A DNA stretch of 64,000 nt from Naegleria gruberi (lineage: Eukaryota). The translations under genes were made by a program, and so were the position numbers. Below the pieces are notes generated by a model. That model did not search any database. It worked only from the letters and a program-made list of their open reading frames with translations, and was not told the DNA's origin. Every line of letters begins with the position of its first letter. Positions within the stretch are counted from its first letter, which is position 1. This document shows positions 1 through 64,000 of the stretch, piece after piece. The stretch is taken from the NCBI GenBank assembly GCA_000004985.1, contig GG738853.1; one strand, given 5' to 3'.

Positions 1-404
1 TAACCCAAACCCAAACCCAAACCCAAACCCAAACCCAAACCCAAACCCAAACCCAAACCCAAACCCAAACCCAAACCCAAACCCAAACCCAAACCCAAAC
101 CCAAACCCAAACCCAAACCCAAACCCAAACCCAAACCCAAACCCAAACCCAAACCCAAACCCAAACCCAAACCCAAACCCAACCCAAACCCAAACCCAAA
201 CCCAAACCCAAACCCAAACCCAAACCCAAACCCAAACCCAAACCCAAACCCAAACCCAAACCCAAACCCAAACCCAAACCAAAACCCAAACCCAAACCCA
301 AACCCAAACCCAAACCCAAACCCAAACCCAAACCCAAACCCAAACCCAAACCCAAACCCAAACCCAAACCCAAACCAAACCCCCAAACCCCAAACCACCT
401 AACC
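1..404. repeat. Terminal telomere tract, (CCCAAA)n on the + strand = (TTTGGG)n G-strand. About 65 near-perfect hexamers, degenerating at 370-404 (CCAAAC, CCCCAAA, CCACCTAACC variants).
   Basis: Direct reading of the sequence. The unit AAACCC repeats without interruption from position 1. The C-rich strand reads 5'->3' into the sequence, which is the orientation expected for a left chromosome end. Confidence 0.9.
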
Positions 405-486
405 TTTTTATTTATATTTGAATGACATATATGAAATTCAGATACTCAATATTGGCCGTTCGTTAGTCGTCGATGGGTTTTCGTCT

Positions 487-509
487 AACCCAAACCCAAA
501 CCCAACCCA
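487..509. repeat. Interstitial telomere-like block (AACCCAAACCCAAACCCAACCCA) at a subtelomeric unit boundary.
   Basis: It is preceded by a conserved junction motif TATTGGCCGTTCGTT...GGTTTTCG. The same motif recurs at 2216-2255. Confidence 0.8.
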
Positions 510-962
510 TTCAAATATCATAATATTTTATATCATTCGATTGGAAATGATGAGTAGAACAACGTAGTATATTTAGTTTTTCAATTTATAAAATATTAAC
601 TTTGTAAATAATGTCAGATTAAAATTTCATAAATGAAACCATATGAAGAATGATAATTTAAAAATCCTTTAATGAGATTATATAGTATATATCATCGTTA
701 ACAACATTCATAATCACTTTCATATAAAATTTCAAAAGTTCATCTCTGTAGGTATAAAAGTATAGAGGGAAAAGGGAAGTTGTGAGGTAAAATAGGTCAA
801 CTATAACTTTTGAGTTTCTCATCAAAACATATTGAAACCTGATATGAAAATGTTCCATTTGATGAGTAAACATCGAATATCAAATTTATTTTAACTTTCA
901 TATTTAAAGATTTCTTCCCTCAACCATCATGGTCAACTAGGGATGAAAAGGATGAAATCTTG

Positions 963-2156
963 AAAAAGGACCNNNNNNNNNNNNNNNNNNNNNNNNNNNN
1001 NNNNNNNNNNNNNNNNNNNNNNNNNNNNNNNNNNNNNNNNNNNNNNNNNNNNNNNNNNNNNNNNNNNNNNNNNNNNNNNNNNNNNNNNNNNNNNNNNNNN
1101 NNNNNNNNNNNNNNNNNNNNNNNNNNNNNNNNNNNNNNNNNNNNNNNNNNNNNNNNNNNNNNNNNNNNNNNNNNNNNNNNNNNNNNNNNNNNNNNNNNNN
1201 NNNNNNNNNNNNNNNNNNNNNNNNNNNNNNNNNNNNNNNNNNNNNNNNNNNNNNNNNNNNNNNNNNNNNNNNNNNNNNNNNNNNNNNNNNNNNNNNNNNN
1301 NNNNNNNNNNNNNNNNNNNNNNNNNNNNNNNNNNNNNNNNNNNNNNNNNNNNNNNNNNNNNNNNNNNNNNNNNNNNNNNNNNNNNNNNNNNNNNNNNNNN
1401 NNNNNNNNNNNNNNNNNNNNNNNNNNNNNNNNNNNNNNNNNNNNNNNNNNNNNNNNNNNNNNNNNNNNNNNNNNNNNNNNNNNNNNNNNNNNNNNNNNNN
1501 NNNNNNNNNNNNNNNNNNNNNNNNNNNNNNNNNNNNNNNNNNNNNNNNNNNNNNNNNNNNNNNNNNNNNNNNNNNNNNNNNNNNNNNNNNNNNNNNNNNN
1601 NNNNNNNNNNNNNNNNNNNNNNNNNNNNNNNNNNNNNNNNNNNNNNNNNNNNNNNNNNNNNNNNNNNNNNNNNNNNNNNNNNNNNNNNNNNNNNNNNNNN
1701 NNNNNNNNNNNNNNNNNNNNNNNNNNNNNNNNNNNNNNNNNNNNNNNNNNNNNNNNNNNNNNNNNNNNNNNNNNNNNNNNNNNNNNNNNNNNNNNNNNNN
1801 NNNNNNNNNNNNNNNNNNNNNNNNNNNNNNNNNNNNNNNNNNNNNNNNNNNNNNNNNNNNNNNNNNNNNNNNNNNNNNNNNNNNNNNNNNNNNNNNNNNN
1901 NNNNNNNNNNNNNNNNNNNNNNNNNNNNNNNNNNNNNNNNNNNNNNNNNNNNNNNNNNNNNNNNNNNNNNNNNNNNNNNNNNNNNNNNNNNNNNNNNNNN
2001 NNNNNNNNNNNNNNNNNNNNNNNNNNNNNNNNNNNNNNNNNNNNNNNNNNNNNNNNNNNNNNNNNNNNNNNNNNNNNNNNNNNNNNNNNNNNNNNNNNNN
2101 NNNNNNNNNNNNNNNNNNNNNNNNNNNNNNNNNNNNNNNNNNNNNNNNNNNNNNNN
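963..2156. other. Assembly/scaffold gap (1,194 N).
   Basis: Uninterrupted run of n. The ORF-track entry 960..2240 is an artefact of translating N. Confidence 0.99.
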
Positions 2157-2255
2157 GTATTACAGAATAGATATATTAATGTATTTAATAATACATATAT
2201 AAGAACTGGATATCCAATATTAGCCGTTCGTTTTATGTGATTAGGTTTTCGCCAT

Positions 2256-2281
2256 ACCCAAACCCAAACCCAAACTCAACC
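2256..2281. repeat. Interstitial telomere-like block (ACCCAAACCCAAACCCAAACTCAACC) at a subtelomeric unit boundary.
   Basis: Same context as 487-509 (TATTAGCCGTTCGTT...GGTTTTCGCCAT). Confidence 0.8.
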
Positions 2282-5200
2282 ACAAGAATTTTTCTAAACC
2301 CAACCTTCAAACCCTAGCCCAAAATTATAAACTTATTCAAATATCATAAAATTTTATATCATTCGATTGTAAATGATGAGTAGAACAACGTAGTATATTT
2401 AGTTTTTCAATTTATAAAATATTAACTTTGTAAATAATGTCAGATTAAAATTTGTAAAATGATACCATAGGAAGAAAGTTAATTTCAAAATCCTTTAATG
2501 AGATTATATAGTCAATATCATCATTAACAACATTCATAATCACTCTCATATCTAATTTCAAAAGTTCAAGTTTGTAGACACAAGAGTATGAAGTGAAAAG
2601 GGAAGTTGTGAGGTAAAAGAGGTCAACTATAACTTTTGAGTTTCTCATCAAAACATATTGAATCCTAATATGAAAATGTTCCATTTGATGAGTAAACATC
2701 GAATATCAAATTTATTTTAACTTTCATATTTAAAGATTTCTTCCCTCAATCACACATGGTCTACTATGATGAAAAGGATGAAATCTTGAAAAAGGACCAC
2801 CTATTGAAACTTTACCAAAATGATGTACATGATCTATAATGATATAGAATTCAATTTCATGTCCTAATAATCAGAAATGGTATCATGGGAAGGTATATGT
2901 TGATATTTTTTGGTTGACTTTAGAGAAAGACAAGTCAGACCAACTCTATCAAATACATAACCAACAATATATACATAAAAATGCTCCATTCGATGAGTAC
3001 AGATAGAATATAAAGTTTATTTTCACTTTTATATTCAGGATTTCAACTCTAACATGCCATCTGATAAACAATGAACACGGATGAATTTCTGGAAAATGAC
3101 CACTTTATGAAACTTTACCATCATGTTATACATCTCTACTAATGTATATGGTTCAATTTTCAGACAGTTTGGTGAACATTCTATCTTTCAATAAGGCAAA
3201 GGGTGAAATTTCAAGGTTGTCTTGGAAGATCAGGAGGAAATCTTGAATATAGAGAACCACATCCTCAATCTACTAAATACATATCAATCGATTGGAAATC
3301 GATAGTACATCTCGAAAATATCATTTATTTTATGTTTTGAAATCTCTCCTTTACCTCTTTTGGTCAATTAAGACAATTAAGGATGAGACTATAGGAAAAG
3401 TTACCAATCTCAAAATAAATGATAATATCGTGTTCCACATCTCAAATAAAGTGGACTTTCTTCAAATTATATATTTTCATTTCAAGAAATGTATCCAGTA
3501 GATAGTACATGGTGATTTGTCAGGTGGATTGATAGAATCTGAAAGGTACAGAAACAACTCCATTTTCAATGAAATTGATACCATGACATGTAGACACACT
3601 AATTAGCATATTATATCAATTTCATAAATATTGGTTCAGTAGATGTCGAGTTGTCAACTCTATCATTTTACTATAGAACTTTGACATCAAATTAAAGCTT
3701 ATGCTCCAACTCGCTCATTATACATACAATCAATCTAGAATTGATATCACATAAATTATACATCAATTATATATACTGTATATAGTTTGGAAACAATTAG
3801 TATTACTTTCAATTAGTGAGTCAGTAAATGTTCAATGTCAATAGTGATTATATCCAAGTGTACACTCTATCTCAATGAATGTACATCCTATCATCGTGTA
3901 ACTTTACCATGGACGTTTAAACACACTGTTATACATATGGTATCAATTTTAGTCTGTTAGAATTGAATTAAGTATGATAATAATAACAGTCTATCACATT
4001 GTCATAATTCAACATATAGAATATACTCCATCTCAGTCAATTTACAAAATATCATACTTGTATCAAATATGAATACACTCCGCTTGATGAGGAGAACAAT
4101 CTGAGAAAGTTTCATATTCATGGCTCAATATCTTTAACTCAACTAAGGTAATCAATTAGGAAGAATCTTAATTCCAAAATTAAATTTTACCATCATATCA
4201 CAATTACTGAATAATGAAATACTTATACAAGAATCATATGATCAATTGTAATGTTCATGTCAATAATCAGTGAAGGTACCATTTCATCAGCCTTAGTGTT
4301 CACATCTCAATATCTAGACAGTCAATGTGACTGAAACTTGATATACAACCTATTTAGATGATATAATGATGACTCTCCATTGTAACATGCATGTGTAATT
4401 GAATGTTGACACTTTTCATATTGTTATATTTATAGAGATGGTATCCAACAGAGTCAGTTCACAATGTTAAATATTGAAACTCATTCTGTATGGTATATTT
4501 GGTGTATAGAGTGGTTTTTTTATTGATTGTAATCAGTTTGAAATAATTTGATGAAATTGACACTGTCTAGTCACCATTACATAACAAATAGACCATAGTT
4601 TACATTCCATCTCAGTCATTTCGACGAGTTATTGATTAATTCCACCACCATTATGTTTCTCATACATTGTAGTACAGTTTATATTTCAAGAGTGATTTCT
4701 GTGTAGATTATTATAATCGAAATACCTTGCAATACCAATAAAACTCAATAGAAGAGTTAATTCATCTCATTTTCAAATAGATTATTCAATATAGAACACA
4801 TCTAGATAGTTTCCAGATCATAAAAGTCAAGATACTATATATGGTCTTTGATTAAATTTAAAAATAGACTGCCGTTAATTACTGGAATATTAATTCAAAG
4901 CTTGATGATAAAGCTGTTGATTGAAATCAAACCGATTATTGAATATTGATCATTGAATTGGTGAATAATCACTCTTGATAATGTTACTTATTCAGATTGC
5001 ATGCAAATCAACCTGATTCAATCTACAAAGGTTGGTAGTTGCACCACTACGTGGCGAAACTACCCATCCACGATCAATCAACATAAGAATCACTTCCATT
5101 CAACTCAATTTGACCGTTATAATCAATAAATCAATGAAATGTTCCTTTATTAGCAATACCTATTCAATCTAACGAGTAGATTCACGTCCCAAACATTTGA

Positions 5201-5376
5201 CTTCTAAAAGTCCATAATTCACAAGTTAGTACTGACCTGACCTTTAAATATCTATCAATACAAGAAATGAAACCATCAAATTTACATCATTAATAGATGA
5301 TAAGAAATATAATCAATGATATGAATCTTCACTAAGTAATCTCTTAAATAACCCAAATAAATCAACTCTGAATCCT

Positions 5377-5393
5377 AACCAAACCCAACCCAC
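5377..5393. repeat. Degenerate interstitial telomere-like block (TAACCAAACCCAACCCAC) at the third unit boundary.
   Basis: It sits where the second unit ends and the third begins (the 5395 sequence matches 2405 and 600). Confidence 0.6.
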
Positions 5394-8300
5394 TTTGTAA
5401 ATAATGTCAGATTAAAATTTCTAAAATGAAACCATAGGAAGAATGATAATTTCAAAATCCTTTAATGAGATTATATAGTATATATCATCATTAACAACAT
5501 TTATAATCACTTTCATATAAAATTTCAAAAGTTCAAGTCTGTAGATATAAAAGTATAGAGGGAAAAGGGAAGTTGTGAGGTACAAGAGGTCAACTATAAC
5601 TTTTGAGTTTCTCATCAAAACATATTGAATCCTAATATGAAAATGTTCCATTTGATGAGTATACGTCGAATATCAAATTTATTTTAACTTTCATATTTAC
5701 AGATTTCTTCCCTCAACCATCATACGGTCAACTATGATGAACAGGATGAAATCTTGAAAAAGGACCACCTATTGAAACTTTACCAAAATGATGTACATGA
5801 TCTATAATGATATAGAATTCAATTTCATGTCCTAATAATCAGAAATGGTATCATGGGAAGGTAAATGTTGATATTTTTTGGTTGACTTTAGAGAAAGACA
5901 AGTCAGACCAACTCTATCAAATACATCACTTCAACCAACAATATATACATGAAAATGCTCCATTCGATGAGTAGAGATAGAATATCAAGTTTATTTTAAC
6001 TTTTATATTCACGATTTCAACTCTAACATGCCATCTGATAAACTATGGACACGGATGAATTTCTGGAAAATGACCACTTTATGAAACTTTACCATCATGT
6101 TATACATCTCTACTAATGTATATGGTTCAATTTTCAGACAGTTTGGTGAACATTCTATCTTTCAATAAGGCAAAGGGTGAAATTTCAAGGTTGTCTTTGG
6201 AAGATCAGGAGGAAATCTTGAATATAGAGAACCAAATCCTCAATCTACAAAATACATATCAATCGATTGGAAATCAATAGTACATCTCGAAAATATCATT
6301 TATTTTATGTTTTGAAATCTCTCCTTGACCTCTTTTAGTCAATTAAGACAATTAAGGATGAGACTATAGGAAAAGTTACCAATCTCAAAATAAATGATAA
6401 TATCGTGTTCCACATCTCAAATAAAGTGGACTTTCTTCAAATTATATATTTTCATTTCAATAAATGCATCCGTTAGATAGTACATGGTGATATTTCAATG
6501 GAATGGATGGAAATCTGAAAGGTACAGAAACAACTCCATTTTCACTTAAATCAATATCATTACATGTAGACGCTCTAATTAGAATATGATATCAATTTCA
6601 TGAATATTGGTTCAGTAGATGTCGACATGTCAACTCTATCAATTTACTATAGACATTTGACATGATATCATAGATTATGCTCCAACTCACTCATTTTACA
6701 TATAATCAGTCTAGAATTAATACCACATAGCCTATACATCAATTAAATACATCTACAATAGTTTAGAAACATTTCAAACTACTTTCATAAAATTAATCAG
6801 TAAATGTTCAATCTCAACACTTTATATATCCTAGTGAACACTCCATATCAGTGAAAGTACATCCAATCATCCTGTAACTTTACCATATACCTTTAATCAC
6901 TCTATTATACATCTGGTATCAATTTCATACAGTTAGAATTGAATTCAGTATGATAATAATAACAATCTTTCAAAATGACACATTTCAATAAAAAGATTAC
7001 ACTCCATCTCAGTCAGTTTACAAAATATCATACTAGTATCAAATATGAATAGACTCCTCTTGATGAGGAGAACAATTTGAGAAAGTTTCATATTCATGGC
7101 TCAGTATCTTCAAGTAAACTAAGTAACCTTAGAATAGACAAGTCAATTAAGTACATCAATTCAACAATTGAAAATTGAAATATAGTATATTTATTACAAA
7201 TTAATAGGACTCTTCTAAATAACTATATCGTTTAAATTAATATTTGTAAAGTTGTCAACACATCATGTCACAGATCATACTCTTTCTCAATGAATAGTTG
7301 ACTAAATCAATTTAAAATGACATACAGTTGTTTATACATAGTATTGTATATGTGGTATCAATATCTTTTAAAATTGTCAAGTATTAAGGAAGATCTAAAA
7401 AAATAAGGTGGTAAAATTGAATAAGTTAGTAAAATGACCTTGAATCGATCACTCGTCACTTAATTGACACTCCAACATACAACCACTGAACCAACAGTGC
7501 TAAAGCTTTAATTTCTAGAAATGATTCGTATGAATAACCAAGGGGTTGTATGACTATTAAGGGAAAATTGTCGGTTTCTATTAAGAACAACAATTAACAA
7601 CAAATAACAACAAGAATTGTATCATTATATGATAATAACAATAATTTATTAAACGATATGGAAGGGAGAAGTTGCTCCCTCACCAAATGATGAGGGGAAG
7701 ATTCAACTTGATGATCAAGAGATGGTACCTCCACCAATCTACTTAAATTATAATATCATTGAAGATTATCCTGATGATCTTGTTGATAAATAGATTCATA
7801 CATCGGAATAGTTTTGGAAGCAGAGTTATTTAGCGTTGTATTTTGATAATCGTAATATTTTAAAGGGTTAAAAATGGAGTTGATTAATGCGATTATCAAA
7901 ATAATGGCTTCAAATCCATGGCTATTAGCATTGCCAACAAGCAAATAACTTGTGGAGTGAGAAACATTACCACTACCTTCTAAATAATATTAATAAATAT
8001 TATTTACTTGTTCCTTAATGATCTTAATGATATCGGAATAAGTGCGCACCGCAATTAAAGGTAGTTTCACACTTGTTCAACACAGCTATTAAGCAATAGA
8101 AAATTAACAAGTTTAACACCAATTCAAATACAAAATGCTCAACAATTACTGAATTAAATGCAAATATCCCAACGTCATTTTGTAGAGAATTAAGTTGAAC
8201 CTATGCGATTTTTCACCGTTTGCCAAATGGTTGCGTATATAGCAAGCCCCCCCAAGAGAACAAAAAACACAGAAATATCGAGGTAAAACGAGTTGATTAT

Positions 8301-8836
8301 CTCCATTATTTGATAGCAACCAATATTAAAATTATATATCAGCATGTAGCCGTGAACATTTCCTATCTAATGATATATATCGATGTATATGAAGTCTTAT
8401 AAATAATGATGTTTTAAGAGCGCAGATTAATATCCAAACCCTTTAACAGATATTAAAAAGACACACATTCCTGGAAGTTATGAAGGTTCAACTGAAGATT
8501 TCCCATCAGAGGAAAGTACAAAATTCAAACCAATTAACAGTTTACGTGAATCCTCTTTAAATGCATCAACTGGATCATCTAGTTATTCAGATCCAATTCA
8601 AAATTATGAAATTCAAGAAAGAATTGGTCAAGGTGCATTCGGAAGTGTGTGCAAAGCAAAAGATTTGAAATCTGGAATAACAAGAGCAGTTAAAGCACTT
8701 AAATATTCCAACAATGAAGATTTGAATTTAATGATGAAAGAAGGAATGCAACTGATGAACATTTCACACTCAAATATTTTAAGAGTGAATGATTTATTTG
8801 TTGGAAATAATCAATTATTATATATTGATATGGATT

Positions 8837-8844
8837 ATTATGAA
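8837..8844. repeat. Left copy of the target-site duplication ATTATGAA.
   Basis: It is identical to the 8-mer at 9547-9554, immediately outside the TIRs. Confidence 0.75.
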
Positions 8845-9546
8845 TAGACGGTGGGCAGTACCCTGTATTCGTTGTTCCAACCAAATTTTTTAGAGTCGAG
8901 CCAATTTTATAAATATTTTAATATTATTTATTCTTCTGATGATATTTCGTCGCCACTTTATTCATCACTTCCACTTTGTGGATTCTGATGCATCATCTTC
9001 CTCATATTCTGATCCGCTGGTAGTATCGTCTTGGTAAATTCTTGGAAAGCTTTTGGAGTTTATGGTTTGATGGTTGGTATTTCATCATCAACAGGATTTC
9101 CTCTTTTTGTTGCCAATTTCTTGGTTTCTTTGTTGTTGGAGATTTAGATGTAAGAAGAAGATTCCAGTCAAAGAAATTTCCTGATGATGGGTTGTTGTAT
9201 ATATATTCTAGCCAACTGCCATGTTGTTCAGTTGCTTCCAAATACCAGCTTGTGATTGGACATTGTGGCCAGTAGACAAAATCTCTTAATTTTTTTAAAT
9301 TTTAATTTAACGGTTTTTACAACCAAATGTCAAAGCAACGGATCTTCTGTGGCTCGACTTTGAAATTTTTTTGTCTGACCCGGCTCGACTTGTAAAAATT
9401 TTTGTCTGACCCGGCTTGACTTGTAAATTTTTTAGCCTGACCCGGCTCGACTTGGAAATTTCGCAAGTTCTACATAAAATGCCTCTGGCTCGACTTTGAA
9501 ATTTTTACTCCCTGACCCGGCATTTTACATCACTGACCACCGTCTA
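8845..9546. mobile_element. Non-autonomous DNA transposon (MITE-like, hAT-like by its TSD length). It is 702 bp, with perfect 10-bp terminal inverted repeats TAGACGGTGG...CCACCGTCTA (the imperfect match extends to ~14 bp) and a flanking 8-bp direct duplication ATTATGAA.
   Basis: I read the TIRs and the TSD directly from the sequence. Removing 8845-9546 plus one TSD copy joins ...GATTATTATGAA|AATGGAGATTTA..., which encodes DYYENGDL. That is exactly the expected kinase subdomain V sequence, so the insertion site is in a coding exon. The element has no long ORF; ORF 9002..9241 is low-complexity. An internal minisatellite lies at 9351-9521. Confidence 0.75.
9351..9521. repeat. Minisatellite with a ~31-bp unit (GGCTCGACTTGTAAAAATTTTTGTCTGACCC) in about 5 copies, relatively GC-rich, inside the TIR element.
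   Basis: Direct repeats seen at 9351, 9382, 9413, 9444 (diverged) and 9487. Confidence 0.8.
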
Positions 9547-9554
9547 ATTATGAA
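9547..9554. repeat. Right copy of the target-site duplication ATTATGAA.
   Basis: See 8837-8844. Confidence 0.75.
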
Positions 9555-10604
9555 AATGGAGATTTATGTAAACTCATTTACAAACAAACTTCTAATGTTG
9601 CAGAAAAGGTTATTTTCCAAATATTGGAACAATCTTGTAAGGCATTAGATTATGTTCACTCTGAATTGAAAATTATTCACAGAGATGTAAAACCAAGTAA
9701 TATTTATTTTCATCAAATCATATGAGGTTAATGAAAATATTCATGTAATTTTAGCAGATTTTGGTCTTGCCAAACAAACTCAAGGATCAATCAATAACTC
9801 ATACGCTGGCACTCCTCTTTATATGAGTCCTGAATGGACTGGTTTAGGTGCTAAATATTCTTACAATACTGATATTTATTCATTAGGTGTTACAATTTAT
9901 CAAATAATGACTAAGGATTCACAAACTTCCATAAGTCATCTTTATTTAACAATGGATTCTGCAGAAGTGAAAGAGTATTTGAAGAACATGATGAATGAAC
10001 CGGCTGTTTATTCTTCAAAATTGATTGAAATTGTGTTATCAATGTTAGAAAAAGACACTAACAAGAGACCAGCAGCAAAAGACATTCTAAAAACAATAAA
10101 TTAATGAGATAGTTTAATTCTTGTTATGTTTCTATTTATTAGTTATCCTTGATTTTTCATACAACATGAGTCCACAAGTTATTGAATACACCACAAGTTT
10201 GATTAGAAATATAAGGTTGACATCCACTACACACAAATATTTCAGTAACATCATGATATTCAATTCTCCAATTTCCTCCAAAAGTTGCTTGAAACATAAT
10301 TCCCATATTAAACATTTTACCATGTGGAATAAATGATCATGATGACGATTATTCTTGCAACTCATGTGCAATCTTGAACTGCCATCAGTCCCATGTAATT
10401 CCAATAGATCCTTCACCTAGTCCAATAATTGCTCGATTTATGTTTCGTCCATAACCTACGAAAGGTTGAGGTTTGGTAATTTCCTCATTTCTCATAGGTT
10501 CCAATTGATTAATCATGTCTTTGAGAATGTATCTTCCAAATTAATCTGTAAACTTTCACTGCTTATTCCAAGTCCGAGTATTAATGAAGTATGTTCCAAT
10601 GCAA

Positions 10605-11677
10605 TCAAGATAATAAACATCCACCATCAGATTGGAATACTTTGGTATCTTTTTTGACTACCTTTTCTAATAATTCTCTCCTTTTGGTATATTCAGATCC
10701 ATTGAAAAAGTATCCTTTCTCGATAGTTCTATCGACTACAGTTTCAATATTAATATTTTCCTTACTGCTTGTTTCAAATATTTCATAATCCGAACAATCA
10801 TAACTTGTCAAAATTTCAATAACTTTTCCCTTGACTTGTTGCATATTTAGTGTAGAATCAGATTTCAAACGATCGATCTGACTGATGCAAACAGTTATTG
10901 GAACGGATTCATCATCATTAATATTAACTATTGATCTGATTACTCTATCAAAAACATCGAAATATGTTGTATGGCTATTCACAGCAAACAAAACAATGTA
11001 TCCTCTTGCTCCTTTAAGTTTTGCTAATTAATCCGAAATCAAATCGAAACCAAAGGTCAATTAAATAAATATTTACGCCCTACTAACTAACCTTGATCAT
11101 ATAAATAATAATCATGCCTAAAACCACTATCCCAAATTTCCAATTTCAACTGTCTTTGATTGAAATGAATATTCCTACGAAATGTTTCATCAATTGGATG
11201 ATCATATTCAGCAATAAATCGATCGTACAAGTATCTATAGATGAAGCAATGAATTCCAGAACCACCAGGACCAGTAATGCAAAGCTTGAACTTATTTTCA
11301 TTGGCTTTATGATGTGGCTCCTTTTCTTTCCTTCTCCTTTCAGCTTCATGCAAAATAGCAAACATTCTCTTGTAGGACTTTTTGGATAATTTCTTTATAG
11401 TTTCTTCCTTTTTATGCCAGTGATTCCACTGACAAACTGGACTGACTATTTCCTTTCCATCCTTTATTTCGGAACGTACGTGAATATATGAATACAAGAT
11501 AATTGACCAATACTTTTCCAAAAAAGAACGAAGCATGAATTGTTTGGAAATTAATTCTAAATTACACAAGTTTTTAATGTTGGCTTCCAGTCTCACAGAA
11601 GGTTGTGCAGTATTGATGATGTACTCAACAATGTGATGAAGCAACTCGGGAGGAAGATTGGCAAAGTGTGATGACAT
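10605..11677 (-). CDS. F-box-like N-terminus (LPPELLHHIVEYI...) fused to a Ras-superfamily small GTPase (G1 GPGGSG, G3 WDSG, G5 ETSSK) that ends in a CaaX prenylation box (CLLS). It has two exons with an intron at ~11024-11090 (GTTAGT...TAATTAG).
   Basis: ORFs 11087..11677 and 10605..10991 are in the same orientation, separated by a GT-AG intron that restores the frame. The Ras-like motifs and the terminal C-L-L-S were read from the translation. Confidence 0.7.
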
Positions 11678-11705
11678 TTTTTAAAATGTGATGAATTCAT
11701 CAAAT

Positions 11706-13541
11706 TCACTGTTCCTCCTGTTCTTGCATTGTTCTTTTCCAGTTGCTGATGGTTTCTTGAATAGACTTGTTACTAATTTTCAAACGTTCCACTACATCAA
11801 TCATATTTTGCATGCATTGGAATTTAATTTCATCAAAGAGAGTGTTGGGAATAAGGGAAGGATCGTTAGATTGATTCAATACAAGTTCAATAGATTCATA
11901 ACGTTGTCTAATGTTAGAGATGTTCAATTCGAGTGAGCTTCCTGTTTTGAGATAGGTATTTAGTATTCTAGAGGCAACCTTCGTTTTGTGACGTTTTGGC
12001 ATTATTTTGAATTTTTCAATATCTCTGAATGCAAGAATGTCCTCAGTGCAATAACTTCTTCTTGCAAAATCAAGTATAATAACGAACGTCTTTCTATTCT
12101 TGAGCAGCATTTCAATTTCTGTTTCTGCGTATGAGTGTTGATGTTGCCAATCGTGGTAAATTGAGTATAGAACAGCCATATCTACTGATATGAATATTTC
12201 AATTAAAGAATAAATCAATAAAGTAAAACCGAACGGAATGAAGTAGTCAGTTAAGAATCTCACAATTTCAATTTGTCCACTCACTAGATAAGCTATGGCT
12301 TGGATGATTTGAATGATAATTAGAAGGATTGTTTCTCTCTTAATCAACCAAGTATCTCTATCAGCAAAAAATAGCAAAATAGCAAATGCAATTTCAATAA
12401 TAATGTAAAAAGCAGCCTCTCCAGCAAGTATGAAAATAGTATTACTCGTAGTGACGCATCCTGAATCAAAAGCAAACATGCTTACATTCCAAATGAACAT
12501 TCTCTTTCCACTTGAAGAAAATGATGCTTCATCTGCTCCTCCAAGTATTGCCCAAATAGCAAGATGAATGAAAAACGCAATAATATAAACTATTCCAATA
12601 AACTTGTAGCTCACTAGAAAGGAAAATATTTTGAATTTTCTTTCATCTAGAATTGAGTCTGTGAAATCGTCCTCAGCCGAGGTAATCCAAGTTTGAGAAT
12701 CGTTTTCAGAATCATCTCTTCTCATGTCCTTAATTTCAGCTATAATTGAAGAGTCTTCAGGAGGTGTCAATTCCAAGTTGATAGCTGTTGTATTTTGTTC
12801 GTCCGTAGTTCCTGAGCTTTTTTCATCAAATGAAACTGCTTTCTTATCCACCAAAGAGAGAGAGGAGCCAACAGTTGGTATTGTTGATGTAGATGAGAAT
12901 TTGTGTTTGGGGTCATTAATCTTACTCGATTTTTTAGACTTGTCTCTTGTTGAAGAGTTTGCTTTTTGGTCAAAGACCTTAGACTTTTCCAAATTGAGCT
13001 TGTACATAAAATAAATTCTAATGCACCTAAACACTGTCGGTAGGCAAATTGCAGGTGCAATTACAAAAAAAGAGATGGTATACAAAAAACATGGCATGAG
13101 CTTTCTTCCAATAGCGTATCTCAAACATGTGGTCATTACAAAGAATAAACTTGCAATGATCGTTAGAATCAAGTAAAGGGGATTTCTTGCCTTCACATAG
13201 CTTGAATTTCTCTTCCAAATAACACCAATAATCCCAAAACCAACAAATAGGAGATAGACAAATATGAAAATACCAGAAAATATTGGTGTGAAAATACTAT
13301 CTGGACAAATATTGTTCACCACAGTTGCGTTATATCCCTCTCTACTCAAATCTCCCAATTTAAACAATCTAGGATCGCATATTGAAGAATAACTACTATT
13401 CGTTGAAGAGTTGGTTTCCATAACATCAAGAAACAATAGCAATGAGTCAGAATCATTCTGCAGTGGAAAAGTTACAATGTTGCTCGGTATTAACCTATCA
13501 AAAATCAAAGGGAGTAAAATCTCAATTACTTCCACTAACAT
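11706..13541 (-). CDS. Seven-transmembrane protein with a C-terminal RGS (regulator of G-protein signalling) domain. This GPCR-RGS fusion architecture is as in plant RGS1.
   Basis: The 611-aa ORF has about 7 hydrophobic helices in two clusters. Its C-terminal ~130 aa match the RGS fold pattern (FARRSYCTEDILAFRDIEKFK ... ILNTYLKTGSSLELNISN ... LFDEIKFQCMQNMIDVVERL). The central loop is Ser/Asp-rich. Confidence 0.65.
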   Translation of the reverse strand: MLVEVIEILLPLIFDRLIPSNIVTFPLQNDSDSLLLFLDVMETNSSTNSSYSSICDPRLFKLGDLSREGYNATVVNNICPDSIFTPIFSGIFIFVYLLFVGFGIIGVIWKRNSSYVKARNPLYLILTIIASLFFVMTTCLRYAIGRKLMPCFLYTISFFVIAPAICLPTVFRCIRIYFMYKLNLEKSKVFDQKANSSTRDKSKKSSKINDPKHKFSSTSTIPTVGSSLSLVDKKAVSFDEKSSGTTDEQNTTAINLELTPPEDSSIIAEIKDMRRDDSENDSQTWITSAEDDFTDSILDERKFKIFSFLVSYKFIGIVYIIAFFIHLAIWAILGGADEASFSSSGKRMFIWNVSMFAFDSGCVTTSNTIFILAGEAAFYIIIEIAFAILLFFADRDTWLIKRETILLIIIQIIQAIAYLVSGQIEIVRFLTDYFIPFGFTLLIYSLIEIFISVDMAVLYSIYHDWQHQHSYAETEIEMLLKNRKTFVIILDFARRSYCTEDILAFRDIEKFKIMPKRHKTKVASRILNTYLKTGSSLELNISNIRQRYESIELVLNQSNDPSLIPNTLFDEIKFQCMQNMIDVVERLKISNKSIQETISNWKRTMQEQEEQ

Positions 13542-13835
13542 TTCAGAAGAAAGTGCTGTTGTTGAAGTTGCTTTGTTTTTTAGGAGGTGTTTGGAGGAGT
13601 GGATAAATTAAACAGTCTATTTTATGTTCCTGCTTAGGCCTTAGCTGTTAGGTAGAAAAAAGAAATTGCCTCCAAATCCATCATTTACAAGGACACAAGA
13701 AACAACCAATTTAATCTATTAAAATCATAATTCTTTCCTCTGATGATGTTGCGTCTTCCCGTATTGTTGTAATTTTTTTGCATGAAAATCTACAGTACTC
13801 AAGCAACAGTTATTCAATAAACCAATTATTAAAAA

Positions 13836-16786
13836 ATGAAAAGTTCAACAACAACGAATAAGGCACCAATATCTTCCACAGCATCAAATAGTATTACCAA
13901 GCAATCAACAACTTCTTCCTCAAAGGTTTCATCCGTGGCACACCCCTTAAAGAAAAATTCATCAACTTCATCAACAATAGCAACAAAACCATCATCCACA
14001 ACAACAACATCAGTAAAGAAGCCAATATCATCAACAAAGTATTCCGGAGTTATATCAACAAGTAGTACAACCTCTCAAAAGACGAGAAATATATCACCAA
14101 CAAAAAGAACGACATCAACAAGTTCTGTTTCAAGCAAATTGGGAGCTAAAAAACCAACAGTGGCTGGTAAAACAACAACTGAAAAACAACCATCCACTAC
14201 AGCTAAAATACCACAATTTGAATTAACTGCAGATTGGTTACATTCCCTATTGATGGATATTAATTTGGATCACTCTATTCCATTTACAAATATTAAACAT
14301 CCCAATCATCAATTTCTTAAAAGCAAAGATGAAACATTTATAAAGGACATGGATGACTGTCTTCCATATTCTATTGATGATGGAGAGAGAAAGATGGCTC
14401 CTTGTGACAAGAGTGGAATTCAATTAGATGGCCATTATACTACAGGACATAATGTTCATTTTGTGATGCAATCGGAAAAGTTTAGCTTCTTCTCCTGGAC
14501 ATTAATAATGAGAGCTTATGTTGATGAAAAATCATCTTGTTTGTTTTCATTTGGGCCGTGGTACAGGTAAGTGAAATTACATTGAATCTTTCATTATCCA
14601 ACCCTCACAGATGGTTTGTCCTTAGCCCTACCTACGTTCAACTCAATCAAGGTGACACCTTTTTAGGTAAACTTAATGGTATCAAACTTAACCAATGGAA
14701 TGAAATTTCAATCTCCTTCAATTTCGATCAGGAAAAACAATCATTTGATAACTGTCAAATTGATAAAATCATTAAGGGAAAGAAAGAAATTTTGATGCTG
14801 GTAAATGGTGTGGAAAACATATTTGGACTTCCTTCAGGAGCAACACTTAAAGGGCCTGAAGATGAATTTGGAATGAAACACGAAAAATGCATTGGATTCT
14901 TGAACATGAGTAATGGTGGTTCTTTGAGAGGAACTGTTTCATCAATTATATTACTCAACAGACCATGCTCAACACTTAATGAGCTAAAGGGAATAAGTTC
15001 AACCCTAACGCATCTCCACAACAAGCCAAATGGTCCTCCAATTCTAATGGATCAAATCCCAATGCCAAAAACATTACCAAAAGATTGCATTCAAATTTTG
15101 AAAGGAAATGCTCACTTTCAGTCGATTATTGAAAAGAACCATATGATTATCTTCTTCTTTTTTGAGAGTTTTTCAATGTATCAACGACGTCAATTTGTTT
15201 TTCCTTTCATTAATCATTTTGTGGAGTTTTTTACTCGAGTTGGAAGTGACAGCCCAATCAAGTGTGGGAGGATTGATGTTGGCAATGGAAACTATGATCT
15301 CAGAAACACTTTTAAATTCAAAACTGAAGGCTTTATATTCTACAAGAATGGACACATATTTGGACGTATTGATGTTGATGAAACAACCAAGCTTGATGTT
15401 TTGAAAAAAAAGTTAGACGAATTTGAAAAGTTGGTTGGTGTTGATGAACCTCCAACAAGAGAGAATGTAGAGAGTGATAATAATGAATTTGAAACAAAGC
15501 TAATCAAAAAGGAAGATAACCCTATTAAGAAGATTATTACATCCACAAATCCAATTCCAATCGCAAACAAGACCTCTGATATCATCCTTGAAAAGCCATC
15601 TGAATGGCTTGAGAGCGTTTCAGCTGATATAAATATTAACTATGATATGAGAATTGCAAATCCATCCCATCCAAATCATTCACTCTACACAAAGCATAAT
15701 GTGTTGAGCACTATTGTCGAACAATGCAGGTCAAGTATTGACAAGAATAGATATAAGGAGAAGGCAATTTGTGATCAATGGGGTATTCAATTTGATGGTG
15801 ATCATGAGGGAGGAGATGTGATTGTAGAAATGAAGAGTGCCTACTTTAGCAAAACTGTCTGGAGTCTCTTTATCAGAGTTTATGTGGCGTCTAGTTCAAA
15901 TGTAATATTTGCATTTGGACCATCCTATAGGTATGTAGCTATTCAATAATATATTATATATTATTATTCTCTAAATTTCAAACTCAATAGATGGTTTGTT
16001 CTCACACCAAGCAGTCTTGGTCTCTCAAATCAACAAAATCATTACTCTGTCGAAGGAATCAAATTCGACGATTGGAATGACATTTTCGTTTCATTAAATT
16101 TGGACGTGCCTAAATCTCCAAATGATATCTGTAAACTTAACAATGTCATTAAGAATAAGATGGAAGTTCTTCTTATAATTAATGATAAAAAGAATAGCAT
16201 TCCACTAACTGGTTTCAAATTCTCTGATAGAATTGAACCATTTGATGATAACTCTCTTGGATTCATGAACATGGCAAGTGGTTCCTGTTTACGAGGTGTA
16301 GTTTCATCGCTAGTGATATTGAATAAGCCATGCAAAAACTTGGATGAATTGGAAAAGGTTGGATCGTTCTTCCTGCAAAATCACATGAAATACATGAACG
16401 ATCCAGTCATTGTAGACTATAGGAAAGTGTTTGAGGATAACCCAAAGAAATCAGAGGATCATGGAAACACAATAGACCTCAGCAAGGAAAGTCAATTCGA
16501 TCAAATAATTGCCAAAAATCCTATTGTTGTTGTAGATTACTATGCAACATGGTGTGGGCCTTGTATGATGCTTGCTCCAGCAATGGCTCAATTGTCAATG
16601 GATTACCCTACTGTAAAGATTGTAAAGATTGATGTAGATAAATTTCCAACTTTGGCCCAAAGAGGTAAAGTGAGAGCAATGCCAACAATTGTCTATTACT
16701 ACAAGCAGAAAGAAGTTAAACGACATGAAGGAGGATCAAAAGGAAGTATTGATGCAAGCATTGCTACTCTCTTAGCAAAGAAGTGA
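13836..16786 (+). CDS. Three-exon gene: join(13836..14566, 14611..15930, 15991..16786). It has an S/T-rich N-terminus, two tandem ~400-aa lectin/pentraxin-like repeats (each ending ...FGPxYR|WFVL(S/T)P...) and a C-terminal thioredoxin domain (WCGPC active site).
   Basis: Introns at 14567-14610 (44 nt, GTAAGT...CACAG) and 15931-15990 (60 nt, GTATGT...CAATAG) join ORFs 13836..14570, 14537..15949 and 16100..16786 in frame. Both introns sit at the same position in the duplicated module. The thioredoxin motif reads VVDYYATWCGPCMMLAP. Confidence 0.7.
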
Positions 16787-16860
16787 TGATAGCTTCATGT
16801 TGGATTTTTTATTAGAATGAAAAAATAAAATATTTTCACAAAATTTCACATGTCATCCAA

Positions 16861-19800
16861 TCAAAAAAATAAACTCGTCATCACAACAACCAATGCCAAT
16901 AACAAGAAATTCACAGCAAACAACCTATTGCCACCACCAATTAAACTTGTGTGCTTCTTTGGAGATGTACTCACTGGTGGATTAGTACTTGATTGTGGAG
17001 TTGTCTCTGCAGTCAAATCAACAGCAAATTTAGTTGTATGATCACAGGCACACGTAACAACAGAATTGTCATAATCGATACTTGCTAGTTTACATCCTGA
17101 TGAACTCCACATCAATTTTTGTTCATCATAATATTTACATACAAGTTGTTTTTGCATGGCTGATTTACTAACCAAAACCTTCAATGTGAATTTTAGTTGA
17201 ATTGGTTTTGTAAGATTGGTTAATGCTAGAGCTTGTCCAGAACTGTAAAACTTGAGGTCCACCTGGTCAGAAACAAGATTTGTCATAGCTCTACGTCTTG
17301 ATGATGTCTTGTAGGAATATTTAACAAGACTGATGGCTGCCATTGATGAAGAATCCTTATAAATGGAAGAAATGTCAGTGGAAATGTCATCATAGACAAA
17401 GGTTGTTCCTCCTGATGATTTTAACACACTTGATATGTTAAATGATGAAACAGAAATGTTAAAAGATGAAGATTGAATATGGAGACTTGTCAAAGCTGAT
17501 GTGTTGGTTTCCACTGGATTGATGCTCATTACAAGGACAGAAGCAATGTTAGAAATTAAACTTTCGGCCTTACTTTCTGAACCATATTCATAAATATTAG
17601 AAATGATACTGACAGTAGATTGTGTTTCTTCAGTGGAAAGTTTGACTTGGGTTGAACCATTTTGTAACTTTTGGGACATGTCTGTGAGGAATGAGTCAAG
17701 CTTGGTAGAGACACTTTCCAGAGCTGTCTTGTCAACAGTTGGTGATGAAGTAACAGTTTCAAATATCTTTAAAACTTGTTGAGAATTATTGGTGTCAATG
17801 GAAAGAGTATTCACTAATTGTGTACTAACAAGTGATGAACTTGATTCATCGTAGAAGGCAACAATCTTTTCTTCACTTGACAATGAGCTGATTCTTGTAG
17901 AAAGCTCTTGACTTGTACCAGAGAATGCACTAATAATAACACTTCCACCTCTCAGCGTGTTGACATTTCCAGTGGAATCTTTTACAAACATCACTAATGG
18001 AATTGAGGATTGCTTGGTGAAGGGCAGTATTGTAGTGGCGTTTGGATACTGAGAATATTTTGTCAAGACAATATTTTCGTCCTTACTATTCACAAATCCG
18101 AATGCATATTGAAGTGGTGATATCTTTGAAGAGGCCAACCATGGTTTAGAGGAGAGTGTAAATGTTTGTGTGAGAGCAAAGCCGCTTGTTGGACTAATTG
18201 TGAAATTATTCTCAGATGCGTACGCTTTCGTCTGACCTTCCAGATAGAAACTACAATCCTCATTTGTATAACCACTATCACATTGACAATTGTTTTGATT
18301 TACACAAATTCCATTACCTGAACAAGATTTCGTCGAGTTGTACACAATTCCAAAACAAGAATGATCAGTGACTCTAGTTATTGGTCCTCTGGTTTCTACA
18401 ATAAGTTCTTGAATAGCTCTAAAACGATGTGCTTCAGAAACATCTTGATATTGATATTCCAACAAATGCCAAGAACCATATTTTGAAGGGAAGCCAACAT
18501 TTGCATAGTGACAATTTTCAACCAAGCTCAAATTAGCATACATTCTGTAGTACTTTTTGTAAATATCATACATTTTGATATCTCTATTCATGGCAATATA
18601 CTTATCTGTGGCTCCTGAGGTTTCATATCCACTGGCAATGGCCGAATATTCAGCTACAGAACTACCACTTTCATACATTCCTAGTGTAATATTATAGGAT
18701 TTTGCAACTTGAAGCTGCTGTTCAAGCATTGATTTAGTGGAAGCAAATTCATCATCACACTTTTTGAAAAGTGTATTCAAATCGGAAATGGCAACCAAAG
18801 TTCCTGAAGATTCCAAGCCACATCCGAAATAACCTGTCACTGTTAGCATAATATTGGAATGAGATTTGTAAAGATCTTGATAAGATAATATTCTAGTAGA
18901 AGTTATCGGCATAAGAGTAAAGGAAGCTGCAACAAGAGTCAATCTATTGCTTTCACTACCGAATACACTCTTCCAAATAGTAATAATTTCTTTAGAACGT
19001 TTTGAATAGAACAAGTTTCTTGCTGCCAAGGAGTCTTTAGATAATCCCAATAATTTTCCTTGCTCTTCACAATATTTACCACTATCAAAGAGTGTATTCC
19101 ATGCTTCGTTGGTGTATTCAAGATAAATTTGTACATCATTTCTCAGAGTTTGTTTAGCTAGGAGGGCAAATTGTCTGATATATTCATCGTTGGCACCATA
19201 AGGAATTGTAAACCACGGATTAGCTTTGAGAATATTACATAATTGAATCATGTATTCGTGAGCAACACCTCTTCCCATTGGTAAAGTAGATGGTGTAATT
19301 CTATCTTCCCATGTAATAATTCCTTTTTCCATAGTCCATGGCATGAATCTAATGGTCTTGAAATTTTCCAATCTCTTTAAAAAGAGTGGATGGAATGGAT
19401 TATCTTGATAGGTATTTTCAAAACCATCCATTACAATTCTTATATTTCTGATAGGATTATTTGGATTGGTTTCTTTAATTTTCATAAAGACACCATTGTC
19501 ACGAACAAGGGAAAGTGTGACTTTAATTTTCATATATCCTTTCTGGTTATTCTCAATAATTGTAGAATCGAATCCAAAGTCTAATTGACCATTTCCTTCA
19601 TAGAAAACATGGTAGATTCCTCCTGGCCATTTCTGTTGGATATCTCTCAACATTAGAGTTACTAATTGCTTTCCTTGTGCAATACTAGCTGGATAGCCAT
19701 CTGATCTTAGTTTGATTTCATTATTATAACTCCAAATATATATGCTATTCATTCCTTCCAAATCTTGGAGAATCCAAGCCCTGGCTTGTTTCATCAAATC

Positions 19801-22800
19801 AACAAAGGTCCATTGAGGAGAATAATCTACAACGCTATTCACATTCACACCAAGTTTTGATCCATCATTTGGTGAATTTGCCTTGATGGTACAGCTACTT
19901 CGTGAGTCCATTCTATATCCACTATGACATGCACAAGTACTGTTAAGGCAAATACCATTTGCACATCCCAGAGAAGGACACTTCAAACAGGCTCTACTTG
20001 TTGGATATTTCTTACAATCGATTTCACATTTTCCATTCACAAATGAGTAGCCGTAATCACAGACACAGTTTGTGGAATTGGTAGCACAATAACCAACTCC
20101 ATTACAATTACAATCAATGGAACAATCACTTCCTGTAAAACCTCTATAACAACTACACTTGTTATAATCAATACAGTTTCCATTATAGTTACATTTTGAA
20201 TCACAAGTAAATAAGGTGCATCCATAGCCGTAATATCCAGTTTGGCAGTGACATGTATAGACTGCATAAAATCCTTCTGTATGATTGAAAAGACAATTAC
20301 CTTTTCCTCCACATTGATATGTGCATCTGTAACTGTTAATATAATTGATTATCTCACAATTGGTTCCATTGTAGCCAAAGAAACAGTGGCAAGAGTCTCT
20401 GGAATCTGACAAGGCATTTGCAGCACAAACACCATGATTATTGCAGTTATCTTTACAAGTGGATGGCTTTTCATTCCAATTACAAACACTCATTGAATCT
20501 ATATAGTTTTGATAGGCAACATATTTTGGAGAAGATGAGGATGATAAGTCAGAATCTGATGATTCAATCAATCCCCAACATCCGTACTTGGAAAAGACAG
20601 ATGTGGATGTAAAATGATTGTAGGCACTTAGTTTAACTCCTGGTGCAATATTAGTTATGTTGGAGAGGTAGTATGTAAGGGCTTGTTTCATTCTTGGGTC
20701 TCTGTGAATGGTCATTGATAAATCTGTCAATTCTGTATTACCAGTATCAGTCAAAGATGAAAAATCTGGTCCACCTTCATAGAAAGCAAGTTCCATTCCA
20801 GGAGAGGATTGATTTACAATCTTGTATGTGCTTAAAAGAGCATTTCTGGAACTTGCAATGGCTGTATGAATAATAGATCCATAGAATTCCTCAAGACTGA
20901 CCAGGGAATTATCTGCCTTCTTCAAACTATCGCTCATATATGGAGCAATGGCCACAACATTGAAAGATTGATAGTAATTTCCTTCGCACAAGTAGAAAAT
21001 CTCCAAAGGGCCAGTCCAAGCTGCTTGAGCAGCAAATACCAATTTGATTCTCCTGTGATGTGATGCTCCAAACACTCCTCTGATAATATCTGCATATCTC
21101 TTGGCAGTCTTGATGTGATAACAGATTCTAGCAACTTCATAAGAACTGTAATAGTTTTGAAGTTTGGTCAATTTCATTCCTTCAATAACTCCCATTTGTT
21201 GAGCGTAACTTCCACAAGCACCTGAGGCCCAACATTCATTGCCAATTTCAATGTAGGCAGTAACATCTGGTCTGAGATAATCTCTCACATAGGTTGCCCA
21301 ATTTTCAATATATCTATCAGTGGCTCTGTGAGGTAAATTGAACCATGGATTATTTCCAAGCATATTACACAAGAGCACTTGCATTTCCATACTTACTCCT
21401 GTTTTTAGTCTGAAGGTGTAATAGGAATTGAGAGTTCTATTCTCCCAATCATAGTCTTTATCGACACCAATATTAGACCAAGGCATAAATCTAATAATTT
21501 GGTACTTTTTCAATTGTTCCAAAAAGAGAGGATGGAATGGGAAATCTTCATAGGTTTGCTCATATTTAGCCTCAAATATTCTCACATTTCTGATGGGATT
21601 CAATGGATTGGTTCTCAAAATCTTGTAAAAGACACCATTATTCATTTCAGTCTTGTGATTGTATTGGAGTTCAATTCTACCTGCATCTCTTCTCAATATT
21701 TTCTGATCTTCAAACTGGAATTCTAAAACGCCATCACCATCATAGAGGCAAATATACTTTCCATTTGGGAAGTGAGCTGCCACATCACGAACTGCAAAAG
21801 TTGCTACATTTTTAGTTATCTCCAAATATTGAGGATATCCATTTTCATCCAGTGGTACACTTTCTTGGTCATCCTCTGCCCATCCAGTACCATAGACAAA
21901 TTTCTGGACAATCCACTTTCTGGCTCTTCTTTGAATATCTATGAAAGTTACTTCTCGAGACCAATCTGCCAAACCATCAATATTGACGCCAAATTTGGTT
22001 GTATTGGAGGCACAATCTTGATATTTTGGAACTGTTATGTTACAATTTGCTCCAGAAAAACCATCAAAGCAGTGGCATGATCCATTATGGCAAACACCAT
22101 ACTTACAATCAGTACATGGTAAACGAATAGGTTTTGGAATATCGTCTGATGTGAATGGAAGACTACCATTTCCTCCTTCCAACCAAGTAAGCACAGCTCG
22201 GTATTTTGGTACAGTTTGTGGATCCTGTAGAAGACTTTCCATCACTGCTTGATAGCCACATCTACCACCTCCTCCCAAGCATCTATCTATCTTTTCCACA
22301 ATATTATTCAGAATCATTAATCCACCTCCCATTCTATGCCAACGTTTCATTACATCAACAACCATATCCTCAACAATTGGTTGTCTGAGAGCCTCAATGG
22401 AAATATCCTCTAGTCTTTGTTCCAATGGTGCTAGATCTGTCTTTTTCCATCTATTTGCCCAACCAGGTGCATGAATTCTCAAGCCTGCATCGTATAGTAT
22501 TAATGGAATTTTCAATTTGAAAGCAACTCTATTTAACAAATAGATCCAATCTATTTCGTCCTTGTAAATTTCTTGTCTGAGTAAATTGAGAACATCATCT
22601 ACTGTGTAATTGACTGAAAGGTTGACATCATAACCATTTCCATAATACTCTATACCAGTACCAACATTTCCACTCACTGCAAAAGCATCAAATAAGCTCA
22701 AGTCATCACTTGAATAGAGTGATAATACACTGTCGTAATAGGCAGGTATCATTGTAGAGAGGATATACTTGCATCGAGTATCATTCAGACCGAATACTGC

Positions 22801-23829
22801 TTTGAACGTATTGATTAATTGAATGTTCAAGTTTCTATTATTTCCACCCCAGCCCTTATCAGCTGATTGTTCAACATGTATTGTGAGAGAGGTATTTAAA
22901 TTATCTCTCACATAGGAAGCAATATGCATAATATGATCACTACTGCATGCATTTGGTATTGAAATCCAAATATCCTTAGCCAAATAATTTCCTAATTCTA
23001 CAATATATTCAATAGAAACCATTGCTTGTCCGTGTTGAGTGTAAAAAGTAGCAGGTCTTTTATCGGCCCATTCCTTATCACAATTTGTGATGGAATTTCC
23101 ATAACTCCTTCCAATCATCCATGAGGAGAATCTCAATACTGAAAATGGTTCAATAGCTCTGAGAAAGTCTGTGGAAAATGTTGAGGTTACATTCTCCTCC
23201 CTTGCCTCCTTCAAAATAACATTGTAAACATTAGGCTCTGTTACAATTAGTACTATACCCTTAGTAGAGGTATTCTGTACTGAAAATTCAAATCTATGAC
23301 TATTGACTTGTCTAACATTGGTTGCATCTCCTAAAATTGAAAAGTTTCCACTTCCTTCAAAAGTCAAAATATAATCACCTGTTGGATACTTTCCCAAAGT
23401 ACCCAATTCTGTTTGATAGCCATAACGTCTCTTATTGTATTTATTTTGAAATCCGAGAGGATAACCATCTTGTGACCAATTTGTTGTGATGGTTCCTTCA
23501 AAGTAATACGTTTTCCATTCATCAAGTGATCCAACAGGTCTCCACTCTCTTGCATGTTTAAATCTATTGGTAAATACCCACTGAATCATTTCATAATCGA
23601 TTGGTCCTAAATTAATTCCCAACATGTGTCTTGCTTCATCTCCTCGGAAGAGTAAATTTGGAGCACTTGCAAGTACTGAATGATGATGATGTAGTGTTAT
23701 TGTTGTTGTTAGTATTGTTATTATTAAGGAGAAGAGAAGACAATTAATAATTTTAGAAAATACTCGTACTGATGATGATGAATCAAGAGGAGAATACCTT
23801 CCCGATGATTCGAGGACAAAGACTTTCAT
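16861..23829 (-). CDS. A 2,322-aa secreted or type-I membrane protein. It has an N-terminal signal anchor, three copies of a ~450-aa domain (GVN(V/I)..xDxxxW.F.DxxxxARxW ... NP.NPIRN(I/V)RI ... FHPLFL..L....IRFMPW ... NE(A/C)W), clusters of EGF-like or tenascin-type Cys-rich repeats, an S/T-rich mucin-like stalk, a GPS/GAIN autoproteolysis motif (CACDHTTKFAV) and one C-terminal TM helix.
   Basis: This is a single uninterrupted ORF with an ATG at 23827-23829. I read the domain repeats and motifs from the translation. The NE(A/C)W motif is reminiscent of the NEP motif of clan GH-A glycosidases, but that is speculation. Confidence 0.75.
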   Translation of the reverse strand: MKVFVLESSGRYSPLDSSSSVRVFSKIINCLLFSLIITILTTTITLHHHHSVLASAPNLLFRGDEARHMLGINLGPIDYEMIQWVFTNRFKHAREWRPVGSLDEWKTYYFEGTITTNWSQDGYPLGFQNKYNKRRYGYQTELGTLGKYPTGDYILTFEGSGNFSILGDATNVRQVNSHRFEFSVQNTSTKGIVLIVTEPNVYNVILKEAREENVTSTFSTDFLRAIEPFSVLRFSSWMIGRSYGNSITNCDKEWADKRPATFYTQHGQAMVSIEYIVELGNYLAKDIWISIPNACSSDHIMHIASYVRDNLNTSLTIHVEQSADKGWGGNNRNLNIQLINTFKAVFGLNDTRCKYILSTMIPAYYDSVLSLYSSDDLSLFDAFAVSGNVGTGIEYYGNGYDVNLSVNYTVDDVLNLLRQEIYKDEIDWIYLLNRVAFKLKIPLILYDAGLRIHAPGWANRWKKTDLAPLEQRLEDISIEALRQPIVEDMVVDVMKRWHRMGGGLMILNNIVEKIDRCLGGGGRCGYQAVMESLLQDPQTVPKYRAVLTWLEGGNGSLPFTSDDIPKPIRLPCTDCKYGVCHNGSCHCFDGFSGANCNITVPKYQDCASNTTKFGVNIDGLADWSREVTFIDIQRRARKWIVQKFVYGTGWAEDDQESVPLDENGYPQYLEITKNVATFAVRDVAAHFPNGKYICLYDGDGVLEFQFEDQKILRRDAGRIELQYNHKTEMNNGVFYKILRTNPLNPIRNVRIFEAKYEQTYEDFPFHPLFLEQLKKYQIIRFMPWSNIGVDKDYDWENRTLNSYYTFRLKTGVSMEMQVLLCNMLGNNPWFNLPHRATDRYIENWATYVRDYLRPDVTAYIEIGNECWASGACGSYAQQMGVIEGMKLTKLQNYYSSYEVARICYHIKTAKRYADIIRGVFGASHHRRIKLVFAAQAAWTGPLEIFYLCEGNYYQSFNVVAIAPYMSDSLKKADNSLVSLEEFYGSIIHTAIASSRNALLSTYKIVNQSSPGMELAFYEGGPDFSSLTDTGNTELTDLSMTIHRDPRMKQALTYYLSNITNIAPGVKLSAYNHFTSTSVFSKYGCWGLIESSDSDLSSSSSPKYVAYQNYIDSMSVCNWNEKPSTCKDNCNNHGVCAANALSDSRDSCHCFFGYNGTNCEIINYINSYRCTYQCGGKGNCLFNHTEGFYAVYTCHCQTGYYGYGCTLFTCDSKCNYNGNCIDYNKCSCYRGFTGSDCSIDCNCNGVGYCATNSTNCVCDYGYSFVNGKCEIDCKKYPTSRACLKCPSLGCANGICLNSTCACHSGYRMDSRSSCTIKANSPNDGSKLGVNVNSVVDYSPQWTFVDLMKQARAWILQDLEGMNSIYIWSYNNEIKLRSDGYPASIAQGKQLVTLMLRDIQQKWPGGIYHVFYEGNGQLDFGFDSTIIENNQKGYMKIKVTLSLVRDNGVFMKIKETNPNNPIRNIRIVMDGFENTYQDNPFHPLFLKRLENFKTIRFMPWTMEKGIITWEDRITPSTLPMGRGVAHEYMIQLCNILKANPWFTIPYGANDEYIRQFALLAKQTLRNDVQIYLEYTNEAWNTLFDSGKYCEEQGKLLGLSKDSLAARNLFYSKRSKEIITIWKSVFGSESNRLTLVAASFTLMPITSTRILSYQDLYKSHSNIMLTVTGYFGCGLESSGTLVAISDLNTLFKKCDDEFASTKSMLEQQLQVAKSYNITLGMYESGSSVAEYSAIASGYETSGATDKYIAMNRDIKMYDIYKKYYRMYANLSLVENCHYANVGFPSKYGSWHLLEYQYQDVSEAHRFRAIQELIVETRGPITRVTDHSCFGIVYNSTKSCSGNGICVNQNNCQCDSGYTNEDCSFYLEGQTKAYASENNFTISPTSGFALTQTFTLSSKPWLASSKISPLQYAFGFVNSKDENIVLTKYSQYPNATTILPFTKQSSIPLVMFVKDSTGNVNTLRGGSVIISAFSGTSQELSTRISSLSSEEKIVAFYDESSSSLVSTQLVNTLSIDTNNSQQVLKIFETVTSSPTVDKTALESVSTKLDSFLTDMSQKLQNGSTQVKLSTEETQSTVSIISNIYEYGSESKAESLISNIASVLVMSINPVETNTSALTSLHIQSSSFNISVSSFNISSVLKSSGGTTFVYDDISTDISSIYKDSSSMAAISLVKYSYKTSSRRRAMTNLVSDQVDLKFYSSGQALALTNLTKPIQLKFTLKVLVSKSAMQKQLVCKYYDEQKLMWSSSGCKLASIDYDNSVVTCACDHTTKFAVDLTAETTPQSSTNPPVSTSPKKHTSLIGGGNRLFAVNFLLLALVVVMTSLFF

Positions 23830-24395
23830 GGAGTCTTTTTTTCAATAATACTGTAAATAATTGCCACTTCGACCAACACGCTGACAAGCGCGCTCCACAA
23901 TACAACTCTATGAAAGCAATTGAATTCTCTCAGCAGGCTATAAGACTCTTGCTAGTAATTATTTCAACACCAACAACCTCCTTTGTATTCCTGACAGTAT
24001 ACAAATTTAAGGGCCGATTCATGCAAAGTATACACTATTGTACAAATTTAAGGGCACCTTGTGCCGATTCATGATGCAAAACTTTACAGTTTAAGGGTGG
24101 TGGTTTGAATGTGGTTATCGTTTCGAGAACAGTTGCAAGCTTTGGTGCCCCAGGATCCTGTTCCAAACAAATGTTCACTGAAGCAGTAACAATTAAGAGT
24201 GCCTTAATAGTAGATTTCGCTTCTTTTTTACTTCTACGAATACAACGCTTATTTACGTCTCCTTGTTGTAGATGGGCTTGTTTCAGTTCTGTTGGCATGT
24301 TGTGGAAGCACCACAAACCAGAGTACAGTTGCTCTTGAAGTTGTTGAGAGAATCATCTGTTATTCCACTCGATTAAACAAAAAGCACTTTACATC

Positions 24396-27086
24396 ATGAC
24401 TAGAATAACACCTCACAGCGATCCATTGGTATGTATTGGTGTCCGTAGTAGTAATACTCATCTCATTTCACACACACTGTATCACCTTTTTGATGTTCGC
24501 CTCATTCTCTCTCTCTTGAAACAATAGGAACTTTATCACCAAACAGCTTGTTCAATTCACTCTGGAGAAGTGCAACAAGAACATATTGACTCTCCAAAAA
24601 TTAAACAACGAAAGGAAAGAATATGTTCTGGGTTGTTTTCAATGAAGATTTCCATCACGCTCATAATTTGCCTCTTGGTTATTTGTACTTCAATTTTCAC
24701 ATGGCTTTCATCGTATGTGGGCTCTTTGAATGCCCTGGATGCTCTCTCGATGGATGTCATTGAGAAGGTTGGTGAGAAGGTTAAGGTTTTCCTGAATGGT
24801 GAAATTAGTCCAGCTGCTTCACTTGCCAAGGTTATGGCTTCAGATTACAATAATGGATTAGTAGATAATGTTCCTCCATTGTCTTATTTATTCGATAAGA
24901 ATAATATCTATTACCCATCAGCAATTGGATTGTTTTTTCCGGATCAAATTACAACCTATTTCAATTTGACAATCTTTCCAGGAGGAGTTCCAACACAGAG
25001 CTTCTCAATTTACATCAAACCAAAGGGATATATTGGTGTAGAACATTGGTATGCAAATGAAACAGATGGTTCCTTAATTGGCATGATTCAAAATCAGACA
25101 GTTCCCTTTGTCATTCCATCACTTGCCTACTGGGTCACAAGTTTCAAGTATTTCGACTTGTACAAAACCGATGCTGTGTATGGTGACCCCTATGTTGTGG
25201 TAAATTCTACTGCATGTATTTATTATTCTGTTAAATTGTACAATAGAACCTTATTAGCAAAGGGAGTGAAAAAGACAGTTGGCATTTCAAAGGTGAATGT
25301 TTCACTATTGAATATTGAAAAATATTTAAAGAAAGTAACAGTATTGGGAAGAGGTTATGTGTTAGTGTCAGAGACTACGGATTTTGTTATTGGTGGTTCA
25401 ATTAATACCACAGCAGCTGATAGCAAATCTCGTGTGAAAATGTTCGAGCTGACTGAGAGAAATTCTGGCAAGCTGATGAAAGAATTGGCAGGCAAATATG
25501 GTACAATTTCAAATACACCAACAACTACTGAAATCAACAGCATGGGAATTGATTATATTGTGAAGAGAATGGACTTTGTTTTGGAAAATATGAAATGGAA
25601 TTTATTTTTGGTTATTTATAAGGAAGATTTAACTAAGGTAACTAATATCAATACTGCTATTTCAGCAGGTGTTGCTGTTGCTATTCTGCTTATTGGTATC
25701 ATTTTGAGTATGATTGTTGGTTATGTCATTACTCGTCCTTTGACATATTTGAAAAAGCAATTTGCCTTAATTAAGAAATTTGATTTGGAATTGGTCCAAT
25801 TCAATTCCAGTTCATTCAAGGAAGTGAATAGTATTTACAAGGATCTTTTCAATATGGTGAGTTGGCTGAACGATTTCAAGTCCTTCCTTCCAGAATCCAT
25901 CTTTCTTCAACTTTCTAATATTGAGGAAGAAGGAAAGCCAAAACCATCTGTTCAGGAAACCTCACATGATATGAAAAAACACGATCCACATCATAATATA
26001 CATGCTACTTACAGTTCTCACTCAATAGACCATACAGCAACAGATAATTCTTCCAGTAATTCAATGAGATCACTGATTGCAAGTAAATTAGGCAAAACAG
26101 GACTATTTAAACTTGGTTTACAAATGAAGAATGTGAGTGTCATTTCAATAATGATCAATCCTGAAGGATTGGGGAATAATCCAGATACCATCACCAAAAT
26201 CTTTTCCAGAATTGCCTCTGGATTATCAGCCCTCTCAAAAACATTGAAAGCAGATCTTCAAATCACCTCCATTCATGAATATCAATTATCATTTGTCGAT
26301 TCTTTTTCCAAGAAGAAACCTAATCTCGTTGCTGTCGAATGTGCTATCAAGGTTTCCAAAGTACTTGATAATGTTTTGACTTGTTATTCAGAACTTGATC
26401 TTTCCCAAGGAAACCCAATATTCTCAATTGGTATCAGTTCTGGTAAGGCAAATGTTGGTAATTTGGGAACAAGTAATTTGAGATACTATTCGATTGTGGG
26501 TCCATGTTGTACAAATGCTAAAACTCTTGCTACCATTGGCTCTATTTATCATGCCAAGATTCTTGCAGATGGAAATACCATCACAGATGAAGCCAAACCA
26601 TTCTTTGTGAGTAGACCAATAGATAGATTATTACTCGGGCCAAGCAGAAGTTCAGAAAAAGACATTTCGACTGTCTATGAAGTGTTTAAGGAAAATAATT
26701 ATGAAAATGATGAATGGCTCTATGAATTAGAACAACAAAAGAAGAATTTAAAGTACAAGGATTTCGAAAGAGCTTTCCAAATTTTTGACTTGGTGAAGGA
26801 AAATAAGATTGAACCATCAGAAGTGATGCAAAAGTTATACGAATCGATAGATATTCTTAATGGCCATTTATTGACCAATCCAGAAGACTCTGTTGTTACT
26901 AGTCATTTGGTTAAAGTATTTGAGTATTTCACTAGAGAAGGTGTATCATCTTTTGGAGCATTACAAATGATTCTCAATTATCATACACAAGTGAACCAAA
27001 ATATGAAATCTTATTCTACAAGTGGAGTGAGTGCTCAAAAGGCTAGTGACTTTGAAATAACCAATTACACCTTTAACAGCTATTAA
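24396..27086 (+). CDS. Single-pass receptor-like protein with an extracellular sensor domain, one TM helix (~aa 390-415) and an intracellular class-III nucleotidyl-cyclase homology domain whose catalytic residues are degenerate. The architecture resembles Dictyostelium ACG. Model: join(24396..24428, 24528..27086).
   Basis: ORF 24570..27086 has an internal ATG at 24642, preceded by a short exon MTRITPHSDPL (24396-24428) and a 99-nt GTATGT...AATAG intron. The cyclase-like region reads IGISSGKANVGNLGTSNLRYYSIVGPCCTNAKT. The metal-binding Asp positions are replaced (ISIMINPEG for FSDIVGFT; SIHEY for IGDAY). Confidence 0.6.
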
Positions 27087-27206
27087 ATTAAATGTTCCAG
27101 CCAAAAACTGCGTTTGTTTTGTAAATAGGAAGAACTTACACAAAAAAAATAAAACCGAGCACTAACACCTTAACAACTACATATCCTTAATAATAGATAA
27201 TGTGTC

Positions 27207-27279
27207 GGGGTCTTGGCGCAGTCGGTAGCGCGTAGGTCTCATAATCCTAAGGTCGTGAGTTCGATCCTCACAGACCCCA
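27207..27279 (+). tRNA. tRNA-Met(CAU): Elongator tRNA-Met (anticodon CAT), 73 nt, followed by a TTTT Pol III terminator at 27283-27286.
   Basis: I folded the cloverleaf by hand: acceptor GGGGTCT/AGACCCC, D arm GCGC-AGTCGGTA-GCGC, anticodon loop CTCATAA, T arm GTGAG-TTCGATC-CTCAC. It is highly similar to the eukaryotic elongator tRNA-Met consensus. Confidence 0.9.
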
Positions 27280-27460
27280 GCTTTTGCTATTTTGCTTCTA
27301 ATACTGTATCTGGCACAGTGTTTGAACTAGATTGTATAGCAGAATGTAAGCTAGGATACCAATAGCTTAAACGTCTTTCTATTTTTCAGATTATAATTCA
27401 GAGTTATTGAGTTTGATATTAAGAAATGATGTATTTCAAAAAAGGAAAATTGTATTAAAA

Positions 27461-29162
27461 TTACATGTTGAAGGATAATTGTTCCCAAGGACCAACAGCA
27501 GTTCTATTGACAACAATTTGTCCACTTGGTTCAACACAGACATAGGTATTGTGATTTGACTTCAAAGCAATTTTACCATTTCCGTGCAATTCAACAGTGA
27601 ATTGTTCCCAAGGTCCAACAGCATCTCTGTTTGCAACCAACAAACCACTTGGTTCAGCACACAATAACTTACGATGAGCAGATCTGAAAACATTCTTTCC
27701 ACTATGACTCTCAACAGTAAATTTTTCCCAAGGACCAATGGCATCTCTATTGGCAACCATTGAGTGATTGGATTCAGCACACAATAATTTACCATGATTA
27801 TGTCTGAATGAGATGGATTGATTTGGAGCAAGGGTGAATTGGAATTGTTCCCAAGGTCCCAAAGCATCTCTATTAGCAACAACCAAACCACTTGGTTCAG
27901 CACATAAGAATTTACCATGAGCAGACTTGAAAGCAACATTGCTACCAGATTGAGCAAGTGTAAATTGTTCCCAAGGACCCAAAGCATCACGATTAGCAAT
28001 AACTTGACCAGAAGGTTCAGCACAGACATACTTGCCATGAGCAGACTTGAAAGCATATTGAGAACCAGAAACGTGAATCAAAGTCAATGCTTCCCATGGT
28101 CCATTGGCATCTCTGTTGGCAACAACTTGTCCAGATGGTTCACAACAGAGGAATTTGAAATGAGCTGAACGAAGATTGGCCATCAATGTACGACCACCAG
28201 TTGTAGAACTCACTTGTGGTTGATAAGAAGTTGGTTGAGTATAAGTACTTGATGGAACAGAAGGATAAGTGGAAACATTCATAGTTGGCATGGTTGAAGT
28301 TGGAACAGTTGGATAAGTAGAAACATTCATATTTGGATATGAGTTACTAGTAACTGTGAAATTGGCATTTGGATATGTTGACACATTCATTGAACCAGTA
28401 CTGTTTGGATATGAAATATTCATAGAAATTCCACCAGTTGATGATGGTACATAAGATGGATAATTTGGAGTGATGGTATTTTGTGGATATGAAGTTGTTG
28501 ATGAATAAACATTTGGAGTGATGGTATTTGGTGGATATGAAGTTGGAGTTGTGGTTGAATAAACAGTTGTGGTTGTGGTAGTATTCGATGGAACTGAAGG
28601 ATAACCATAACCAGTGGTGGTTGGATAAGTGGAAACGTGCATCATATTGTTATTTCCATAACTTCCATATGGTCCAGTATAGCCAGTTCCTTGATAACGC
28701 ATTCCTCCACCAATAACGAAAAGATAGGCATTGATGAATTCAAACATGTTAACCTTCTTGTTATGATCACGGTCAACCATTTTGAACAAGTGTCTAATAG
28801 TTTCATTTACGAAATTAAATTATTAGAATTACTATCATCATCCATTATAACTAATAAAACTTACTTGGATTCTTCTTTTGTCAATCCAAGATTACGAACT
28901 GCCTTCTTAAATTCCTTCTTATTCAAAGTTCCGCTGTGATCCTTATCATATTGATAGTAAATCATTTGTGCTTGAGAAACAAGTTGTTGTTGTTGTCCAA
29001 CAAGATGTGGAGGCTATTCATCATCAATTCATTAAATTAATTTCGATATCATCATCACGAAGAAAATAAATTTACAATTTGCGCGCCAAAAAAAACTTAC
29101 GATTTGAAAACCAGCTGGAATCCAAGTTGGTTGTGTTCCGTTGACCCAAATATTCATCATCA
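27461..29162 (-). CDS. Three-exon gene: complement(join(27461..28802, 28874..29013, 29100..29162)). It has two N-terminal EF-hands (DKDHSGTLNKKEF; DRDHNKKVNMFEF), a Tyr/Thr/Ser/Pro/Asn-rich linker and about six fascin-like (beta-trefoil) repeats with the recurring motif (F/L)xCAEPSGxVVANRDAxGPWEQF.
   Basis: ORF 27461..28789 is extended by two GTAAGT...AG introns (71 nt and 86 nt) to the ATG at 29160-29162. I checked the frames manually. ORF 27562..28056 is an antisense artefact. Confidence 0.7.
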
Positions 29163-29516
29163 TTTTTGTGTGTGGATTTTAAAAAGATATCGAAGAAGAG
29201 GTTGGAGTTTAACAAAATTTTTTTTTGAAATTTAGATTTTTTTATTTTTTTTATGGGAATTTATTTTTGGAATTTGGGTGACTTAGATGTTTGGACGAAA
29301 GTAAGTGAAACACGTGTTGAAAAGGAAGTGAGTTAAAATAAAGTATTGGAAGCAGAGGAAGTGTAAAATGTTATCCAACACCTTATTGAATTTTGTTTCT
29401 AATAGAAAATTAATAAGTTTTCAATATTGTCTAATTTTTTAAATGCATCGAATCATTTTTCGATTTCTTGAAAGTTTACAACAACTTGTTGTAATCGTTT
29501 TAACAATTTAAAAAAA

Positions 29517-30620
29517 ATGTTTCAACACTTAAAGGCAAACTTTCTCCATAACAAAACTTCAAAAACCGTCGGCAACAAACAATCATCCTCCCATCCATTA
29601 AATCTTCCCCGAGAATTGCTAATTGAATGTTTTTCCTATTTGGATTATTTTCATCAATTAATAATTGCAAGAGTTTGTTCCGAGTGGAGGAATATTCATC
29701 ATCATGATGAGAAATTGATGAAAAAACCTGTGATCTGTGTTGATGGAAAGGATAGGGTGCTGAATTATGAATATTTGGATAAGAGAAAACATATTGGAAT
29801 GATTGTTAGGAATTTATTTAGGAAATGGTTGATTGAGTGGATTGAAAATTCGAATTCTTATTGGAATGTTGGGAAAGTAGCTGAGAAATCGACATTGATT
29901 CAAACTCTGGATGTGAATGAGGGAAAATATGAAGAATTATTGCAATTTTCGAGGATTTTTGGTGATGTAAGAAAGATGCTAAATGTCAATAATCAAAATG
30001 AATCTCAGACAAGTTCAATATGGAATTTCTTTAATCAACTTGTAGGTTATTCGAAACATAACGCAGAGGAAGTGATTAATCAAGAGGAAAAACAAGTAGA
30101 CGATATCAAAATTGCCATGTTTGGATCAGAAATTTCACAACTTTACCACCATATGAAAAATTCCCCAAACAAACACAAATATTTGGTTGGATGTGATTTA
30201 TCCATCATTGAGTACCATTCATTGAGATCACTAACACGTTATCGATATCAAGTATTTGCAAATGCTGGATCTGACAAGTATATTGGTGTCACAAAATCCT
30301 ATTTTAAGGGTTCACATTTCATAGTTTTACTTTTTGATTCAAAATCTTCGATGGAATATTTAAAAAATCTTGATTCTTTTATCACAATGTACATGGAATT
30401 GATATTTATTCAATTGAAAAGTTCCCATTCCAATCATGTTCAAAAACATGAGGCAGAACAATTTATTTATTCCAATTTTGGAGAAGCAGTTTATTTGGAA
30501 ATTGATATTGAAAATAATCCTAAAAGTGTTGATGCCATTCTATCGTACACGGCATTGTTGAGTGATATTTTGATGGGTTGTAACTTGAATGGCAGTTGGA
30601 AGTATAAGAAAGGTCAATAA
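29517..30620 (+). CDS. F-box protein (LPRELLIECFSYLDYFHQLIIARVCSEWRN) of 367 aa.
   Basis: Single ORF with an ATG. The F-box consensus sits near the N-terminus. Confidence 0.6.
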   Translation: MFQHLKANFLHNKTSKTVGNKQSSSHPLNLPRELLIECFSYLDYFHQLIIARVCSEWRNIHHHDEKLMKKPVICVDGKDRVLNYEYLDKRKHIGMIVRNLFRKWLIEWIENSNSYWNVGKVAEKSTLIQTLDVNEGKYEELLQFSRIFGDVRKMLNVNNQNESQTSSIWNFFNQLVGYSKHNAEEVINQEEKQVDDIKIAMFGSEISQLYHHMKNSPNKHKYLVGCDLSIIEYHSLRSLTRYRYQVFANAGSDKYIGVTKSYFKGSHFIVLLFDSKSSMEYLKNLDSFITMYMELIFIQLKSSHSNHVQKHEAEQFIYSNFGEAVYLEIDIENNPKSVDAILSYTALLSDILMGCNLNGSWKYKKGQ

Positions 30621-31309
30621 CTTTTTATTCCCAAAGAAAACTTTCCAACTCTATAATTTTAAGATTGACTAGCCATATTTACATTGAATAGTAACTAACA
30701 AAAACAAGCGACCCTGTCAACACATGCCAAATATCAAAATCAAAGAAAAACTTATACAAACGGATAAAGTTTGGTAGAATCCACTTTCGAATTCTCCAAA
30801 AAAACATCACCAACAAAATTCCACAAGAAATACTTTACCAAATTCCTCAACAACAAACCTCAATATTGATACCACGGCTCGCTTCCAAACGCGTTTCCTT
30901 ATTACCCCTGTTTAGAACCTCCTCTCCTAATTTGTGAGCAATTCCCGAATTGTAATTGGCTGACCTTCAATAGCAAAAACTTTACGAATTGATTTACAAT
31001 GTCGGTACATGACTTTCCATTCATGGAGAGGCTCTTCGTTGTTTGCATTATCTAACTGGGCTTTGTTTCTCAACCTGTTTCATGGATGAAGTATTCGAAA
31101 GCAAAGAAAAAGAATCTAAAGAAACTGGCAGTGCCGGTGCATTCGTTATAATACTGGCCAATTCAAAACAAATTATCAAAACAACCAGATTCCTTTGAAT
31201 CATTTCTCCAACAAGAGAATTAAAAGTTTACGAAACTAAATTAAACTCTCGTAAATATTTTCCTACAACAACTGAAATCAAATTAAATCATTAAACAACA
31301 ACTACAAAT

Positions 31310-33991
31310 ATGATTCGAAGAACAAGCGACAGTACTTCTTCTTCCAACAATAATCAAAGAACAAGTCAGTCATCATCCAATAATATCCTAAACACTCCAC
31401 CATCTCCAATGCTTGCCAATTCATCTTCTCTCACCAACACCAACTTTCTATCTTCTCCAAATTCAAATTCTTCCAATAATTTAATGTTGACACTCAATTC
31501 GAATACAGTTTCGAATAGCACAATGATGGCAACAAATAGTTTCAATAATAAGAGATGGGGATTGTCTCCTTCGGCTTCTTCGTTACTTTCGTTAGATTTA
31601 CAAACGATGAGTCATCAGACGCCAATTCTTCATTCCTTGTTGGCCTCTCCGAATTCGAATAGTTTAAATCAGAATCATCATCAACAATACGAAACTAACT
31701 CTTCAGCTACTATTCTGCTATTGGATGAAGTTTTACTGGAAGATCATCACGAGAATGAAGATGACCAAGTTGTAAATAAGAATAACATGCGCAGTTGTAC
31801 GTGTTGTGAAATGCCAATTGACCAAACAATTATAGAAAGACATGCAAAGGAAAACGACTTTTTATGTAAATACTTTTTCAAAGTGTTGCCAACTCATAAA
31901 GTTAGAATACTTACTAAACAACAAAAGGATCTCATTATGGAAGATCAATTATTAGATGATGTGTTGACTTCTGAAGAGGAAGATGACGAAAATGATTTGA
32001 ATAATGAACCTAATAGTTTAGATGCTCATTATTTGAATTTGATTTCGAGTGCTATTCAGAAAGAAGTTAGTGCTCTGGAAAGACCATTAATTTTCAATCA
32101 TGTGGTTACTGAACCATTTTGGAGATTATTGGAAAGTTCAATTATTTATTCACCAGATAATTGCCAAAATTCAACAGTGAATGATAATTTGGCATTATCC
32201 ACGAGTCCTAACTGTCCTACTTCACCTGGTACTCTCATGATGAAGATTTATTCGAGTTCTACAACTAGTAATTATGCCAATAATTCATCACTGGTTCACA
32301 TTGCTGCCAAACATAATCGAGTTGAGATTTTGGAATGGTTAAAATCATGTTGTTGTGATCAGGAGTGCAATATTGAGAATGATTCACATTCTACAATGTG
32401 TATTTCCAGACAAATCACATTGTGGAATTTGAAAGATTACAATGGGTCAACTCCACTTTTTTGTGCATGTCAAGGTTGTCCAACTTCAACAGCCAATGAA
32501 GCTGGTGTTTTCCTAATGAGCCAAATGCAAACACTCGATCCACTCTCCAAGTACATTCACCAAACTGACAATTATGGAAACTCTCCACTCTCCCTCTGCA
32601 TGAGAAAGAGAGATTGGAAAATGTGTGACTTGCTCATTCTCTTTGGAGCCAGTATCGATGGAAACACTGGTGCATTTGGAGAGAGTTTACTCCACACTTC
32701 AATGAGAGATTTGGACATGTTGAGAGTTGAATTCATTGCCAAGAGAGCTCCAAAGGCCCTCCTGAAAAAGAATCAAAAAGAAGAGAATGCTCTCTTTTCA
32801 TTGGTGAAAGATTTCAGATGTAATGTGAATGCAGGAAGATCATTCATATTGGGAAGTAGTGATTTCTCAACCATGTCAACGAATATAGCACAAACAAATT
32901 GTACGAGTCCAGAGAGTCCCTCCCCAACTTCACCTTACAGTGAAACTAAATCAGCATTGAGAAGTGCTGTGAATAGAGCTTTCCCTAAGGAACAGAGAAT
33001 TAATTTTATTCGAATGATTCTTGAGAGTGGATCGTCAGTATTTGGTAGGGAAGTCTTTGAAAAGGCATTGAGCTTGAAGAATCAACATGGACGAAACTTT
33101 TTATTAGAATCAGTGGCTTGTGGCGACCATATTGCCACAAAAGAAATTGTAAATAGTCTTTCAATACTTTCACTAGTAGCAGAGGAATGCTGTAGTGATC
33201 CTAGAAAACTAATGGAATCAATAGTTTTCACAAATGATAGAAATTCAAAGAATATTCTTCATCTTTCGATTGAATTCGCCACGAAACGAATGAATCAACA
33301 TAATAGAGAGGATTACCAAACGTGGTTGGATAGTTTCTACTTTCTCCTGTCATGGTTAGATGAGAATCTTGCATATGGTGCCTTATTTAATAGAGAATGC
33401 ACTGGATTATTAAGTGGAAAGGATTCGAATGGTTTATTTCCACACCAATATCTTGAAAAGGAAGTTTCAAATAATCAGAGTGATATTAGATGGAAGAATG
33501 TTTTGGAAATTATGAAATCTTATGAATCCAAGTGGACTTTCAATTCGAAAGGTGCCCTTCCATCAAATGGACTTTCGAATAACTCAAAGAGAGGTTCAAC
33601 AAGTAAGAAACAATCAATTTTCTCATTTCTTACTTCTCATCAACCCTCTGAAGAAATCATGACACCAAAGAAGATTAGGCAACTTTCCAGAAAATCAGGA
33701 AACTTCACACCAAAGAAACTTGTCACTTCTGAAGCCTTTTCGAAAGATTCGGCTTTGTTATCCGAATCTAAGGATAAGTTGGCAGCGCCACTGAAACCAC
33801 ATAAGGAAAGTTTCCTTACTGATCACTCTACTTTATATTCGAATAGTTCACAAAGTATAGTTTCGACTGTTAGCAATTTGAGCAGTCATTCGAATGCAAC
33901 AAATTATTCTGAGCCTTCAAATAGAACTCAGAAACTCTTTTCTGGAATTATGAAAAAGTTAACAGGAAAGAATAAATCCTATCTCTATTAG
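31310..33991 (+). CDS. An 893-aa low-complexity (Ser/Asn-rich) protein with ankyrin repeats (LVHIAAKHNRVEILEWL; GSTPLFCACQG; GNSPLSLCMRKRDWKMCDLLILFGASID).
   Basis: Single ORF. The ankyrin consensus was read from the translation. Confidence 0.6.
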   Translation: MIRRTSDSTSSSNNNQRTSQSSSNNILNTPPSPMLANSSSLTNTNFLSSPNSNSSNNLMLTLNSNTVSNSTMMATNSFNNKRWGLSPSASSLLSLDLQTMSHQTPILHSLLASPNSNSLNQNHHQQYETNSSATILLLDEVLLEDHHENEDDQVVNKNNMRSCTCCEMPIDQTIIERHAKENDFLCKYFFKVLPTHKVRILTKQQKDLIMEDQLLDDVLTSEEEDDENDLNNEPNSLDAHYLNLISSAIQKEVSALERPLIFNHVVTEPFWRLLESSIIYSPDNCQNSTVNDNLALSTSPNCPTSPGTLMMKIYSSSTTSNYANNSSLVHIAAKHNRVEILEWLKSCCCDQECNIENDSHSTMCISRQITLWNLKDYNGSTPLFCACQGCPTSTANEAGVFLMSQMQTLDPLSKYIHQTDNYGNSPLSLCMRKRDWKMCDLLILFGASIDGNTGAFGESLLHTSMRDLDMLRVEFIAKRAPKALLKKNQKEENALFSLVKDFRCNVNAGRSFILGSSDFSTMSTNIAQTNCTSPESPSPTSPYSETKSALRSAVNRAFPKEQRINFIRMILESGSSVFGREVFEKALSLKNQHGRNFLLESVACGDHIATKEIVNSLSILSLVAEECCSDPRKLMESIVFTNDRNSKNILHLSIEFATKRMNQHNREDYQTWLDSFYFLLSWLDENLAYGALFNRECTGLLSGKDSNGLFPHQYLEKEVSNNQSDIRWKNVLEIMKSYESKWTFNSKGALPSNGLSNNSKRGSTSKKQSIFSFLTSHQPSEEIMTPKKIRQLSRKSGNFTPKKLVTSEAFSKDSALLSESKDKLAAPLKPHKESFLTDHSTLYSNSSQSIVSTVSNLSSHSNATNYSEPSNRTQKLFSGIMKKLTGKNKSYLY

Positions 33992-34175
33992 AAAGTTTAA
34001 ATTTTATCTTGCAATAGAGTTTCGAATAAATTTATTAGAATAGTTTAATAATTTACAATGAACTGTGAAAATAACGAGAGATATTTATGGAAATAATTGA
34101 CCAATCATAAATGTACAAGGCTTGTTTCGTCATTTTCATCACCTGTCCTTTAGAATAACAAGTTTCAAATAAAAA

Positions 34176-34763
34176 ATGGCTCAATCTCTACTTTCGAATG
34201 GTATCTTGCTTGGTTTCGTATTGAACACCATTCTTCTTTCTATTAGAATGTTTATTTGTTCAATATTAGCTGCTATCTTTCGAGTCCGAGAGAAGAATCA
34301 TAAAACATTATCCGAAAGTGGACGAAACATAACACTGCTCGATTCAGAGCAAAGAGCTCAAGCTAGACTTTCGTCCTCTCCTTCCATGTCATCTCTAGAT
34401 GATGTTTCCAACAACAGACCAACACCATCCTCATCATCAATTCCTAAATTAGAAGATTTACTTTCGTATAGAACTGAACAAGTTTTACGAAACGATTTGG
34501 AAAACATTTGTCCTTTCTTTCTAGTAAACGTAGCTTTCGTCATTATCTGCCAACAATTAGAACAACCAATTTGGCATTCAATTATTGCAAATTCACTCAT
34601 GGGATTATTTACAACATCGAGAATTATTTATTTATTTGCCTATTTGAGGAATTTATTAATTTTGAGGAATGTGAGTTGGTTATTGGGATTTGTATTGACT
34701 ATTTCATTGGCTGGTTATTCAATTTTTTGCATTATCTTTTTGGAAGATAATTTCCAAAATTAG
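34176..34763 (+). CDS. MAPEG-family (microsomal glutathione S-transferase-like) membrane protein with an inserted Ser-rich loop.
   Basis: The motif VLRNDLENICPFFLV matches the MAPEG RxxxNDLENIxPF signature, and there are four hydrophobic helices. Confidence 0.55.
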   Translation: MAQSLLSNGILLGFVLNTILLSIRMFICSILAAIFRVREKNHKTLSESGRNITLLDSEQRAQARLSSSPSMSSLDDVSNNRPTPSSSSIPKLEDLLSYRTEQVLRNDLENICPFFLVNVAFVIICQQLEQPIWHSIIANSLMGLFTTSRIIYLFAYLRNLLILRNVSWLLGFVLTISLAGYSIFCIIFLEDNFQN

Positions 34764-34793
34764 TAATTTTTATAAATATTAAATTTGTAATTC

Positions 34794-35390
34794 TTAATAT
34801 TTAATAATATAATTAAGAACCAATGATGGTTGCATATTTTCATGAGCTGAATTTCCACCAACTTCATTGGTTGTGAAATTGTGAGTATGATTGGCTCCTG
34901 TAAAATTATCGTCATCCTTATGAGTAGCTGGACCTCCACACCATCCTGGAGTATGGAAAACATCAGAAATTGGTCCAGATTGATGAACTATAATGTAAGG
35001 TTGTTTGTTGGCTTTTCCAGTGGTTCCTGAGTGTGAATGACTTGGTAGTTCACTAATTTGCAATTGGTGAGATTCTTCTCCAACTTTTTGAGCTAGAGTT
35101 CTATTGGAAAGTCCAGCTCCGTGACCAATTCCAACAACTGCTCTTCCCCTGAGGTCGGGAACATTGAATGAGTGAGGTCCTCCTGTACTTCCATATGCAT
35201 TTCCAATAGTTTGAAACAATCGAATATAATCTGGATGACTATTCGGATAGGTGGCTCCATCACACAATAACCAACCTGCTGGTATAGTTGTTCCAGCAAA
35301 TGCATTCACAATACCAACAGGAATTATAATTTGAGATTCTAAACGTGCAATTCTTTGTAATAAATCATTCAAGTTTAGTTCGTTTGTCAA
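34794..35390 (-). CDS. Protein with a bacterial/phage tail-collar (tail-fibre) domain. It has a short N-terminal coiled coil, then the motifs IPAGWLLCDGATYP...YIRLF..IGNAYG...FNVPDLRGRAVVGIGHGAGLSNRTLAQKVGEESHQL..SELPSHSH ... NMQPSLVLNYIIKY.
   Basis: The 198-aa ORF matches the phage tail-collar / microcystin-dependent-protein family pattern essentially motif for motif. Its codon usage resembles the neighbouring genes. There is no in-frame ATG: the frame opens at 35396 and the ORF track uses TTG at 35388-35390, so the true start or an upstream exon is unresolved. Confidence 0.6.
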   Translation of the reverse strand: MTNELNLNDLLQRIARLESQIIIPVGIVNAFAGTTIPAGWLLCDGATYPNSHPDYIRLFQTIGNAYGSTGGPHSFNVPDLRGRAVVGIGHGAGLSNRTLAQKVGEESHQLQISELPSHSHSGTTGKANKQPYIIVHQSGPISDVFHTPGWCGGPATHKDDDNFTGANHTHNFTTNEVGGNSAHENMQPSLVLNYIIKY

Positions 35391-36169
35391 ATCAAATTAC
35401 CAACACAACGAGCTTTTAATTGTTGCTCGAATATCACATCACTTTTTGAAATCACGATCAGAACGAAAAAGGACTTGGAGGAACAACAAAGGATTAGAAA
35501 TGGGAACGTTGTAATTAAATTGTTACTAGAATTCTCTCAGAAGAAAGTTGATTAGAAGTAAAAGTTCCTTTCAGAGCTACAAGAAAATTACCAATCAAGC
35601 TGATATTCAATATTTATAATGACTCACCAGTCAATTGAAAAGCAAATCCAAGCTCCATTTCTTGCTGTAAATTCTCTTCTTGGTTTCTTCATGGTATTAA
35701 TTAACCGTAGAAGAATTGCCAATTTGAGCTATTGTACAAGATGTGAGTGTTAACAACTTGGTAGCTTTTCAACATTGCACAACAAATTTTTGTACGGTGC
35801 GAATCGAATAGATGGATAATTAAATAGTACCTCAAAGTTTTTGTGAATTATATAATTCTAGCAAAGCACGACTAGATTGGAACTTTGAAAGTGATTTCAT
35901 GTCAATGGTCTCTTCCCATAAAATACAACTAACAATCTAATTGGGTGAAAAATTGGTTGACTTTGTAATCTGCAAACTTTGAAGAACTTTATTTTCAATT
36001 TTGATTGGCTAGTTCCTTTGTAAAACATGAATGAACACTCAATCTCAAAATAAGCTTCCACTTTTTATTCGAAATAGTGATGTTTATGGTAATTTCACAC
36101 TAATCTCACTAATGGCCTTTTAAGCGCGCCATTCACACACTTTCGTCCAGAATATTCGAAACAAAAAAA

Positions 36170-39094
36170 ATGTTGAACAAGCTATCTATTTTTCAATATT
36201 TACTATTGTCAATTGTGTTTTTCACAACTAGTTACATGTGTCTTTCAACACATGCCAGTTCAGTTGCACCTTTCGTTGGTGTTTCCTCATTTGCTGGCAG
36301 TTTCTCTATTGGTGATGGTTTACCAGCTGCTGAAACTAAAGTTGAAAATGTTTATGCCTTGACAATCAATTCCAAAACTGGTGATCTTTACTTGACTGAT
36401 AACAATAGAGTTCGTAAAGTTTCGTCCACTAACAATATCATGTCCACATTCGCTGGAACAAACAACCAAGTTAATCCTGAAGATGGTCAACCAGCTGTTA
36501 ATACACCACTTGCAGAACCAAGAGGATTAGAAATTAGCTCAAATGGTGAGGTTTACATTGCAGATTATTCCACATGCAAGATTAAAAAAGTTTCCTCTCA
36601 AGGAATTATGACAACCATTGCAGGAACAGGTCCAGGACAAAACAATGATAGAAGATTAGTTTCAGTTTATACTGGAGATGGAGCTTTTGCTAATGAAACT
36701 CAATTGTCATTCCCTCAAGCAATTGCTTTCCATCCAATTACTGGTGAATTACACATAGCCGAAACTCAAAGTTACAAAATTAGAAAGATTACTTTAGAGG
36801 GTAGAATTGCAACAGTTGTTGGAAGTGGACAAAAAGGTCAAGAATCACCAGATGGTGTTTTGGCTGTCAATGCAATTATTGGAGCTCCAGGAAATATCAT
36901 CTTTGATTCGATTGGAAATATGTATCTATCCGATAGATCATTTCACAAAGTTAGAAAGGTCCTTACCAATGGTACCATTGTTACAATTGCTGGAAATGGT
37001 ATGAGTGCCTATAATGGTGATGGTATCTTGGCTGTTTCTGCTTCACTTTTCAGACCAAGTGGATTGGCCCTTAGCTCCACAGGTGAGCTCTATATTGCCG
37101 AAAGTTATGGTCATAGAATTCGTAAAGTCTTGACAAATGGTACAATTATTACTATTGCTGGAACTGGAGTTGCTGGTTATGAAGGAGATGGAGGTTTAGC
37201 TGTAAATGCTCTCTTGGATGCACCAGAATCAATCTTTTTGAGTTCTGATAATTATCTCTTGATTTCTGATTTTGGAAATAAGAGAATTCGTAAAATTTCT
37301 CTATTGGATGGAACTATTTCAACTATTGCAGGAGATGGTTTGGGAGATGGAAAAGCTGCCTCAGTTTATGGTATTTTGAGATATCCAATTGATGTTAAAA
37401 AGGGACCAAATGGAATTCTGATTGCAGATTCTGGTAATGCGAGAGTGAGAAGTGTTTCTAATGGTGGAATTATTTCAACCATTGCAGGTTCAGGTACAAA
37501 TGGTAACCCACAACTTAGAGCCCTCAGAGAGCTTGCTACAAAGGCAAAGTTCGGTACTACTTATGCAATTACAACAAGATCAGATAATGGTGATGTCTAT
37601 GTGATAGATGATACCAATAACAAAATTTTCAAAATTTCTAACCAAGATGGTTCAATTACAGCAATTATTGGTGATGGCAATTATGGATTTACAGAGGATG
37701 GAAGTATTGCAGAGGGTTCATCAGTTGGAGGTTTAAGTGGTGTTGCACTCAATTCATTGGGTGAGGTCATCTTTACAGAGTCCAATAGAATTCGTAAAAT
37801 TTTGACAAATGGTACACTTGTTACCATTTCAGGATATGGAAATCTTCAAGATTCAGGTCAAGGATTTAGTGGAGATGGAGATTTGGCTCAATATGCTTCC
37901 CTTTCTTCTCCAGGTCGTTTATTCATCCACTCAGATGACATTTACTTTGCCGATCAAGACAATTACAGATTCCGTAAGATCTTTGCTAATGGTACAATCA
38001 CAACTATTGCAGGAACAGGATATGGAGATTATGGAGCTGATGATATTTTGGCCACAGAAACATATCTTGCAAGACCAACAGATATTGCCATGAATTCGAA
38101 AGGAGAATTAATCATTTCTGACGCTAAAAGAATTAGAAAAATTGACTTGAATGGAATAATTGTTACTCTGGCTGGAAGTAACGTTGCTGGTTTTTCAGGA
38201 GATGGTGGTCCAGCTGCTGATGCAACCTTTGGAACTTTGGGAGGAATCTATCTTGATTCGAATGATGATATTTATGTTAGTGATCCTGATAATCATAGAA
38301 TTAGAAAGATTTCCCTCATGTGCCCAACCGATTATGCATTGAATGGTAGTGAGTGTATTCCAGTATGTTTTGGAGTTGTTAGCAATGATCCATCAGTTTG
38401 TTCTGGTAAGGGTTCATGTACTCAAAACAATACTTGTCAATGCTCACCTTCCTATTATGGAGCCAATTGTGATTCCTTCAATTGTTCTGGAATTTCCTCC
38501 AATTCAACACTTGTTTGTTCTTCCCATGGTGTTTGCTCTTCTCCAGATACTTGCAATTGTGAAAATGGATATTATGGAAAGAATTGTGAATCATTTAATT
38601 GTTTTGGTGTCAATTCTCAAAATTCCACTAACGTTTGCTCAGCACAAGGAAATTGCACATCTCCAGATAAGTGTAATTGTAAGACTGGATATTTGGGAAG
38701 TAATTGTGAAATGTTCAATTGTTTTGGTGTCAATTCTCAAAATTCCTCCAATGTTTGTTCATCACAAGGAAATTGCACATCTCCAGATAAGTGTAATTGT
38801 AAGACTGGATATTTTGGAAGTAATTGCGAATCATTTAATTGTAAGGGTATTAAGAATAGTGATTCGAGTGTTTGTTCATCTAGAGGTCAATGTATTTCAC
38901 CAGATAATTGTAAATGTACTACAGTTAATAGTTATGGAGTGAATTGTGAATTCATTGTCGAAGGAAAGATTTCAAATATCACAGCTACAAAATCCAATGC
39001 TAGATTGAATGATGGTTCTTCAATTAAGACTCCTTATATGTTGTTGGTTACAACTTTGTCAATTATCATCATGTCAATTTTCTTGATTCTTTAA
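36170..39094 (+). CDS. A 974-aa surface protein. It has a signal peptide, about 13 NHL repeats (probably two beta-propellers; recurring ...IRK(V/I)...NGTIxTIAG.G), five tenascin-type EGF modules (C.G.G.C...C.C..GY.G.NC..FNC) and a C-terminal hydrophobic tail (GPI anchor or TM).
   Basis: Single ORF. The repeats were read from the translation. ORFs 38343..38942 and 37809..38093 are overlapping-frame artefacts. Confidence 0.75.
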   Translation: MLNKLSIFQYLLLSIVFFTTSYMCLSTHASSVAPFVGVSSFAGSFSIGDGLPAAETKVENVYALTINSKTGDLYLTDNNRVRKVSSTNNIMSTFAGTNNQVNPEDGQPAVNTPLAEPRGLEISSNGEVYIADYSTCKIKKVSSQGIMTTIAGTGPGQNNDRRLVSVYTGDGAFANETQLSFPQAIAFHPITGELHIAETQSYKIRKITLEGRIATVVGSGQKGQESPDGVLAVNAIIGAPGNIIFDSIGNMYLSDRSFHKVRKVLTNGTIVTIAGNGMSAYNGDGILAVSASLFRPSGLALSSTGELYIAESYGHRIRKVLTNGTIITIAGTGVAGYEGDGGLAVNALLDAPESIFLSSDNYLLISDFGNKRIRKISLLDGTISTIAGDGLGDGKAASVYGILRYPIDVKKGPNGILIADSGNARVRSVSNGGIISTIAGSGTNGNPQLRALRELATKAKFGTTYAITTRSDNGDVYVIDDTNNKIFKISNQDGSITAIIGDGNYGFTEDGSIAEGSSVGGLSGVALNSLGEVIFTESNRIRKILTNGTLVTISGYGNLQDSGQGFSGDGDLAQYASLSSPGRLFIHSDDIYFADQDNYRFRKIFANGTITTIAGTGYGDYGADDILATETYLARPTDIAMNSKGELIISDAKRIRKIDLNGIIVTLAGSNVAGFSGDGGPAADATFGTLGGIYLDSNDDIYVSDPDNHRIRKISLMCPTDYALNGSECIPVCFGVVSNDPSVCSGKGSCTQNNTCQCSPSYYGANCDSFNCSGISSNSTLVCSSHGVCSSPDTCNCENGYYGKNCESFNCFGVNSQNSTNVCSAQGNCTSPDKCNCKTGYLGSNCEMFNCFGVNSQNSSNVCSSQGNCTSPDKCNCKTGYFGSNCESFNCKGIKNSDSSVCSSRGQCISPDNCKCTTVNSYGVNCEFIVEGKISNITATKSNARLNDGSSIKTPYMLLVTTLSIIIMSIFLIL

Positions 39095-39211
39095 TTCATA
39101 TTCTAAACAAGATTGTAATAAACTTGAAATTAGTAAAATACTTGCAAGTCTCAACTTGGCAACAAATTAGTTAATCCAAAACCCTTTAGAGAAATATAAA
39201 TGATTGTTTAT

Positions 39212-40598
39212 TTACATTGAAATATCTCTAGTCTTATCTTCATCCTTGGTTCCACTTTGATCCTTAACTGGAATTCCTAAAAATCTTCTCACTCCAGGCA
39301 ATCTCAATGTATAAATTTGAAGCATTGAGAAAATATTCGAAGTGATCCAATAAACAAACACTCCACTTGGTAAGGCACCAGTAATTGGCACCATGACAGC
39401 TGCAACAAATCTCATAACACTTCTTACTTGTCTCATTGTCTCAGTTCTGCATTATTTCACATGAACATTTCACAATATTCCAATTATTTCAAATATAGAA
39501 TACATTAGCTTCCATATTGTAATGATAAAAACTCACCTTGGCTCAGCAGCTCCCATTTCCACACTAATCAACCAAGTGACTGCACTAATCACTGGCAAGG
39601 TAGCTGTAGGATCAACACTCGACAAGTCATCAAACCACCACAAACCACCTGTTCCTCTACATTCTGGATCGTGAAGGCAAATTCTTTCAACACTGACGAA
39701 AACTGATAAAAACATTGGAGCCATGATGAGTGGTGAGATAATGTTGAGGAGAGGATGGCATTTGTTTTCTTTCATGGTTTCTTGGAATTCAACAGCAGCT
39801 TGTACCTTTTCTTCTTCAGATGCAGTTTTACTTGCCATAATTTCTGACTTTTCGAATAGAATTGGACGAACTTGATCAAGACGAGCACTATTTCTCGTAA
39901 GACCAATGTTAAGAGGAAGAACCAGACAACGGAATAGAATGGTTGTTGCCATAATAGCTCCATACCATGGTAATCCTGCAATAAAAGTTCAATATTTTTG
40001 TAAACTATTAAATGAATTGCTTACCGATCATATCATGCAAATATTGAAGCAAATCCTGAATAGCATTAATATGAGGCATAGTATGTGGCAAATGTCCTCC
40101 CACAAATAATTCATGTTCCTCACCAAAAGTCAATGGTGGATGATATTCATGTTGAGGAGTTTCATGAATTAATTGTAATCCTCTAAACAGATCGTCATCA
40201 GTTTCCATAACAGGAGCTCCTGTATTATTATCTATTGCAGTAGAACCAGTAGGTGGTGTTGTTAAAGATGGATCAACAACCATGGATGGTAGGATGTTTG
40301 TAGAATTGGTTGTGGTAGACTCGACGGATGAGGTGGATCCACCTTTCAATCCCTTGAACCAATTCAACAAGGTTGAATAATTTCTGTGCTGAGTTGCATT
40401 CATTCCTCCCCCAGAGAAACCATTCTTCATCATCATGCTACTACTCATCAAATGATTATTACCATTCTTGGAAAATTGCATTGCCAATGATGATGATGAA
40501 ACAGTAGCCTTGCATTGAACATTTCGCATCAATCCACCCTCTCTACCAATACCCCCATTCAAATGACTCATACACTTCTTGATAACACGTCTCGACAT
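39212..40598 (-). CDS. OXA1/YidC/Alb3-family membrane insertase (mitochondrial OXA1-like), three exons: complement(join(39212..39446, 39537..39975, 40025..40598)).
   Basis: The conserved motifs LPWYGAIMATTILFR, GGLWWFDDLSSVDPT and PSGVFVYWITSNIFSMLQ are present. The introns (49 nt GTAAGC...TTGCAG; 90 nt GTGAGT...ATGCAG) restore the frame between ORFs 40008..40598, 39533..39952 and 39212..39436. The N-terminus is basic and Ser-rich, consistent with a presequence. Confidence 0.8.
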
Positions 40599-42227
40599 TT
40601 TTTTGTAAATTGTTGCTCCAAGTTAAGGTAATTTGTTGGAATGATTTTCTATTGGGTGATGATAAAGGTCGCGAAACAAAGGAATCCAATATCCAGAGGA
40701 TAATAATCTTACCTTGTTCCATCATCATGCAACAAACTTTGTGGCACAACACTCGATGAAAAACAGTACAAAATTGCAGCTAAATCTCTTCTACTGCATA
40801 GATTCTCGGGATGATGGGTTCGATATCGATAGTGAATGTGACTAAATAATACATGTTATCGGGCAGTGAATCTATCATTGTCTCTTTGCTTGTTTCTTTT
40901 TTGGAGATTTGGTCAAAAAGTTCTCAAAAGTTGGAATGGCGTTAGTTTAGACATGAAAGGAAATTATTACGCAAACAAAATGTCAGTTGCGGCACAACAA
41001 TTGATGGAATGTTGTGCAAGGGATGCATTGCCACATCATTATTTGGATCACATTGTGGACGACGCAACAATTTTTCATATGGATAATGATGATGAGAAAC
41101 AGTTGATGATGAATTTTCATATTAATATGGAAGAAGCAGAATTGAAATTAATATTGAATAGAAATTAATTTATTGAATATTTATTTGGAAAGTGTTGATG
41201 TTGATGATTGGGATTTGAGATTTTGTGCTGCATTTCTCTTTAGTATTTGGCGTGCTCGCCACGAAGCCTTGATCTTACTCCAATGATTCACTTTGAATGA
41301 GAAAAAGATGAATAAATTGGAAGTTACTGGTGAAGTCAAGTGCATAATAACCTATTTATTCATCATCAGTTAGGATTTTTCAATATATTGCTACTAAACT
41401 TACTTGAATGAATGGATGAGTGAAAGGACTGGTCATTGTATGTGGAGGCAATTTTTAAAAAATTTTGAAATGATAATGCCGATTTTGGCGCCAAATTTGG
41501 AAATGGTCGACGTATCCCAACATTTGAGAGATCTAAGAATAAAAAATCAATTAAAAATATTTTTACATGCTGCATGAGATTAAAAACGGGTTGAAACATG
41601 CATGTTGGGCTTTGATGACTTTAGGAGAACTGTTTTACCTTAATGATGAGCACCAACTGGATGATGTTTAAATGATTTGAATTTTAAATAAAAAAAATGG
41701 AATTAAAATTATTAAAAAAAAATGGTGATGATTGCTGCCAGTTTTATTGGACCAAATCTTTCGAATGATGAAGAGAATGATTCTGTTGGAAAGTAAACTT
41801 TTTTTTCCGCAGTGTCTTGAGCATTTCAACCCGATGAACAACTAAATTCATGATCTTCGGTGAATACCTACAGAGATATTCGTCATATTATTACACTCAA
41901 TGGACACATTCAAATCATTTACATTTGCAATGATCGTTTAGACCATTGAATATTTGCTTGATTGATGTTATTTTTCAAGGAGTATCAACACAAACCTTAT
42001 ATTAATTAATATCTGTATTGTGGTCATGTTGTTTTGTTGTTTTGGTTGACTTGCAAAAAATTCCATTTCAAGTTCAAGGACTCAAATTTGTTCTAGCCAC
42101 TTTCCAAATTTTTTCACAGTATCTGATAATGTAGAGCTCCTTTGTAAGGGTCTTGCCAGCTATAATTGGAAATTATTAAAGCGAGAGGTGAAAGCATGGT
42201 TGGTTCGCAACAGATTAACACGCAGGG

Positions 42228-42380
42228 TTTGCCTTAAAAACGCCCTATTAAGGAAAGCCACCTTTTGTGAAGCTTGTCTCTATACTGAAATTCTTCTTTT
42301 TTGTCATTGCGTTTTAGGAACACTTGCTGGGAACTTTTTCTCTACTGGTTTAGCGCCACCTTCCAACGTTATAAGCCTTA
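42228..42380 (+). ncRNA. Candidate structured RNA (speculative). It has U12-snRNA-like 5' motifs (TGCCTTAAAAAC ... TTAAGGAAAG), a second GCCTTAA at 42373 and an Sm-site-like AACTTTTTCT at ~42341.
   Basis: This is a locally GC-enriched non-coding stretch upstream of the cyclase gene. The spacing of GCCUUAAA(AA)C and UAAGGAAA mimics the U12 5' end and branch-site-pairing box. Stem potential was checked by eye. It could equally be a 5'UTR or promoter. Confidence 0.15.
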
Positions 42381-42513
42381 ATTCAAACCAAAAAAAAACA
42401 GCCAACATCAACGCTTACCATCTATTAATGGTTATTTTTTCACGATAAGCGATAAAAACAACAACAATAATAAACCAAAAATTATAGCAGCAATCAATAC
42501 ATCATCATCTCAG

Positions 42514-45500
42514 ATGACCACTCATTCCTTGGGAAGTAATGGAAGCTATGCTGTTGAGGTTGATGATCACACACCGAATATATCGGCCTCAATAGGGTTG
42601 GCCGGTATGCCAAGAGGATCAGCCTCAGTACTTTCAGCAGATAATCAAACTTCACTCACAGCTGGAGCAGCAGCTTCACTGTTAAACGACGGCGCCTCTA
42701 TGTGGAATTCATTCGAGGAGAGTGCCACTAACTTTATGTTAAATATTTACGAGAAGACAAAAATTCACCAAACAAATTGGTATAACTTTACCTATAACCT
42801 AGTATTGTACATTTATCTCCTTTGGACAATGATGTTTCTTCCCGGATTGGCAGACGAAGAATATAATTGGGGAGAATATTCGCATTGGATCTTTAAGGCA
42901 GCAAATTATCCAGTTTCTCTATCCCTAAACTTGGTTTCGTATGAAGTCATTATTGTGATATTTTGCTGTTTTGTCCTTCTAATATGTGTCTACTTTATTC
43001 TGTTTTTTGTTGGCTATAGGGCAAGCTTACTAGCAAACAAGCACTGGAAAAAGATCAAGCTTGCCATAAGAATCATTCATGGATTTCTCACACTTACTTC
43101 CTTAATTTATACCTATGTGTTTGGTGCCTTTATAGATTGCAATTATGGAACCTCTGTAAATTTAGATGGTTATGATAGACCTGTTGAAGTATTGAGGAGG
43201 CACCCAACCATTGCCTGCAGTGGTGCAGTTAATTCAACTCTCATTTCTGTCGGTTCTATATTCTTCATGTTACTACTTGTTATTCAGTTGATCTCTGTTT
43301 TAACAATGTCGGAGGATAATCCGAGTGGCAAGAATGCCTTTGCAACAGACAAGGTCTACTACTTGTTTCCATTCATTGCAACACAATGCATTTACATTAT
43401 ACTAGTTTGTGCAATACCTCCAACCTATAACTATGTCAAGCCGGTTATTTACCTTGCCTTATGTATTCTACATGTGCCCTACCATTTGTGGTTGTTACCT
43501 TATTTTAAAAGAGTGGAGAATACTCTCTTCTTTGGCTTTGTTGGTGCCAGATTGGGAGGAGCTGTTGGTTTTCTGGTCTCTAGCTTGGTCTCTACTGATG
43601 ATTCAAATTGGACTCTTGGTTTGGGCATGATGGGTCTCACGATTGGCCTTATGCTTGTATGCTTTGTAGTTTTTGTTGTTGCAGCAGAGATTTATATTGG
43701 TATTCTATACAGTTCTATCAGAAGAGGTGTTATTCAAACTATTAAGGTTTCGGTTGATTTTAGTCAAGCCCAAACAGTCAGATCCTCCATCGAAAGAGAA
43801 GCATCTGGTCTCTATCAAAAATTTGAAAAGGATGGTAAACTGAGAGCCTTCAACCTCTTCTTGAAATTCTCAATGAGATCAGGTAGAAAGGCTTTTGGAG
43901 ATTTTCAACTTTCTGATGTTGAAATTGCTCTTGCTTTGATTAAGGGTGTTTCATCTCAAAAGTGTGCCAATAATGTTGATATTCTGATTACCTCAGCGTT
44001 GGTTGTAGCTTACTTTTTACCAAACTTCACCAGTGTCATACTGGCAGGTGGTATTGTCAGAAAGGTTGCCAAGCTCAAGTCCAATCCATTGAAAAAGTAC
44101 ATTATTACCCAAAGAACAAAGGAAATTGAATTCCTCAGTGGAGAAGACTTGTCTGGTAAGAACATTATGGAAATTAAGAATATTATTGGAAGACTGGAAA
44201 AGAAGCAAGAATTGGTTCTCCTTCTTCACAAATCATTCTGGAAGGAAATGATCAATGAATCTTTAGAAATTACCAAGATTGAAACAATCAACAGAAAGAT
44301 TGCTGAATTGGTGCACTCTTGTCAAAGCTCTTATGATATTCTCATATCCAATTACAACAATGAAAAGTCAGTGATTAGATCATATGCCAGATTTGTTGAA
44401 GACTACAAGTTTGATCCAGAAAAAGCTCAAGAAATGTACCACGAAGCAAACATTATTGAAGAGGAAGAAGCTGTCAATAGAAGACATCAATTATCAAAAA
44501 CCTTAAAGAACAAGTATACATCCAATCGTGTAGTGCCACTTCCAAATCAATTCTCTGTAGCCTCTAATATTAGGGGAGGTGGTGGTGGTTTTGAAAGTGA
44601 AGATGAAGATAAGGGATACTTTGAAAAGATCGACATGAACAAGCAAGGCCACTCTTCTGACTCTAGATTAGATGACATGGACTTTGAAAATGAAAAGTTT
44701 GAAGGTGTAGAGGAAAACGCAGCCACAGCACAACAAAAGAAGGAATTTCTCTTTAGAACTGCACTTTCATCTTCCATGTATAATAAGCCTCAATTTATTA
44801 CCTTTGTTGTTTTTGCTTCAGTTTCATTGATCATACTAACAATTGGTCTTATCCTTGGATTGGTGTTCTCTACTGGTGTAACATCTGATATTGCTCTTTC
44901 AAATGATGTGTGTATTCCTGCTTCTGTTCCTCTCTCAGTTCTTATGTACATTAGAAAAAAGCAATTGCACGATAATATTAAGGAATACTCAATGTCATGG
45001 AATACAGAAAACACAGCCAGAGTAGATAAGCAATGTAACAAGCTCTCAAATCTGTATTCTATTGGTATGAATACTTTCTCTGAATCAGTCCGATCTGACT
45101 ATACTAGAGGCACCAGATTACTCAAACAACCTGTGTTGATTTATTCCTCAACAAATACTTCAGAATACACTGGTTACTCTACATCCAGAAATTCGACTAT
45201 TGCAGAAATTACAAAAGCATTGGTAAAAATGTGTAGTGCCTATGATAACTACTCAGAGGAAAGATATAAGCAAACAGTATCTGATTACAATTTTATGTTC
45301 CTTTATCAAAACAGAATAAGTTTTTCCTCATCTTATGAAAGCTTTTGCTCTGAATATCTGGACAGAAATGGAGAAAAATCCTCAACATACAGAACTATCT
45401 TTTTAATCTATTACATTTCCACAACAGCTTTATATATTCTTAGTGCCTTCTCAGTGATTGCATTCACTAGATACCACCTTACCTCACTGAATGATTCTAT

Positions 45501-47844
45501 CAAGTTGATAGGAAGTTCAATTTCAAAAGATAAGGTTGGTAAAATCTATCACAAGTTGGAAGGTAAAGTTGAGGAAGATCTACAAATAGGTTCAGATGGA
45601 TTCTTTTCCATGTTTGTTAAACCAAATAACTCTATTTCTATAATGGTTATTTTTATGATTTGTATTACAGCCATTTGCGTCACCTTGTTCTTTATTGAAA
45701 CGATCATTAATTCAAACAATTCCTCCATGGCCATTCAAAATATTCAATTCAGTGTAAATATTATGATGACTGCCCACAGAGTTGGTCTCAGATTGGGAGA
45801 ACTTTTCATTTTCAAATCTAAATTCCCTTCGACTCCTATGAATGATAGGCATTTAACTACAGATGATGAATTAGCACAATTCCACAAAGACAATAAGAAC
45901 CTAGCAAGCTTGATGCAGAGCTCGTGGTACTCTTTACTTTTTGGTACATCAGATAATGATAACGATAAGTTATTTGGAAAATATCCAGATATTGATCAAC
46001 TTATTCAAGGAACCTGCAAGAGTACATCAAACACAACATCCAATAGTACAACGTGTGTTGGTTTGGATGATTTGGTTTCATATTTGACAAGTTCTTCAGC
46101 CCTCTTTAATGAGGATGTCTTCTATGCCAGTTCTACCTTTAACCAATCAGATTTATTCACACGTATGGAATCCATCTATTCTGATGTAGATTTACTTGCC
46201 CAAAAGCTCGAAAGTTTGATTCAAATTTATTCCAAGTACAATTCTGTTCCTTCAATCACTATCACAATTGTTTTTGGAATATTGGGATATGCTTCATTGG
46301 TAACCGCTATTTGGTTCACTTCAAGATCTATGACATCTTTCTGGAGAGAATATCAACAATTAAGAATGATGTTGAGCTACTTTACACCTGAAGTATTGGA
46401 AGAGAATGAACAACTCAAGAACTTTGTTCTCTTCAAGTCATTGCCAGGTAGATTATCTGAACTATTCAAGAGTAAGAAATCATCAGGTGACACCTCCAAC
46501 AATGAAGACTCACATGTTAAAAGTATTCTTGAAGCTGCTGTAGATGGAGCTGTATTGTGTAATTCTCAATGTGAAGTTACCATTTTCAATCCTTCTGCTG
46601 AAAGATCATTTGGTTTCAAGAAGAGTGATATTATGGGTTTACCTATATACACACTCTTTGATGAATCAAGCCACACCAAGATGAGAAAGATCATATCTGG
46701 TATGTTAGCAAAGAGTGGTAATGATGGTGAGTCTATTGAGGTTGAATGTGTTCGTAAGAATCAAACAAAATTCCCAGCCAAGATTAATATCTTTTCAAGT
46801 AAGATTGGTTCTGACACTGTAATTGTCTCCTTTATTAAGGATATTACTCCTGAAAAGAAGCAAAATATGCTGTTGGAAGAAGAAAAGAAGAAATCAGATT
46901 CACTCTTGTTGAACATTTTACCAGAAGCTGTAGGTGTTCGTCTTAAGAGTGGTGAAACTTTTATTGCCGAAAAGTTCAATGATGTCACTTGTTTCTTCAG
47001 TGATATGGTTGGTTTTACAAGTATTTCATCCAATATGAGTCCAACTGATCTAGTTAAAATGTTAAATACTATTGTCAATGGATTCGACTCACTTACAGAC
47101 ACTTTCCATTTGGAAAAGATTAAGACAATTGGTGATGCCTATTTTTGTGTAGGTGGTATTCACGGTTCTGCAACTTCGGATCACCCTGAAAGAGTTCTTC
47201 GTTTTGCCATGGCCACATTCGCTGTAGTTCATGACTACAACCTTGAAAATTTGGCCAATAAGGAAAATTCAAATCCAAGTCTCCTTAATATACGCATAGG
47301 AATTAATACTGGTAGTGTTGTCGGTGGTGTTATTGGTACAAAGAAGTTTGCCTATGATATGTGGGGTGATACTATCAATGTTGCAAGTAGAATGGAATCC
47401 ACATCCTTGCCAGGAAGAATTCAAGTTTCCAGATCTACCTATGAAAGAGTATATGATATGGGTTATGAATTTGAGGAACGTAGAATTGAAGTTAAGGGTA
47501 AAGGAAGCACTCAAACCTACATGCTCAACAATATGTATCACAAGAATCCATTGGATGCAAATGGTTTCTCTAATGTTAATAATGTTGTTGTTACTGCTTC
47601 TGCTGCTGTTTCATTACCACCACAACCTTCCCAAGGCAATAACAGTACAAACAATCTTAACAATAATAGCATGGCCTACAATAACCAAACAAGTAATAAT
47701 GGAAGTGGAGATCATTTGGAAGAATCAGATGATGATGACGATTTGAGAAGATCATCCAATAATGTAGTTGTTCTTGGCCGCAATAGGAATCCACCAAGTC
47801 ATACAAGCCACACAAGTAGTGTAGATGATATCTTGATGGAATAA
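42514..47844 (+). CDS. A 1,776-aa polytopic membrane protein. It has about 9 TM segments in the N-terminal block and about 4 more in the middle, followed by a PAS domain (~aa 1330-1440) and a single class-III nucleotidyl cyclase catalytic domain. All catalytic residues are present and the specificity residues (Lys/Asp) are adenylyl-cyclase-type.
   Basis: The cyclase motifs are FSDMVGFTSIS, KIKTIGDAYFCVGG, IRIGINTGSVVGGVIG and YDMWGDTINVASRMES. The PAS-like block reads ILEAAVDGAVLCNSQCEVTIFNPSAERSFGF...IVSFIKDIT. This is an uninterrupted ORF. ORFs 43409, 44017 etc. are antisense or overlap artefacts. Confidence 0.8.
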   Translation: MTTHSLGSNGSYAVEVDDHTPNISASIGLAGMPRGSASVLSADNQTSLTAGAAASLLNDGASMWNSFEESATNFMLNIYEKTKIHQTNWYNFTYNLVLYIYLLWTMMFLPGLADEEYNWGEYSHWIFKAANYPVSLSLNLVSYEVIIVIFCCFVLLICVYFILFFVGYRASLLANKHWKKIKLAIRIIHGFLTLTSLIYTYVFGAFIDCNYGTSVNLDGYDRPVEVLRRHPTIACSGAVNSTLISVGSIFFMLLLVIQLISVLTMSEDNPSGKNAFATDKVYYLFPFIATQCIYIILVCAIPPTYNYVKPVIYLALCILHVPYHLWLLPYFKRVENTLFFGFVGARLGGAVGFLVSSLVSTDDSNWTLGLGMMGLTIGLMLVCFVVFVVAAEIYIGILYSSIRRGVIQTIKVSVDFSQAQTVRSSIEREASGLYQKFEKDGKLRAFNLFLKFSMRSGRKAFGDFQLSDVEIALALIKGVSSQKCANNVDILITSALVVAYFLPNFTSVILAGGIVRKVAKLKSNPLKKYIITQRTKEIEFLSGEDLSGKNIMEIKNIIGRLEKKQELVLLLHKSFWKEMINESLEITKIETINRKIAELVHSCQSSYDILISNYNNEKSVIRSYARFVEDYKFDPEKAQEMYHEANIIEEEEAVNRRHQLSKTLKNKYTSNRVVPLPNQFSVASNIRGGGGGFESEDEDKGYFEKIDMNKQGHSSDSRLDDMDFENEKFEGVEENAATAQQKKEFLFRTALSSSMYNKPQFITFVVFASVSLIILTIGLILGLVFSTGVTSDIALSNDVCIPASVPLSVLMYIRKKQLHDNIKEYSMSWNTENTARVDKQCNKLSNLYSIGMNTFSESVRSDYTRGTRLLKQPVLIYSSTNTSEYTGYSTSRNSTIAEITKALVKMCSAYDNYSEERYKQTVSDYNFMFLYQNRISFSSSYESFCSEYLDRNGEKSSTYRTIFLIYYISTTALYILSAFSVIAFTRYHLTSLNDSIKLIGSSISKDKVGKIYHKLEGKVEEDLQIGSDGFFSMFVKPNNSISIMVIFMICITAICVTLFFIETIINSNNSSMAIQNIQFSVNIMMTAHRVGLRLGELFIFKSKFPSTPMNDRHLTTDDELAQFHKDNKNLASLMQSSWYSLLFGTSDNDNDKLFGKYPDIDQLIQGTCKSTSNTTSNSTTCVGLDDLVSYLTSSSALFNEDVFYASSTFNQSDLFTRMESIYSDVDLLAQKLESLIQIYSKYNSVPSITITIVFGILGYASLVTAIWFTSRSMTSFWREYQQLRMMLSYFTPEVLEENEQLKNFVLFKSLPGRLSELFKSKKSSGDTSNNEDSHVKSILEAAVDGAVLCNSQCEVTIFNPSAERSFGFKKSDIMGLPIYTLFDESSHTKMRKIISGMLAKSGNDGESIEVECVRKNQTKFPAKINIFSSKIGSDTVIVSFIKDITPEKKQNMLLEEEKKKSDSLLLNILPEAVGVRLKSGETFIAEKFNDVTCFFSDMVGFTSISSNMSPTDLVKMLNTIVNGFDSLTDTFHLEKIKTIGDAYFCVGGIHGSATSDHPERVLRFAMATFAVVHDYNLENLANKENSNPSLLNIRIGINTGSVVGGVIGTKKFAYDMWGDTINVASRMESTSLPGRIQVSRSTYERVYDMGYEFEERRIEVKGKGSTQTYMLNNMYHKNPLDANGFSNVNNVVVTASAAVSLPPQPSQGNNSTNNLNNNSMAYNNQTSNNGSGDHLEESDDDDDLRRSSNNVVVLGRNRNPPSHTSHTSSVDDILME

Positions 47845-47897
47845 ACTTTAAGAACAGACGTCTCCTTAATGTGTGAAAATTAAAAACACAAATAAAA

Positions 47898-49252
47898 ATG
47901 TCTCAATATGAACTAGAGAAACAACTCGTCGATTCTTGTTCGGAAGGTAATGAACAGAAAGTAAGAGAATTACTTCAGAAGGGTGTTAATCCTAATTGTG
48001 TGGAAGAGGTTTGTGTTTTTCATCATTCTCATCAGCAAACACAATAATATTTATTATTTAAATAATTCCAAAACATCATCACAAAACACAATAGTATGGC
48101 TATTCTCCGTTATATTGTTGTTCATACAAGGGTCATACCTCACTCATCAAATTACTAATCGATTGTGGAGCTAAAATTAATTATGCCAATGGTCCAACAA
48201 AGTGGACAGCCCTCTTTGCCTCTGTCTTTTCCAAACAAAAGTCAAGTGTAGAAATTCTACTCAAATTGGGTGCCAATCCAAACATTCCAAGTGATGTATG
48301 TATTATTATATCATCCTCTTTCTCATCATCAAATATTAATATTATTTAAATTTTAATATTATAATAATATTAAACAACAACATAGAAAGGAGAAACACCA
48401 CTTCAATTTGCCAGAAAGCAAAAATTGGATGATCTTGCCGAATTACTCTCCAAGAATACATCTTCATCAGCAATACTTATTGATGATGATAATACAACAT
48501 TATCAAATCCTAGCCTTCCTCCATCCAATTCTAATTCTACAAACATTTCCGTAGTCTCTAATTCTTCTTCTTTATCATCAGCACAACATGTAAACAATAA
48601 TAATAACAATAATATTAGTAATAGTACTTCTATGATTACTAACAACAATAACAGCAATCATAATAATAGTAGTGTTGTTTCTAGTAATACTGTTCAACAT
48701 GCAGAAGAAGAAGGAAAACAAAATAATGATGAAGAGAATATTTGGGATATCATCAATGAAGGAATTAAACTTTCTGAAGATTTGGATGAGAAATTGAATG
48801 GACTTTCACTTTCGGATAAGAAGAGTAGAGTGGAAGAAGAGGAATTGCTCTTGTCTCCACTTGTATTCGAAAGTGAAAGTTTACAAGTGATTTCGTTTAG
48901 ATATCCTGATCATTTCACACATAAATTTGGTGATTTGGATTACACAACTAGAATGCTAACCATTCACTTTGTGTTGGAATCAACTTTATTGACAGAACAT
49001 TTAATTTCAAAATTACAAGGAAAGTTTAATGTTGGAAATGAATTTAAACTTGTGGAAAATCAAGTTCCAACAAGAAAGATTTCAATTAAATATCAAGTTT
49101 CAAAGGAGGTTGATTTGAATACTTTGAAAACCTCTATTACTGATATACATTCCAAAATTGGGAATGATATCAAGCCATTGAGATATTTACTCTTGATATT
49201 TTCAAAGAATAAGAAAGTGGTCAATCTGGAAGAGACAACCATCGATCTGTAA
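47898..49252 (+). CDS. Ankyrin-repeat protein, three exons: join(47898..48008, 48131..48295, 48386..49252). The C-terminal half is Asn-rich and of unknown function.
   Basis: Exon 1 encodes MSQYELEKQLVDSCSEGNEQKVRELLQKGVNPNCVEE. Introns of 122 nt and 90 nt (GTTTGT...ACAAG; GTATGT...CATAG) join to GHTSLIKLLIDCGAKINYANGPTKWTALFASVF... and KGETPLQFARKQKLDDLAELL (ORF 48425..49252). Confidence 0.65.
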
Positions 49253-49791
49253 AACTATTTACAACCCCTTGGAGAGAAAGAACAACGGTGAGAAACGGAG
49301 GAATAATGTGCGCCTGGTTTTGAAGGATTTTTAACAAACGAAGGAACAACAGGCAAAAAGAGCAACAGAGAAGAACAACACAAAAACAATCAAGCATGTA
49401 CAAGAAATTTTACCAAGTCAAGAACAAGACAAATATTAACAATAAAGTTCAATTATTAAAATTTATAATAATTCATTATTAACATGAATTGATTCAAATA
49501 TATTTTTGATTCAATGTTTACAACTTGGCAACGGCCATGAATTTCTGAAATTGGAAGTGAGAGACTACGGCTGGTATGAAGTTTGGCATTTTTGGTTTTG
49601 GGTTGGAAAAGATTATGTGTCATGTCTTACCAGCATCCAGTGAAGAAACTTATAAATTATTGCATTTCTCAATAAATACTTGACAATTTCAGAATCTGAC
49701 TTCAAAAATCAAAAACTTTTCACACGATTACAATTCCACAATTGGCAAGTAGAATTGCAAATCTGTTTAATAGGTTTCCACAATAGAAAAA

Positions 49792-51237
49792 ATGCGCAAA
49801 ATCATTCTTGTGATCTGTGCAGTCCTCTTGCTGTGCAATATTTCTTCAGCACTTGCCATTGATCATCAACACGAGTTGGAAGCCATGTTAAATGTCGATT
49901 CATCAGCAACTCTCCCACTTCGTAATGAAATTCTCTCACGTTTTCAACGTTACTTACAATTACCTACTCAACAACCTTTTCCACAATACGAGCTTGCTAT
50001 TGATCATTTAGTTTCTTGGAGTAGAGAAATATTTCCATCACTCAACTCTGCCGAATGGGAAGAATTATCATCAGGAGTTAAGAAAATGGAAAGTTACAAT
50101 GCAGCAATTACTGTTTTTCGTTGCGAATCAACAAAACCAAATCTAATCTTGACATGGAAAGGTAAAAAGCCAGAGTTGGGATCAATTCTAATCAATTCAC
50201 ATATGGATGTTGTTCCTGTTGATGAATCACAGTGGACTTATCCTCCATTCGAAGCCAAATTAGAAACCATAACAGAAAGTGATGGAAAGACCAAGAGAAG
50301 AGTTTATGCCAGAGGTGCACAAGATATGAAAAATGTTGGAGCAGCTTACATGGAAGTTTTAAAGTTGTTGGTCAATTCGGAATATAAACCAGAGAGAACT
50401 TTACATGTTATATTTGTTGCTGATGAAGAAATTGGTGGACAAGATGGATGGGGTTGTTTGATTGGTGAAAGTCAAGCAGAATTGTGGAAATCTTTGAATG
50501 TAAGATTTGGATTAGATGAGGGATTATCCAGTGGATTGAACTCTGATGTCATTCCAATTTTCTATGGTGAAAAGGCCACATGGTTCTTTGAAATTACAGC
50601 CACTGGAAATGTTGGACATGGCTCTCAATTTATTCAAGATACAGCCACTGAAAAGATTTACAGATTACTGAGAGATAAGGTATTCCCATTCAGAGAACAA
50701 CAACAAGTTCAAATGAGATTACAAACAGAAAATGAGAAGAAAAAGTCATCTGCTAGCCACGTCATTTCTATCAATTTGACTGGTTTGAAAGCTGGACATA
50801 CCAATAAGGAGACTGGTGAATTTTCAAGCCCAAACGTAATTCCAAGAACTGCCACAGCTGTTTTTGATATGCGTGTTGCAACTCACTTGGATTTACATGA
50901 AGTTGATGCTATGCTTCATCAATGGGCTGAAAGTGTGAATGGCACTCTCAAATACTTGAAAAGATCAATGGAAAATGGATTGACTGATTTGGAAGATGAA
51001 ATGGTTAAAAGATTCCTCAAAGTTGTCAATTCCAAAATGACCACTAATTTAATGATTGTACCAGCAGGAACAGATGCCCGATTTCAAAGAAGTAAGGGTG
51101 TGAACGCACTTGGATATAGTTTCATGCCTTTCACCCAAAGTTTATTCCATAATAATGATGAATATCTTGATGAGGACATTTACATTCAATCTATCATTCA
51201 CTATGTTGATATTTTGAAAGAAATGTTATTGGAATAA
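49792..51237 (+). CDS. Secreted M20-family metallopeptidase (aminoacylase-1 / peptidase M20A-like) with a signal peptide.
   Basis: M20 motifs are present: NSHMDVVPV, YARGAQDMK and VADEEIGG. The N-terminus is hydrophobic (MRKIILVICAVLLLCNISSALA). Confidence 0.75.
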   Translation: MRKIILVICAVLLLCNISSALAIDHQHELEAMLNVDSSATLPLRNEILSRFQRYLQLPTQQPFPQYELAIDHLVSWSREIFPSLNSAEWEELSSGVKKMESYNAAITVFRCESTKPNLILTWKGKKPELGSILINSHMDVVPVDESQWTYPPFEAKLETITESDGKTKRRVYARGAQDMKNVGAAYMEVLKLLVNSEYKPERTLHVIFVADEEIGGQDGWGCLIGESQAELWKSLNVRFGLDEGLSSGLNSDVIPIFYGEKATWFFEITATGNVGHGSQFIQDTATEKIYRLLRDKVFPFREQQQVQMRLQTENEKKKSSASHVISINLTGLKAGHTNKETGEFSSPNVIPRTATAVFDMRVATHLDLHEVDAMLHQWAESVNGTLKYLKRSMENGLTDLEDEMVKRFLKVVNSKMTTNLMIVPAGTDARFQRSKGVNALGYSFMPFTQSLFHNNDEYLDEDIYIQSIIHYVDILKEMLLE

Positions 51238-51920
51238 ACCTCTCTATTAGTTGTTGGTCTTGTGAATCTTGGTATTACTTGACAAACTTTCAGCCAATAA
51301 TTCATAATCCATGAAAGGAATACTGCTCTGTGTTGTTTGTGTGAGAATTCTTGTTTCTGATTGGTCTAATTGACCATCCGTGTTCTTAATTATTCTTCCA
51401 TATCGATCTCTCAGTACAGGAGTTAGCCAACCTGAGTCCGAAAAAAGGTTCTGGTGAGTAGATGGATTGATAAGGTTTAGAATAGAAATTGTCATATTAT
51501 TCATTCAATGGTGAAATTGTAATATCTGGCATCAAAAGTGGAATTCCAATTTGAATCGGTGGAAAGTGCTTGTTTCAAATTCAAATACGAAACTCCTTTA
51601 GGTACCAATTTCACAAGTGTAAAAAATCAAAATTGGGAACTGTCTTATTGGTAGCAAGGACTTTCCACTAATACAATCAAAACAAATTCCATTAGTTTCG
51701 CATAACGATGGTGATTCGCTCAATGGTCCAAGATGATCTTTTTCATACTTTCCCTCTTCGAAAGTGGACCCATTTCTCCCTTCTGACTGTTTATCGTTTC
51801 AAAATTGAAAACCCTCCTGAAAAACATAAAATTCGTGGCTTTGATAATGAACTATTAGTTCTCGTATAATTAACAATGTTTTGAATGAAGAAGCTTTATT
51901 AAAAATAAACAAGAATTAAT

Positions 51921-54900
51921 TTAAAATTGAGCTCCCCAACCAATATAAGTTCTACCTAAAATCTTAACATCGGTTGCCATGTCGATTAAGCATTCAACTT
52001 GTTCCTTGATGGATGAACAAGTTTCTCCAACCTTGGCTCTCTTGTTGGTTTTTGGATCACCTTCAATGGCTCTGTCCACATATTTCAATCCCTTTTTCAA
52101 GTGTAAATTGGCTTGAGCATCACTCTTGAAAATAACTTTAGGATTAGCCAATTCAAGTTTCATCTTGGCAAGTTCGACTTTTCTTTGAGGATACCACTTC
52201 ATTAAGGACTGATCACCATCTTGAGAAGCCTCAGAAGATGATGAGCTAGAGGCAGAATTTGGTAAATTCTCAGCAGACATTTGATAGAATTGTGGATTCT
52301 TCTTGGCATTCTTCAACCAATCTACTAATGGTTCCTTGATAAATACATCCATAGTATTCAATAAAATATGTCGATTATTATGTAAAGCTCTCATGCAATG
52401 TACCATACTTTCAAATAGTAAACCAGTACCAACATTTTCGTTGGCAAAGTCGTCCAAAGTAGTAGAAATTGGTGAAAAGATAGCCAACATTTGACGAGTC
52501 AATCTGAAAGGCATTAATTCAGGAACAGGTAAAATTTCAGTAGCACTACCAAAAGCATGACCAAAATCGATACCAATCAAGGATCCTTCTGAGAAATCAA
52601 CAAGGAAGTTTTCCAAGTGACGATCTCCAATACCCAAAACATAGGAACTAATCGAGAAGGTAGCAAGGGATTTAGCAAATCTATTTCTAATGGTAAAGTA
52701 TGCTTCGTTGGACATTGCCAATGATCTCAAGCCATTTCTCAACAAGTCTGGATCAATAAGTTTGTACTGTTCATCCATTGTTTGTTCCAACATGTCTTGG
52801 TCTGCATTTGAGTAAGTGACCAAATACTTTTGATAGAGAGTGTATTCAGCACCTTTAGATCCTGATACCTTCTCCAACATTTTAAGATGGATAGATGCAG
52901 ATGGATGTTTCAATACTTCTTGGTCATGAGTTCCAGTTTGCTTATTCAATTGTTCTTCAATAATTGCTTTGAGTGGCATGGTATTGTCAACCCATTCAAT
53001 AATACCAACTTCAGAACTCATTGGAACAACCTTGTACATTCTAATGTTCAAATCTCTTTGTTTACAGTTGGTATCTTTGTCGAGAATATTGTTCATGACA
53101 TGGAACAATTGTTGAATTCTTTGATCTTGACGTAAATCTTCACCACCCTTAACAAGGAAAGCATAGTCCTTCTCATCTGAACCGTGAATCTTCAACCTCT
53201 TTGGCTTTCTCATAGAAGACATGGTTAACAAGTTTGGATCAAAGCTGATAATTCTCACATGCTCATCAATACTTGGAGCTTGCATATTGTTTTGCTTACT
53301 TGACATTCCAACACTGCCCAACATGAGTGCAGCTGCTGCCTTGCCAACGTTATTAATATACTGACCAGGAACTTCAATATAAAAGTTTCCTCCATTCTCA
53401 ACAACATCACTAGAGGATGAGATGGTTTCATTACTACCTCTTGTGGAAGATTGATGGAAGTCAAACATCCACTTGGAGAAGTATTCCAACTTGGTCTTAC
53501 CAGGTATCATAGCACCCTTGGTTTCCTTCATCTTTTTAAATTTGACAGCATAAAGTTGCTCGAATGTCTTGTCTGTCATTTCCATCACTTTGGCACCATC
53601 TCTACCACCAAAATCTTTCTTAATTTGTGGAACCCAGTTCTTGGCAAATCTGGTATTGTAGACACCAACATTTGGTGCATTTGGATCGAACAAGTCATCG
53701 AATGCCTCTTCCCACTTGGATTTGATATCCCTCTTTCTTTCCTTTTCCGATTTGTAATTCTTTGATTTCATAATTTCTTTAATATCATCCATGTAAGCTT
53801 TGAATCTAAGTTCAGGATGGTTAAGTTTCTTCAGTGAGAAGATAAATGTTTCAATGAGAGGATTTCTAACCTTTTGTTTCATTAATTTGATACCTTCAAG
53901 AACTTTACGTGTTATACCTGTATTACCTCTTTCAAAGGAACCAATAATATCTTCAGAGCTGATATTGAGTGGATAGTAGAGAGATTGTGGATAATTCTCG
54001 GCAAGAGACAAGAGGATTGGAATTAAACATTCACCTTCTGGTCCAGTCAAATGGGCCAACATTTGTGAGATCCATGTAATAAACATCCAACTTGGAATTT
54101 GTAAAGAGGTTGATGTTGGAGCAAATTTGGCAAAGATCTTTCTGGTGGATGGGAATTTTTCAATCAATTCCAACAATCTAGGGAATCTATCTCTAGCTTC
54201 CTTATTGTAATACTTCATACTGTTCAACATATTTTCAACAATATGCTCAGCAAGAATATCATTGGATGGTAATTTTGAAGACCCTTCTCTGGTAATAACT
54301 AAATCTTCATCATCAGTATATTTTTGACCAAGACGTTCTTTCAAAATTTCATCACAAAAGATGGCAAACTTGAGATAAATCTTGGCAGATTGATATGGAG
54401 AAATAGTATTGTTTCCGTCTTCAATTTTGATAACGACATTGCTATCGTCATTAGTATTCTTATTAACTATTTCTACAGATTCCTTGTATCTATTGAGGGC
54501 TGTTTGCAAGTAATCTTCAGGATTGCCTCCAAGTTTGGTATTTTCTCTCAAAGTATTAGCAAATGAAGAATTGGCATCAGCATCCAAAAGCTTGTAAGTG
54601 AGTACATAACTTGTTGGTACTGTTTGACTGGCATCATTGACTTCCTTTCCATACTTAGTGGCGTTTTGTTTGATAAACTTGATGAGCTTGTCGAAAACAT
54701 CTTTGGTCTCACTGCTTGAACCTCTGCCAGATGTGAGAGCCTTGATCTTTAACAATTTAACAAGGGATTTGAAAAATTCAAAGTCGAATGAAAGAGCATC
54801 AGATGAATCGGCACTATTAGTTACTTCCAAGAGCTTTTTGCTTGCAGCTTGAGCAACTTTGAGATAGCTTTGAGCAACAGTATTGTTCTTTTGCTTTCTA

Positions 54901-57900
54901 GCTGCTTTGGTGACTGTCAAGAACATGACGGCCTTCTCTCTTGTAACTGTCTTTGACAAGGTATCCAAATCTAATGTGCCACTAGCAATATTTGAAAGAC
55001 CACCAGCAAGTGCTTGATAATCCTCTTGTTCTGAAAGACTGAGAGTAAGACTTGGTGACTCTCCAATCAAACTACTAGTGAGTGGACGAAGCTTTGGCCT
55101 AGAAGAAGGTAATAATACACTCGAAGAGGTATCCTTTTCAGTAAAGTTCTCCAAGTTTTGTGAAATCAAATCATACATAAAGTTTCTGTTGGAAATTACA
55201 TTGTCCCAAGTATTCATATCATCAATGTAGGAACTTGGATATCTTGATCTCCAATCCTTCAACATTCTAATAAGATTCTTTGATTTAGCATCTGATTGGT
55301 TTTGCCATAATTGAATAAATTCTTCCATTTCTACAAGAGGTTGAAGTCTTTGGAGATGAAGATGTCTTCCAGTCTTGGCAAGTGGTGATAAAGTACTCCA
55401 AGACATTAAGAATTCGGCATAACTATCTACAACATAGGACTTGGCCTTTTCATATTGATGTGTGAATAAGGACAAGTTTGCCAATTTGTTGCTATACTTG
55501 GTTTCTAAAATTTCTCTCTTTACATTTGATGACATGGATTCTTCAATAAATGTCTTGAGAGATGACCATTTGTCCTTTTGTTTGAGATTACTATCCAAAT
55601 ACAAGGAAAGTAAATTTTCGTTCAATTCTGATGCCTCCCAAATCTTTTGATTGAGAAGTTGTTCAGATTCAGACTTGGTTCTCTTTTGCACTTCGGAAAG
55701 AACTTCTTGCAAGACCAAGTCCCAAGAATTCATCTTCTTGAGACATTCCAATTTTTGTGTTCTCCAAAATTCAACTTCCTCTTCAATTGGAGGTGTGTCG
55801 TGAGTTTGCCAACCAGAATCCCATTGATCTACACCTTGACTGTATATCTTCAAAGCACTATTATATCTGCCATCGAGTTCATCTGAAAGTGCCTTTTTGG
55901 TATTTTCTTGTTGGGCTACATGGTATTCGAAAATGGAACGAATAACATCTTGTTCATCAATGGCCTTGTACAATTTACCAAGTTCTATCCAAGCATCTAT
56001 GTAAGGTCTCATATCATCTTGTCCAGCAATGTTCTCATCTTCCATGGCTGTAGTCTCAATAAGATTATTTTCAATGAGATGTTCCAACAATAAAATACCC
56101 AATTCAACATTGTGGCTCTGCATACTGACCGAGCGAATAAGTTTAGGAGTGAGAATATTGTTCTTAGGTTGTTGAAGATCTTCAGTATCCAAAATAACAG
56201 AAAGCAATGCAGAAACCAGAAGGGAACTATCTGGTGATTTCTTCAACATTTGTTGCAAGTTTGTGTGAATGCTATGCTTGAGTGGTTCTGATTGTTTTTC
56301 TGAGAGTTTTTCCATGTTAGGATAGAGTGAAGTAAATACTGACACAAACAAGTGTCTAGCCAATGATACATCATAAATACACAATGCTTGCAGAGGTGTA
56401 ATAATTTCCTTCAAAGAAATTTGAATGTCAGGCAATTCTCCTGTTCTGTACTTTCTGTACATGGTAATTCTATTCTTCTTGGCAATCTTTTGACGTGTTT
56501 CCCAAGCTTCTTTTTCCTTCTTGATACGTACAGCTCTTCTTGCTTGATATTGTGTCATGGTTGTTTCTTTCAGTTTCAAGAATCTTCTTCTGAGATATGG
56601 TGTTTGGAAATCGTCAGATGAAGAACCTTCTCCACCACTTGTAGATGAGGTACCTTGTTGTTCATTTCCACTACTAGTACTATTACTATTATTAGAAACT
56701 GTCTTGAAAGGAGTGAATAATAAAGAAGTTTGACTCAAACTTGGTGCAGACAAAATATCTTTCAATGTCTCAGAGTACATTGTTGGTGTGAATTGAGGAG
56801 TCTGAGTAGCTTTTACCATACCAAAGGCAGGAAGTTGTGGATTAGACCACCAGATTGAGATAAGCTCATAGTATTGTAAGGATCTTCAAGAGCTAAAGAT
56901 TCATATGGAAGTGAAGCATAGCTTTGCAATGAACTTGAACCTTTTCTGCCTCCTTGAGAGCTGAGAACAATCGAGGTGGCTGTGAGAGGTAAACTCTTGT
57001 GTTGCCAACTTGTATCAATCTTGTATTCCTTGAAAACACAATTAGACAAACTTTCAGAGAAAATGGCATTGGCATCAGAAAAGTCTGGAGAACGGTGCAA
57101 TAATTGTAGCAACAAGTAAGAACTGAATTGAAGCCACTTGTCTCCAAGATTATTAGAGTAAAGCAAGGAGAATGTTTGTTCCAAACGTTTCAAACTTTCA
57201 TTGGAAAGTCTAGATTCATGATCCCAAAAGTGGAGCATCTTCTTTCTAATATCCTCTGAAATGTCATTCATAGCCTTGATAAGCTCAGTTCTAATGACTT
57301 CTTCTCCTCTGAACTCTGTAGGTTTGTTATCGAAAAGCCAAATCAAAATATCATAGTACTTTTCACGACATGGTTCGGAGAAGGTACTAAACATTTGAAC
57401 ATCACTAGTATTGATGTATTGAGTCATAATTTCCATAAAGTGCATTATATCAGATTTGTTAATGGTCTTTAACAATTGATAAATGATTTGAAGAGTAAGC
57501 AATTGAGTTGGTTCGTCCTTGTGTTGAAGGTTTTGTCTCAAGAATGGTTTCAAAGAAGTGTACAAATCTGGAACAAATTCTGCTCTCCATGTAATAAGTT
57601 GGAGAGCAATCTTCTTATAAACACCATACAAGTTTGGTAAAATGTCCAATATCTTGGAAGGCAAGAAGTGATCAATGAATGCAGTATCATGGATACCAAT
57701 CTTGTAGAGACAATTCAAGAATCTGTCATATTGCATTTTTTGTAAGAATGAAGAACAAGTTGCAAGCAATAATCTTTCGAATGTGACAACACTTTCGTTG
57801 GTATTGGCAAGTTTTGAAAGACTCTTGAGAATCATACCACAAATTTCAGAAGCAGCCTCATAGACATCCTTGTTTTTGAATGATATATTTTCCAAAATCT

Positions 57901-60900
57901 TTTCATAGAACTTTTCCTCTGTGATAATGGTTGAGTCTGTTGTTGCATCAAAAACAGGAATATCATTAGCCAACAAGATACCCAAAAGTTGAAGACCAGT
58001 CGTTCTGGCAAGCTTGGCTGTAGACTTGTTTTCATCGTGACAAATCCAACCAAGAATGATTGACTTGTTAATAGTTAAACTATCCTTCCACTTTTCAACA
58101 ATAAGTTTGACAAGTTCCAAGTTGGATCTGAGTACTACCTTCTTTTGATGAGCACAATTCTTAAACATGAAAGCAAGTAGTCTAGAAACTAGTTCCTTTC
58201 CTTGAGTGGATTTACTTGGTGAAACATCCTTCCACTTTAAGAGTAAAATTATTAAATCTCTAATGAAATAGGTGATACCCTTAGAGGAAAGATCTTCATT
58301 CTTCTTTTGGTCATCCTCTTCCTTCATAATAAATTTAATAATTGGCTCGAAGAAATACTTGGAAAATGGTTCAAATATAGTTGGTCTATTTGTGATAATC
58401 TTGCAGAGGAAGAGCTTGATATTTCTGTGAGTTTCGTCATTATTTAACTTTTTGTGCATTTCAGCCATCCAGGAAGGCATTGCAGAGTTTGCTGCTGCCT
58501 TATCAGAACCAACAGGATATTTGAATATGGAAACCATATGGTCAACAGTTCTCAAAATTGAAGCCATACATGGATTAGTGTTCACTTCATCCATTTCTAG
58601 AGTAGAACTGTTATCAACATTTGGTGTCTTTTCACTTTCCTTAGATTCATCTTCAGATGATTTGGTTACTTCCTCAGAATATTTGGAACCAGGAATGAAA
58701 AAGCTTCCTGCAAATGGCATGCTTGAGGAGAGTGAACTATCCGATAAATATTGTGAAGAGAGATAGCCAATTCTCAATTCACCAGCTTTTCTTTTACCAT
58801 TATCAGAAGTTGGCTGATTAGAGTCAATTCTAAGTTCATCAACAGCTTTTCTATGGAAGGCAAAGTTCGTTTCAATTTCAAACTTATATTCACGATTGGT
58901 ATCGATAATATTTTCCCACAAATCTTCTTCTTTTTCTTTGAAAAGGAAACCAGTGTAGAACTTTTCTTGTGTTTGGGTACATTTTACACCACCAGCCAAT
59001 ACATTAAAGGCACTTGTTCTAAAGTCCAACAATAATTCATAACCCAAAACCTTGTACTCTTGGTCAGATGGTTTCCAGGAACGAGCAGCAAAGCTTGATC
59101 TCATAACCTTTTCTGTGAGTTCCTTGCCAGTTAATTGACCACTACCGGATGATTGCTTTTCACAATACTTGTTGTTAATATATTCCTTTACAGCAGAAGC
59201 AGGCAATAAACGATACATTGCTTCCAATAAATTATAACAACATGTTCTAGTTACAAATAGAGCACGAACAGAATCAGCTTCCAATTCTTCAATATTTGGA
59301 TTAGATATAGTTTCGCTGAGAGCAGTTGGTTTAGCAATAGACTTCATTAATTTCTGAATATTGTCTTCAAAGAATTGTACAAGACCTCTTTCAGGCATAT
59401 GAGTCAAACAAGTGAGACATACCCACTGTATGATTTGTCTTCTAATATCTATTGGCAAACTTTCCTTATAGAATGTTTCTAAACAAATATTGGCAGACTT
59501 TAACCGCTTTTCATCAGTGAATTTTCCAAACAACACCTTTAAGGCATTGGTCATCTTTTCTTGGAGTGGATGGTTCTTCCATCTGAAAAGAGGTAATACC
59601 TGTTCTAAAAAGTCAACACTATCAGAAGATTGAACAGCATAGAGCAAGTCTTCAAGCAAGGAAATGTGATCATCATATTCACTAGTCTCTGGCTCTATTT
59701 CTTCATAATTGAGTGGGAACTCATTAATAACAATAGACTTGACTTGTCTAAGGATCGAATTAAGTTCCTCAGGTAATTTTCCTTGTGTTTCAGGTTGAGC
59801 AGCTGAATGTTTAAATAAAATAGGTAAAATTCTAATAGCTCTCAACTTTAAGTCAAAGAGACCAAAGGTAGCTTCATCGTTATCATTTCTTGATGTAGCA
59901 TCATCTCTCTTGATTCTCAAACAAGCAAGTAAGAAGTCAATGATAGCATTTTGATAGACACCATGTTGGAGGATGCATGAAGACTCAATGTTGAACAATC
60001 TTTCAATTAGGGACATAGTTTTAAGTTTAAAGTCATCATCAATATTTCCTCCACATTTTTCCAATACTGGTTGTGAGCAATCCAATATTTGAATAACAAA
60101 CATTGTCTTTTTCTCCTTTTTAGATAGGGATAACCTCATAAACTTTAAGCTTACACTCAACAAGACGTCAAATAAAAAGTGATGGTTAAACTCGTTTTCT
60201 TGGTCACGTTTGTTGGAATTAGAAATGCTTGCTATTCTGCCTATAATCAACCTGGCAAATTGGTCCATATGTTCAGAAATATAGTTATCAATTTCTGACT
60301 GGAATGTTTTGTAGAAAAGGGCGCCTTTTGTACTTGGTTTTACTCTGTGAATTGCATTTCTTGATCTGTCTCCTTCATCACCTGCTACTTGATAAGAATT
60401 ATCAATTTGTGATAACTTCTTTGAAAGTACACTCTCACCTGATGAGGTAGGATCAGATGTAGTAACATAGTTCAAAATACTTTCGGCCCAATCCAAAATC
60501 AAAGCATAATTGCAACAACTCCTTTGATATAATGACATTGACTGGTCCCATAAGAGAATCGAAATTTTCAGTGAATAACTTATTTGAAATAACATTAGCA
60601 AATACTTTTCTAGAAGAATAATTTGGAAGGAATGAAGAGTCATCAATAAATTCCAATCTACTTAATAACCTAATACCTCTAAATAAGAAAGTATAGTCAT
60701 CCATGTTCATCCTGGAAGACTTCTTGAAATCCAATCCAGTAATATACCTCTGGACATACAATCCAAGAATTTCATTCAAAATTTTCCTAGTTCTGGTCAT
60801 AACAGTTTGTCCAATAGACTTGGATTGTTTGGCATAATTTGTAATACCTTCGAAAATCTTTCTAGTATATCTTGGAAGTATTGTTTGTACATCTTCATTG

Positions 60901-63900
60901 TTTGTATTGAAGCCTTGTTTTCCTGGAGCTAAAATGCACATTATGAGCAACTTGATAAACTTGTCAGTTTCCATAATGCTTTCATTTCCATTCACCTTTT
61001 GTCCAGTCAATGTACTTGGATACTTGTCGAGGATAAGACCAATAAAGTTAAGTAATCTGAAGGTTGTAGATGTCTTTCTGTTGACAAACTTTTCACTATC
61101 CAATGTATTAATAATCAGGAAACAATCACTTGGCTTCTTCAAAGCAAATTTCTCAATAAAGTGATAGATATGACTCATGATGGAACAAGAATAAGAGGAG
61201 ACATATTCCTCTTCTCCGTCATCTTTACCTTTCACATCTTCGTCCTCATCCAACATTGGATCAGAGGTACTCTCAACTTTTCTCTTCTTATAATTGGCAA
61301 GTCTACCACCAGAGGAACTTGATCTCTTGTTCTCGCTCTCAATTTCATCGTGTTCCTTTTCCAAGTTGAACAATTGGTGAGGGTAGAGGAATTTGTGATT
61401 GAAGAGCCAATACAAACAGTCAAATGATGCTTCTAGCTTTTGTAACCAAATCATAACTTGTTCAAAGTATGAAATATCTGTAGCAGTTGTCAAAGTATTC
61501 TTCACATTCTTCTTTTCCTCTTTCTCTGATTTGACCTTAATAGAAGATGAATAAGAAGGAATTAAAGAGGAAGGAACATCAACAACCTTAAGTACACTGG
61601 ACTCATCAGCCTTGAATTTAGCATGGATCCATCTTCTTGGACCATCATCTGAATCAAAACCAGGAAGGAGCATACATAATGTTGGGAATAGCTTCATACA
61701 TTGCTCACGACAAATTCGTTCTCCATTGCCACATTGCATAAATATCCAATCAACTGCATGTGCAAGTGTAACATGTATTCTTCTATCGTTTTCCTTGATT
61801 AATAAATGTGATTTGGCAACAATAATTCTTTCAATGTGATCTATGAGTTGAATAGTCTTTTCTACTAAACCTAGAGAATTTTCTGAACTTTTCTGGTCTA
61901 ATGAAGATGCCTCGTTATCTACAATCTTTAAACTCACAATAACATTGTGTAACCAATCTAAAACGTGTCTCTGGACAAGTGAATCCACTTCTCTGAAACT
62001 CTTGTACATACTATTGAAAGCCATAATGGCACCCAAACGTTTAAACAAATTAGGATGGTGAATGTTACTGTACAATCTTTGGAAAAGAGACTTGACATTA
62101 ATAAATTTGCCATCCTTATCATGTTTAACAGACCACTTGAGGAATTCATTCAAAAGTAATGAGCATTGATCTCTCAAGGCACCATCAGTAGTCTCTGACA
62201 TGGAGTCAATAATAGCATCGAGGAGAGCCATTGTTTCCTTATTTTCATATTGCATGTTTTGGGTAAGCCAATGGACTAATTGGAATATTAAAGGTTCGAA
62301 CAATTGTTTAGTCACTTGTTCAGTATCCACAGATAATCTTAAAAGAACAGGGAAGATCTTTTCGTAAATCTTAAAGTATGGTGTTGGATCAGTGGAAACA
62401 ACAATGGTAGTGGCATCTTCATCATTGGTATTATTATCTTGTTTTTTCCTCTTTTCGTCTTCTTCTGCCTGCTTTAATTGGATTTCTTGTGCTCTTTGTC
62501 TTGCTTGTGGACTGTAAGCATTCTTACCAACCATGTACAGGACAAGAGAGTGCAAGAACTCACAAGCCGCAATCTTTGTTTGACGATCACTAGACTTTTC
62601 AGCCAATTCAGTAATTCTTGGGAGAATGGAATCAAAGTACAGCTCTAATTTAACATCACGGAATGGCATTGAAAACTTAACCCTTTGCTCAGTGTCCCAT
62701 CTAATGATATTTTCATCAGCTTCTTTCTCAGAGGCAGAGTTCAAGATAAGAATATTATCACCACCAATTTTACCCAGTAATCTGATAACTCCCAATTGTA
62801 CTTTTCCAAGTGGAGTTTGATCAGAAGATGACTTGTTTTGTGATTTAGACTTGTCATCATTAATCTTTCTTATAGAGTTCTTTGTTTGTCCTTTTAATAA
62901 TTTCTTCACATCCACTACATCAGAATCAGCTCCAGAATTCTCCTCTCCAATACCAACAGAAGAGTTATGTTTAACCATAAGATATGGATTCAACTTTGGT
63001 AAGACCTTTGGTAAACATTTCTCTGTAATTTCCTTCTTTGGCAAAACTTTAATCCAATGCTCTAGTGCTTTTAGGCCAATATCAGCAAGAGGCAAATAGC
63101 TAAGACCTAGTTCGAATGAGAGCTGAAGTGGATGTACAAAGTATCTCAAATCAATGAAATTCCTTGGCATTGAAAGTACAAATTTGATACAACTGGTGAG
63201 TAAATCTCCTTTAAATTCATGAAGTCTCTGAATCACATTTTCTTTTACAAATTTGAGTAAGTATTGGAAACAAGTGACTCTAGTATTATAGTCTACTGTG
63301 AAGAGCTTTCTTATTAAAACTTCATCATCTCGACTTGCTCCTCTTCTATTGGAGTATCATCTAACATGGATTGTGATTCTTGTTTGATTATTCTATCCTT
63401 TGTGAAAATGCTCTTCTCGTTAATATCCTCAAAGTATTCATACCTGTCACTAATCCTCATAGCAACTGAGAGTAGTTTATAAAAACCACTAATATATGAA
63501 TATTGAGTAGACTTTTCAATTAAAAGTTTTGAAAATATATAGTTCCATCTAATAAAGTGTTTTGGTTTGCACTTTTTCATGAATAGCTTGGTGAATTCGA
63601 TCAAATTTAAGAAAAGTTCCATATCTTTAGCATTGGATGGTATGAGAGCATCTTGAATCATTTCAGCAGAAACCTCAACTGGAGTAGAACCAGCTTGGTT
63701 ACTAATATTATTAACATTTGTACATCTTAGATCAAATTTAGAAATCATTTGCATAATTACTTCTATAATCTTGTCATAAACAAGAGAATGTAAATGTTCA
63801 ATTACTTCCTCAGAAAAAGATAAATCAATCCAAGGATAGTTCCATTCTCCCAATTTGATAGTCTTTGGATTCAAAATATTATACCACAAGTCCAAATATT

Positions 63901-64000
63901 CTTCATAGAGAGAAACTGGTTGATCCATATCCAAATTCACATCATTAGTGGAAACCATACTATTTACAGAGGATATTGTCAAGGTCATACTTTGGAAAAT
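51921..64000 (-). CDS. dnapkcs: DNA-dependent protein kinase catalytic subunit (DNA-PKcs, PIKK family). The 3' end is at 51921. The gene runs off the window at 64000, with the N-terminal exon(s) beyond it. At least four coding segments (51921-56809, ~56851-60479, ~60520-63236(+), 63314-63988) are separated by short introns or frame breaks.
   Basis: About 4,060 aa of contiguous same-strand ORFs (1632 + 1277 + 927 + 224 aa). The C-terminal segment has the PI3K/PI4K kinase motifs (DLRQDQRIQQLFHVMN ... [29 protein letters not shown]) and a FATC tail ending ...LIDMATDVKILGRTYIGWGAQF, characteristic of DNA-PKcs. Candidate GT-AG introns of 41 nt (~56810-56850) and 40 nt (~60480-60519) restore the frame. 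The 63237-63313 junction is unresolved. Confidence 0.8.

Follow-up and report, generated by a model that had tools for sequence, protein, structure and literature searches.

The left edge of the window, a 64,000-nucleotide stretch of Naegleria gruberi contig GG738853.1 (assembly GCA_000004985.1), is laid out as a chromosome end: inward from the edge come a (TTTGGG)n telomere tract, a 90-bp spacer termed element X, and at least three head-to-tail, non-coding units of ~3 kb, in a repeat domain of ~8 kb. Within each unit, a proximal tail that varies is followed outward by a conserved 1.7-kb core and a 95-bp segment L, and a short telomere-like tract forms the distal border. We consider this probably a genuine N. 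gruberi chromosome end whose units were stacked by telomere-primed recombination or break-induced replication (BIR), leaving fossil telomeres at the joints. The central reading of an earlier note on this DNA, that a (TTTGGG)n telomere sits on a non-coding subtelomeric repeat with telomere-like blocks at the unit joints, stands. The features of the region are as follows.

1-396, + strand: terminal telomere tract (TRF, pattern matches, sequence read).
397-486, + strand: element X, 90 bp of non-telomeric sequence that separates block 1 from the terminal tract (alignment, BLAST).
487-509, + strand: interstitial block 1, with the sequence AACCCAAACCCAAACCCAACCCA, marking the distal joint of unit A (score 21, exact matches).
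510-972, + strand: unit A, truncated by the assembly gap and consisting of segment L (510-600) and 373 bp from the start of the core (BLAST, identity matrix).
973-2156, no strand: assembly gap, 1184 N (sequence).
2157-2255, + strand: element X', a second X copy, non-telomeric up to the contig edge (BLAST, alignment).
2256-2329, + strand: interstitial block 2 (scores up to 23 across 2236-2335).
2330-4147, + strand: unit B, consisting of segment L (2330-2424) and the 1.72-kb core (2425-4147) (BLAST, nhmmer, autocorrelation).
4148-5376, + strand: alpha tail of unit B (found once in the window).
5377-5393, + strand: degenerate interstitial block 3, with the sequence TAACCAAACCCAACCCA, between units B and C (score 13, alignment).
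5392-7123, + strand: unit C core (BLAST, nhmmer, identity matrix).
7124-8444, + strand: beta tail of unit C, the inner edge of the repeat domain (homology to contig VFQN01031297.1).

The terminal tract has the sequence properties of a telomerase-type telomere. TRF reports a period-6 array at 2-396 with 65.7 copies of CCCAAA and 96% matches, and CCCAAACCCAAA with at most one mismatch occurs 67 times in the window, 61 of them inside the tract, against a chance expectation of 0.47 per window. The array is long and G/T-rich, lies at the very end of the sequence, and has the correct polarity: the + strand carries (CCCAAA)n, as a left chromosome end should, so the G-strand (TTTGGG)n lies on the - strand and runs 5' to 3' toward the end. 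Variant repeats pile up at the proximal end of the tract (366-403, which reads CCCAAACCAAACCCCCAAACCCCAAACCACCTAACC), and with the proximal 30-40 nt degenerate, the imperfect repeats are concentrated on the centromere-proximal side. TTTGGG was named as a candidate N. gruberi telomere repeat, inferred from the same public genome assembly, in a 2013 survey (Fulneckova 2013, PMC3622300); where that survey treats this organism, it states that information on N. gruberi telomeres had been lacking until then and names the motif alone, with subtelomeric architecture not described in that part of its text. The earlier note had taken the hexamer, combined with "dictyostelid-like" genes, to be taxonomically informative. 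The organism is a heterolobosean, and a 100% match to an N. gruberi aminoacylase accords with that assignment, so the dictyostelid link falls away; what survives of the remark is a motif that had been published earlier as the N. gruberi candidate.

The tract does not meet the array at a block, as had been proposed, because it stops at 396 and is followed by 90 bp of non-telomeric sequence before block 1 begins. With X intervening at 397-486, there is no seamless, "phased" junction between tract and seed of the sort described for Sultan elements. X has a second copy in X': 409-483 aligns to 2174-2251 with a score of 55 (shuffled null 21 ± 4), and BLAST gives 75% identity over 81 nt. Inside X lies a GC-richer motif, TATTGGCCGTTCGTT...GGTTTTCG, found at 450-483 and 2217-2252 only. 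A search for X upstream of the remaining joints yielded no significant alignment, and a pattern scan of viral contigs with the X motif yielded no match. The "conserved junction" said to precede each block holds at two of the three blocks and is absent upstream of 5377. The outer borders of the two copies are also not equivalent: on the distal side of the point where the X alignment starts, X' has a further 17 non-telomeric nt (2157-2173), whereas the terminal copy has just 397-408 between that point and the telomere tract. We infer that telomere addition at this end took place at X or beside it, not at a boundary block.

It is conceivable, although improbable, that X-CCCAAA(3-4)-L forms a conserved cis-acting module at every Naegleria end, marking where ends are rebuilt. 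For such a module, both copies of X lie directly distal to a block, and the GC-rich motif of X has been kept in otherwise AT-rich DNA; against it, plain duplication would also give two 75%-identical copies in one scaffold. The module could act through templated BIR from the boundary blocks or through directed de novo telomere addition. If it existed, Naegleria ends would be routinely maintained or reset by a recombination-based, ALT-like route besides telomerase.

The units lie head-to-tail directly internal to the telomere with a tandem period of 2967-2976 bp, of which one full period is sequenced, unit A being partial. The cores of units B (2425-4147) and C (5392-7123) are 91% identical over 1733 nt by BLAST; unit A matches unit B at 92.5% (509-972 with 2335-2798), and its core part matches 5392-5766 at 94.4%. 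Segment L, ~95 bp long, is found in units A and B and is missing at the third joint. Beyond the core end, the sequence differs in every copy. The alpha tail has no further BLAST match within the window, and its local alignments with the beta tail and with the tail in VFQN01031297.1 score at null level. Because 4148-5391 is single in the window and unrelated to the sequence that follows unit C, the "3-kb tandem repeat" of the earlier note amounts to one sequenced period plus partial copies; the period and the common 1.7-kb core hold, but the tails are unrelated.

Two ~310-bp sub-repeats per unit, as previously noted, are seen by nhmmer in both B and C, lying next to each other at 2610-2919 and 2923-3222 in unit B and at 5577-5887 and 5891-6196 in unit C. 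Unit B has a third, very diverged copy at ~3265-3400 (E-values for the three unit B copies, 4e-90, 4e-84, and 0.002). Autocorrelation singles out a lag of 303-305 (z 6.5). A regular ~310-330 bp periodicity through the whole core was considered and rejected, the lag of 327 reaching a z of 4.5-4.7 where the strongest lag in a control coding region reaches 5.0. As only the 303-305 lag stands out, we limit the claim to two sub-repeats and one very diverged third copy. Identity between sub-repeats is 63-64% within a unit versus 95.5-98.7% between units, indicating that the whole unit was what became amplified; the ~310-bp duplication inside the core is old.

The same joint is found at a second locus. 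A pattern scan of metagenome contigs with a core 22-mer returned one match, VFQN01031297.1 (assembly GCA_006365155.1), a 2.6-kb contig from another public assembly that carries the same core at 94-97% identity; the 22-mer gave no match in genome contigs or viral contigs, and a 28-mer invariant in all copies gave none in genome contigs. In VFQN01031297.1, telomere-like blocks at 1131-1220 (score 13) lie right before the unit start, and the implied period is ~2956 bp. The core, the joint block, and the matching period together suggest that the core-bearing unit is a multi-locus family. This outside copy has a different tail and joint. The beta tail of unit C is colinear and homologous with the tail between two units in the outside contig, 7420-7756 being 73% identical to 85-411 and 8048-8444 aligning to 694-1118 with a score of 156 (null 83 ± 10). 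By this homology, the repeat domain reaches ~8444, past the 7140 at which it had been thought to end. The last letters of the beta tail are CCAAACCCTTT, a stretch that does not reach significance by itself.

Telomere-like blocks are confined to unit joints, and each of the three joints in the window has one, always in the orientation of the terminal tract (inverted blocks, zero). Blocks 1, 2, and 3 score 21, 23, and 13 for telomere-likeness; the highest score among 21,995 background windows is 11.5. Block 2 starts with a perfect (CCCAAA)3.5 at 2256-2276 and continues as degenerate AAACCCAACC..CAAACCCTAGCCCAAAA; its clear part spans 2256-2281, and the degenerate continuation runs to ~2329. This degenerate part is conserved in VFQN01031297.1 at 1191-1220, suggesting that it was inherited with the unit. 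Block 3 is accompanied by neither X nor L. Moving inward from the telomere, the blocks decay, from 23 nt that are near-perfect, through 21 perfect nt with a degenerate stretch and 17 degenerate nt, to a 10-nt trace. At three or four joints the proximal partner is constant, namely the core with or without L, and the distal partners vary, being X, the alpha tail, or the beta-like tail in VFQN01031297.1. A shared proximal partner with differing distal partners is the pattern predicted by joining through a telomere tract.

Short telomere-like blocks can also be pictured as telomerase-mediated insertions made during the repair of internal double-strand breaks, unrelated to former ends, as proposed for short vertebrate ITSs. 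The blocks are short, and their 17-26 nt fits the size class of repair-type ITSs. However, they coincide with unit boundaries at all three joints in the window and in VFQN01031297.1, and what flanks them is different modules rather than one interrupted sequence, which makes such an origin very unlikely.

The arrangement of the joints leads us to favor stacking by recombination through telomere tracts. Each unit may formerly have borne a chromosome terminus or have been copied along with one. A short or eroded telomere would invade the telomere-like tract at another unit boundary, on the sister chromatid or on another chromosome end, and all sequence distal to the invaded tract would be copied by BIR or unequal exchange; alternatively, a healed end might later capture another end. 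Repeated rounds of such events would produce stacked units with fossil telomere tracts at their joints, and those tracts would decay because renewal by telomerase had been lost. Both the recombination or BIR history and upkeep of the end by telomerase are suggested here by sequence arrangement. The model has no place for X other than as the stub of another unit's tail.

The earlier note had instead seen the unit boundaries as preferred sites of telomere healing or recombination, with the present telomere seeded at one of them. In such a scheme, blocks built into the units seed de novo telomere addition, unequal exchange expands the arrays, and healing contracts them. This scheme has been published for the Sultan/Suber elements, where most telomeres run seamlessly from the seed (PMC8287924), and in N. 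gruberi it could account for a block at every joint in the orientation that telomerase would need and for the conservation of the degenerate part of block 2 in VFQN01031297.1. The sole available terminal junction, however, contradicts seeding of the present telomere at a block, as the tract begins 90 bp distal to the block, beside X. Moreover, the sequences that the blocks adjoin on their distal side bear no relation to one another, which simple in-register unequal exchange would not give. We therefore find healing from the blocks doubtful. Causation is more likely reversed, with the blocks being relics of earlier ends or recombination joints, a reading to which their decay with distance from the end points.

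The outermost part of the array must be read with the assembly gap in mind. The spacing from unit A to unit B is 1826 bp, which does not fit the period of 2967-2976 bp and casts doubt on the gap size or on the scaffold join. Given that the stated gap size of 1184 is off period, the outermost contig, on the unit A side, could belong to another end or haplotype. Contig 1-972 would then have been joined through the repeat by mate pairs, a scenario that we hold to be on the unlikely side but that carries appreciable weight: the join is an N gap, the A-to-B spacing is off period, units A and B are both ordered X-block-L-core, and the copies, at 91-98% identity, are similar enough for mate-pair linking to go astray. 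On the other hand, the distal junctions of X and X' differ as described above, and gap sizes in draft assemblies are only rough estimates. With blocks 2 and 3 inside one contiguous contig, an artefact of this kind would alter the unit count and leave the kind of structure as it is. Under such a misjoin, the true end would start in the gap upstream of X', and X would be conserved next to the telomere at several ends.

The units are non-coding, and the earlier view that the repeat holds no convincing protein-coding gene is borne out. The longest open reading frame (ORF) in the repeat domain is 84 aa, and nine ORFs compared with Pfam gave nothing at E<=0.01. Codon changes show the 84-aa ORF to evolve neutrally: differences between copies are mostly non-synonymous, and two copies contain stops; among 5.8 billion proteins, its lone relative is the same ORF on VFQN01031297.1. 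Searches for tRNA (ARAGORN) and for Rfam families at E<=1 found none in bases 1-12000. VFQN01031297.1 has no tRNA, and its Rfam matches are chance-level miRNA and snoRNA matches far below gathering scores. A tRNA-like stretch picked out by eye on the - strand of the beta tail is supported by neither ARAGORN nor Rfam. A reading of X-block-L as a telomerase RNA was rejected, since the 23-26 nt block far exceeds a template, the region occurs in several diverged copies, and Rfam offers no support.

These results bear on whether the unit could be a degenerate, non-autonomous mobile element that targets telomeres, comparable to MoTeR, SART/TRAS, HeT-A/TART, Athena, or telomere-capping Helitrons. If such an element inserted itself into telomere repeats, its copies would come to be separated by telomere tracts, and the copies here do lie head-to-tail in one orientation with telomere repeats in between. 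MoTeRs are described as forming such arrays (bioRxiv 10.1101/845669), and Paramecium germline ends are described as capped by Helitrons (bioRxiv 10.1101/2025.11.06.686955). MoTeR, SART/TRAS, and HeT-A/TART share with the N. gruberi unit the head-to-tail end arrays and the telomere repeats at element junctions; the unit differs from them in having no reverse transcriptase, coding capacity, poly(A), or defined termini. Its ORFs are no longer than 84 aa and have no Pfam match at the above threshold, neither a reverse transcriptase nor a Rep/helicase signature was found, and the longest ORF is neutrally evolving, interrupted by stops in two copies, and without protein relatives other than the VFQN01031297.1 ORF. 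There is no poly(A), 3' hairpin, TIR, or TSD at 4147, 5376, 7123, or 8444, and the tails are unlike between copies. A mobile-element origin thus appears highly improbable, and recombination among ends remains the reading that we prefer.

Overall, the N. gruberi end resembles the Y' arrays of Saccharomyces cerevisiae and the Sultan/Suber arrays of Chlamydomonas reinhardtii, where such a layout is already known. In yeast, Y' copies are separated by short telomere-repeat tracts. Y' elements are likewise kilobase-scale units just internal to the telomere in small tandem arrays (0-4 copies; PMC11042809), and short telomeres lead to recombinational amplification of these arrays, as in type I survivors (PMC11042809). 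Y' elements are 5.2 or 6.7 kb long, ~98% conserved, and carry ORFs (helicase) and an ARS, whereas the N. gruberi unit is ~3 kb and non-coding, with a core 91-97% conserved and unrelated tails, and has no sequence homology to Y'. Like the N. gruberi unit, Sultan and Suber elements are non-coding, species-specific tandem units beside the telomere with telomere-like sequence on one border; Suber elements are ~1.5-2.5 kb and have up to ~80 bp of degenerate repeats (PMC8287924). Both are proposed to expand via unequal sister-chromatid exchange or BIR and to contract when an end heals at the seed (PMC8287924). Most Chlamydomonas telomeres are seamless from the seed of the last Sultan, whereas the N. 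gruberi tract starts 90 bp past the last block; Sultan arrays are built of numerous near-identical copies, whereas the N. gruberi array has few copies with heterogeneous tails; and the telomere motifs differ (CCCTAAAA in Chlamydomonas, CCCAAA in Naegleria).

The concepts are unchanged by this end: yeast, humans, and green algae are already known to keep telomere remnants where subtelomeric units meet, and parts in healing and recombination have been proposed for such remnants there. The Heterolobosea branch deeply among eukaryotes and have been little studied, and the structure could anchor long-read assemblies and allow Y'- or Sultan-type building of subtelomeres to be tested in Discoba. The repeat, X, and the 1.7-kb core now provide probes with which Naegleria chromosome ends can be counted and mapped.

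The left edge of the window is a real chromosome end, as the earlier note recognised. A CCCAAA array occupies bases 1–396 of the + strand (65.7 copies, 96% matches, Tandem Repeats Finder), and a 12-mer scan allowing ≤1 mismatch gave 67 matches in the window versus 0.47 expected by chance. The C-rich strand reads 5′ to 3′ inward from the left edge and the G-strand (TTTGGG)n points 5′ to 3′ to the end, which is the orientation at a real telomere. Variant repeats make up the innermost 30–40 nt (...CCCAAACCAAACCCCCAAACCCCAAACCACCTAACC), as is typical of telomere sequence that telomerase has ceased to renew. A published study already names TTTGGG as a candidate telomere motif for N. gruberi (PMC3622300). 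No description of Naegleria subtelomeres was found in the searchable literature, so that the subtelomeric architecture seems to have gone undescribed in this genus; it adds one more case to a well-known kind. The order of its modules, from BLAST and alignments, is listed from distal to proximal.

Modules of the repeat domain
1–396, + strand: telomere
397–486: X, a 90-bp non-telomeric element
487–509: block 1, a telomere-like tract
510–972: unit A, L (a ~95-bp segment) plus core (the 1.7-kb part shared by units)
973–2156: gap, 1184 N
2157–2255: X′, the second copy of X
2256–2329: block 2
2330–4147: unit B, L plus core
4148 to about 5376–5391: alpha tail (of unit B)
5377–5393: block 3
5392–7123: unit C core
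7124–8444: beta tail (of unit C), then the first genes

The terminal tract had been thought to join the array at a boundary block; the 90 bp of X lie between them. The ~3-kb tandem repeat itself stands, with a period of 2967–2976 bp from aligned copies and 91–95% core identity among the window copies. The units are mosaics of a core and a variable tail, and the sequence covers just one full period: the alpha tail is present once, with no similarity to the beta tail detectable by alignment. At the third joint, the 95-bp L is missing as well. Each core opens with an adjacent pair of ~310-bp sub-repeats, as first described (2610–2919 and 2923–3222 in unit B, 5577–5887 and 5891–6196 in unit C; nhmmer E 1e-84 to 1e-93), and a third copy is very diverged (E 0.002 and 0.02). 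Because sub-repeat identity is 63–64% within a unit versus 95.5–98.7% to the counterparts in other units, the sub-repeat duplication is old and the whole unit was amplified later. A second, ~327-bp periodicity further along the core did not rise above the noise of a control region.

Every 30-nt window was scored against (CCCAAA)n, with 21,995 windows from both strands of 9–64 kb as background. The three joints score 21, 23, and 13 versus a background maximum of 11.5, and the same scoring found no block of opposite orientation in 397–9000. The telomere-like blocks at the unit joints are thus real and oriented. They become shorter and more degenerate away from the end, from 23 nt near-perfect, through 21 nt perfect followed by ~50 nt degenerate, to 17 nt degenerate; an innermost 10-nt trace (CCAAACCC, 8434–8443) is not significant alone. 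The junction motif TATTGGCCGTTCGTT...GGTTTTCG, described as conserved, does precede blocks 1 and 2 as part of X (409–483 aligns to 2174–2251, score 55 versus a null of 21 ± 4). Block 3 has no such motif upstream, and alignment detects no X motif at the inner edge or before the joint of the outside copy.

This outside copy came from scanning a 22-mer of the sub-repeat over public metagenome-collection contigs, which returned one contig, VFQN01031297.1 (2627 bp, GCA_006365155.1), matched twice at a spacing of 310 bp. L plus core make up its right 1.4 kb, 94–97% identical to the window copies and as close to them as they are to one another; the unit family therefore has more than one locus. The contig opens with the last 60 bp of a preceding core (counterparts at window 4083–4134 and 7059–7118), and the intervening 1.16 kb is colinear with the window's beta tail (85–411 versus window 7420–7756, 73%; 694–1118 versus window 8048–8444, score 156, null 83 ± 10). 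Homology ends at ~8444, where the first gene region begins, which makes copy C a complete unit with a tail reaching beyond 7140, where the repeat domain was previously ended. Just before its second unit the contig carries a telomere-like block (~1131–1175, score 13), which makes such a block at a unit joint recurrent; a second, CAAACCCTAGCCCAAA, is common to block 2 of the window. The implied period is ~2956 bp. For the window's single-copy aminoacylase, the protein search showed no 90%+ orthologue from GCA_006365155.1, and the only other member of the aminoacylase cluster is ENA metagenome protein P0122. This would fit low-level Naegleria DNA from which only multi-copy sequence was assembled, and so hints at a high copy number for the unit. 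The best conservation between the two beta tails is at window 7436–7510 and contig 100–170, minus strand. The resemblance to a decayed tRNA seen there by eye (D-loop-like GGTTCAGTGGT, T-loop-like GATCGATTC) is not supported by ARAGORN or Rfam, which report nothing at this place.

The unit is non-coding, holds no known RNA, and is no recognisable mobile element. The absence of a convincing protein-coding gene, already noted, is borne out: the longest ORF in the repeat domain is 84 aa, has no Pfam match, carries premature stops in two copies, and has lost its ATG in one. Changed codons among its four copies are non-synonymous in 7–17 and synonymous in 1–5 cases, and a search of 5.8 billion proteins brought up a single relative, its own counterpart on VFQN01031297.1. 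ARAGORN and Rfam find no RNA gene in the repeat domain or that contig. That the unit is a degenerate telomere-targeting mobile element is unlikely, given no coding capacity above 84 aa, unit ends that lack poly(A), terminal inverted repeats, and target-site duplications, and sequence beyond the core end that differs in all three copies.

Every joint has a constant side, where a unit's distal end (core with or without L) meets a telomere tract, whereas the outward side varies among X, the alpha tail, and a beta-like tail. Joining through telomere repeats characteristically leaves a constant unit end with a variable outward partner, and we infer it to be the most likely origin of the array. An end with a short telomere could have gained sequence copied from a telomere-like tract elsewhere, through break-induced replication or unequal exchange, or a healed end could later have captured another end. 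Each round would leave a buried telomere tract that then decays, and the degeneracy gradient of the blocks fits such decay. Repair-type insertion of telomere repeats is, given this arrangement of the joints, an unlikely source of the blocks. Part of the outer array may be misplaced: given the stated 1184 N, homologous points of A and B are 1826 bp apart versus a period of ~2970 bp, so that either the size given for the gap or the scaffold join is unreliable. The gap may be underestimated by ~1.15 kb, unit A may be the shorter one, or the two parts may have been wrongly joined. Were 1–972 mis-scaffolded from another end or haplotype, the array would be two units and X a recurring telomere-adjacent element, but blocks 2 and 3, both inside one contig, would be untouched. 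The earlier note, whose observation is partly confirmed and whose interpretation is partly supported, had suggested unit boundaries as preferred sites for telomere healing or recombination; the healing idea, an existing hypothesis, may hold for other ends, but the single terminal junction visible here is not at a block and lends it no support.

Joining through telomere repeats has parallels elsewhere. Short TG1–3 tracts lie between yeast Y′ copies. Y′ arrays behave as proposed for the Naegleria units, and recombination amplifies them in type I survivors that lack telomerase (PMC11042809). Chlamydomonas Sultan and Suber elements have a telomere-like border, as the Naegleria units do, and both expansion by unequal exchange or break-induced replication and contraction by healing at the seed have been proposed for them (PMC8287924). 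In C. elegans, according to a preprint, critically short telomeres start DNA synthesis within interstitial telomere tracts (10.1101/2022.09.04.506531).

GC rises from 27–29% in the repeat domain to 33–37% in the gene region, whose first genes (8470–11677) are as follows.

First genes behind the repeat domain
8470–11677 region, + strand: kinase gene, split by an insert
10130–11677, − strand: F-box-like and Ras-family small GTPase gene in several pieces, introns presumed

The first subtelomeric gene appears to harbour a MITE-type non-autonomous DNA transposon, the 702-bp insert (8845–9546) that interrupts the protein-kinase ORF. The insert is flanked by an 8-bp direct duplication (ATTATGAA, 8837–8844 and 9547–9554), has terminal inverted repeats (TAGACGGTGGGCAGT / ACTGACCACCGTCTA), and contains 31-bp tandem repeats (9351–9461); the ORF joined across it gives a continuous Pkinase match (profile 1–132, E 9e-26). 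An 8-bp duplication is hAT-like.

The genes had been called dictyostelid-like. The M20 peptidase ORF at 49792–51237 is 100% identical to "aminoacylase [Naegleria gruberi]" (EFC47661.1 / XP_002680405.1), located on a 695,587-bp scaffold, and after it the nearest relatives are Naegleria paralogues, N. lovaniensis, and Willaertia. This makes the window the end of a draft-genome scaffold of N. gruberi (Heterolobosea) and not of a dictyostelid. Eukaryotic signalling proteins (PAS-cyclase, DNA-PKcs, teneurin-like EGF/NHL proteins, and an RGS protein) are encoded by its ORFs. Several long, apparently intron-poor ORFs lie <60 kb from the telomere (16861–23829, 36170–39094, 42514–47844, and 51921–56819), their products being teneurin-like EGF/NHL/GPS surface proteins, a TPR-PAS-adenylate/guanylate cyclase, and a DNA-PKcs-like PI3K-related kinase.

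What the first reader, a model, noticed from the sequence alone, without database searches (positions are those of the whole stretch)
8837..9554. A 702-bp TIR element with an 8-bp target-site duplication sits precisely inside a kinase coding exon.
The perfect 10-bp terminal inverted repeats (TAGACGGTGG / CCACCGTCTA) flanked by identical ATTATGAA copies are the textbook footprint of a cut-and-paste DNA transposon. An 8-bp TSD and TAG-initiated TIRs are typical of hAT-like elements. Removing the element plus one TSD copy in silico regenerates an uninterrupted kinase subdomain V (LYIDMDYYE-NGDLCKLIY). The element lies in an exon and contributes an in-frame TAG, so the insertion is recent and gene-disrupting. 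The intact ends imply that an autonomous partner or other mobile copies exist elsewhere in the genome. No canonical GT-AG pair bounds the element, so removal as an ordinary intron is unlikely. An introner-like splicing alternative should still be checked with RNA data.
Basis: seen in the sequence. Interest (0 to 1): 0.78.

Follow-up and report, generated by a model that had tools for sequence, protein, structure and literature searches.

The report
Small DNA transposon inside kinase pseudogene
A 702-base non-coding "cut-and-paste" DNA transposon has inserted cleanly into a protein-kinase gene next to a chromosome end of a Naegleria-like amoeba; the insertion is real, but it is an ordinary kind of event and the gene carries other damage too.

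Summary
The element spans 8845-9546 (702 bp). Its terminal inverted repeats are perfect for 10 bp and match at 14 of 15 (TAGACGGTGGnCAGT). It is flanked by identical 8-bp direct repeats, ATTATGAA. Deleting the element plus one repeat copy gives a kinase domain (Pfam Pkinase, E = 1.8e-49). That domain aligns without a gap across the junction (DMDYYE|NGDL) to eight Naegleria paralogues. The element also has asymmetric subterminal repeats (GGCTCGACTT, one copy on the left, five on the right). It has no detectable coding capacity and no splice-site pair that could remove it usefully.

It is best read as a non-autonomous class II transposon mobilised in trans. It is hAT-like by target-duplication length, target pattern (nTnnnnAn), short inverted repeats and subterminal repeats. 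The superfamily remains unproven: no transposase relative was found, and the tip matches the hAT consensus YARNG at only 4 of 5 positions.

The kinase is the gene nearest the telomere. It also carries a 4-nt tandem duplication that shifts the frame, and it has no usable start codon. The insertion therefore need not have caused the gene's inactivation.

No other copy was found, but the source genome is absent from every searchable collection. Copy number, an autonomous partner and a true empty site remain untested. This is a new member of a known kind, of low interest.

The parts
8837..8844 (+). Left copy of the 8-bp target-site duplication, ATTATGAA
   Evidence: Identical to 9547-9554. Lies in codons (D)Y-Y-E of the kinase.
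8845..9546 (.). The inserted element: 702 bp, 37% G+C against about 30% in the flanking kinase sequence
   Evidence: It is the only structure in the window with a 10-bp inverted repeat plus an 8-bp direct repeat.
8845..8859 (+). Left terminal inverted repeat, TAGACGGTGGGCAGT. Its first codon, TAG, is in frame with the kinase.
   Evidence: ORF 8647..8847 stops here.
8883..8903 (-). Single left-end copy of the roughly 21-nt subterminal repeat. Its core GAGTCGAGCC at 8893-8902 begins 48 nt from the left tip.
   Evidence: Inverted-repeat pairs I2-I4.
9002..9298 (-). Longest stop-free stretch inside the element (98 codons; the ORF from TTG is 79 aa). No credible homologue, so not regarded as a gene.
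9351..9461 (+). Right-end array of 3.6 tandem copies of a 31-bp unit (GGCTCGACTTGGAAATTTTTTTGTCTGACCC), carrying four copies of the GGCTCGACTT core
   Evidence: Tandem Repeats Finder score 166; family D1.
9486..9506 (+). Outermost right-end subterminal repeat. Its core GGCTCGACTT ends 50 nt from the right tip, mirroring the left copy.
   Evidence: I4: 81% complementary to 8883-8903.
9532..9546 (-). Right terminal inverted repeat (ACTGACCACCGTCTA on the + strand)
9547..9554 (+). Right copy of the 8-bp target-site duplication, ATTATGAA
8431..8844 (+). Kinase, part upstream of the insertion (N-terminal tail, glycine loop, subdomains I to V). Open from the stop at 8428-8430 but with no in-frame ATG before the glycine loop.
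9555..10104 (+). Kinase, part downstream of the insertion (subdomains V to XI, stop codon at 10102-10104). Interrupted by a frameshift.
9701..9708 (+). Second lesion in the kinase: tandem duplication TATT|TATT. It adds 4 nt relative to all eight paralogues (expected ...SNIFIKS...) and leads to a TGA about 5 codons later.
   Evidence: ORF 9624..9725 ends prematurely.

Best explanation
The 702-bp segment is a non-autonomous class II (cut-and-paste, DDE-type) DNA transposon, most likely of the hAT superfamily, inserted into a subtelomeric protein-kinase gene of a Naegleria-like amoeba.

Inferred mechanism. A transposase encoded elsewhere in the genome binds the short terminal inverted repeats (TAGACGGTGGnCAGT). 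It probably also binds the subterminal GGCTCGACTT repeats, of which there is one on the left and five on the right. It excises the element from a donor site and joins its 3' ends to target phosphates staggered by 8 bp at ATTATGAA. Repair of the two 8-nt gaps creates the flanking direct repeats.

Consequence shown by the sequence. The kinase reading frame runs straight into the element's first triplet, TAG, inside catalytic subdomain V.

What is shown: the structure of the element; the exact 8-bp duplication; the gap-free restoration of the kinase; and the lack of coding capacity or useful splice sites.

What is inferred: mobilisation in trans; transposase binding to the subterminal repeats; the superfamily; and that the event was recent.
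For: - Exact inverted repeats and target-site duplication.
- In-silico removal of 710 nt gives a Pkinase domain with E = 1.8e-49. It is collinear, with no gap at the junction, with eight Naegleria kinases.
- Subterminal repeats are confined to the element: six of the seven window matches, against 0.9 expected. They sit at mirror-image distances from the two tips, 48 and 50 nt, and are asymmetric in number (1 versus 5). Hermes, a hAT element, is reported to have subterminal repeats arranged asymmetrically at its two ends (PMC10368747).
- The 8-bp duplication ATTATGAA fits the hAT/Hermes target preference 5'-nTnnnnAn-3' (PMC10368747).
- No protein family or homologue was found for any reading frame of the interior. 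No Rfam family matched. This fits a non-autonomous element.
- The element's G+C content (37%) differs from that of the flanking kinase sequence (about 30%).
- DNA transposons make up about 1.25% of the N. lovaniensis genome (PMC6125883), so such elements exist in the genus.
Against: - Only one copy could be seen. There is none elsewhere in the 64-kb window, and no related sequence in the metagenome, viral or prokaryote genome collections. The three raw matches were chance hits in bacterial DNA.
- No transposase relative was found, so multi-copy status and superfamily are unproven.
- The tip TAGAC deviates at position 5 from the hAT consensus YARNG (consensus quoted from my own knowledge).
- The nTnnnnAn match has a chance probability of about 0.1 in this A+T-rich DNA.
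- The bare inverted-repeat plus direct-repeat geometry arises by chance in about 4% of simulated windows.
Confidence: 0.88

Rival explanations
1. It is a non-autonomous cut-and-paste element, but of a superfamily other than hAT that also makes 8-bp (or 8-9 bp) target duplications: P, Merlin, Zisupton/KDZ, Novosib or a short-inverted-repeat MULE. It could also belong to an undescribed lineage.
For: The tip TAGAC fits YARNG at only 4 of 5 positions. No hAT domain, such as BED or Dimer_Tnp_hAT, was found in the element or anywhere in the window's large ORFs. Repbase classifies non-autonomous elements only by duplication length plus terminal alignment to a known element (PMC4455052). That test could not be run here.
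Against: The combination of a short (10-15 bp) inverted repeat, an exact 8-bp duplication fitting nTnnnnAn, numerous asymmetric subterminal repeats and a length of about 0.7 kb is most typical of hAT derivatives (PMC10368747, and my own knowledge). MULEs usually make 9-11 bp duplications and have long inverted repeats. Merlin tips usually begin with GG. P-element inverted repeats are usually longer.
Confidence: 0.35
2. It is a spliceosomal intron or an introner-like element, removed from the pre-mRNA so that the kinase remains functional.
For: Transposon-derived introns are known in other protists (my own knowledge). Apart from one frameshift, the kinase frame is free of stop codons over about 320 codons.
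Against: None of the nine exact-excision registers has GT-AG, GC-AG or AT-AC ends. The only in-frame, stop-free GT-AG or GC-AG combinations start at 8748, 8785 or 8800 and end at 9608-9697. They delete most of subdomains IV-V (GT-AG) or IV-VI (GC-AG), including the invariant D-Y-G-D-L residues. No AT donor resembles the U12 consensus ATATCC. The gene also has an independent frameshift and no start codon.
Confidence: 0.02
3. The inverted and direct repeats are coincidental, or the segment is an assembly artefact inserted into the kinase.
For: The bare inverted-repeat plus direct-repeat geometry appears in 8 of 200 Markov simulations. The window is a scaffold with an N-gap at 973-2156, so the assembly is not flawless.
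Against: Chance does not explain why the 710-nt removal restores a conserved domain gap-free. It also does not explain why the repeats extend to 14 of 15 bases, or why the segment carries mirror-image subterminal repeats. Mis-assembly does not create an 8-bp duplication flanking inverted termini.
Confidence: 0.02
4. It is a germline-limited or programmed-elimination sequence (IES-like) that is excised precisely at the DNA level in some life stage.
For: Precise excision using one repeat copy would restore the frame at the junction.
Against: Programmed DNA elimination is not known in Naegleria (my own knowledge). The gene has other lesions that excision would not repair. Nothing in the data points to this reading.
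Confidence: 0.01

Closest known systems
Non-autonomous hAT elements (Ds-type deletion derivatives of Ac, hAT MITEs such as Drosophila 'mar', and the ends of Hermes)
   Same: 8-bp target-site duplication; a target matching nTnnnnAn; short terminal inverted repeats beginning TAG (the 3' end of Ac begins TAGGG); many short subterminal repeats distributed unequally between the two ends; length of a few hundred bp; no transposase gene.
   Different: The fifth base of the tip is C rather than the consensus G. The subterminal repeat is a long unit (10-bp core, 31-bp tandem period) rather than the 4-6 bp motifs of Hermes or Ac. No sequence similarity to any hAT element or protein could be shown. The host is a heterolobosean amoeba, where such families are essentially undescribed.
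P, Merlin, Zisupton, Novosib and short-inverted-repeat MULE non-autonomous elements
   Same: Cut-and-paste elements that also generate target duplications of about 8 bp and may carry subterminal binding sites.
   Different: Their typical termini (P: CATGATG...; Merlin: GG...; MULE: long G-initiated inverted repeats with 9-11 bp duplications) do not resemble TAGACGGTGG. These termini are quoted from my own knowledge. They were not tested against Repbase.
Introner-like elements / transposon-derived introns (Micromonas, Aureococcus and others)
   Same: A transposon with inverted-repeat ends and a target duplication sitting inside a coding exon.
   Different: Introners supply or co-opt GT...AG so that the element plus one duplication copy is spliced out. 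Here no register gives canonical splice sites, and the host gene looks like a pseudogene.

Membership tests
Class II cut-and-paste (TIR) DNA transposons | Terminal inverted repeats at the exact ends of the insertion | tested here: met
   10 of 10 perfect, 14 of 15 extended.
Class II cut-and-paste (TIR) DNA transposons | Fixed-length target-site duplication immediately flanking the inverted repeats, and an 'empty site' that is restored by removing the element plus one duplication copy | tested here: met
   ATTATGAA is present twice. The restored kinase aligns gap-free to eight paralogues. The empty site is shown only by paralogous proteins, not by an allele.
Class II cut-and-paste (TIR) DNA transposons | Multiple copies in the genome, or a related autonomous copy encoding a transposase | not testable with these tools
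   The source genome is absent from the collections. There is no second copy in the window. Pattern scans of metagenome, viral and prokaryote genome contigs gave only chance bacterial matches.
hAT superfamily | 8-bp target-site duplication | tested here: met
hAT superfamily | Target preference 5'-nTnnnnAn-3' (Ac/Hermes-type) | tested here: met
   In ATTATGAA, position 2 is T and position 7 is A (preference cited from PMC10368747). This is weak support: the chance probability is about 0.1 in this A+T-rich DNA.
hAT superfamily | Terminal consensus 5'-YARNG | tested here: inconclusive
   TAGAC matches at 4 of 5 positions, with C instead of G at position 5. The consensus is quoted from my own knowledge and has known exceptions.
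hAT superfamily | Subterminal short repeats, asymmetric between the ends, serving as transposase (BED-domain) binding sites | tested here: met
   There is one copy on the left and five on the right. The asymmetry of such repeats in Hermes is cited from PMC10368747. Binding by a transposase is inferred, not tested.
hAT superfamily | Relationship to a hAT transposase (BED zinc finger, DDE/RNase H fold, hAT C-terminal dimerisation domain), or terminal alignment to a classified hAT element (the Repbase rule: same duplication length and positions 1-11 with at most 1 mismatch) | tested here: not met
   No Pfam hit in the element. No homologue in 5.8 billion proteins or in 1.84 billion cluster representatives, apart from spurious hits inflated by tandem repeats. 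No transposase domain in any large ORF of the window. Comparison with Repbase termini was not possible (rule cited from PMC4455052).
Spliceosomal intron / introner | GT-AG (or GC-AG, AT-AC) boundaries whose removal keeps the frame and the protein domain intact | tested here: not met
   Enumeration. All canonical in-frame options delete conserved subdomains.

The most novel reading that the evidence does not exclude
The element may represent a currently mobile, undescribed DNA-transposon family of a Naegleria species. Its termini (TAGAC...) and its long 31-bp subterminal repeat unit do not fit canonical hAT, so it could define a distinct lineage with its own transposase. If it is active, it would be the first characterised endogenous cut-and-paste system in a genus that has a very low repeat content and few genetic tools.
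Probability: 0.2. Interest if true: 0.45.

Novelty: new member of a known kind. Interest (0 to 1): 0.25.

Why it matters
If the family proves to be multi-copy and mobile, it would document recent DNA-transposon activity in Naegleria. Published Naegleria genomes are gene-dense, with only about 1-11% repeats across assemblies (PMC6125883, PMC9928731), and their transposon families are barely described. It could also point to a transposase usable for insertional mutagenesis. As it stands, this is a clean example of a transposon insertion in a decaying subtelomeric gene. It is useful for annotation: mask 8845-9546 and flag the kinase as a pseudogene. It is not surprising.

Tried and rejected
1. 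Other copies in the window. blastn of the element against the window, the 15-nt terminus with up to 3 mismatches, and the subterminal core motif found nothing outside the element.
2. Coding remnants.
   - Pfam on the longest internal frame gave no hit.
   - A concatenated query of five reading-frame segments against 5.8 billion proteins gave none at E <= 10.
   - A full HMMER search of 1.84 billion cluster representatives with the 98-aa frame returned eight hits. All are tandem-repeat proteins whose scores are summed over many weak stretches. One looks like a translated repeat. The others examined are bacterial Cache-domain arrays that match only a 20-aa motif, GxW(L/V)(D/E)Y(I/V)xxNPxxG.
   - I rejected these as homologues. 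A captured fragment of a host Cache-like gene remains a weak, unresolved lead.
3. Finding the source genome or an orthologous empty site. Exact-protein look-ups of three window ORFs failed. The neighbouring RGS-domain gene has at best 55% identity to anything in the collection. Look-ups of the N. gruberi hits P0050 and P0001 returned nothing. The one retrievable contig (L002, 2.3 kb, ENA metagenome) carries only a 56%-identical paralogue.
4. DNA pattern scans for the terminus plus subterminal motif, or for the tandem array.
   - Metagenome contigs: 0 hits for the first pattern, and 1 chance hit in a G+C-rich bacterial contig for the second.
   - Viral contigs: 0 hits.
   - Prokaryote genome contigs: 2 hits in bacterial MAGs. 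By my own calculation, about 2 are expected by chance for 22 specified bases, 31 gap lengths and 596 Gb. There is no similarity beyond the specified bases.
5. Intron reading. It was enumerated and rejected.
6. Structured RNA. Rfam found no match in 8600-9800.
7. Empty-site paralogue in the window. None was found; the only match is the filled site itself.
8. Literature on Naegleria transposons. It gave only bulk repeat percentages and no family descriptions.

Full report
**Observation**

The window begins with a telomere, (CCCAAA)n at 1-400. TTTGGG has been reported as the candidate telomeric repeat of Naegleria gruberi (PMC3622300). The window is A+T-rich, at about 35% G+C, and carries long, mostly intron-poor eukaryotic genes.

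At the coordinates given, the sequence reads ...GAT TAT TAT GAA | TAGACGGTGGGCAGT ... ACTGACCACCGTCTA | ATTATGAA AAT GGA GAT.... A script confirmed the following:

- The element is 8845-9546, 702 bp.
- Its ends are perfect inverted repeats for 10 bp and match at 14 of 15 positions.
- The octamer ATTATGAA flanks it on both sides, at 8837-8844 and 9547-9554.

This is the only structure in the window with a 10-bp inverted repeat plus an 8-bp direct repeat. The bare geometry arose in 8 of 200 Markov simulations. By itself it is therefore only modestly significant.

**What makes it real**

Removing the element plus one octamer (710 nt) joins two open stretches into a protein-kinase domain (Pfam Pkinase, E = 1.8e-49). 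Its best relatives are Naegleria gruberi and N. fowleri kinases of 53-64% identity.

In the alignment with eight of them, the junction ...LLYIDMDYYE|NGDLCKLI... is collinear and has no gap. D135, Y137, G140, D141 and L142 are invariant columns on either side of it. An insertion that interrupts a conserved domain exactly at the boundaries of a direct repeat is not a coincidence.

**Anatomy**

Beyond the 15-nt termini, the element carries a repeated motif with the core GGCTCGACTT.

- Five copies lie in direct orientation near the right end. Four of them sit in a 31-bp tandem array at 9351-9461; the fifth is at 9487.
- One copy lies in the inverted orientation near the left end, at 8893-8902.
- Six of the seven window matches to this core lie in the element, against 0.9 expected.
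- The outermost copy on each side lies at a mirror-image distance from its tip, 48 and 50 nt.

The interior (about 8904-9340) has no credible coding capacity:

- There is no Pfam family.
- A composite of five reading-frame segments had no relative in a 5.8-billion-protein collection.
- A full HMMER scan of 1.84 billion cluster representatives returned only tandem-repeat proteins. Their scores are sums of many weak matches to one 20-residue Cache-like motif or to a translated repeat.
- No Rfam family matches.

The element is 37% G+C against about 30% for the flanking kinase sequence.

**Mechanism**

The anatomy is that of a non-autonomous class II transposon. It has transposase-recognised tips, arrays of subterminal binding sites and no transposase gene, so it must be mobilised in trans. 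The 8-bp direct repeat is the repaired staggered cut at the target.

Among eukaryotic superfamilies, the following combination is most typical of hAT:

- an 8-bp duplication;
- a target fitting 5'-nTnnnnAn-3' (ATTATGAA has T at position 2 and A at position 7);
- short inverted repeats;
- numerous subterminal repeats arranged asymmetrically at the two ends.

The target preference and the asymmetric subterminal repeats are described for Hermes in PMC10368747.

Against a firm assignment stand three points. The tip TAGAC matches the hAT consensus YARNG at only four of five positions. No hAT protein or DNA relative was found. Other superfamilies (P, Merlin, Zisupton, Novosib, some MULEs) can also give duplications of about 8 bp.

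I put about 0.88 on 'non-autonomous cut-and-paste transposon insertion' and roughly 0.55 on 'hAT' within that.

**Intron alternative**

None of the nine registers in which exactly 710 nt could be removed has GT-AG, GC-AG or AT-AC ends. The only canonical GT-AG or GC-AG pairs that keep the frame open start at 8748, 8785 or 8800. They delete most of subdomains IV-V (GT-AG) or IV-VI (GC-AG), including invariant residues. No donor resembles a U12 site.

**State of the host gene**

The kinase is the first gene after the telomere and after about 7 kb of subtelomeric repeats (three copies of a roughly 3-kb unit). Besides the insertion, it has two further defects.

- Relative to all eight paralogues (...KPSNIFIKS...), it carries four extra bases. 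They form a tandem duplication, TATT|TATT, at 9701-9708. This shifts the frame and leads to a TGA a few codons later.
- There is no in-frame ATG between the upstream stop (8428-8430) and the glycine loop. The nearest ATG, at 8480, is in another frame.

The gene is therefore probably a pseudogene for more than one reason. The order of the lesions cannot be told. The otherwise stop-free frame of 320 codons suggests that decay is not ancient. Identical 8-bp repeats and 10-bp tips bound the age of the insertion only loosely. The 4-nt duplication could also be an assembly error, and this needs read-level checking.

**Copies, partner and empty site**

- The window has no second copy and no transposase domain in any large ORF.
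- The source genome is not in the searchable collections. Three exact-protein look-ups failed. The neighbouring RGS-domain protein has at most 55% identity to anything on record, and 48% to N. gruberi. The organism is therefore a Naegleria-like species distinct from the sequenced N. gruberi, N. fowleri and N. lovaniensis.
- Pattern scans for the terminus plus subterminal motif, or for the tandem array, gave only chance hits in bacterial DNA.
- The 'empty site' is supported only by paralogous proteins.

**Comparison and novelty**

The closest known things are Ds-like or MITE-like derivatives of hAT elements. The differences are the fifth base of the tip, the unusually long subterminal repeat unit (10-bp core, 31-bp period) and the host lineage.

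Naegleria genomes are reported to hold only about 1-11% repeats across assemblies, and about 1.25% DNA transposons in N. lovaniensis, with no family-level description that I could find (PMC6125883, PMC9928731).

This is a new member of a known kind. It is a clean, textbook insertion, useful for annotation and as a seed for a genome-wide search. It would not surprise a specialist.

**Verdict**

- Interest is 0.25.

Noticed in passing
window 1-400, 487-507, 2257-2280: A terminal telomere tract, (CCCAAA)n of about 400 bp, matches the TTTGGG repeat proposed for Naegleria gruberi. Short interstitial telomere-like runs lie inside the subtelomeric repeat units.
   Followed up: partly
window 509-972, 2335-4147, 5392-7123 (N-gap 973-2156): There are three copies of a subtelomeric repeat unit of about 3 kb, 91-94% identical to each other. 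An internal sub-repeat of about 190 bp is about 75% identical between copies. The first unit is interrupted by a 1184-nt run of N, a scaffold gap. No ORF of 90 aa or more lies between 2157 and 8400.
   Followed up: partly
window 9701-9708: A 4-nt tandem duplication, TATT|TATT, frameshifts the kinase relative to all eight paralogues. It could be replication slippage, an assembly error, or speculatively the footprint of an excised element that makes 4-bp duplications.
   Followed up: partly
window 8431-8646: The N-terminal extension of the kinase is open from the stop at 8428-8430 but has no in-frame ATG. An ATG at 8480 is in a different frame (26-aa ORF 8480-8560). This suggests a further indel or a lost start codon.
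   Followed up: partly
window 9180-9240 (- strand), residues 20-41 of the 98-aa frame: The translated motif HGSWLEYIYNNPSSGN resembles the conserved GxWVDYVFxNPxTG motif of bacterial Cache domains. The hits were inflated by tandem repeats in the subject proteins, and no Pfam Cache model matches the query. It could be chance or a captured gene fragment.
   Followed up: partly
window 51921-63988 (- strand): A DNA-PKcs gene (N-terminal, CC1-2, CC3, CC5, FAT, PI3/PI4-kinase and FATC domains) is split over four successive ORFs. The first pair overlaps by 7 nt, the second by 194 nt, and the third pair is separated by a short gap. This suggests short introns or frameshifts. The gene runs off the window end.
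   Followed up: no
window 16861-23829 (-), 36170-39094 (+), 42514-47844 (+): Large surface or signalling genes are present. One is a 2322-aa protein with teneurin-like EGF repeats and a GPS motif. Another is a 974-aa NHL/EGF teneurin-like protein. A third is a 1776-aa PAS-domain adenylate/guanylate cyclase.
   Followed up: no
window 10605-11677 (- strand): Two adjacent ORFs (196 aa and 128 aa) between the kinase and the RGS-domain gene look like the two halves of a small-GTPase-like protein (GPGGSG...DSG motifs), split by an intron or a frameshift. This was read by eye and was not checked against Pfam.
   Followed up: no

Follow-up and report, generated by a model that had tools for sequence, protein, structure and literature searches.

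A Ras-family gene of Naegleria gruberi with an F-box-like N-terminal extension, a degenerate G domain and a C-terminal CaaX box

F-box–GTPase fusions in Naegleria

The F-box is the most frequent extra domain on the Ras-superfamily GTPases of Naegleria (Herman et al. 2021, BMC Biol, PMC8296547, Suppl. Material 4). Three Rab-like clades carry a conserved N-terminal extension that is identifiable as an F-box "in at least some" of their members, one fusion clade ends in a C-terminal CaaX, and GTPase-dependent ubiquitination has already been proposed for these proteins (PMC8296547). That GTPase domains and cullin-RING ligases can be coupled is an idea already known. When a first-pass annotation described an F-box/Ras-like fusion at the locus discussed here as unusual, the term was apt for eukaryotes generally, in which such fusions are rare, but not for Naegleria, in which they are common (PMC8296547). 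A canonical example lies 18 kb away within the same window, i.e., the 64,000 nucleotides of N. gruberi contig GG738853.1 that were analysed: the product of the gene at 29517-30620 has an F-box (E 4.8e-8) in front of a degenerate Ras/Roc-like half.

The gene at 10605-11677 resembles the described fusions in several respects, as it comes from the same organism, places an N-terminal extension before a Ras-superfamily G domain and belongs to a lineage-specific expanded family, namely a Naegleria-specific clade of Ras-family paralogs with an extension of ~125 amino acids (aa). It differs from them in that its catalogued protein, XP_002680544.1, is listed as "Ras" without an extra domain and is modelled from Met105 onwards. 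Moreover, its putative F-box is more divergent and interrupted by a loop insertion, and the lysine and serine of the P-loop have been lost.

Gene structure and genomic context

The coding sequence lies on the minus strand and is bounded exactly by 10605 and 11677, with the ATG at 11677-11675 and a TGA stop at 10607-10605. Two open reading frames in different frames (196 and 128 aa) are joined by an intron to give a product of 1005 nt and 334 aa. Exon 1 (11092..11677, minus strand) holds codons 1-195 and the first base of codon 196, while exon 2 (10605..11023, minus strand) holds the remainder of codon 196 through codon 334 and the stop. The intervening phase 1 intron (11024..11091, minus strand) is 68 nt long and reads GTTAGT...TTAG. 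The encoded protein consists of an N-terminal extension of ~128 aa, a Ras-family G domain and the C-terminal residues CLLS.

The two-exon structure, as proposed in the first-pass annotation, is well supported. The splice junction (...LYDQ/A/KLKGARGY...) is identical to that of the manually corrected XP_002680544.1 model, and two paralogous loci, L001 and L002, recovered from a metagenome, carry an intron that matches in codon position and phase. The reconstruction of L001 equals XP_002678448.1 (341 aa) in length, splice junction and C-terminus, and differs from it at only a few residues, as strain variation would lead one to expect. The protein encoded in the window agrees with the corrected XP_002680544.1 at every residue between Met105 and the stop, the junction included, and the gene has therefore already been catalogued in N. 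gruberi. Its row in Table S8 of Herman et al. 2021 (PMC8296547), where the accession is marked with an asterisk, gives "Ras", no additional domain and no pseudogene mark.

The gene is subtelomeric, ~10 kb from the chromosome end, as the telomere repeat (CCCAAA)n occupies positions 1-400 of the window. The window has ~35% G+C, and its open reading frames are long and mostly intron-less. When the full protein was used in a word-indexed protein search, only three matches were returned, all of them exon-1 open reading frames from metagenome sample ERR1078381. Plus-strand open reading frames over the locus, e.g., 11114-11389, find no support as genes, as a minus-strand coding sequence under purifying selection covers these coordinates.

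The 5' end and the coding status of the extension

The manually corrected model of XP_002680544.1 opens at Met105 with MFAILHEAERRR (Table S8, PMC8296547). If translation did begin there, the 104 codons upstream would form an untranslated leader, and there would be no fusion. The close spacing of the genes would agree with such a start, as the stop codon of an upstream gene encoding an RGS/transmembrane protein lies at 11706, only 28 nt before the ATG at 11677. With a gap of this size, the promoter and 5' end of the gene would overlap the RGS gene. Against a start at Met105, the reading frame is open from the ATG at 11677, with an in-frame TAA at 11683-11681, two codons upstream, and the A-rich start context AAAAAAATG recurs at the starts of two paralogs.

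The upstream codons also evolve as coding sequence. Compared with a paralog locus, the N-terminal 128 codons show a pN of 0.28 and a pS of 0.74, values that parallel those of the G domain (pN 0.21, pS 0.57), and the 128 residues they encode are 50-53% identical to those of the paralogs. In a 98%-identical allele from a second strain, L003, divergence amounts to 0.8% in the exons, 2.9% in the intron and 13.5% in the downstream flank. The N-terminal extension is thus coding and under purifying selection, and the open reading frame starts at 11677 rather than at Met105.

The conservation of the extension reaches beyond these loci. The NCBI models XP_002678448.1 and XP_002668642.1 carry an equivalent extension within one protein, and in homologs from N. 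lovaniensis and N. fowleri the extension and the Ras-like domain likewise share one NCBI protein model. When a profile of the N-terminus was searched against 1.84 billion representative proteins, only nine matches were obtained, each consisting of the extension together with a Ras-like domain, and the named proteins among them came from N. gruberi, N. lovaniensis and N. fowleri. As all nine sit on a Ras-like domain, the fusion is real for the family. Taken with the open frame, the substitution pattern and the conserved start context, this makes a start at Met105 highly improbable, and the published XP_002680544.1 model very probably lacks the first 104 residues. For the fusion itself, the outcome agrees with the first-pass annotation.

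A single spliced gene uniting the RGS gene and the fusion gene was also considered and rejected: the two lie in different frames, the LPPE helix, which is conserved, would be spliced out, and no RGS gene precedes the paralogs. With two paralogs lacking it, the RGS neighbour reflects adjacency and not a conserved pairing.

The F-box-like N-terminal region

The F-box-like region spans residues 5-65 (11483..11665, minus strand; LPPELLHHIVEYI ... LCNLELISKQF ... YWSIIL) and is marked by sub-threshold Pfam matches and by profile–profile alignment with hhalign. It is followed by a linker, residues 66-128 (11294..11482, minus strand), which comprises a beta hairpin and two helices, contains Met105 and carries the conserved motif KKS.KR.FAIL.E.ERR.

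With the native sequence, all Pfam F-box families remained below their cut-offs: PF12937 reached 17.3 of the 24.3 bits required (E 0.004) and PF00646 12.4 of 20.5, with similar values for the paralogs. Across 12 N-termini of the family, the weak Pfam matches were to F-box-like (6), F-box (3), F-box-like_2 (2) and Elongin_A (2); these matches, though weak, are specific. A stronger signal was obtained when 13 family N-termini were aligned by hhalign with ten bona fide F-boxes, all ten of which match the Pfam F-box strongly. The alignment reached a probability of 93.2% (P 3e-7, score 35.1) over 45 columns, covering the whole F-box with a single gap of 12 residues, while the controls stayed far lower, at 8.8 for the reversed query and no more than 16.8 in 100 column shuffles. 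In addition, when an HMM of the ten F-boxes was run against the 334 open reading frames of the window, the fusion ranked second, after the canonical F-box gene at 29517.

The gap in the hhalign alignment corresponds to a 12-residue insertion, NTAQPSVRLEAN, at residues 22-33 (11579..11614, minus strand) in the loop that connects helices 1 and 2. An insertion is present at this position in all members of the family, with a length of 6-24 residues. Deleting it in silico raised the scores above the cut-offs (PF12937 25.3 bits against 24.3; PF00646 23.5 against 20.5), and eight of ten family members then matched F-box families, although the test is biased towards the F-box because the boundaries of the deletion came from the F-box alignment. 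In the Pfam alignment after deletion, only approximately the first 32 of the 43-47 profile positions match well. An AlphaFold2 (AF2) model of residues 1-128 (pLDDT 70) places helices at residues 10-23, 31-44 and 50-64.

The first-pass annotation had reported an F-box-like motif at the N-terminus. The motif is there, in LPPELLHHIVEYI. The profile–profile comparison scores well above its controls, and the insertion-deleted scores, which come from a biased test, exceed the Pfam cut-offs; plain Pfam searches with the native sequence do not. On this evidence, it is likely that the first ~65 residues form a divergent F-box with a 12-residue insertion in the loop between helices 1 and 2, followed by a helical linker. 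The insertion could disturb an interface with Skp1.

Alternatively, the extension may be a Naegleria-specific helical domain that resembles an F-box only in its LPxEL helix, does not bind Skp1 and instead packs against the G domain of the same molecule, with a regulatory or partner-binding role. The sub-threshold Pfam scores of the native sequence and the loop insertion in every member of the family would both suit such a domain. So would the structural searches: hmmsearch of PDB sequences with N-terminal alignments of three and 12 sequences returned no F-box protein, only chance-level matches such as ACE, parafibromin and a proteasome subunit, and Foldseek found no match in the PDB with an E-value below 1 for the AF2 model of the N-terminus. 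The extension of ~125 aa is also far larger than an F-box, with its hairpin and two further conserved helices, and a full-length model of a paralog (pTM 0.74) points to two halves packed in a fixed arrangement. In the catalogue of Herman et al. 2021 (PMC8296547), the Ras-family entries of this gene family bear no F-box annotation. A separate helical domain appears rather unlikely, and a divergent F-box is the preferred reading of the region.

The degenerate Ras-type G domain

The G domain occupies residues 131-297 (10719..11287, minus strand), is split by the intron and matches Pfam PF00071 with an E-value of 2.2e-16 (60 bits; cut-off 21.6). Its best solved relatives in the PDB are Rap1A (E 3e-12), Rab3 and K-Ras, with E-values of about 1e-12. 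The Ras fold is complete; the full-length fold was modelled on a 54%-identical paralog, the protein of the window itself being modelled for its N-terminal 128 aa only.

Alignment to H-Ras reveals changes in four of the five G motifs. The P-loop (G1) reads GPGGSGIH at residues 136-143 (11249..11272, minus strand), compared with GAGGVGKS in H-Ras, so that Ile142 and His143 stand where Ras has Lys16 and Ser17. In switch I, YDHPIDETF replaces the YDPTIEDSY of Ras and the position of Thr35 is taken by Pro161 (11195..11197, minus strand). The G3 motif is DSGFR at residues 183-187 (11117..11131, minus strand) instead of the DTAGQ of Ras, with Gly60 changed to Phe and Gln61 to Arg. In G4, SQID at residues 243-246 (10872..10883, minus strand) keeps only the Asp of NKxD, while the paralog XP_002678448.1 retains NKID. 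G5, ETSSK at residues 279-283 (10761..10775, minus strand), is retained and close to the ETSAK of Ras.

In the Ras superfamily, the lysine and the serine or threonine of the P-loop are required for binding phosphate and Mg2+. By analogy with Ras biochemistry, the loss of these residues together with the switch I threonine predicts that nucleotide and Mg2+ would not be bound productively. The first-pass annotation had pointed to the atypical G1 (GPGGSG, residues 136-141) and to a possible binding defect; the missing Lys and Ser bear this out as far as motifs can tell, and G2, G3 and G4 are degenerate as well. As the G fold is kept while consensus nucleotide-binding and catalytic residues are lost at the sequence level, the domain is probably a pseudoGTPase.

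It could be argued that the domain still works as a switch through non-canonical contacts, with its GTP state gating the recruitment of a ligase. The fold is intact, G5 and the Asp of G4 are kept, as is the complete NKID in XP_002678448.1, and more distant members of the family retain GxxGVGK[ST]. Yet five changes would have to be tolerated jointly, i.e., the loss of the P-loop Lys and Ser, Thr to Pro in switch I, Gly to Phe in DxxG, Gln61 to Arg and NK to SQ, and the first of these removes the very residues on which phosphate and Mg2+ binding depends in the superfamily. A working switch is therefore improbable. The coupling of GTP state to ligase recruitment suggested in the first-pass annotation is likewise unlikely for this protein, because the nucleotide-binding residues are gone; GTP-gated recruitment fits family members with an intact P-loop, such as XP_044550336.1 of N. 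lovaniensis, better than it fits this gene.

Degenerate motifs might also mark a subtelomeric copy of a Ras paralog that is decaying into a pseudogene. The location of the gene agrees with decay, and birth-and-death evolution and pseudogenes have been described in related Naegleria GTPase clades (Herman et al., PMC8296547). Against this, the open reading frame and splice sites are intact, purifying selection acts on the gene, its exons have diverged between the two strains far less than the downstream flank (0.8% against 13.5%), and Table S8 carries no pseudogene flag. Furthermore, GPGGSGIH is identical in the fusion gene, XP_002678448.1 and XP_002668642.1, paralogs with ~50% identity overall, which argues for a selected dead state and not for decay. 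A pseudogene is thus extremely improbable, and a conserved pseudoGTPase domain remains the favoured reading.

The affiliation of the domain within the superfamily can be given to the level of the Ras family, by PF00071, and this much of the subfamily assignment sought in the first-pass annotation was obtained. The subfamily itself is soft because the scores of Rab3 and Rab9 are nearly as high. YDHPIDETF in the effector region and a CaaX with a single Cys are Ras/Rap-like, while the Trp before G3 and the KGARG stretch are features that we take to resemble Rab motifs. Herman et al. 2021 (PMC8296547) place XP_002680544.1 under Ras.

The C-terminal CaaX box

The protein ends in CLLS, residues 331-334 (10608..10619, minus strand), directly before the stop. 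The CaaX box named in the first-pass annotation is thus in place, and it is conserved across the family, whose other C-termini include CSIS, CGLM, CCVL and CILC. Where X is Ser, a CaaX box is expected to be farnesylated, and CLLS is accordingly a predicted farnesyl-type prenylation signal.

Proposed function and significance

Combining these features, the protein may act as an adaptor of the SCF type, built from a divergent F-box, a farnesyl anchor and a nucleotide-dead Ras domain. To this reading as a whole we assign a rough probability of 0.55. The protein would be farnesylated at Cys331 and hence located at a membrane, where its F-box-like head would recruit Skp1 and Cul1. The helices that follow the F-box-like region would correspond to the usual linker of F-box proteins. 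The dead Ras domain, independent of nucleotide, could then serve as the module of an SCF-type ubiquitin ligase that binds a substrate, whichever it may be, or a partner, instead of acting as a GTP switch.

It could further be speculated that the subclade with GPGGSG (XP_002680544.1, XP_002678448.1 and XP_002668642.1) provides a farnesylated, nucleotide-dead "decoy Ras", i.e., a substrate receptor of a membrane SCF that constitutively captures effectors or regulators of Ras and Rap through the preserved effector surface and brings about their ubiquitination. This extension of the adaptor reading is doubtful, and it is offered tentatively. If true, it would constitute a route of damping Ras that is undescribed in any organism and would add the Ras family to the known F-box–GTPase fusions.

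For the annotation of Naegleria, the gene is a modest refinement and no surprise. What is new compared with the literature is that members of the Ras family also carry the extension, which is probably F-box-like judging from its profile matches, and that the published XP_002680544.1 model is very probably truncated at its N-terminus. The same unflagged extension is found on other "Ras" entries of the Table S8 catalogue, e.g., XP_002680941.1 and XP_002676200.1. A search of the literature brought up no paper that connects the F-box with a pseudoGTPase. If the N-terminus is a working F-box, the GTPase-linked SCF receptors of Naegleria would include members of the Ras family, and in at least one subclade a dead G domain would serve solely for binding. 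Such a role is relevant to the uses to which pseudoGTPases are put and on how amoebae control their very large Ras, Rho and G-alpha networks.

Comparison with known systems

Outside Naegleria, Rab40 and RhoBTB may be regarded as the nearest functional analogues. RhoBTB acts as a Cul3 adaptor. Like the fusion protein, it joins a G domain thought not to cycle normally, in its case of the Rho type, to a cullin-adaptor module. In RhoBTB this module is a BTB and not an F-box. RhoBTB is also far larger, carries no CaaX and lacks a Ras/Rap-like effector region, its G domain being Rho. RhoBTB is also present in Naegleria (PMC8296547).

Rab40b and Rab40c act with Cullin5 to ubiquitylate localised substrates (PMC8129794, PMC9070665). 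As in the fusion protein, a small-GTPase domain, a cullin-RING adaptor motif, which in Rab40 binds the Skp1-like Elongin C, and C-terminal prenylation, here predicted, are combined in one polypeptide. The order and the partners differ, as Rab40 has a SOCS box C-terminal to the G domain, works with Cul5 and possesses a functional Rab switch. In the fusion protein, the motif is N-terminal and F-box-like, so that SCF/Cul1 would be expected, the G domain is probably nucleotide-dead, and the homology shown with Rab40 is that of the G domain. From H-Ras and Rap1, finally, the fusion protein is set apart by the replacement of binding and catalytic residues in G1 to G4 and by its N-terminal extension of 128 aa.

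Age of the N-terminal extension

The ~125-aa region preceding the G domain in the family of the F-box-like/Ras gene, recognizable as LP.E[LI]...ISKQF...W, is also found on the N. gruberi 'Ras' entries XP_002680941.1 and XP_002676200.1 listed in Table S8 of Herman et al. (PMC8296547), where none of these extension-bearing entries is flagged as having an F-box. As both entries retain intact GxxGVGK[ST] P-loops, the extension was present before the P-loop was lost in the GPGGSG subclade, which comprises the F-box-like/Ras gene and its two paralogs.

Related loci in a metagenome sample

The near-identical allele of the F-box-like/Ras gene (L003) and the two paralogous loci (L001 and L002) derive from ENA/Logan sample ERR1078381, labelled 'metagenome' (project PRJEB11402). 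This single sample holds a 98-99% identical copy of the F-box-like/Ras locus together with both paralogs, and it therefore contains DNA of an N. gruberi-like amoeba. Compared with the window, the ERR1078381 copy differs by ~1% in genes but by 13.5% downstream of the F-box-like/Ras gene.

Genomic surroundings

The start of the window is a chromosome end, where a (CCCAAA)n telomere repeat extends over ~400 nt (1-400). Inward of this repeat lie short degenerate repeat tracts (487-510 and 2257-2290) and a 1.2-kb assembly gap of Ns (973-2156). The sequence at 520-590 recurs beyond the gap at 2330-2400, suggesting that a subtelomeric unit is duplicated here.

Upstream of the F-box-like/Ras gene and on the same minus strand, a 611-aa ORF (11706-13541) encodes a C-terminal RGS domain (PF00615, E 4e-5) and, as predicted from its long hydrophobic stretches, is apparently a multi-pass membrane protein. 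Only 28 nt separate its end from the F-box-like/Ras start codon, and an RGS gene is absent upstream of both paralogs. On the other side, a protein kinase gene, represented by its C-terminal exon (9823-10104, plus strand; Pkinase E 3.6e-11), converges with the 3' end of the F-box-like/Ras gene, the stop codons being ~500 nt apart.

Elsewhere in the window, three consecutive long minus-strand ORFs (51921-63236) jointly encode the N-terminal, CC1/2, CC3, CC5, FAT, PI3/4-kinase and FATC domains of a DNA-PKcs-like kinase, presumably as a single gene divided by short introns or frame changes. A 1776-aa plus-strand ORF (42514-47844) has an adenylate/guanylate cyclase catalytic domain (E 7e-54) as well as TPR-like repeats and a PAS domain. 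Two large proteins, both teneurin-like and with many EGF and NHL repeats, are encoded at 16861-23829 (minus strand, 2322 aa) and 36170-39094 (plus strand); the GPS (GPCR proteolysis site) motif close to the C-terminus of the former suggests an adhesion-GPCR-like receptor.

A second F-box–GTPase-like gene

Finally, a second F-box–GTPase-like gene is located at 29517-30620 on the plus strand. After its canonical F-box (residues 28-72; PF00646, E 4.8e-8), the protein continues into a Ras/Roc-like half (E 0.003-0.007) that is degenerate and has 'MFGSEISQ' at the P-loop position. The gene resembles the F-box Rab-like proteins reported by Herman et al. (PMC8296547) and appears to be one of them.

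What the first reader, a model, noticed from the sequence alone, without database searches (positions are those of the whole stretch)
24396..27086. ACG-like single-TM receptor whose cyclase-homology domain has lost its catalytic residues (pseudo-cyclase).
The protein has the layout extracellular domain, one TM helix, cyclase-homology domain. However, the positions of both metal-binding aspartates and the Asn/Arg pair are substituted (ISIMINPEG; SIHEY; CCTNAKT). It is therefore predicted to be catalytically dead unless it heterodimerizes. It could act as a regulatory partner of an active cyclase, as in C1/C2 heterodimers, possibly the PAS-cyclase 15 kb downstream, or as a signalling scaffold.
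Basis: partly seen in the sequence, partly recalled or inferred. Interest (0 to 1): 0.5.

Follow-up and report, generated by a model that had tools for sequence, protein, structure and literature searches.

The report
Naegleria dCache receptor with dead cyclase domain
This gene encodes a two-pass membrane receptor of a Naegleria-type amoeba: its outside part has a bacterial-style dCache ligand sensor fold, and its inside cyclase domain keeps the fold but has lost every catalytic residue. It belongs to a conserved, uncharacterised family of such "pseudo-cyclase" receptors.

Summary
Bases 24396-27086 (+) encode an intact two-exon gene for an 863-aa protein. Its layout is N-terminal tail, TM1, about 316-aa extracellular domain, TM2, HAMP-like linker, Ser-rich spacer, cyclase-homology domain (CHD) and a helical C-terminus.

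All catalytic positions are substituted: Asp1→M553, Asp2→H594 (or E595, a one-residue ambiguity), Lys→I590, Asp/Thr→S666, Asn→T673, Arg→T677, Lys→G715.

The interpretation needs correcting in four ways:
- The organism is Naegleria-like, not Dictyostelium.
- The sensor has a dCache fold (Foldseek E 3e-9 to Mlp24/PctC), not CHASE.
- There are two TM segments, not one.
- Both halves of the active site are gone, so the protein cannot complement a partner as C1/C2 domains do. At most it could poison one.

The degeneracy is family-wide. There are at least 8-9 paralogue clusters in each of N. gruberi and N. lovaniensis, and the family is also present in Willaertia. Across 48 members there is no Asp at the Asp1 position. 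Canonical dCache(-HAMP)-CHD relatives exist, including one in Willaertia.

The likely function is a ligand receptor with a non-catalytic dimeric output. That function is inferred, not shown.

The parts
24396..24428 (+). Exon 1 (aa 1-11, MTRITPHSDPL), start codon at 24396
   Evidence: The N-terminus aligns with the N-termini of homologues P0002, P0004 and P0008.
24429..24527 (+). 99-nt intron, GTATGT...AG
   Evidence: Splicing keeps the frame into the long ORF. No RNA evidence is available.
24528..27086 (+). Exon 2 (aa 12-863 plus stop codon)
   Evidence: It is colinear with homologues and shows no frame breaks.
24648..24707 (+). TM1 / signal-anchor (aa 52-71). It is preceded by a basic KIKQRKER cluster, which suggests the N-terminus is cytosolic.
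   Evidence: Hydropathy scan; coordinates.
24708..25655 (+). Extracellular dCache-fold sensor domain (aa 72-387), carrying 7 N-glycosylation sequons
   Evidence: AF2 model pLDDT 72, pTM 0.75. Top Foldseek PDB hits are all dCache ligand-binding domains, such as Mlp24 6IOT at E 2.8e-9, PctC and Tlp1/3. Sequon count and conservation. Pfam dCache_1 is not detected in the query but is detected in the relatives P0143, P0133 and P0165.
25656..25730 (+). TM2 (aa 388-412)
25731..25928 (+). HAMP-like juxtamembrane segment (aa 413-478). It is the most conserved part of the family, at 59-69% identity.
   Evidence: It aligns colinearly with the segment of P0143 that hits Pfam HAMP at E 5.5e-5. There is no direct Pfam or PDB-profile hit. 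Identity values.
25929..26099 (+). Ser/Asn/His-rich low-complexity spacer (aa 479-535) between the HAMP-like output and the CHD. Canonical relatives lack it.
   Evidence: Family median length is 60 aa (34-81, n=28) with 20% Ser. Canonical relatives go from YVPAELV to Asp1 in about 24 residues, against 82 in the query.
26100..26708 (+). Degenerate class III cyclase-homology domain (aa 536-738)
26151..26153 (+). Codon for M553, at the position of metal-binding Asp1 (end of beta1)
   Evidence: In the family this column is never Asp (0/48) and is mostly K/R/T.
26274..26279 (+). Codons for H594-E595, at the position of the 'GD' metal-binding Asp2 (beta2-beta3 turn). The register is uncertain by one residue.
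   Evidence: H594 = Asp2 and by the DSSP turn. E595 = Asp2.
26490..26525 (+). S666...T673...T677 (YSIVGPCCTNAKT), at the positions of the substrate-specifying Asp/Thr, the Asn and the Arg of helix alpha4
   Evidence: All alignments agree. In the family, Asn is present in 4/48 and Arg in 1/48.
26709..27083 (+). Family-specific C-terminal domain (aa 739-863). It starts with the invariant DEW.YELE motif, is predicted as four helices plus two short strands, and has unknown affinity.
   Evidence: AF2 model. No significant Pfam or PDB-profile match.

Best explanation
The gene encodes a type-II-oriented, two-TM surface receptor of a Naegleria-like heterolobosean. It descends from a bacterial-type dCache-HAMP-class III (IIIb-like) nucleotide cyclase. 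The extracellular dCache-fold domain presumably binds a small-molecule ligand.

The intracellular cyclase-homology domain keeps the fold and the conserved beta4-beta5 'GNLG...R.Y..VG' hairpin, but every residue needed for metal binding, substrate recognition and transition-state stabilisation is gone. It therefore cannot make cAMP or cGMP, either alone or in a heterodimer.

Shown: domain identities, loss of catalytic residues, family-wide degeneracy and conservation, and the existence of canonical relatives.

Inferred: the dead CHD serves as a ligand-controlled dimerisation or scaffold module. Output would go through the family-specific C-terminal helical domain and/or the Ser-rich spacer, for example by partner recruitment or phosphorylation, rather than through a cyclic nucleotide.
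For: - Fold and homology of the CHD.
- Catalytic substitutions in the query.
- Family-wide degeneracy: Asp1 0/48, Asn 4/48, Arg 1/48, beta7-8 Lys 0/48. These columns sit at the 61st-88th percentile of variability, while structural motifs stay 75-100% conserved.
- Long-term retention: at least 8 paralogue clusters in N. gruberi, at least 9 in N. lovaniensis, and members in N. fowleri and Willaertia. The ORF is intact. Identity to the best homologue is 67% in the ECD, 69% in the HAMP-like segment and 57% in the CHD. This pattern indicates purifying selection on a non-catalytic protein.
- dCache fold of the ECD. Conserved glycosylation sequons.
- Canonical ancestor type: P0143, P0133, P0074, P0165 and Willaertia P0168 have the same general layout with a complete catalytic set and a short link from the juxtamembrane segment to the CHD.
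- A 34-81-aa Ser-rich insert separates the HAMP-like segment from the CHD only in the degenerate family. This argues against rigid mechanical coupling to a catalytic dimer.
Against: - There is no experimental or expression data.
- Dimerisation could not be modelled.
- The output partner is unknown, and the C-terminal domain has no recognisable homologue.
- An acidic pair (D/E-E) at the Asp2 position is kept in about two thirds of the family. It could hint at a residual metal or ligand site, although the query itself has H-E.
- The gene is subtelomeric, about 24 kb from a (CCCAAA)n chromosome end. It also departs from the family consensus at two semi-conserved positions (H594 for D/E, T677 for K). 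This particular copy may therefore be under relaxed constraint.
Confidence: 0.6

Rival explanations
1. Dominant-negative or modulatory heterodimer partner. The dead CHD pairs with the CHD of a catalytically competent dCache(-HAMP)-CHD paralogue. Because each class III active site needs residues from both monomers, this would silence both sites, letting a second ligand input turn cAMP production down.
For: Canonical relatives with the same general architecture exist in the same clade (Willaertia P0168). One Cache-type bacterial-like cyclase is reported in Naegleria (PMC4822843). The beta4-beta5 hairpin that forms the dimer interface in canonical cyclases is the best-conserved part of the degenerate CHD. 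From my own knowledge, not verified here: engineered catalytically dead ESAG4 acts as a dominant negative in T. brucei, and Leishmania RAC-B was reported to down-regulate RAC-A. only confirms that the RAC-A/B family is cited.
Against: There are at least 8-9 dead paralogue clusters per genome against apparently one or few canonical partners. The flexible 34-81-aa spacer is absent from canonical relatives, so the two CHDs would be held at different distances from the membrane. There is no co-localisation or co-expression evidence.
Confidence: 0.22
2. Nucleotide- or ligand-binding sensor domain. The CHD no longer catalyses but still binds ATP, GTP, a cNMP or another small molecule at the dimer interface. 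This would resemble the class III cyclase-like ATP-binding protein of P. aeruginosa (PDB 6YII) or degenerate GGDEF receptors.
Against: In the query, all canonical base-, ribose- and phosphate-contacting side chains are replaced (I590, S666, T673, T677, G715). The beta1-alpha1 phosphate loop reads MINPEG, with a proline. The corresponding columns vary freely across the family.
Confidence: 0.08
3. One reading: a C1/C2-like regulatory half that completes an active site with another cyclase, possibly the PAS-cyclase 15 kb downstream.
For: A canonical cyclase gene lies at 42514-47844 on the same strand.
Against: Both complementary halves of the site are missing, so no composite site can form. The PAS-cyclase CHD matches the family CHD profile only weakly (E 7e-6). 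Five unrelated genes intervene. Chance co-occurrence is about 12%. The neighbourhood is not conserved around the N. fowleri homologue P0003.
Confidence: 0.02
4. A decaying subtelomeric gene copy with no function, that is, a pseudogene in the making.
For: The gene lies about 24 kb from the telomere repeat. The query is more degenerate than the family consensus at H594 and T677. No syntenic orthologue was found.
Against: The 863-codon ORF is uninterrupted, with a conserved splice-dependent N-terminus. The ECD and HAMP-like segments are 67-69% identical to the nearest N. gruberi homologue. All family-invariant structural residues are kept.
Confidence: 0.06
5. Still an active cyclase that uses non-canonical residues.
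For: None beyond the intact fold.
Against: Seven of seven catalytic positions are substituted. The Asp1 position is K/R/T/M across the family.
Confidence: 0.02

Closest known systems
Bacterial-type dCache_1-HAMP-class III (IIIb-like) adenylate/guanylate cyclases. Examples here are the metagenomic P0143, P0133, P0165 and P0074, Willaertia magna ABK040_005169 (P0168), and the single Cache-containing 'bacterial-type adenylate cyclase' reported in Naegleria (PMC4822843).
   Same: The same order of TM1, dCache-fold sensor, TM2, HAMP-like segment, CHD and short helical C-terminus. They align colinearly through the HAMP-like segment and CHD. The CHD profile-profile match is E 1.4e-24.
   Different: These relatives keep FsD..GFT, K..GD, T..G..VN.AsR and KGK and hit Pfam PF00211. 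The query family has lost all of these motifs, is invisible to Pfam, and has a 34-81-aa Ser-rich insert before the CHD.
C2 domain of human soluble adenylyl cyclase (ADCY10; PDB 4CLF and related entries), and by extension tmAC C2 and the sGC subunits
   Same: This is the best sequence-profile match (E 1.8e-15, aligned to sAC residues 290-419). It is likewise a CHD lacking the two metal-binding Asp residues.
   Different: sAC C2 retains the complementary Lys, Asn and Arg and completes one active site with C1. The query lacks these as well, so it is not a complementary half-site.
P. aeruginosa class III adenylyl cyclase-like ATP-binding protein (PDB 6YII)
   Different: It is a soluble bacterial transcriptional regulator with no dCache sensor and no membrane anchor. 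Nucleotide binding by the query is unlikely given its substitutions. I did not read the paper.
Dictyostelium ACG and trypanosomatid receptor adenylate cyclases (ESAG4/GRESAG4, Leishmania RAC-A/B)
   Different: From my knowledge, ACG has a CHASE sensor, the trypanosomatid receptors have a periplasmic-binding-protein-like sensor, and all have one TM and active CHDs. The query has a dCache fold, two TMs and a dead CHD.
Degenerate GGDEF/EAL receptors such as LapD and FimX (functional analogy only)
   Different: They belong to a different superfamily branch and are bacterial. They sense c-di-GMP. No such ligand is indicated here.

Membership tests
Class III nucleotidyl cyclase catalytic domain (CHD, Pfam PF00211) | CHD fold (beta-alpha-alpha-beta-beta-alpha-beta core with the beta4-beta5 arm) | tested here: met
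Class III nucleotidyl cyclase catalytic domain (CHD, Pfam PF00211) | Significant sequence similarity to the family | tested here: met
   Met at profile level only: E 1.8e-15 vs sAC and hhalign E 1.4e-24. The Pfam HMM on the single sequence gives no hit, even at E<=10.
Class III nucleotidyl cyclase catalytic domain (CHD, Pfam PF00211) | Two metal-binding aspartates (beta1 end; beta2-beta3 'GD') | tested here: not met
   M553 and H594 (or E595).
Class III nucleotidyl cyclase catalytic domain (CHD, Pfam PF00211) | Transition-state Asn and Arg in helix alpha4, and the beta7-8 Lys | tested here: not met
   T673, T677, G715.
Class III nucleotidyl cyclase catalytic domain (CHD, Pfam PF00211) | Substrate-specifying pair (Lys/Glu plus Asp/Thr/Cys) | tested here: not met
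   I590 and S666.
Class III nucleotidyl cyclase catalytic domain (CHD, Pfam PF00211) | Head-to-tail dimer and cyclase activity | not testable with these tools
   No multimer prediction or biochemistry is available here.
dCache_1 extracellular sensor | Long N-terminal helix followed by two PAS-like alpha/beta modules | tested here: met
   AF2 secondary structure. 109 PDB matches at E<=1e-3, and the 50 listed are dCache-type sensor domains, e.g. Mlp24 at E 2.8e-9 and TM 0.70.
dCache_1 extracellular sensor | Match to Pfam PF02743 | tested here: not met
   No hit for the query ECD. Relatives P0143, P0133 and P0165 hit above threshold (E 6e-21 to 6e-22). P0074 and P0132 hit below threshold.
dCache_1 extracellular sensor | Flanked by two transmembrane helices, with the signalling domain C-terminal | tested here: met
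   Hydropathy peaks at aa 52-71 and 388-412.
dCache_1 extracellular sensor | Amino-acid-binding AA_motif (Y121, R126, W128, Y144, D173 of PctA; PMC8915833) | tested here: inconclusive
   By eye only. The query reads PSLAYWVTSF, with no Arg two residues before the aromatic pair. No rigorous alignment to PctA was made (for the motif definition).
HAMP domain | Match to HAMP profiles; helix-connector-helix of about 50 aa directly after TM2 | tested here: inconclusive
   No Pfam hit and no HAMP structure found with the family profile. However, the segment aligns colinearly with the stretch of P0143 and P0165 that does hit PF00672 (E 5.5e-5 and 7.6e-4).
Dictyostelium ACG-type receptor cyclase | CHASE-type sensor, single TM, active CHD (my knowledge of ACG) | tested here: not met
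   dCache fold, two TM segments, dead CHD. All close homologues are heterolobosean.
Complementary half-site CHD (tmAC C1/C2, sAC C1/C2, sGC alpha/beta) | Retains one of the two complementary residue sets | tested here: not met
   Both sets are substituted.

The most novel reading that the evidence does not exclude
Naegleria and its relatives run a sizeable, previously unrecognised repertoire of dCache-fold chemoreceptors. Published surveys found Cache in only one Naegleria protein. In these receptors the output would not be a cyclic nucleotide. Instead, a catalytically dead cyclase dimer plus a family-specific C-terminal helical domain would act as a ligand-gated scaffold for other effectors. 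That would make them a eukaryotic 'pseudo-cyclase receptor' class, analogous to pseudokinase receptors or to LapD-type degenerate GGDEF receptors. Weaker matches in metagenomes (ankyrin-PDC-degenerate CHD proteins) suggest the class may extend beyond Heterolobosea.
Probability: 0.25. Interest if true: 0.65.

Novelty: new variant of a known kind. Interest (0 to 1): 0.42.

Why it matters
Naegleria genomes are noted for a very large cyclase complement, at least 81 genes, and this is usually read as a large cAMP/cGMP signalling capacity. This result shows that a distinct sub-family cannot make cyclic nucleotides at all. That sub-family has at least 8-9 paralogue clusters per genome and is annotated only as 'predicted protein' or 'guanylate cyclase domain-containing'. 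Counts of 'cyclases' therefore overstate catalytic capacity.

It also shows that dCache-fold sensors are far more numerous in these amoebae than Pfam-based surveys report (a single protein). The family gives a natural series, from canonical relative to dead family, for studying how a receptor enzyme becomes a pseudoenzyme. For N. fowleri, a lethal pathogen, surface receptors with bacterial-type ligand pockets and no human counterpart are potentially interesting as sensors of the environment or host.

Tried and rejected
- Pfam on the whole protein and on four separate segments gave nothing relevant. There were only chance-level PPR and EF-hand hits in the C-terminus.
- The C-terminal domain profile vs PDB and Pfam gave only weak calmodulin or designed-repeat hits, driven by an 'EFKEAFSLF'-like helix with no Ca-binding loop. 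I rejected these as chance.
- The profile of the HAMP-like segment vs PDB gave no HAMP hit.
I re-ran it with the exon-2 translation.
- Orthology and synteny: P0001 is not on record. The N. fowleri P0003 locus has entirely different neighbours. No positional orthologue could be established, so lineage-specific changes cannot be polarised.
- Literature searches for pseudo-cyclase, inactive CHD and the 6YII paper found nothing in the held library. This is weak evidence of absence.
- A second family copy in the window: none found.
- A salt bridge replacing the metal site: a basic residue at the Asp1 column co-occurs with an acidic residue at the Asp2 column (21/25 vs 11/23, Fisher p 0.013). The test is not corrected for phylogeny, and the query itself has M/H. 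I kept this only as a remark.
Full report
**Gene model and layout**

The long ORF listed at 24570-27086 extends upstream in frame to 24528. A short first exon (24396-24428, ATG ACT AGA...) is joined to it by a 99-nt GTATGT...AG intron. The product is 863 aa. Exon 1 (MTRITPHSDPL) matches the N-termini of homologues (MTKVVPTS..., MPKISPET...), which supports the splice.

Hydropathy shows two membrane segments, aa 52-71 and 388-412. The first is preceded by a basic cluster and the second is followed by one. This gives an N-in/C-in topology with about 316 aa outside. Seven N-x-S/T sequons lie in the outside part, several conserved across the family, against four in 502 cytosolic residues.

**Source organism**

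The only close homologues among 5.8 billion proteins come from Naegleria gruberi, N. lovaniensis, N. fowleri and Willaertia magna, at 36-55% identity and full length. The window has about 35% G+C and begins with a (CCCAAA)n telomere-type repeat followed by an assembly gap. It is therefore the end of a chromosome of a Naegleria-like heterolobosean whose genome is not in the protein collection. It is not a dictyostelid.

**Is the C-terminal region a cyclase-homology domain?**

Single-sequence methods fail. Pfam gives nothing, even at E<=10, and phmmer against PDB gives only E 0.39 to Cya2. Profiles settle it:
- Nine family sequences give CyaB at E 3.1e-6.
- Forty-eight give human soluble adenylyl cyclase at E 1.8e-15 (best on its C2 domain), CyaB 7e-11, RhGC, AC8/AC9, Cya2, PAC and sGC.
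- hhalign against six canonical CHDs gives 99.6% probability and E 1.4e-24 over 199 columns.
- An AlphaFold2 model of aa 527-863 has pLDDT 90.2 and pTM 0.88.
- All 50 top Foldseek hits are class III cyclase catalytic domains (Cya2 E 6e-12).

**Catalytic residues**

Alignments to CyaB and sAC, to the window's own canonical cyclase, to close canonical relatives and profile-profile agree on the following:

| Canonical position | Query residue |
|---|---|
| Asp1 | M553 |
| Asp/Thr (specificity) | S666 |
| Asn | T673 |
| Arg | T677 |
| beta7-8 Lys | G715 |

The second metal Asp and the specificity Lys fall on H594 and I590 in the HMMER and hhalign alignments. The model's beta2-beta3 turn (I593-H594) fits that assignment. 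MAFFT and hmmalign shift the register by one, to E595 and T591. In no register is there an Asp.

**This is a family trait, not a private mutation**

A profile search of 1.84 billion representatives found about 70 full-length family clusters and 989 hits at E<1e-10. Named members give at least 8 clusters in N. gruberi, at least 9 in N. lovaniensis, at least 3 in Willaertia and at least 2 in N. fowleri.

Across 48 family CHDs:
- The Asp1 column is never Asp (K/R/T dominate).
- Asn is present in 4.
- Arg is present in 1.
- The beta7-8 Lys is present in none.

These columns rank at the 61st-88th percentile of variability. By contrast LFK.GL, IG..G, GN.G, R.Y..VG, L.D, RP and DEW are 75-100% conserved. 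Only the Asp2 position keeps a semi-conserved acidic pair (D/E in 32/48, followed by E in 35/48). The query has H-E there.

Identity of the query to its nearest homologue differs by region: 69% in the HAMP-like segment, 67% in the sensor, 57% in the CHD and 39% in the C-terminal domain. This is the signature of a pseudoenzyme kept under purifying selection.

**The sensor**

Published surveys report Cache in a single Naegleria protein (PMC4822843). They also report eukaryotic dCache_1 generally with a VWA insertion (PMC8915833). This family is neither, and it has evidently escaped HMM-based detection.

**Ancestry**

Metagenomic proteins P0143, P0133, P0074 and P0165, and Willaertia ABK040_005169 (P0168), combine an extracellular sensor, a juxtamembrane segment and a CHD. 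Pfam dCache_1 is detected in the four metagenomic proteins, and HAMP in P0143 and P0165. Only the CHD is detected by Pfam in P0168.

In all of them the CHD hits PF00211 and carries F.D..FT, DK.IGD, YT..GD.VN..(S/A)R and KGK. They align colinearly with the query from the segment after TM2 to the end of the CHD: KIKEFRLD ~ KIKKFDLE, and FHKYVPAELVRQL ~ FKSFLPESIFLQL.

The degenerate family differs in two ways. It has lost the catalytic set, and it has a 34-81-aa (median 60) Ser-rich low-complexity insert between the HAMP-like output helix and the CHD. Asp1 lies about 24 residues after YVPAELV in canonical relatives, against 82 in the query.

The C-terminal domain begins with an invariant DEW.YELE and is modelled as four helices plus two short strands. 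It has no significant match. Weak TPR hits follow the CHD in two relatives (P0133 and P0075), but I treat its nature as unknown.

**Mechanism**

From established knowledge of class III cyclases, each active site is built across a head-to-tail dimer. One subunit provides the Asp pair, and the other provides Lys/Asp(Thr), Asn, Arg and Lys. A subunit lacking both sets cannot complete a site with any partner. A heterodimer with a competent monomer would therefore have two defective sites.

What remains is either a non-catalytic output or an inhibitory (dominant-negative) partnership. I favour the non-catalytic receptor or scaffold reading, for three reasons:
- Dead paralogues are numerous relative to canonical ones.
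- The flexible spacer should uncouple the CHD from HAMP-type mechanical control.
- The family has its own conserved C-terminal domain.

None of this is shown experimentally.

**The downstream PAS-cyclase**

ORF 42514-47844 carries TPR_TmcB, PAS and a canonical CHD (Pfam E 7e-54) with every catalytic residue. It matches the family CHD profile only at E 7e-6. F-box, ankyrin, NHL/EGF and fascin-like genes separate it from the query gene. With at least 81 cyclase genes per genome and a genome of about 41 Mb (my knowledge), a second cyclase in a 64-kb window is expected about 12% of the time. The N. fowleri homologue P0003 has an unrelated neighbourhood. There is no evidence for a functional link.

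**Verdict**

The pseudo-cyclase call is right. The 'ACG-like', 'single-TM', 'CHASE-like' and 'rescued by heterodimerisation' elements are wrong or unsupported.

The gene is a new member, at most 55% identical to anything known, of an uncharacterised heterolobosean family of dCache-fold receptors with a dead class III cyclase domain. Degenerate cyclase-fold domains are a known phenomenon: sAC C2, the 6YII ATP-binding protein, and degenerate GGDEF domains. I therefore rate it a new variant of a known kind, of moderate interest.

Noticed in passing
window 1-~400 and 487-505; N-run 973-2156: The window starts with about 62 copies of CCCAAA (TTTGGG on the other strand), which is a telomere-type repeat. 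A short second block follows, then a 1184-base assembly gap. The window is therefore a chromosome end, and the pseudo-cyclase gene is subtelomeric, about 24 kb in. The listed ORF 960-2240 is an artefact of the N-run.
   Followed up: partly
window 42514-47844 (+): A 1776-aa protein with TPR_TmcB, PAS/PAS_9 and a fully canonical cyclase domain (FFSDMVGFT, KTIGDAY, YDMWGDTINVASR, KGKG).
   Followed up: partly
window 51921-63236 (-), continuing toward 63988: A DNA-PKcs homologue split over at least three ORFs, presumably by introns. Pfam domains found: N-terminal, CC1-2, CC3, CC5, FAT, PI3/4-kinase and FATC.
   Followed up: no
window 16861-23829 (-): A 2322-aa ORF with an N-terminal hydrophobic segment, two large repeated modules, many EGF-like Cys-rich repeats, a Ser-rich stalk and a C-terminal hydrophobic tail. 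It is probably a giant surface or adhesion protein. It is transcribed divergently from the receptor gene, with 566 bp between the two start codons.
   Followed up: no
window 27461-28789 (-): A protein with a Thr/Ser/Pro/Tyr-rich low-complexity N-terminus followed by repeated fascin/FRG1-like beta-trefoil units (Pfam E 1e-25 to 1e-30).
   Followed up: no
P0001 (N. gruberi, best hit to the query): The public 1272-aa gene model fuses an N-terminal fucosyltransferase (PF00852) to a family member that lacks TM1. This is probably a mis-merged gene model, not a real fusion.
   Followed up: partly
family CHD alignment A5, columns of query M553 and H594: A basic residue at the former Asp1 position co-occurs with an acidic residue at the former Asp2 position (21/25 vs 11/23; Fisher p 0.013, not corrected for phylogeny). 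A Lys/Arg-Asp/Glu salt bridge may have replaced the metal site in most members. The query has Met/His.
   Followed up: partly
P0168 (Willaertia magna ABK040_005169), ECD around '...NYYPHKRLWYVGALQ...': This canonical, catalytically complete relative carries a Y-x4-R-x-W-Y string resembling the N-terminal half of the dCache_1 amino-acid-binding motif. The degenerate family reads ...SLAYWV..., without the Arg. Loss of catalysis may have gone with a change of ligand.
   Followed up: no
P0073-P0156 (second tier), e.g. P0100, P0113, P0055: Metagenomic proteins match only the TM2/HAMP-like/CHD part of the profile. They have other N-termini (ankyrin repeats plus a PDC-type sensor), weak PF00211 scores and mostly non-canonical residues at the catalytic columns. 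Degenerate CHD receptors may be widespread in uncultured eukaryotes.
   Followed up: partly
L001 (JGI metagenome contig carrying P0074): The canonical dCache-CHD relative sits next to an ABCG-type transporter, an RCC1/WD40 protein and a hybrid histidine kinase. That gene content looks eukaryotic (amoeba-like) rather than bacterial.
   Followed up: no

What the first reader, a model, noticed from the sequence alone, without database searches (positions are those of the whole stretch)
34794..35700. A bacterial/phage tail-collar domain protein is encoded between ordinary eukaryotic genes, making it a horizontal-transfer candidate.
The 198-aa product matches the phage tail-fibre collar / microcystin-dependent-protein family along its whole length, including the GW..CDG, PDLRGR and hydrophobic LVLNYII tail motifs. 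That family is overwhelmingly prokaryotic or viral. Here the gene is embedded gap-free between a MAPEG gene and an NHL/EGF gene, with host-like AT-rich codon usage, so contamination is unlikely and the transfer is probably old (ameliorated). The ORF lacks an in-frame ATG. A possible upstream mini-exon (MKKPRREFTARNGAWICFSID + GTGAGT, ~35620-35685 on the - strand) does not join in frame, so the gene structure and its expression status are open.
Basis: partly seen in the sequence, partly recalled or inferred. Interest (0 to 1): 0.7.

Follow-up and report, generated by a model that had tools for sequence, protein, structure and literature searches.

The report
Phage tail-fibre gene in Naegleria
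The amoeboflagellate Naegleria gruberi carries, among ordinary eukaryotic genes near a chromosome end, one intact gene for a phage tail-fibre "collar" binding domain, most likely acquired from a bacterium; it is already in GenBank, and whether it is expressed is untested.

Summary
Window 34794-35390 (- strand) is an uninterrupted 198-codon frame with a full-length match to the phage tail-collar family (Pfam PF07484, E 1.9e-17). It has no in-frame ATG.

The window is the telomeric end of a Naegleria gruberi NEG-M scaffold (Heterolobosea, not Amoebozoa). The gene is already public as XP_002680548.1, "microcystin-dependent protein".

All other relatives found are bacterial, phage or giant-virus sequences at 44% BLAST identity or less. 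The closest share a rare second HxH motif and lie on prokaryote-type contigs. Every flanking gene is eukaryotic, and there is no assembly gap nearby.

The protein keeps 46 of 48 family-conserved positions, so it is not decayed. I infer a metal-stabilised trimeric glycan-binding protein.

The "old, ameliorated" claim is unproven, because genes from AT-rich viral relatives score as equally host-like.

Verdict: a real, ordinary horizontal transfer. Interest is modest.

The parts
34794..35390 (-). Open reading frame of 198 codons plus stop. It encodes the tail-collar protein. The first codon is TTG and there is no in-frame ATG.
   Evidence: Pfam match; leave-one-out HMM 218.5 bits
35628..35658 (-). 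Predicted exon 1 of the GenBank model XP_002680548.1. It reads ATG + MELGFAFQLT + the first base of codon E. The start context is gaaATGg.
   Evidence: splicing exon 1 to exon 2 reproduces P0001 exactly
35339..35627 (-). Predicted spliceosomal intron of 289 nt, CTG|GTGAGT ... CACGTTTAG|AA. It is a prediction without transcript evidence here. Its 3' end overlaps the first 17 codons of the long ORF.
   Evidence: chance of such a model is 0.15; mean N. gruberi intron is 203 bp (PMC8296547)
34794..35338 (-). Predicted exon 2. It covers the whole conserved domain and the stop codon.
35139..35315 (-). Collar domain proper (aa 26-84), which includes GW..CDG and PDLRGR.
   Evidence: PF07484, 63.4 bits; pLDDT above 90
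35031..35039 (-). First HxH motif (H118-S-H120). It aligns with the YHKH of the T4 gp12 receptor-binding domain and is the putative metal site on the three-fold axis.
34881..34889 (-). Second HxH motif (H168-T-H170), inside the subfamily signature D..F..ANHTHNFTT. Only 5 of 183 relatives have this signature.
34797..34823 (-). C-terminal strand LVLNYIIKY, which follows the conserved H-x-N-M-Q-P.
35624..35692 (-). It opens a 22-codon uORF, MKKPRREFTARNGAWICFSIDW*, that ends at the donor site. It would compete with ATG 35658 if transcription starts upstream of it.
34176..34763 (+). Convergent MAPEG-family neighbour. Its stop is 30 nt from the collar stop.
36170..39094 (+). Divergent NHL/EGF (teneurin-like) neighbour. 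It is identical to a GenBank N. gruberi protein.
2..396 (.). Telomere repeat (AACCCA)n. It places the gene about 35 kb from a chromosome end.

Best explanation
This is a single-copy N. gruberi gene, acquired by horizontal transfer from a bacterium or its prophage. It encodes a stand-alone receptor-binding module of the phage tail-fibre "collar" type.

**Shown**
- The frame is intact and scores as a typical family member.
- It is embedded in eukaryotic DNA about 35 kb from a telomere.
- Every other relative found is bacterial or viral.
- It carries a rare second HxH motif. The only other carriers lie on prokaryote-type contigs.

**Inferred**
- The protein forms a homotrimer like T4 gp12/gp37 and the cyanophage A-1(L) fibre.
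- The two HxH motifs (H118/H120 and H168/H170) each hold a metal ion on the three-fold axis.
- The tip binds a polysaccharide. In a bacterivore, that would plausibly be a bacterial surface glycan.

**Expression**
The only canonical route to translation is the database model: ATG 35658, a 31-nt exon, and a 289-nt GTGAGT...AG intron added after the transfer. It is plausible but unverified.
For: - **Family and intactness.** PF07484 scores 63.4 bits. The gene keeps 46 of 48 columns that are at least 80% conserved in 115 homologues, and its leave-one-out HMM score of 218.5 bits matches the family median of 219.9. GC1/GC2 are 0.51/0.44, the same as in the bacterial homologue genes, while GC3 is 0.18. 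That pattern is expected for sequence still constrained as protein.
- **Fold.** The AF2 model has mean pLDDT 80.7, with the collar region above 90. Foldseek matches the T4 gp12 receptor-binding domain (3.8e-6), the cyanophage A-1(L) fibre, the T4 gp37 tip and the free-standing bacterial protein C24. An HMM places the first HxH on the YHKH of gp12.
- **Bacterial affinity.** The NJ sister is P0004 (42-53% of bootstraps) or a Polyangiales MAG protein (19-26%), and never CroV. The signature D..[FY]..NH.H.F occurs only in Naegleria, P0002, P0003, P0005 and L009 among 183 sequences. Those contigs are prokaryote-like.
- **Host context.** All neighbours are eukaryotic: RGS, EGF/GPS, fascin, F-box, ankyrin, MAPEG, NHL/EGF and PAS-cyclase. 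There is no gap nearby.
- **Gene model.** Ten ATG/GT/AG combinations join in frame. Only the GenBank one has a consensus donor.
Against: - No transcript, EST or peptide evidence could be reached.
- The frame has no ATG of its own, and an upstream ATG at 35692 opens a uORF.
- 15% of random upstream regions yield an equivalent spliced model.
- No orthologue is available, so selection cannot be measured. A metagenome scan found no close relative.
- The predicted N-terminus shows no obvious signal peptide (by eye), which fits poorly with an extracellular lectin role.
- Bootstrap support for the bacterial sister is only moderate. Patristic distances to all groups are similar, at 0.54-0.70.
- Trimerisation, metal binding and ligand are inferred from homologues and were not tested.
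Confidence: 0.7

Rival explanations
1. The gene is a dead-on-arrival or silent insertion. A recently integrated bacterial or viral fragment never acquired a working start codon. The two-exon model would then be a gene-caller's device for finding an ATG.
For: - There is no in-frame ATG, and M186 is the only Met.
- The uORF from ATG 35692 ends at the donor.
- The chance of a comparable spliced model is 0.15.
- Residues 1-22 are no more similar to homologue N-termini than shuffles are, so nothing marks a conserved start.
- The gene is subtelomeric.
- No orthologue appears in other Naegleria proteomes.
- Host-like codon usage would also be seen for a fresh insert from an AT-rich donor.
Against: - The gene is at least 56% diverged from every known relative, yet it keeps 46 of 48 conserved positions and a median HMM score.
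- The closest relatives sit on 66% GC contigs with GC3 of 0.69-0.80. From such a donor, third positions were almost wholly rewritten to 0.18 while the frame stayed open and GC1/GC2 stayed family-like.
- By my own arithmetic, with stop-codon frequency about 0.07 per codon, a random 198-codon frame in this composition stays open with probability about 4e-7.
Confidence: 0.22
2. The donor was a protist-infecting giant virus or virophage, not a bacterium or phage. This rival concerns origin only and is compatible with either functional state.
For: - The best hit among catalogued viral structures is CroV E3T4R8 (E 1.2e-14, 37% identity). Orpheovirus also has a collagen+collar protein.
- The 617,453-bp, 23.6% GC contig L099 carries a 39%-identical copy.
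- Several other 23-28% GC viral contigs carry relatives. Their neighbours fit large eukaryotic viruses: GT25, a photolyase-related protein, GATase and MUG113/T5orf172.
- Their codon usage already resembles that of Naegleria.
Against: - These AT-rich viral sequences form their own clade of 12, away from Naegleria.
- CroV was never the sister in 100 bootstraps.
- They lack the second HxH / GW signature that Naegleria shares with prokaryote-contig proteins.
- No other virus-like gene lies nearby.
Confidence: 0.15
3. The gene is bacterial contamination or a chimeric assembly.
For: None beyond the prokaryotic affinity of the protein.
Against: - Sequence is continuous, with the only N run 33 kb away.
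- The stop codon is 30 nt from a eukaryotic MAPEG gene.
- GC3 is 0.18 and CAI is 0.775, within the host range.
- The gene lies on a 695,587-bp scaffold that ends in a telomere.
Confidence: 0.02
4. The gene is an ancient, vertically inherited eukaryotic gene.
For: None found.
Against: No eukaryotic protein other than the gene's own entry is among the 120 best of 926 hits. N. fowleri and N. lovaniensis proteomes are in the same database.
Confidence: 0.02

Closest known systems
T4 gp12 short tail fibre receptor-binding domain (PDB 1OCY, 1PDI, 5IV5), with T4 gp37 tip (2XGF) and cyanophage A-1(L) tail fibre (8KEC)
   Same: It shares the collar fold and the PDxRG loop. The HxH motif aligns with the YHKH of gp12, and it has the conserved C-terminal strand.
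   Different: - It is a 191-198 aa stand-alone protein with no fibre shaft and no baseplate-attachment domain.
- It is not in a phage genome or a tail-gene cluster.
- It is encoded in a eukaryotic nucleus.
- Sequence identity is only 21-25%.
Stand-alone bacterial collar proteins, annotated 'microcystin-dependent protein MdpB' or 'phage tail protein'. Examples are P0002-P0005, the Polyangiales MAG locus L009, and Bizionia argentinensis C24 (PDB 6OV6).
   Same: They have the same size class and architecture, at 40-44% identity. Naegleria shares the rare second HxH signature with P0002, P0003, P0005 and L009.
   Different: - The bacterial genes often sit in tandem. Of 80 loci, 38 have two or more copies and 23 have exactly three. 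The nearest relative, P0004, has a tandem paralogue. Naegleria has one copy.
- The closest bacterial forms carry a signal peptide plus a roughly 130-aa N-terminal extension, which is absent here.
- The needle is shorter than in P0002 and P0003, which have four or more HxH repeats.
Collar-domain proteins of protist giant viruses (CroV E3T4R8; Orpheovirus collagen-like protein with a tail-collar domain)
   Same: The same domain operates in a eukaryotic-cell context. Identity is 37-39%, and both are AT-rich.
   Different: They form a separate clade and lack the second HxH motif. They are viral genes, not chromosomal ones.
Other bacterium-to-protist horizontal transfers in free-living amoebae (for example those reported for Acanthamoeba, PMC4053784)
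   Same: An isolated prokaryote-type gene sits among host genes with host-like composition.
   Different: The cargo here is a virion structural or adhesin module rather than a metabolic enzyme.

Membership tests
Pfam PF07484 Phage tail collar domain | Score above the curated gathering threshold | tested here: met
   63.4 bits against a cutoff of 24, covering profile positions 1-56 of 57
Pfam PF07484 Phage tail collar domain | Family-conserved residues retained (GW..CDG, F.PDxRGR, G.E.H.L, E.P.HxH, H.NMQP) | tested here: met
   46 of 48 columns that are at least 80% conserved match. The two exceptions are T69 (consensus G) and E184 (consensus N).
Pfam PF21939 Gp10_C (baseplate gp10 C-terminal domain) | Score above the gathering threshold | tested here: not met
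   25.6 bits against a cutoff of 27, at aa 82-192. This is a related fold only. Foldseek to gp10 (2FKK) gives E 0.65.
T4 gp12/gp37-type tail-fibre receptor-binding tip | Fold similarity to solved tips | tested here: met
   Foldseek probability is 1.00 to 1OCY, 5IV5, 1PDI and 8KEC, and 0.99 to 2XGF. TM-scores are only 0.32-0.45, because a monomer model cannot reproduce the intertwined part, where pLDDT is 55-68 for aa 121-180.
T4 gp12/gp37-type tail-fibre receptor-binding tip | Homotrimer with metal ions bound by HxH motifs on the three-fold axis | not testable with these tools
   The motifs are present (H118/H120, H168/H170), and the first aligns to gp12 YHKH. Oligomer state and metal content need experiment. 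That these histidines bind zinc in gp12 is from memory of Thomassen et al. 2003.
T4 gp12/gp37-type tail-fibre receptor-binding tip | Part of a tail fibre: N-terminal shaft and neighbouring tail or baseplate genes | tested here: not met
   Only about 23 residues precede the domain, and all neighbours are eukaryotic.
'Microcystin-dependent protein' (MdpB), the GenBank product name | Expression dependent on microcystin in Microcystis | not testable with these tools
   The name is transferred by similarity only. It has no meaning in Naegleria.
Prokaryote-to-eukaryote horizontal gene transfer | Nested among prokaryotic sequences in a tree | tested here: met
   In the NJ tree of 183 sequences, the sister is P0004 or the Polyangiales L009. 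Bootstraps are 42-53% and 19-26%. A shared rare signature supports this. Support is moderate.
Prokaryote-to-eukaryote horizontal gene transfer | Absent from related eukaryotes | tested here: inconclusive
   There is no Naegleria or other eukaryote protein in the best 120 of 926 hits, and no close relative in JGI metagenomes. Unannotated genomes of other Naegleria could not be searched.
Prokaryote-to-eukaryote horizontal gene transfer | Physical linkage to bona fide host genes | tested here: met
Prokaryote-to-eukaryote horizontal gene transfer | Acquired eukaryotic gene features (spliceosomal intron, transcript) | tested here: inconclusive
   A consensus GTGAGT...AG intron gives the only good model, but the chance expectation is 0.15 and no transcript data were available.

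The most novel reading that the evidence does not exclude
Naegleria has domesticated a phage or bacterial receptor-binding tip as its own trimeric lectin for bacterial surface polysaccharides, used for prey capture or defence against intracellular bacteria. It made the gene translatable by recruiting a new 5' exon with a spliceosomal intron. This would be a documented case of a virion adhesin being eukaryotised.
Probability: 0.15. Interest if true: 0.55.

Novelty: already known. Interest (0 to 1): 0.3.

Why it matters
If the gene is expressed, it shows a bacterivorous protist reusing a phage-type adhesin. It would also be a small, tractable case of how a transferred bacterial gene gains a eukaryotic start codon and intron.

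As it stands, it is one more isolated prokaryote-type gene in a subtelomeric, lineage-specific region of a protist genome. It has been in GenBank and UniProt with the correct family label since the 2010 genome release. I found no paper that discusses it, but it does not change what is known about the family or about gene transfer.

Tried and rejected
- **Conserved N-terminal helix.** I first thought ORF residues 1-17, which the predicted intron removes, were homologous to the N-terminal helix of bacterial relatives. That would have argued against the intron. An anchored ungapped test gave z = 0.74. In an N-terminal HMM test, 418 of 1000 shuffles scored at least as high. Both show no signal above chance, so I dropped the argument.
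- **Host-like codon usage as proof of an old transfer.** Rejected as proof. AT-rich viral homologue genes give CAI 0.69-0.83 against the same reference.
- **Presence/absence in a second strain.** Environmental contigs 99.1-99.3% identical to window 31101-34765 end 29 nt short of the collar stop. The same sample also lacks the NHL/EGF neighbour, so this is uninformative.
- **Transcript or duplicate records.** Exact look-ups of the 191-aa and 198-aa products found no other contig.
- **Mobile-element footprints around the gene.** Only short chance-level repeats were found.
- **Paralogues in the window.** None.
- **NCBIfam.** No hit.
- **Literature.** Nothing on Naegleria plus tail collar, MdpB or the accession numbers. 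The 2010 genome paper is not held.
- **afdb50 fold search for other eukaryotic members.** The library was unavailable.

Full report
**What is there**

On the - strand, 34794-35390 is a 198-codon open frame that begins with TTG. The in-frame codon just upstream (35393-35391) is a stop. The other frames over the same DNA reach only 49-70 aa.

The product belongs to the phage tail-collar family:
- It matches Pfam PF07484 at 63.4 bits (cutoff 24). The Gp10_C model scores just under its cutoff.
- It matches 21 PHROG tail-fibre families.
- A family HMM built without it aligns residues 15-197 at 218.5 bits, which is exactly the family median.
- It keeps 46 of 48 columns that are at least 80% conserved in 115 homologues.

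**Where the window comes from**

The protein is 100% identical over 91% of its length to XP_002680548.1 / EFC47804.1 / D2V5I7. That entry is "microcystin-dependent protein" of Naegleria gruberi NEG-M, on a 695,587-bp scaffold. The NHL/EGF neighbour is identical to another N. gruberi entry on the same scaffold.

Naegleria is a heterolobosean (Discoba), not an amoebozoan. The window starts with (AACCCA)n at 2-396, followed by an assembly gap at 973-2156. The gene therefore lies about 35 kb from a chromosome end.

**Gene structure**

The GenBank protein begins MELGFAFQLT-E-SQIIIPVG. I rebuilt the model from its parts:
- ATG at 35658;
- a 31-nt exon ending at 35628;
- a 289-nt intron;
- acceptor TTTAG|AA;
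- exon 2 from 35338.

The spliced product equals the database protein exactly.

I enumerated every ATG / GT / AG combination that reads into the domain. That gave 10 models, and only the GenBank one has a consensus donor. A 289-nt intron is unremarkable for a genome whose mean intron is 203 bp (PMC8296547 Table 2).

The model remains a prediction. When the upstream region is replaced by random sequence of the same first-order composition, 15% of trials allow an equivalent ATG...GTRAGT/AG model.

I also tested whether ORF residues 1-17, which the intron would remove, look like the N-terminal helix of bacterial relatives. They do not exceed chance. They therefore argue neither for nor against the intron. 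No transcript or duplicate record could be reached.

**Surroundings**

Every sizeable ORF from 11 to 51 kb carries eukaryotic-type domains: RGS, EGF/GPS, fascin/FRG1, F-box, ankyrin, MAPEG, NHL/EGF, and a PAS-adenylate cyclase. An M20 peptidase is also present.

The collar gene is a lone insert. It converges on MAPEG with 30 nt between the stops, and it diverges from NHL/EGF. No paralogue is in the window, and no terminal repeats or other mobile-element traces flank it. Contamination or misassembly is effectively excluded.

**Origin**

Relatives are overwhelmingly bacterial or viral:
- Apart from its own entry, the best of 926 hits are 31-54% identical over the aligned part, and about 40-44% over near-full length. 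They are metagenomic or bacterial proteins named tail fibre or microcystin-dependent protein.
- Cultured phages reach at most 37% identity.

The nearest neighbours point to bacteria:
- In an NJ tree of 183 domain sequences, Naegleria groups with P0004 and a Polyangiales MAG protein.
- In 100 bootstraps the sister was P0004 (42-53%) or that MAG protein (19-26%).
- The stretch ...PY..V...H..GW.GG....D.NF..ANHTHNFTT, which contains a second HxH motif, supports this independently. Its core pattern occurs in only 5 of 183 sequences: Naegleria, P0002, P0003, P0005 and L009.
- The contigs carrying P0002, P0003, P0004 and L009 look prokaryotic. They have 40-66% GC, dense same-strand genes, transposases, an integrase and ParA/McdB.

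Giant viruses of protists also carry the domain. The best hit in the viral structure library is CroV E3T4R8. The matching 617,453-bp, 23.6% GC contig L099 has a 39%-identical copy. That this contig length is the CroV genome is from memory, but the BFVD hit agrees. These AT-rich viral copies form a separate clade, lack the second HxH motif, and were never the sister of Naegleria. I therefore favour a bacterial or prophage donor and leave a giant-virus route at about 15%.

**Age**

The gene has GC3 of 0.18 and CAI of 0.775 against the window's own ORFs, whose range is 0.64-0.82. That conclusion holds only if the donor was GC-rich like the two nearest relatives, which have 66% GC and GC3 of 0.69-0.80. 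AT-rich viral homologue genes, taken as they are, give CAI of 0.69-0.83 on the same scale.

No orthologue appears in the N. fowleri or N. lovaniensis proteomes held in the database. None appears in JGI metagenomes either. So the transfer may be specific to the N. gruberi lineage.

**Is it alive?**

In favour of a functional gene:
- The frame is intact and the family-conserved residues are kept.
- GC1/GC2 (0.51/0.44) match the bacterial homologues while GC3 is extreme. That is the pattern of protein-level constraint.

Against:
- It has no start codon of its own.
- A competing uATG lies upstream.
- It is subtelomeric and has no known orthologue.

I put about 0.7 on a functional, expressed gene and about 0.22 on a silent insert.

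**How it would work**

The AF2 model has mean pLDDT 80.7. It gives a short N-terminal helix, a confident collar domain (aa 24-110, pLDDT above 90), a low-confidence middle (aa 121-180) and a confident C-terminal strand. That is what a monomer prediction of an intertwined trimer looks like.

Foldseek finds the T4 gp12 receptor-binding domain, the cyanophage A-1(L) fibre, the T4 gp37 tip and the free-standing bacterial protein C24. HMMER aligns P-S-H118-S-H120 with the YHKH of gp12.

By analogy, the protein is a homotrimer whose HxH motifs hold metal ions on the axis and whose tip binds a polysaccharide. This rests on established knowledge of gp12/gp37, cited from memory. In bacteria these small proteins are often tandem triplets: 23 of 80 loci have exactly three copies. 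The single Naegleria copy would have to homotrimerise. A role in recognising bacterial surfaces is attractive for a bacterivore, but it is speculation. By eye, the predicted N-terminus has no obvious signal peptide.

**Verdict**

The gene-structure question has a database answer that still needs transcripts, and the "old transfer" claim is unproven. The gene and its family label have been public since 2010. I found no paper that discusses it. It is a real but ordinary case of gene acquisition by a protist.

Noticed in passing
window 1-2156: The window opens with a telomere array, (AACCCA)n, at 2-396. A short interstitial copy lies near 487-507, and an assembly gap of Ns spans 973-2156. The finding is therefore subtelomeric, about 35 kb from the chromosome end.
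   Followed up: partly
L170 1-3662 and L171 1-2688 (= window 31101-34765 and 32073-34765): Two assemblies of one metagenome run (ERR1078381 / ERZ929261) hold a contig 99.1-99.3% identical to the ankyrin + MAPEG genes, which indicates an environmental N. gruberi-like strain. Both contigs stop at window 34765, 2 nt after the MAPEG stop and 29 nt before the collar stop. The same sample yielded no collar or NHL/EGF protein, so it cannot show whether that strain has the collar gene.
   Followed up: partly
window 34176-34763 (+): The MAPEG ORF has only one database hit at E <= 1e-5, the metagenome protein P0125. No GenBank N. gruberi entry and no N. fowleri or N. lovaniensis homologue appeared. It may be unannotated or lineage-specific.
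   Followed up: no
window 36170-39094 (+): After its own GenBank entry, the NHL/EGF neighbour is most similar (35-40%) to long NHL-repeat proteins from prokaryote-looking metagenome contigs. Other Naegleria proteins reach only 33-37%. The NHL part might itself have a bacterial history.
   Followed up: no
L099 4758-5516; also L088, L094, L095, L135, L137: A clade of collar-domain proteins sits on very AT-rich (23-28% GC) viral contigs, one of them matching CroV. Neighbouring genes include GT25, a photolyase-related protein, GATase and C2H2 + MUG113/T5orf172. So protist giant viruses carry this phage-type domain.
   Followed up: partly
L008-L087 (bacterial loci); L168 63-1976: In bacterial genomes the small collar genes are often tandem. 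Of 80 loci, 38 have at least 2 copies and 23 have exactly 3, which suggests heterotrimers. The nearest relative of the Naegleria gene, P0004, has a tandem paralogue that has lost the HxH region.
   Followed up: no
window 35624-35692 (-): A 22-codon upstream ORF starts at an ATG in good context and stops exactly at the predicted splice donor. It would reduce translation from ATG 35658 unless transcription starts between the two ATGs.
   Followed up: partly
window 9351-9461: A 31-bp tandem repeat of 3.6 copies lies in the gene-poor, 24-31% GC stretch between the telomere and the first long ORF.
   Followed up: no
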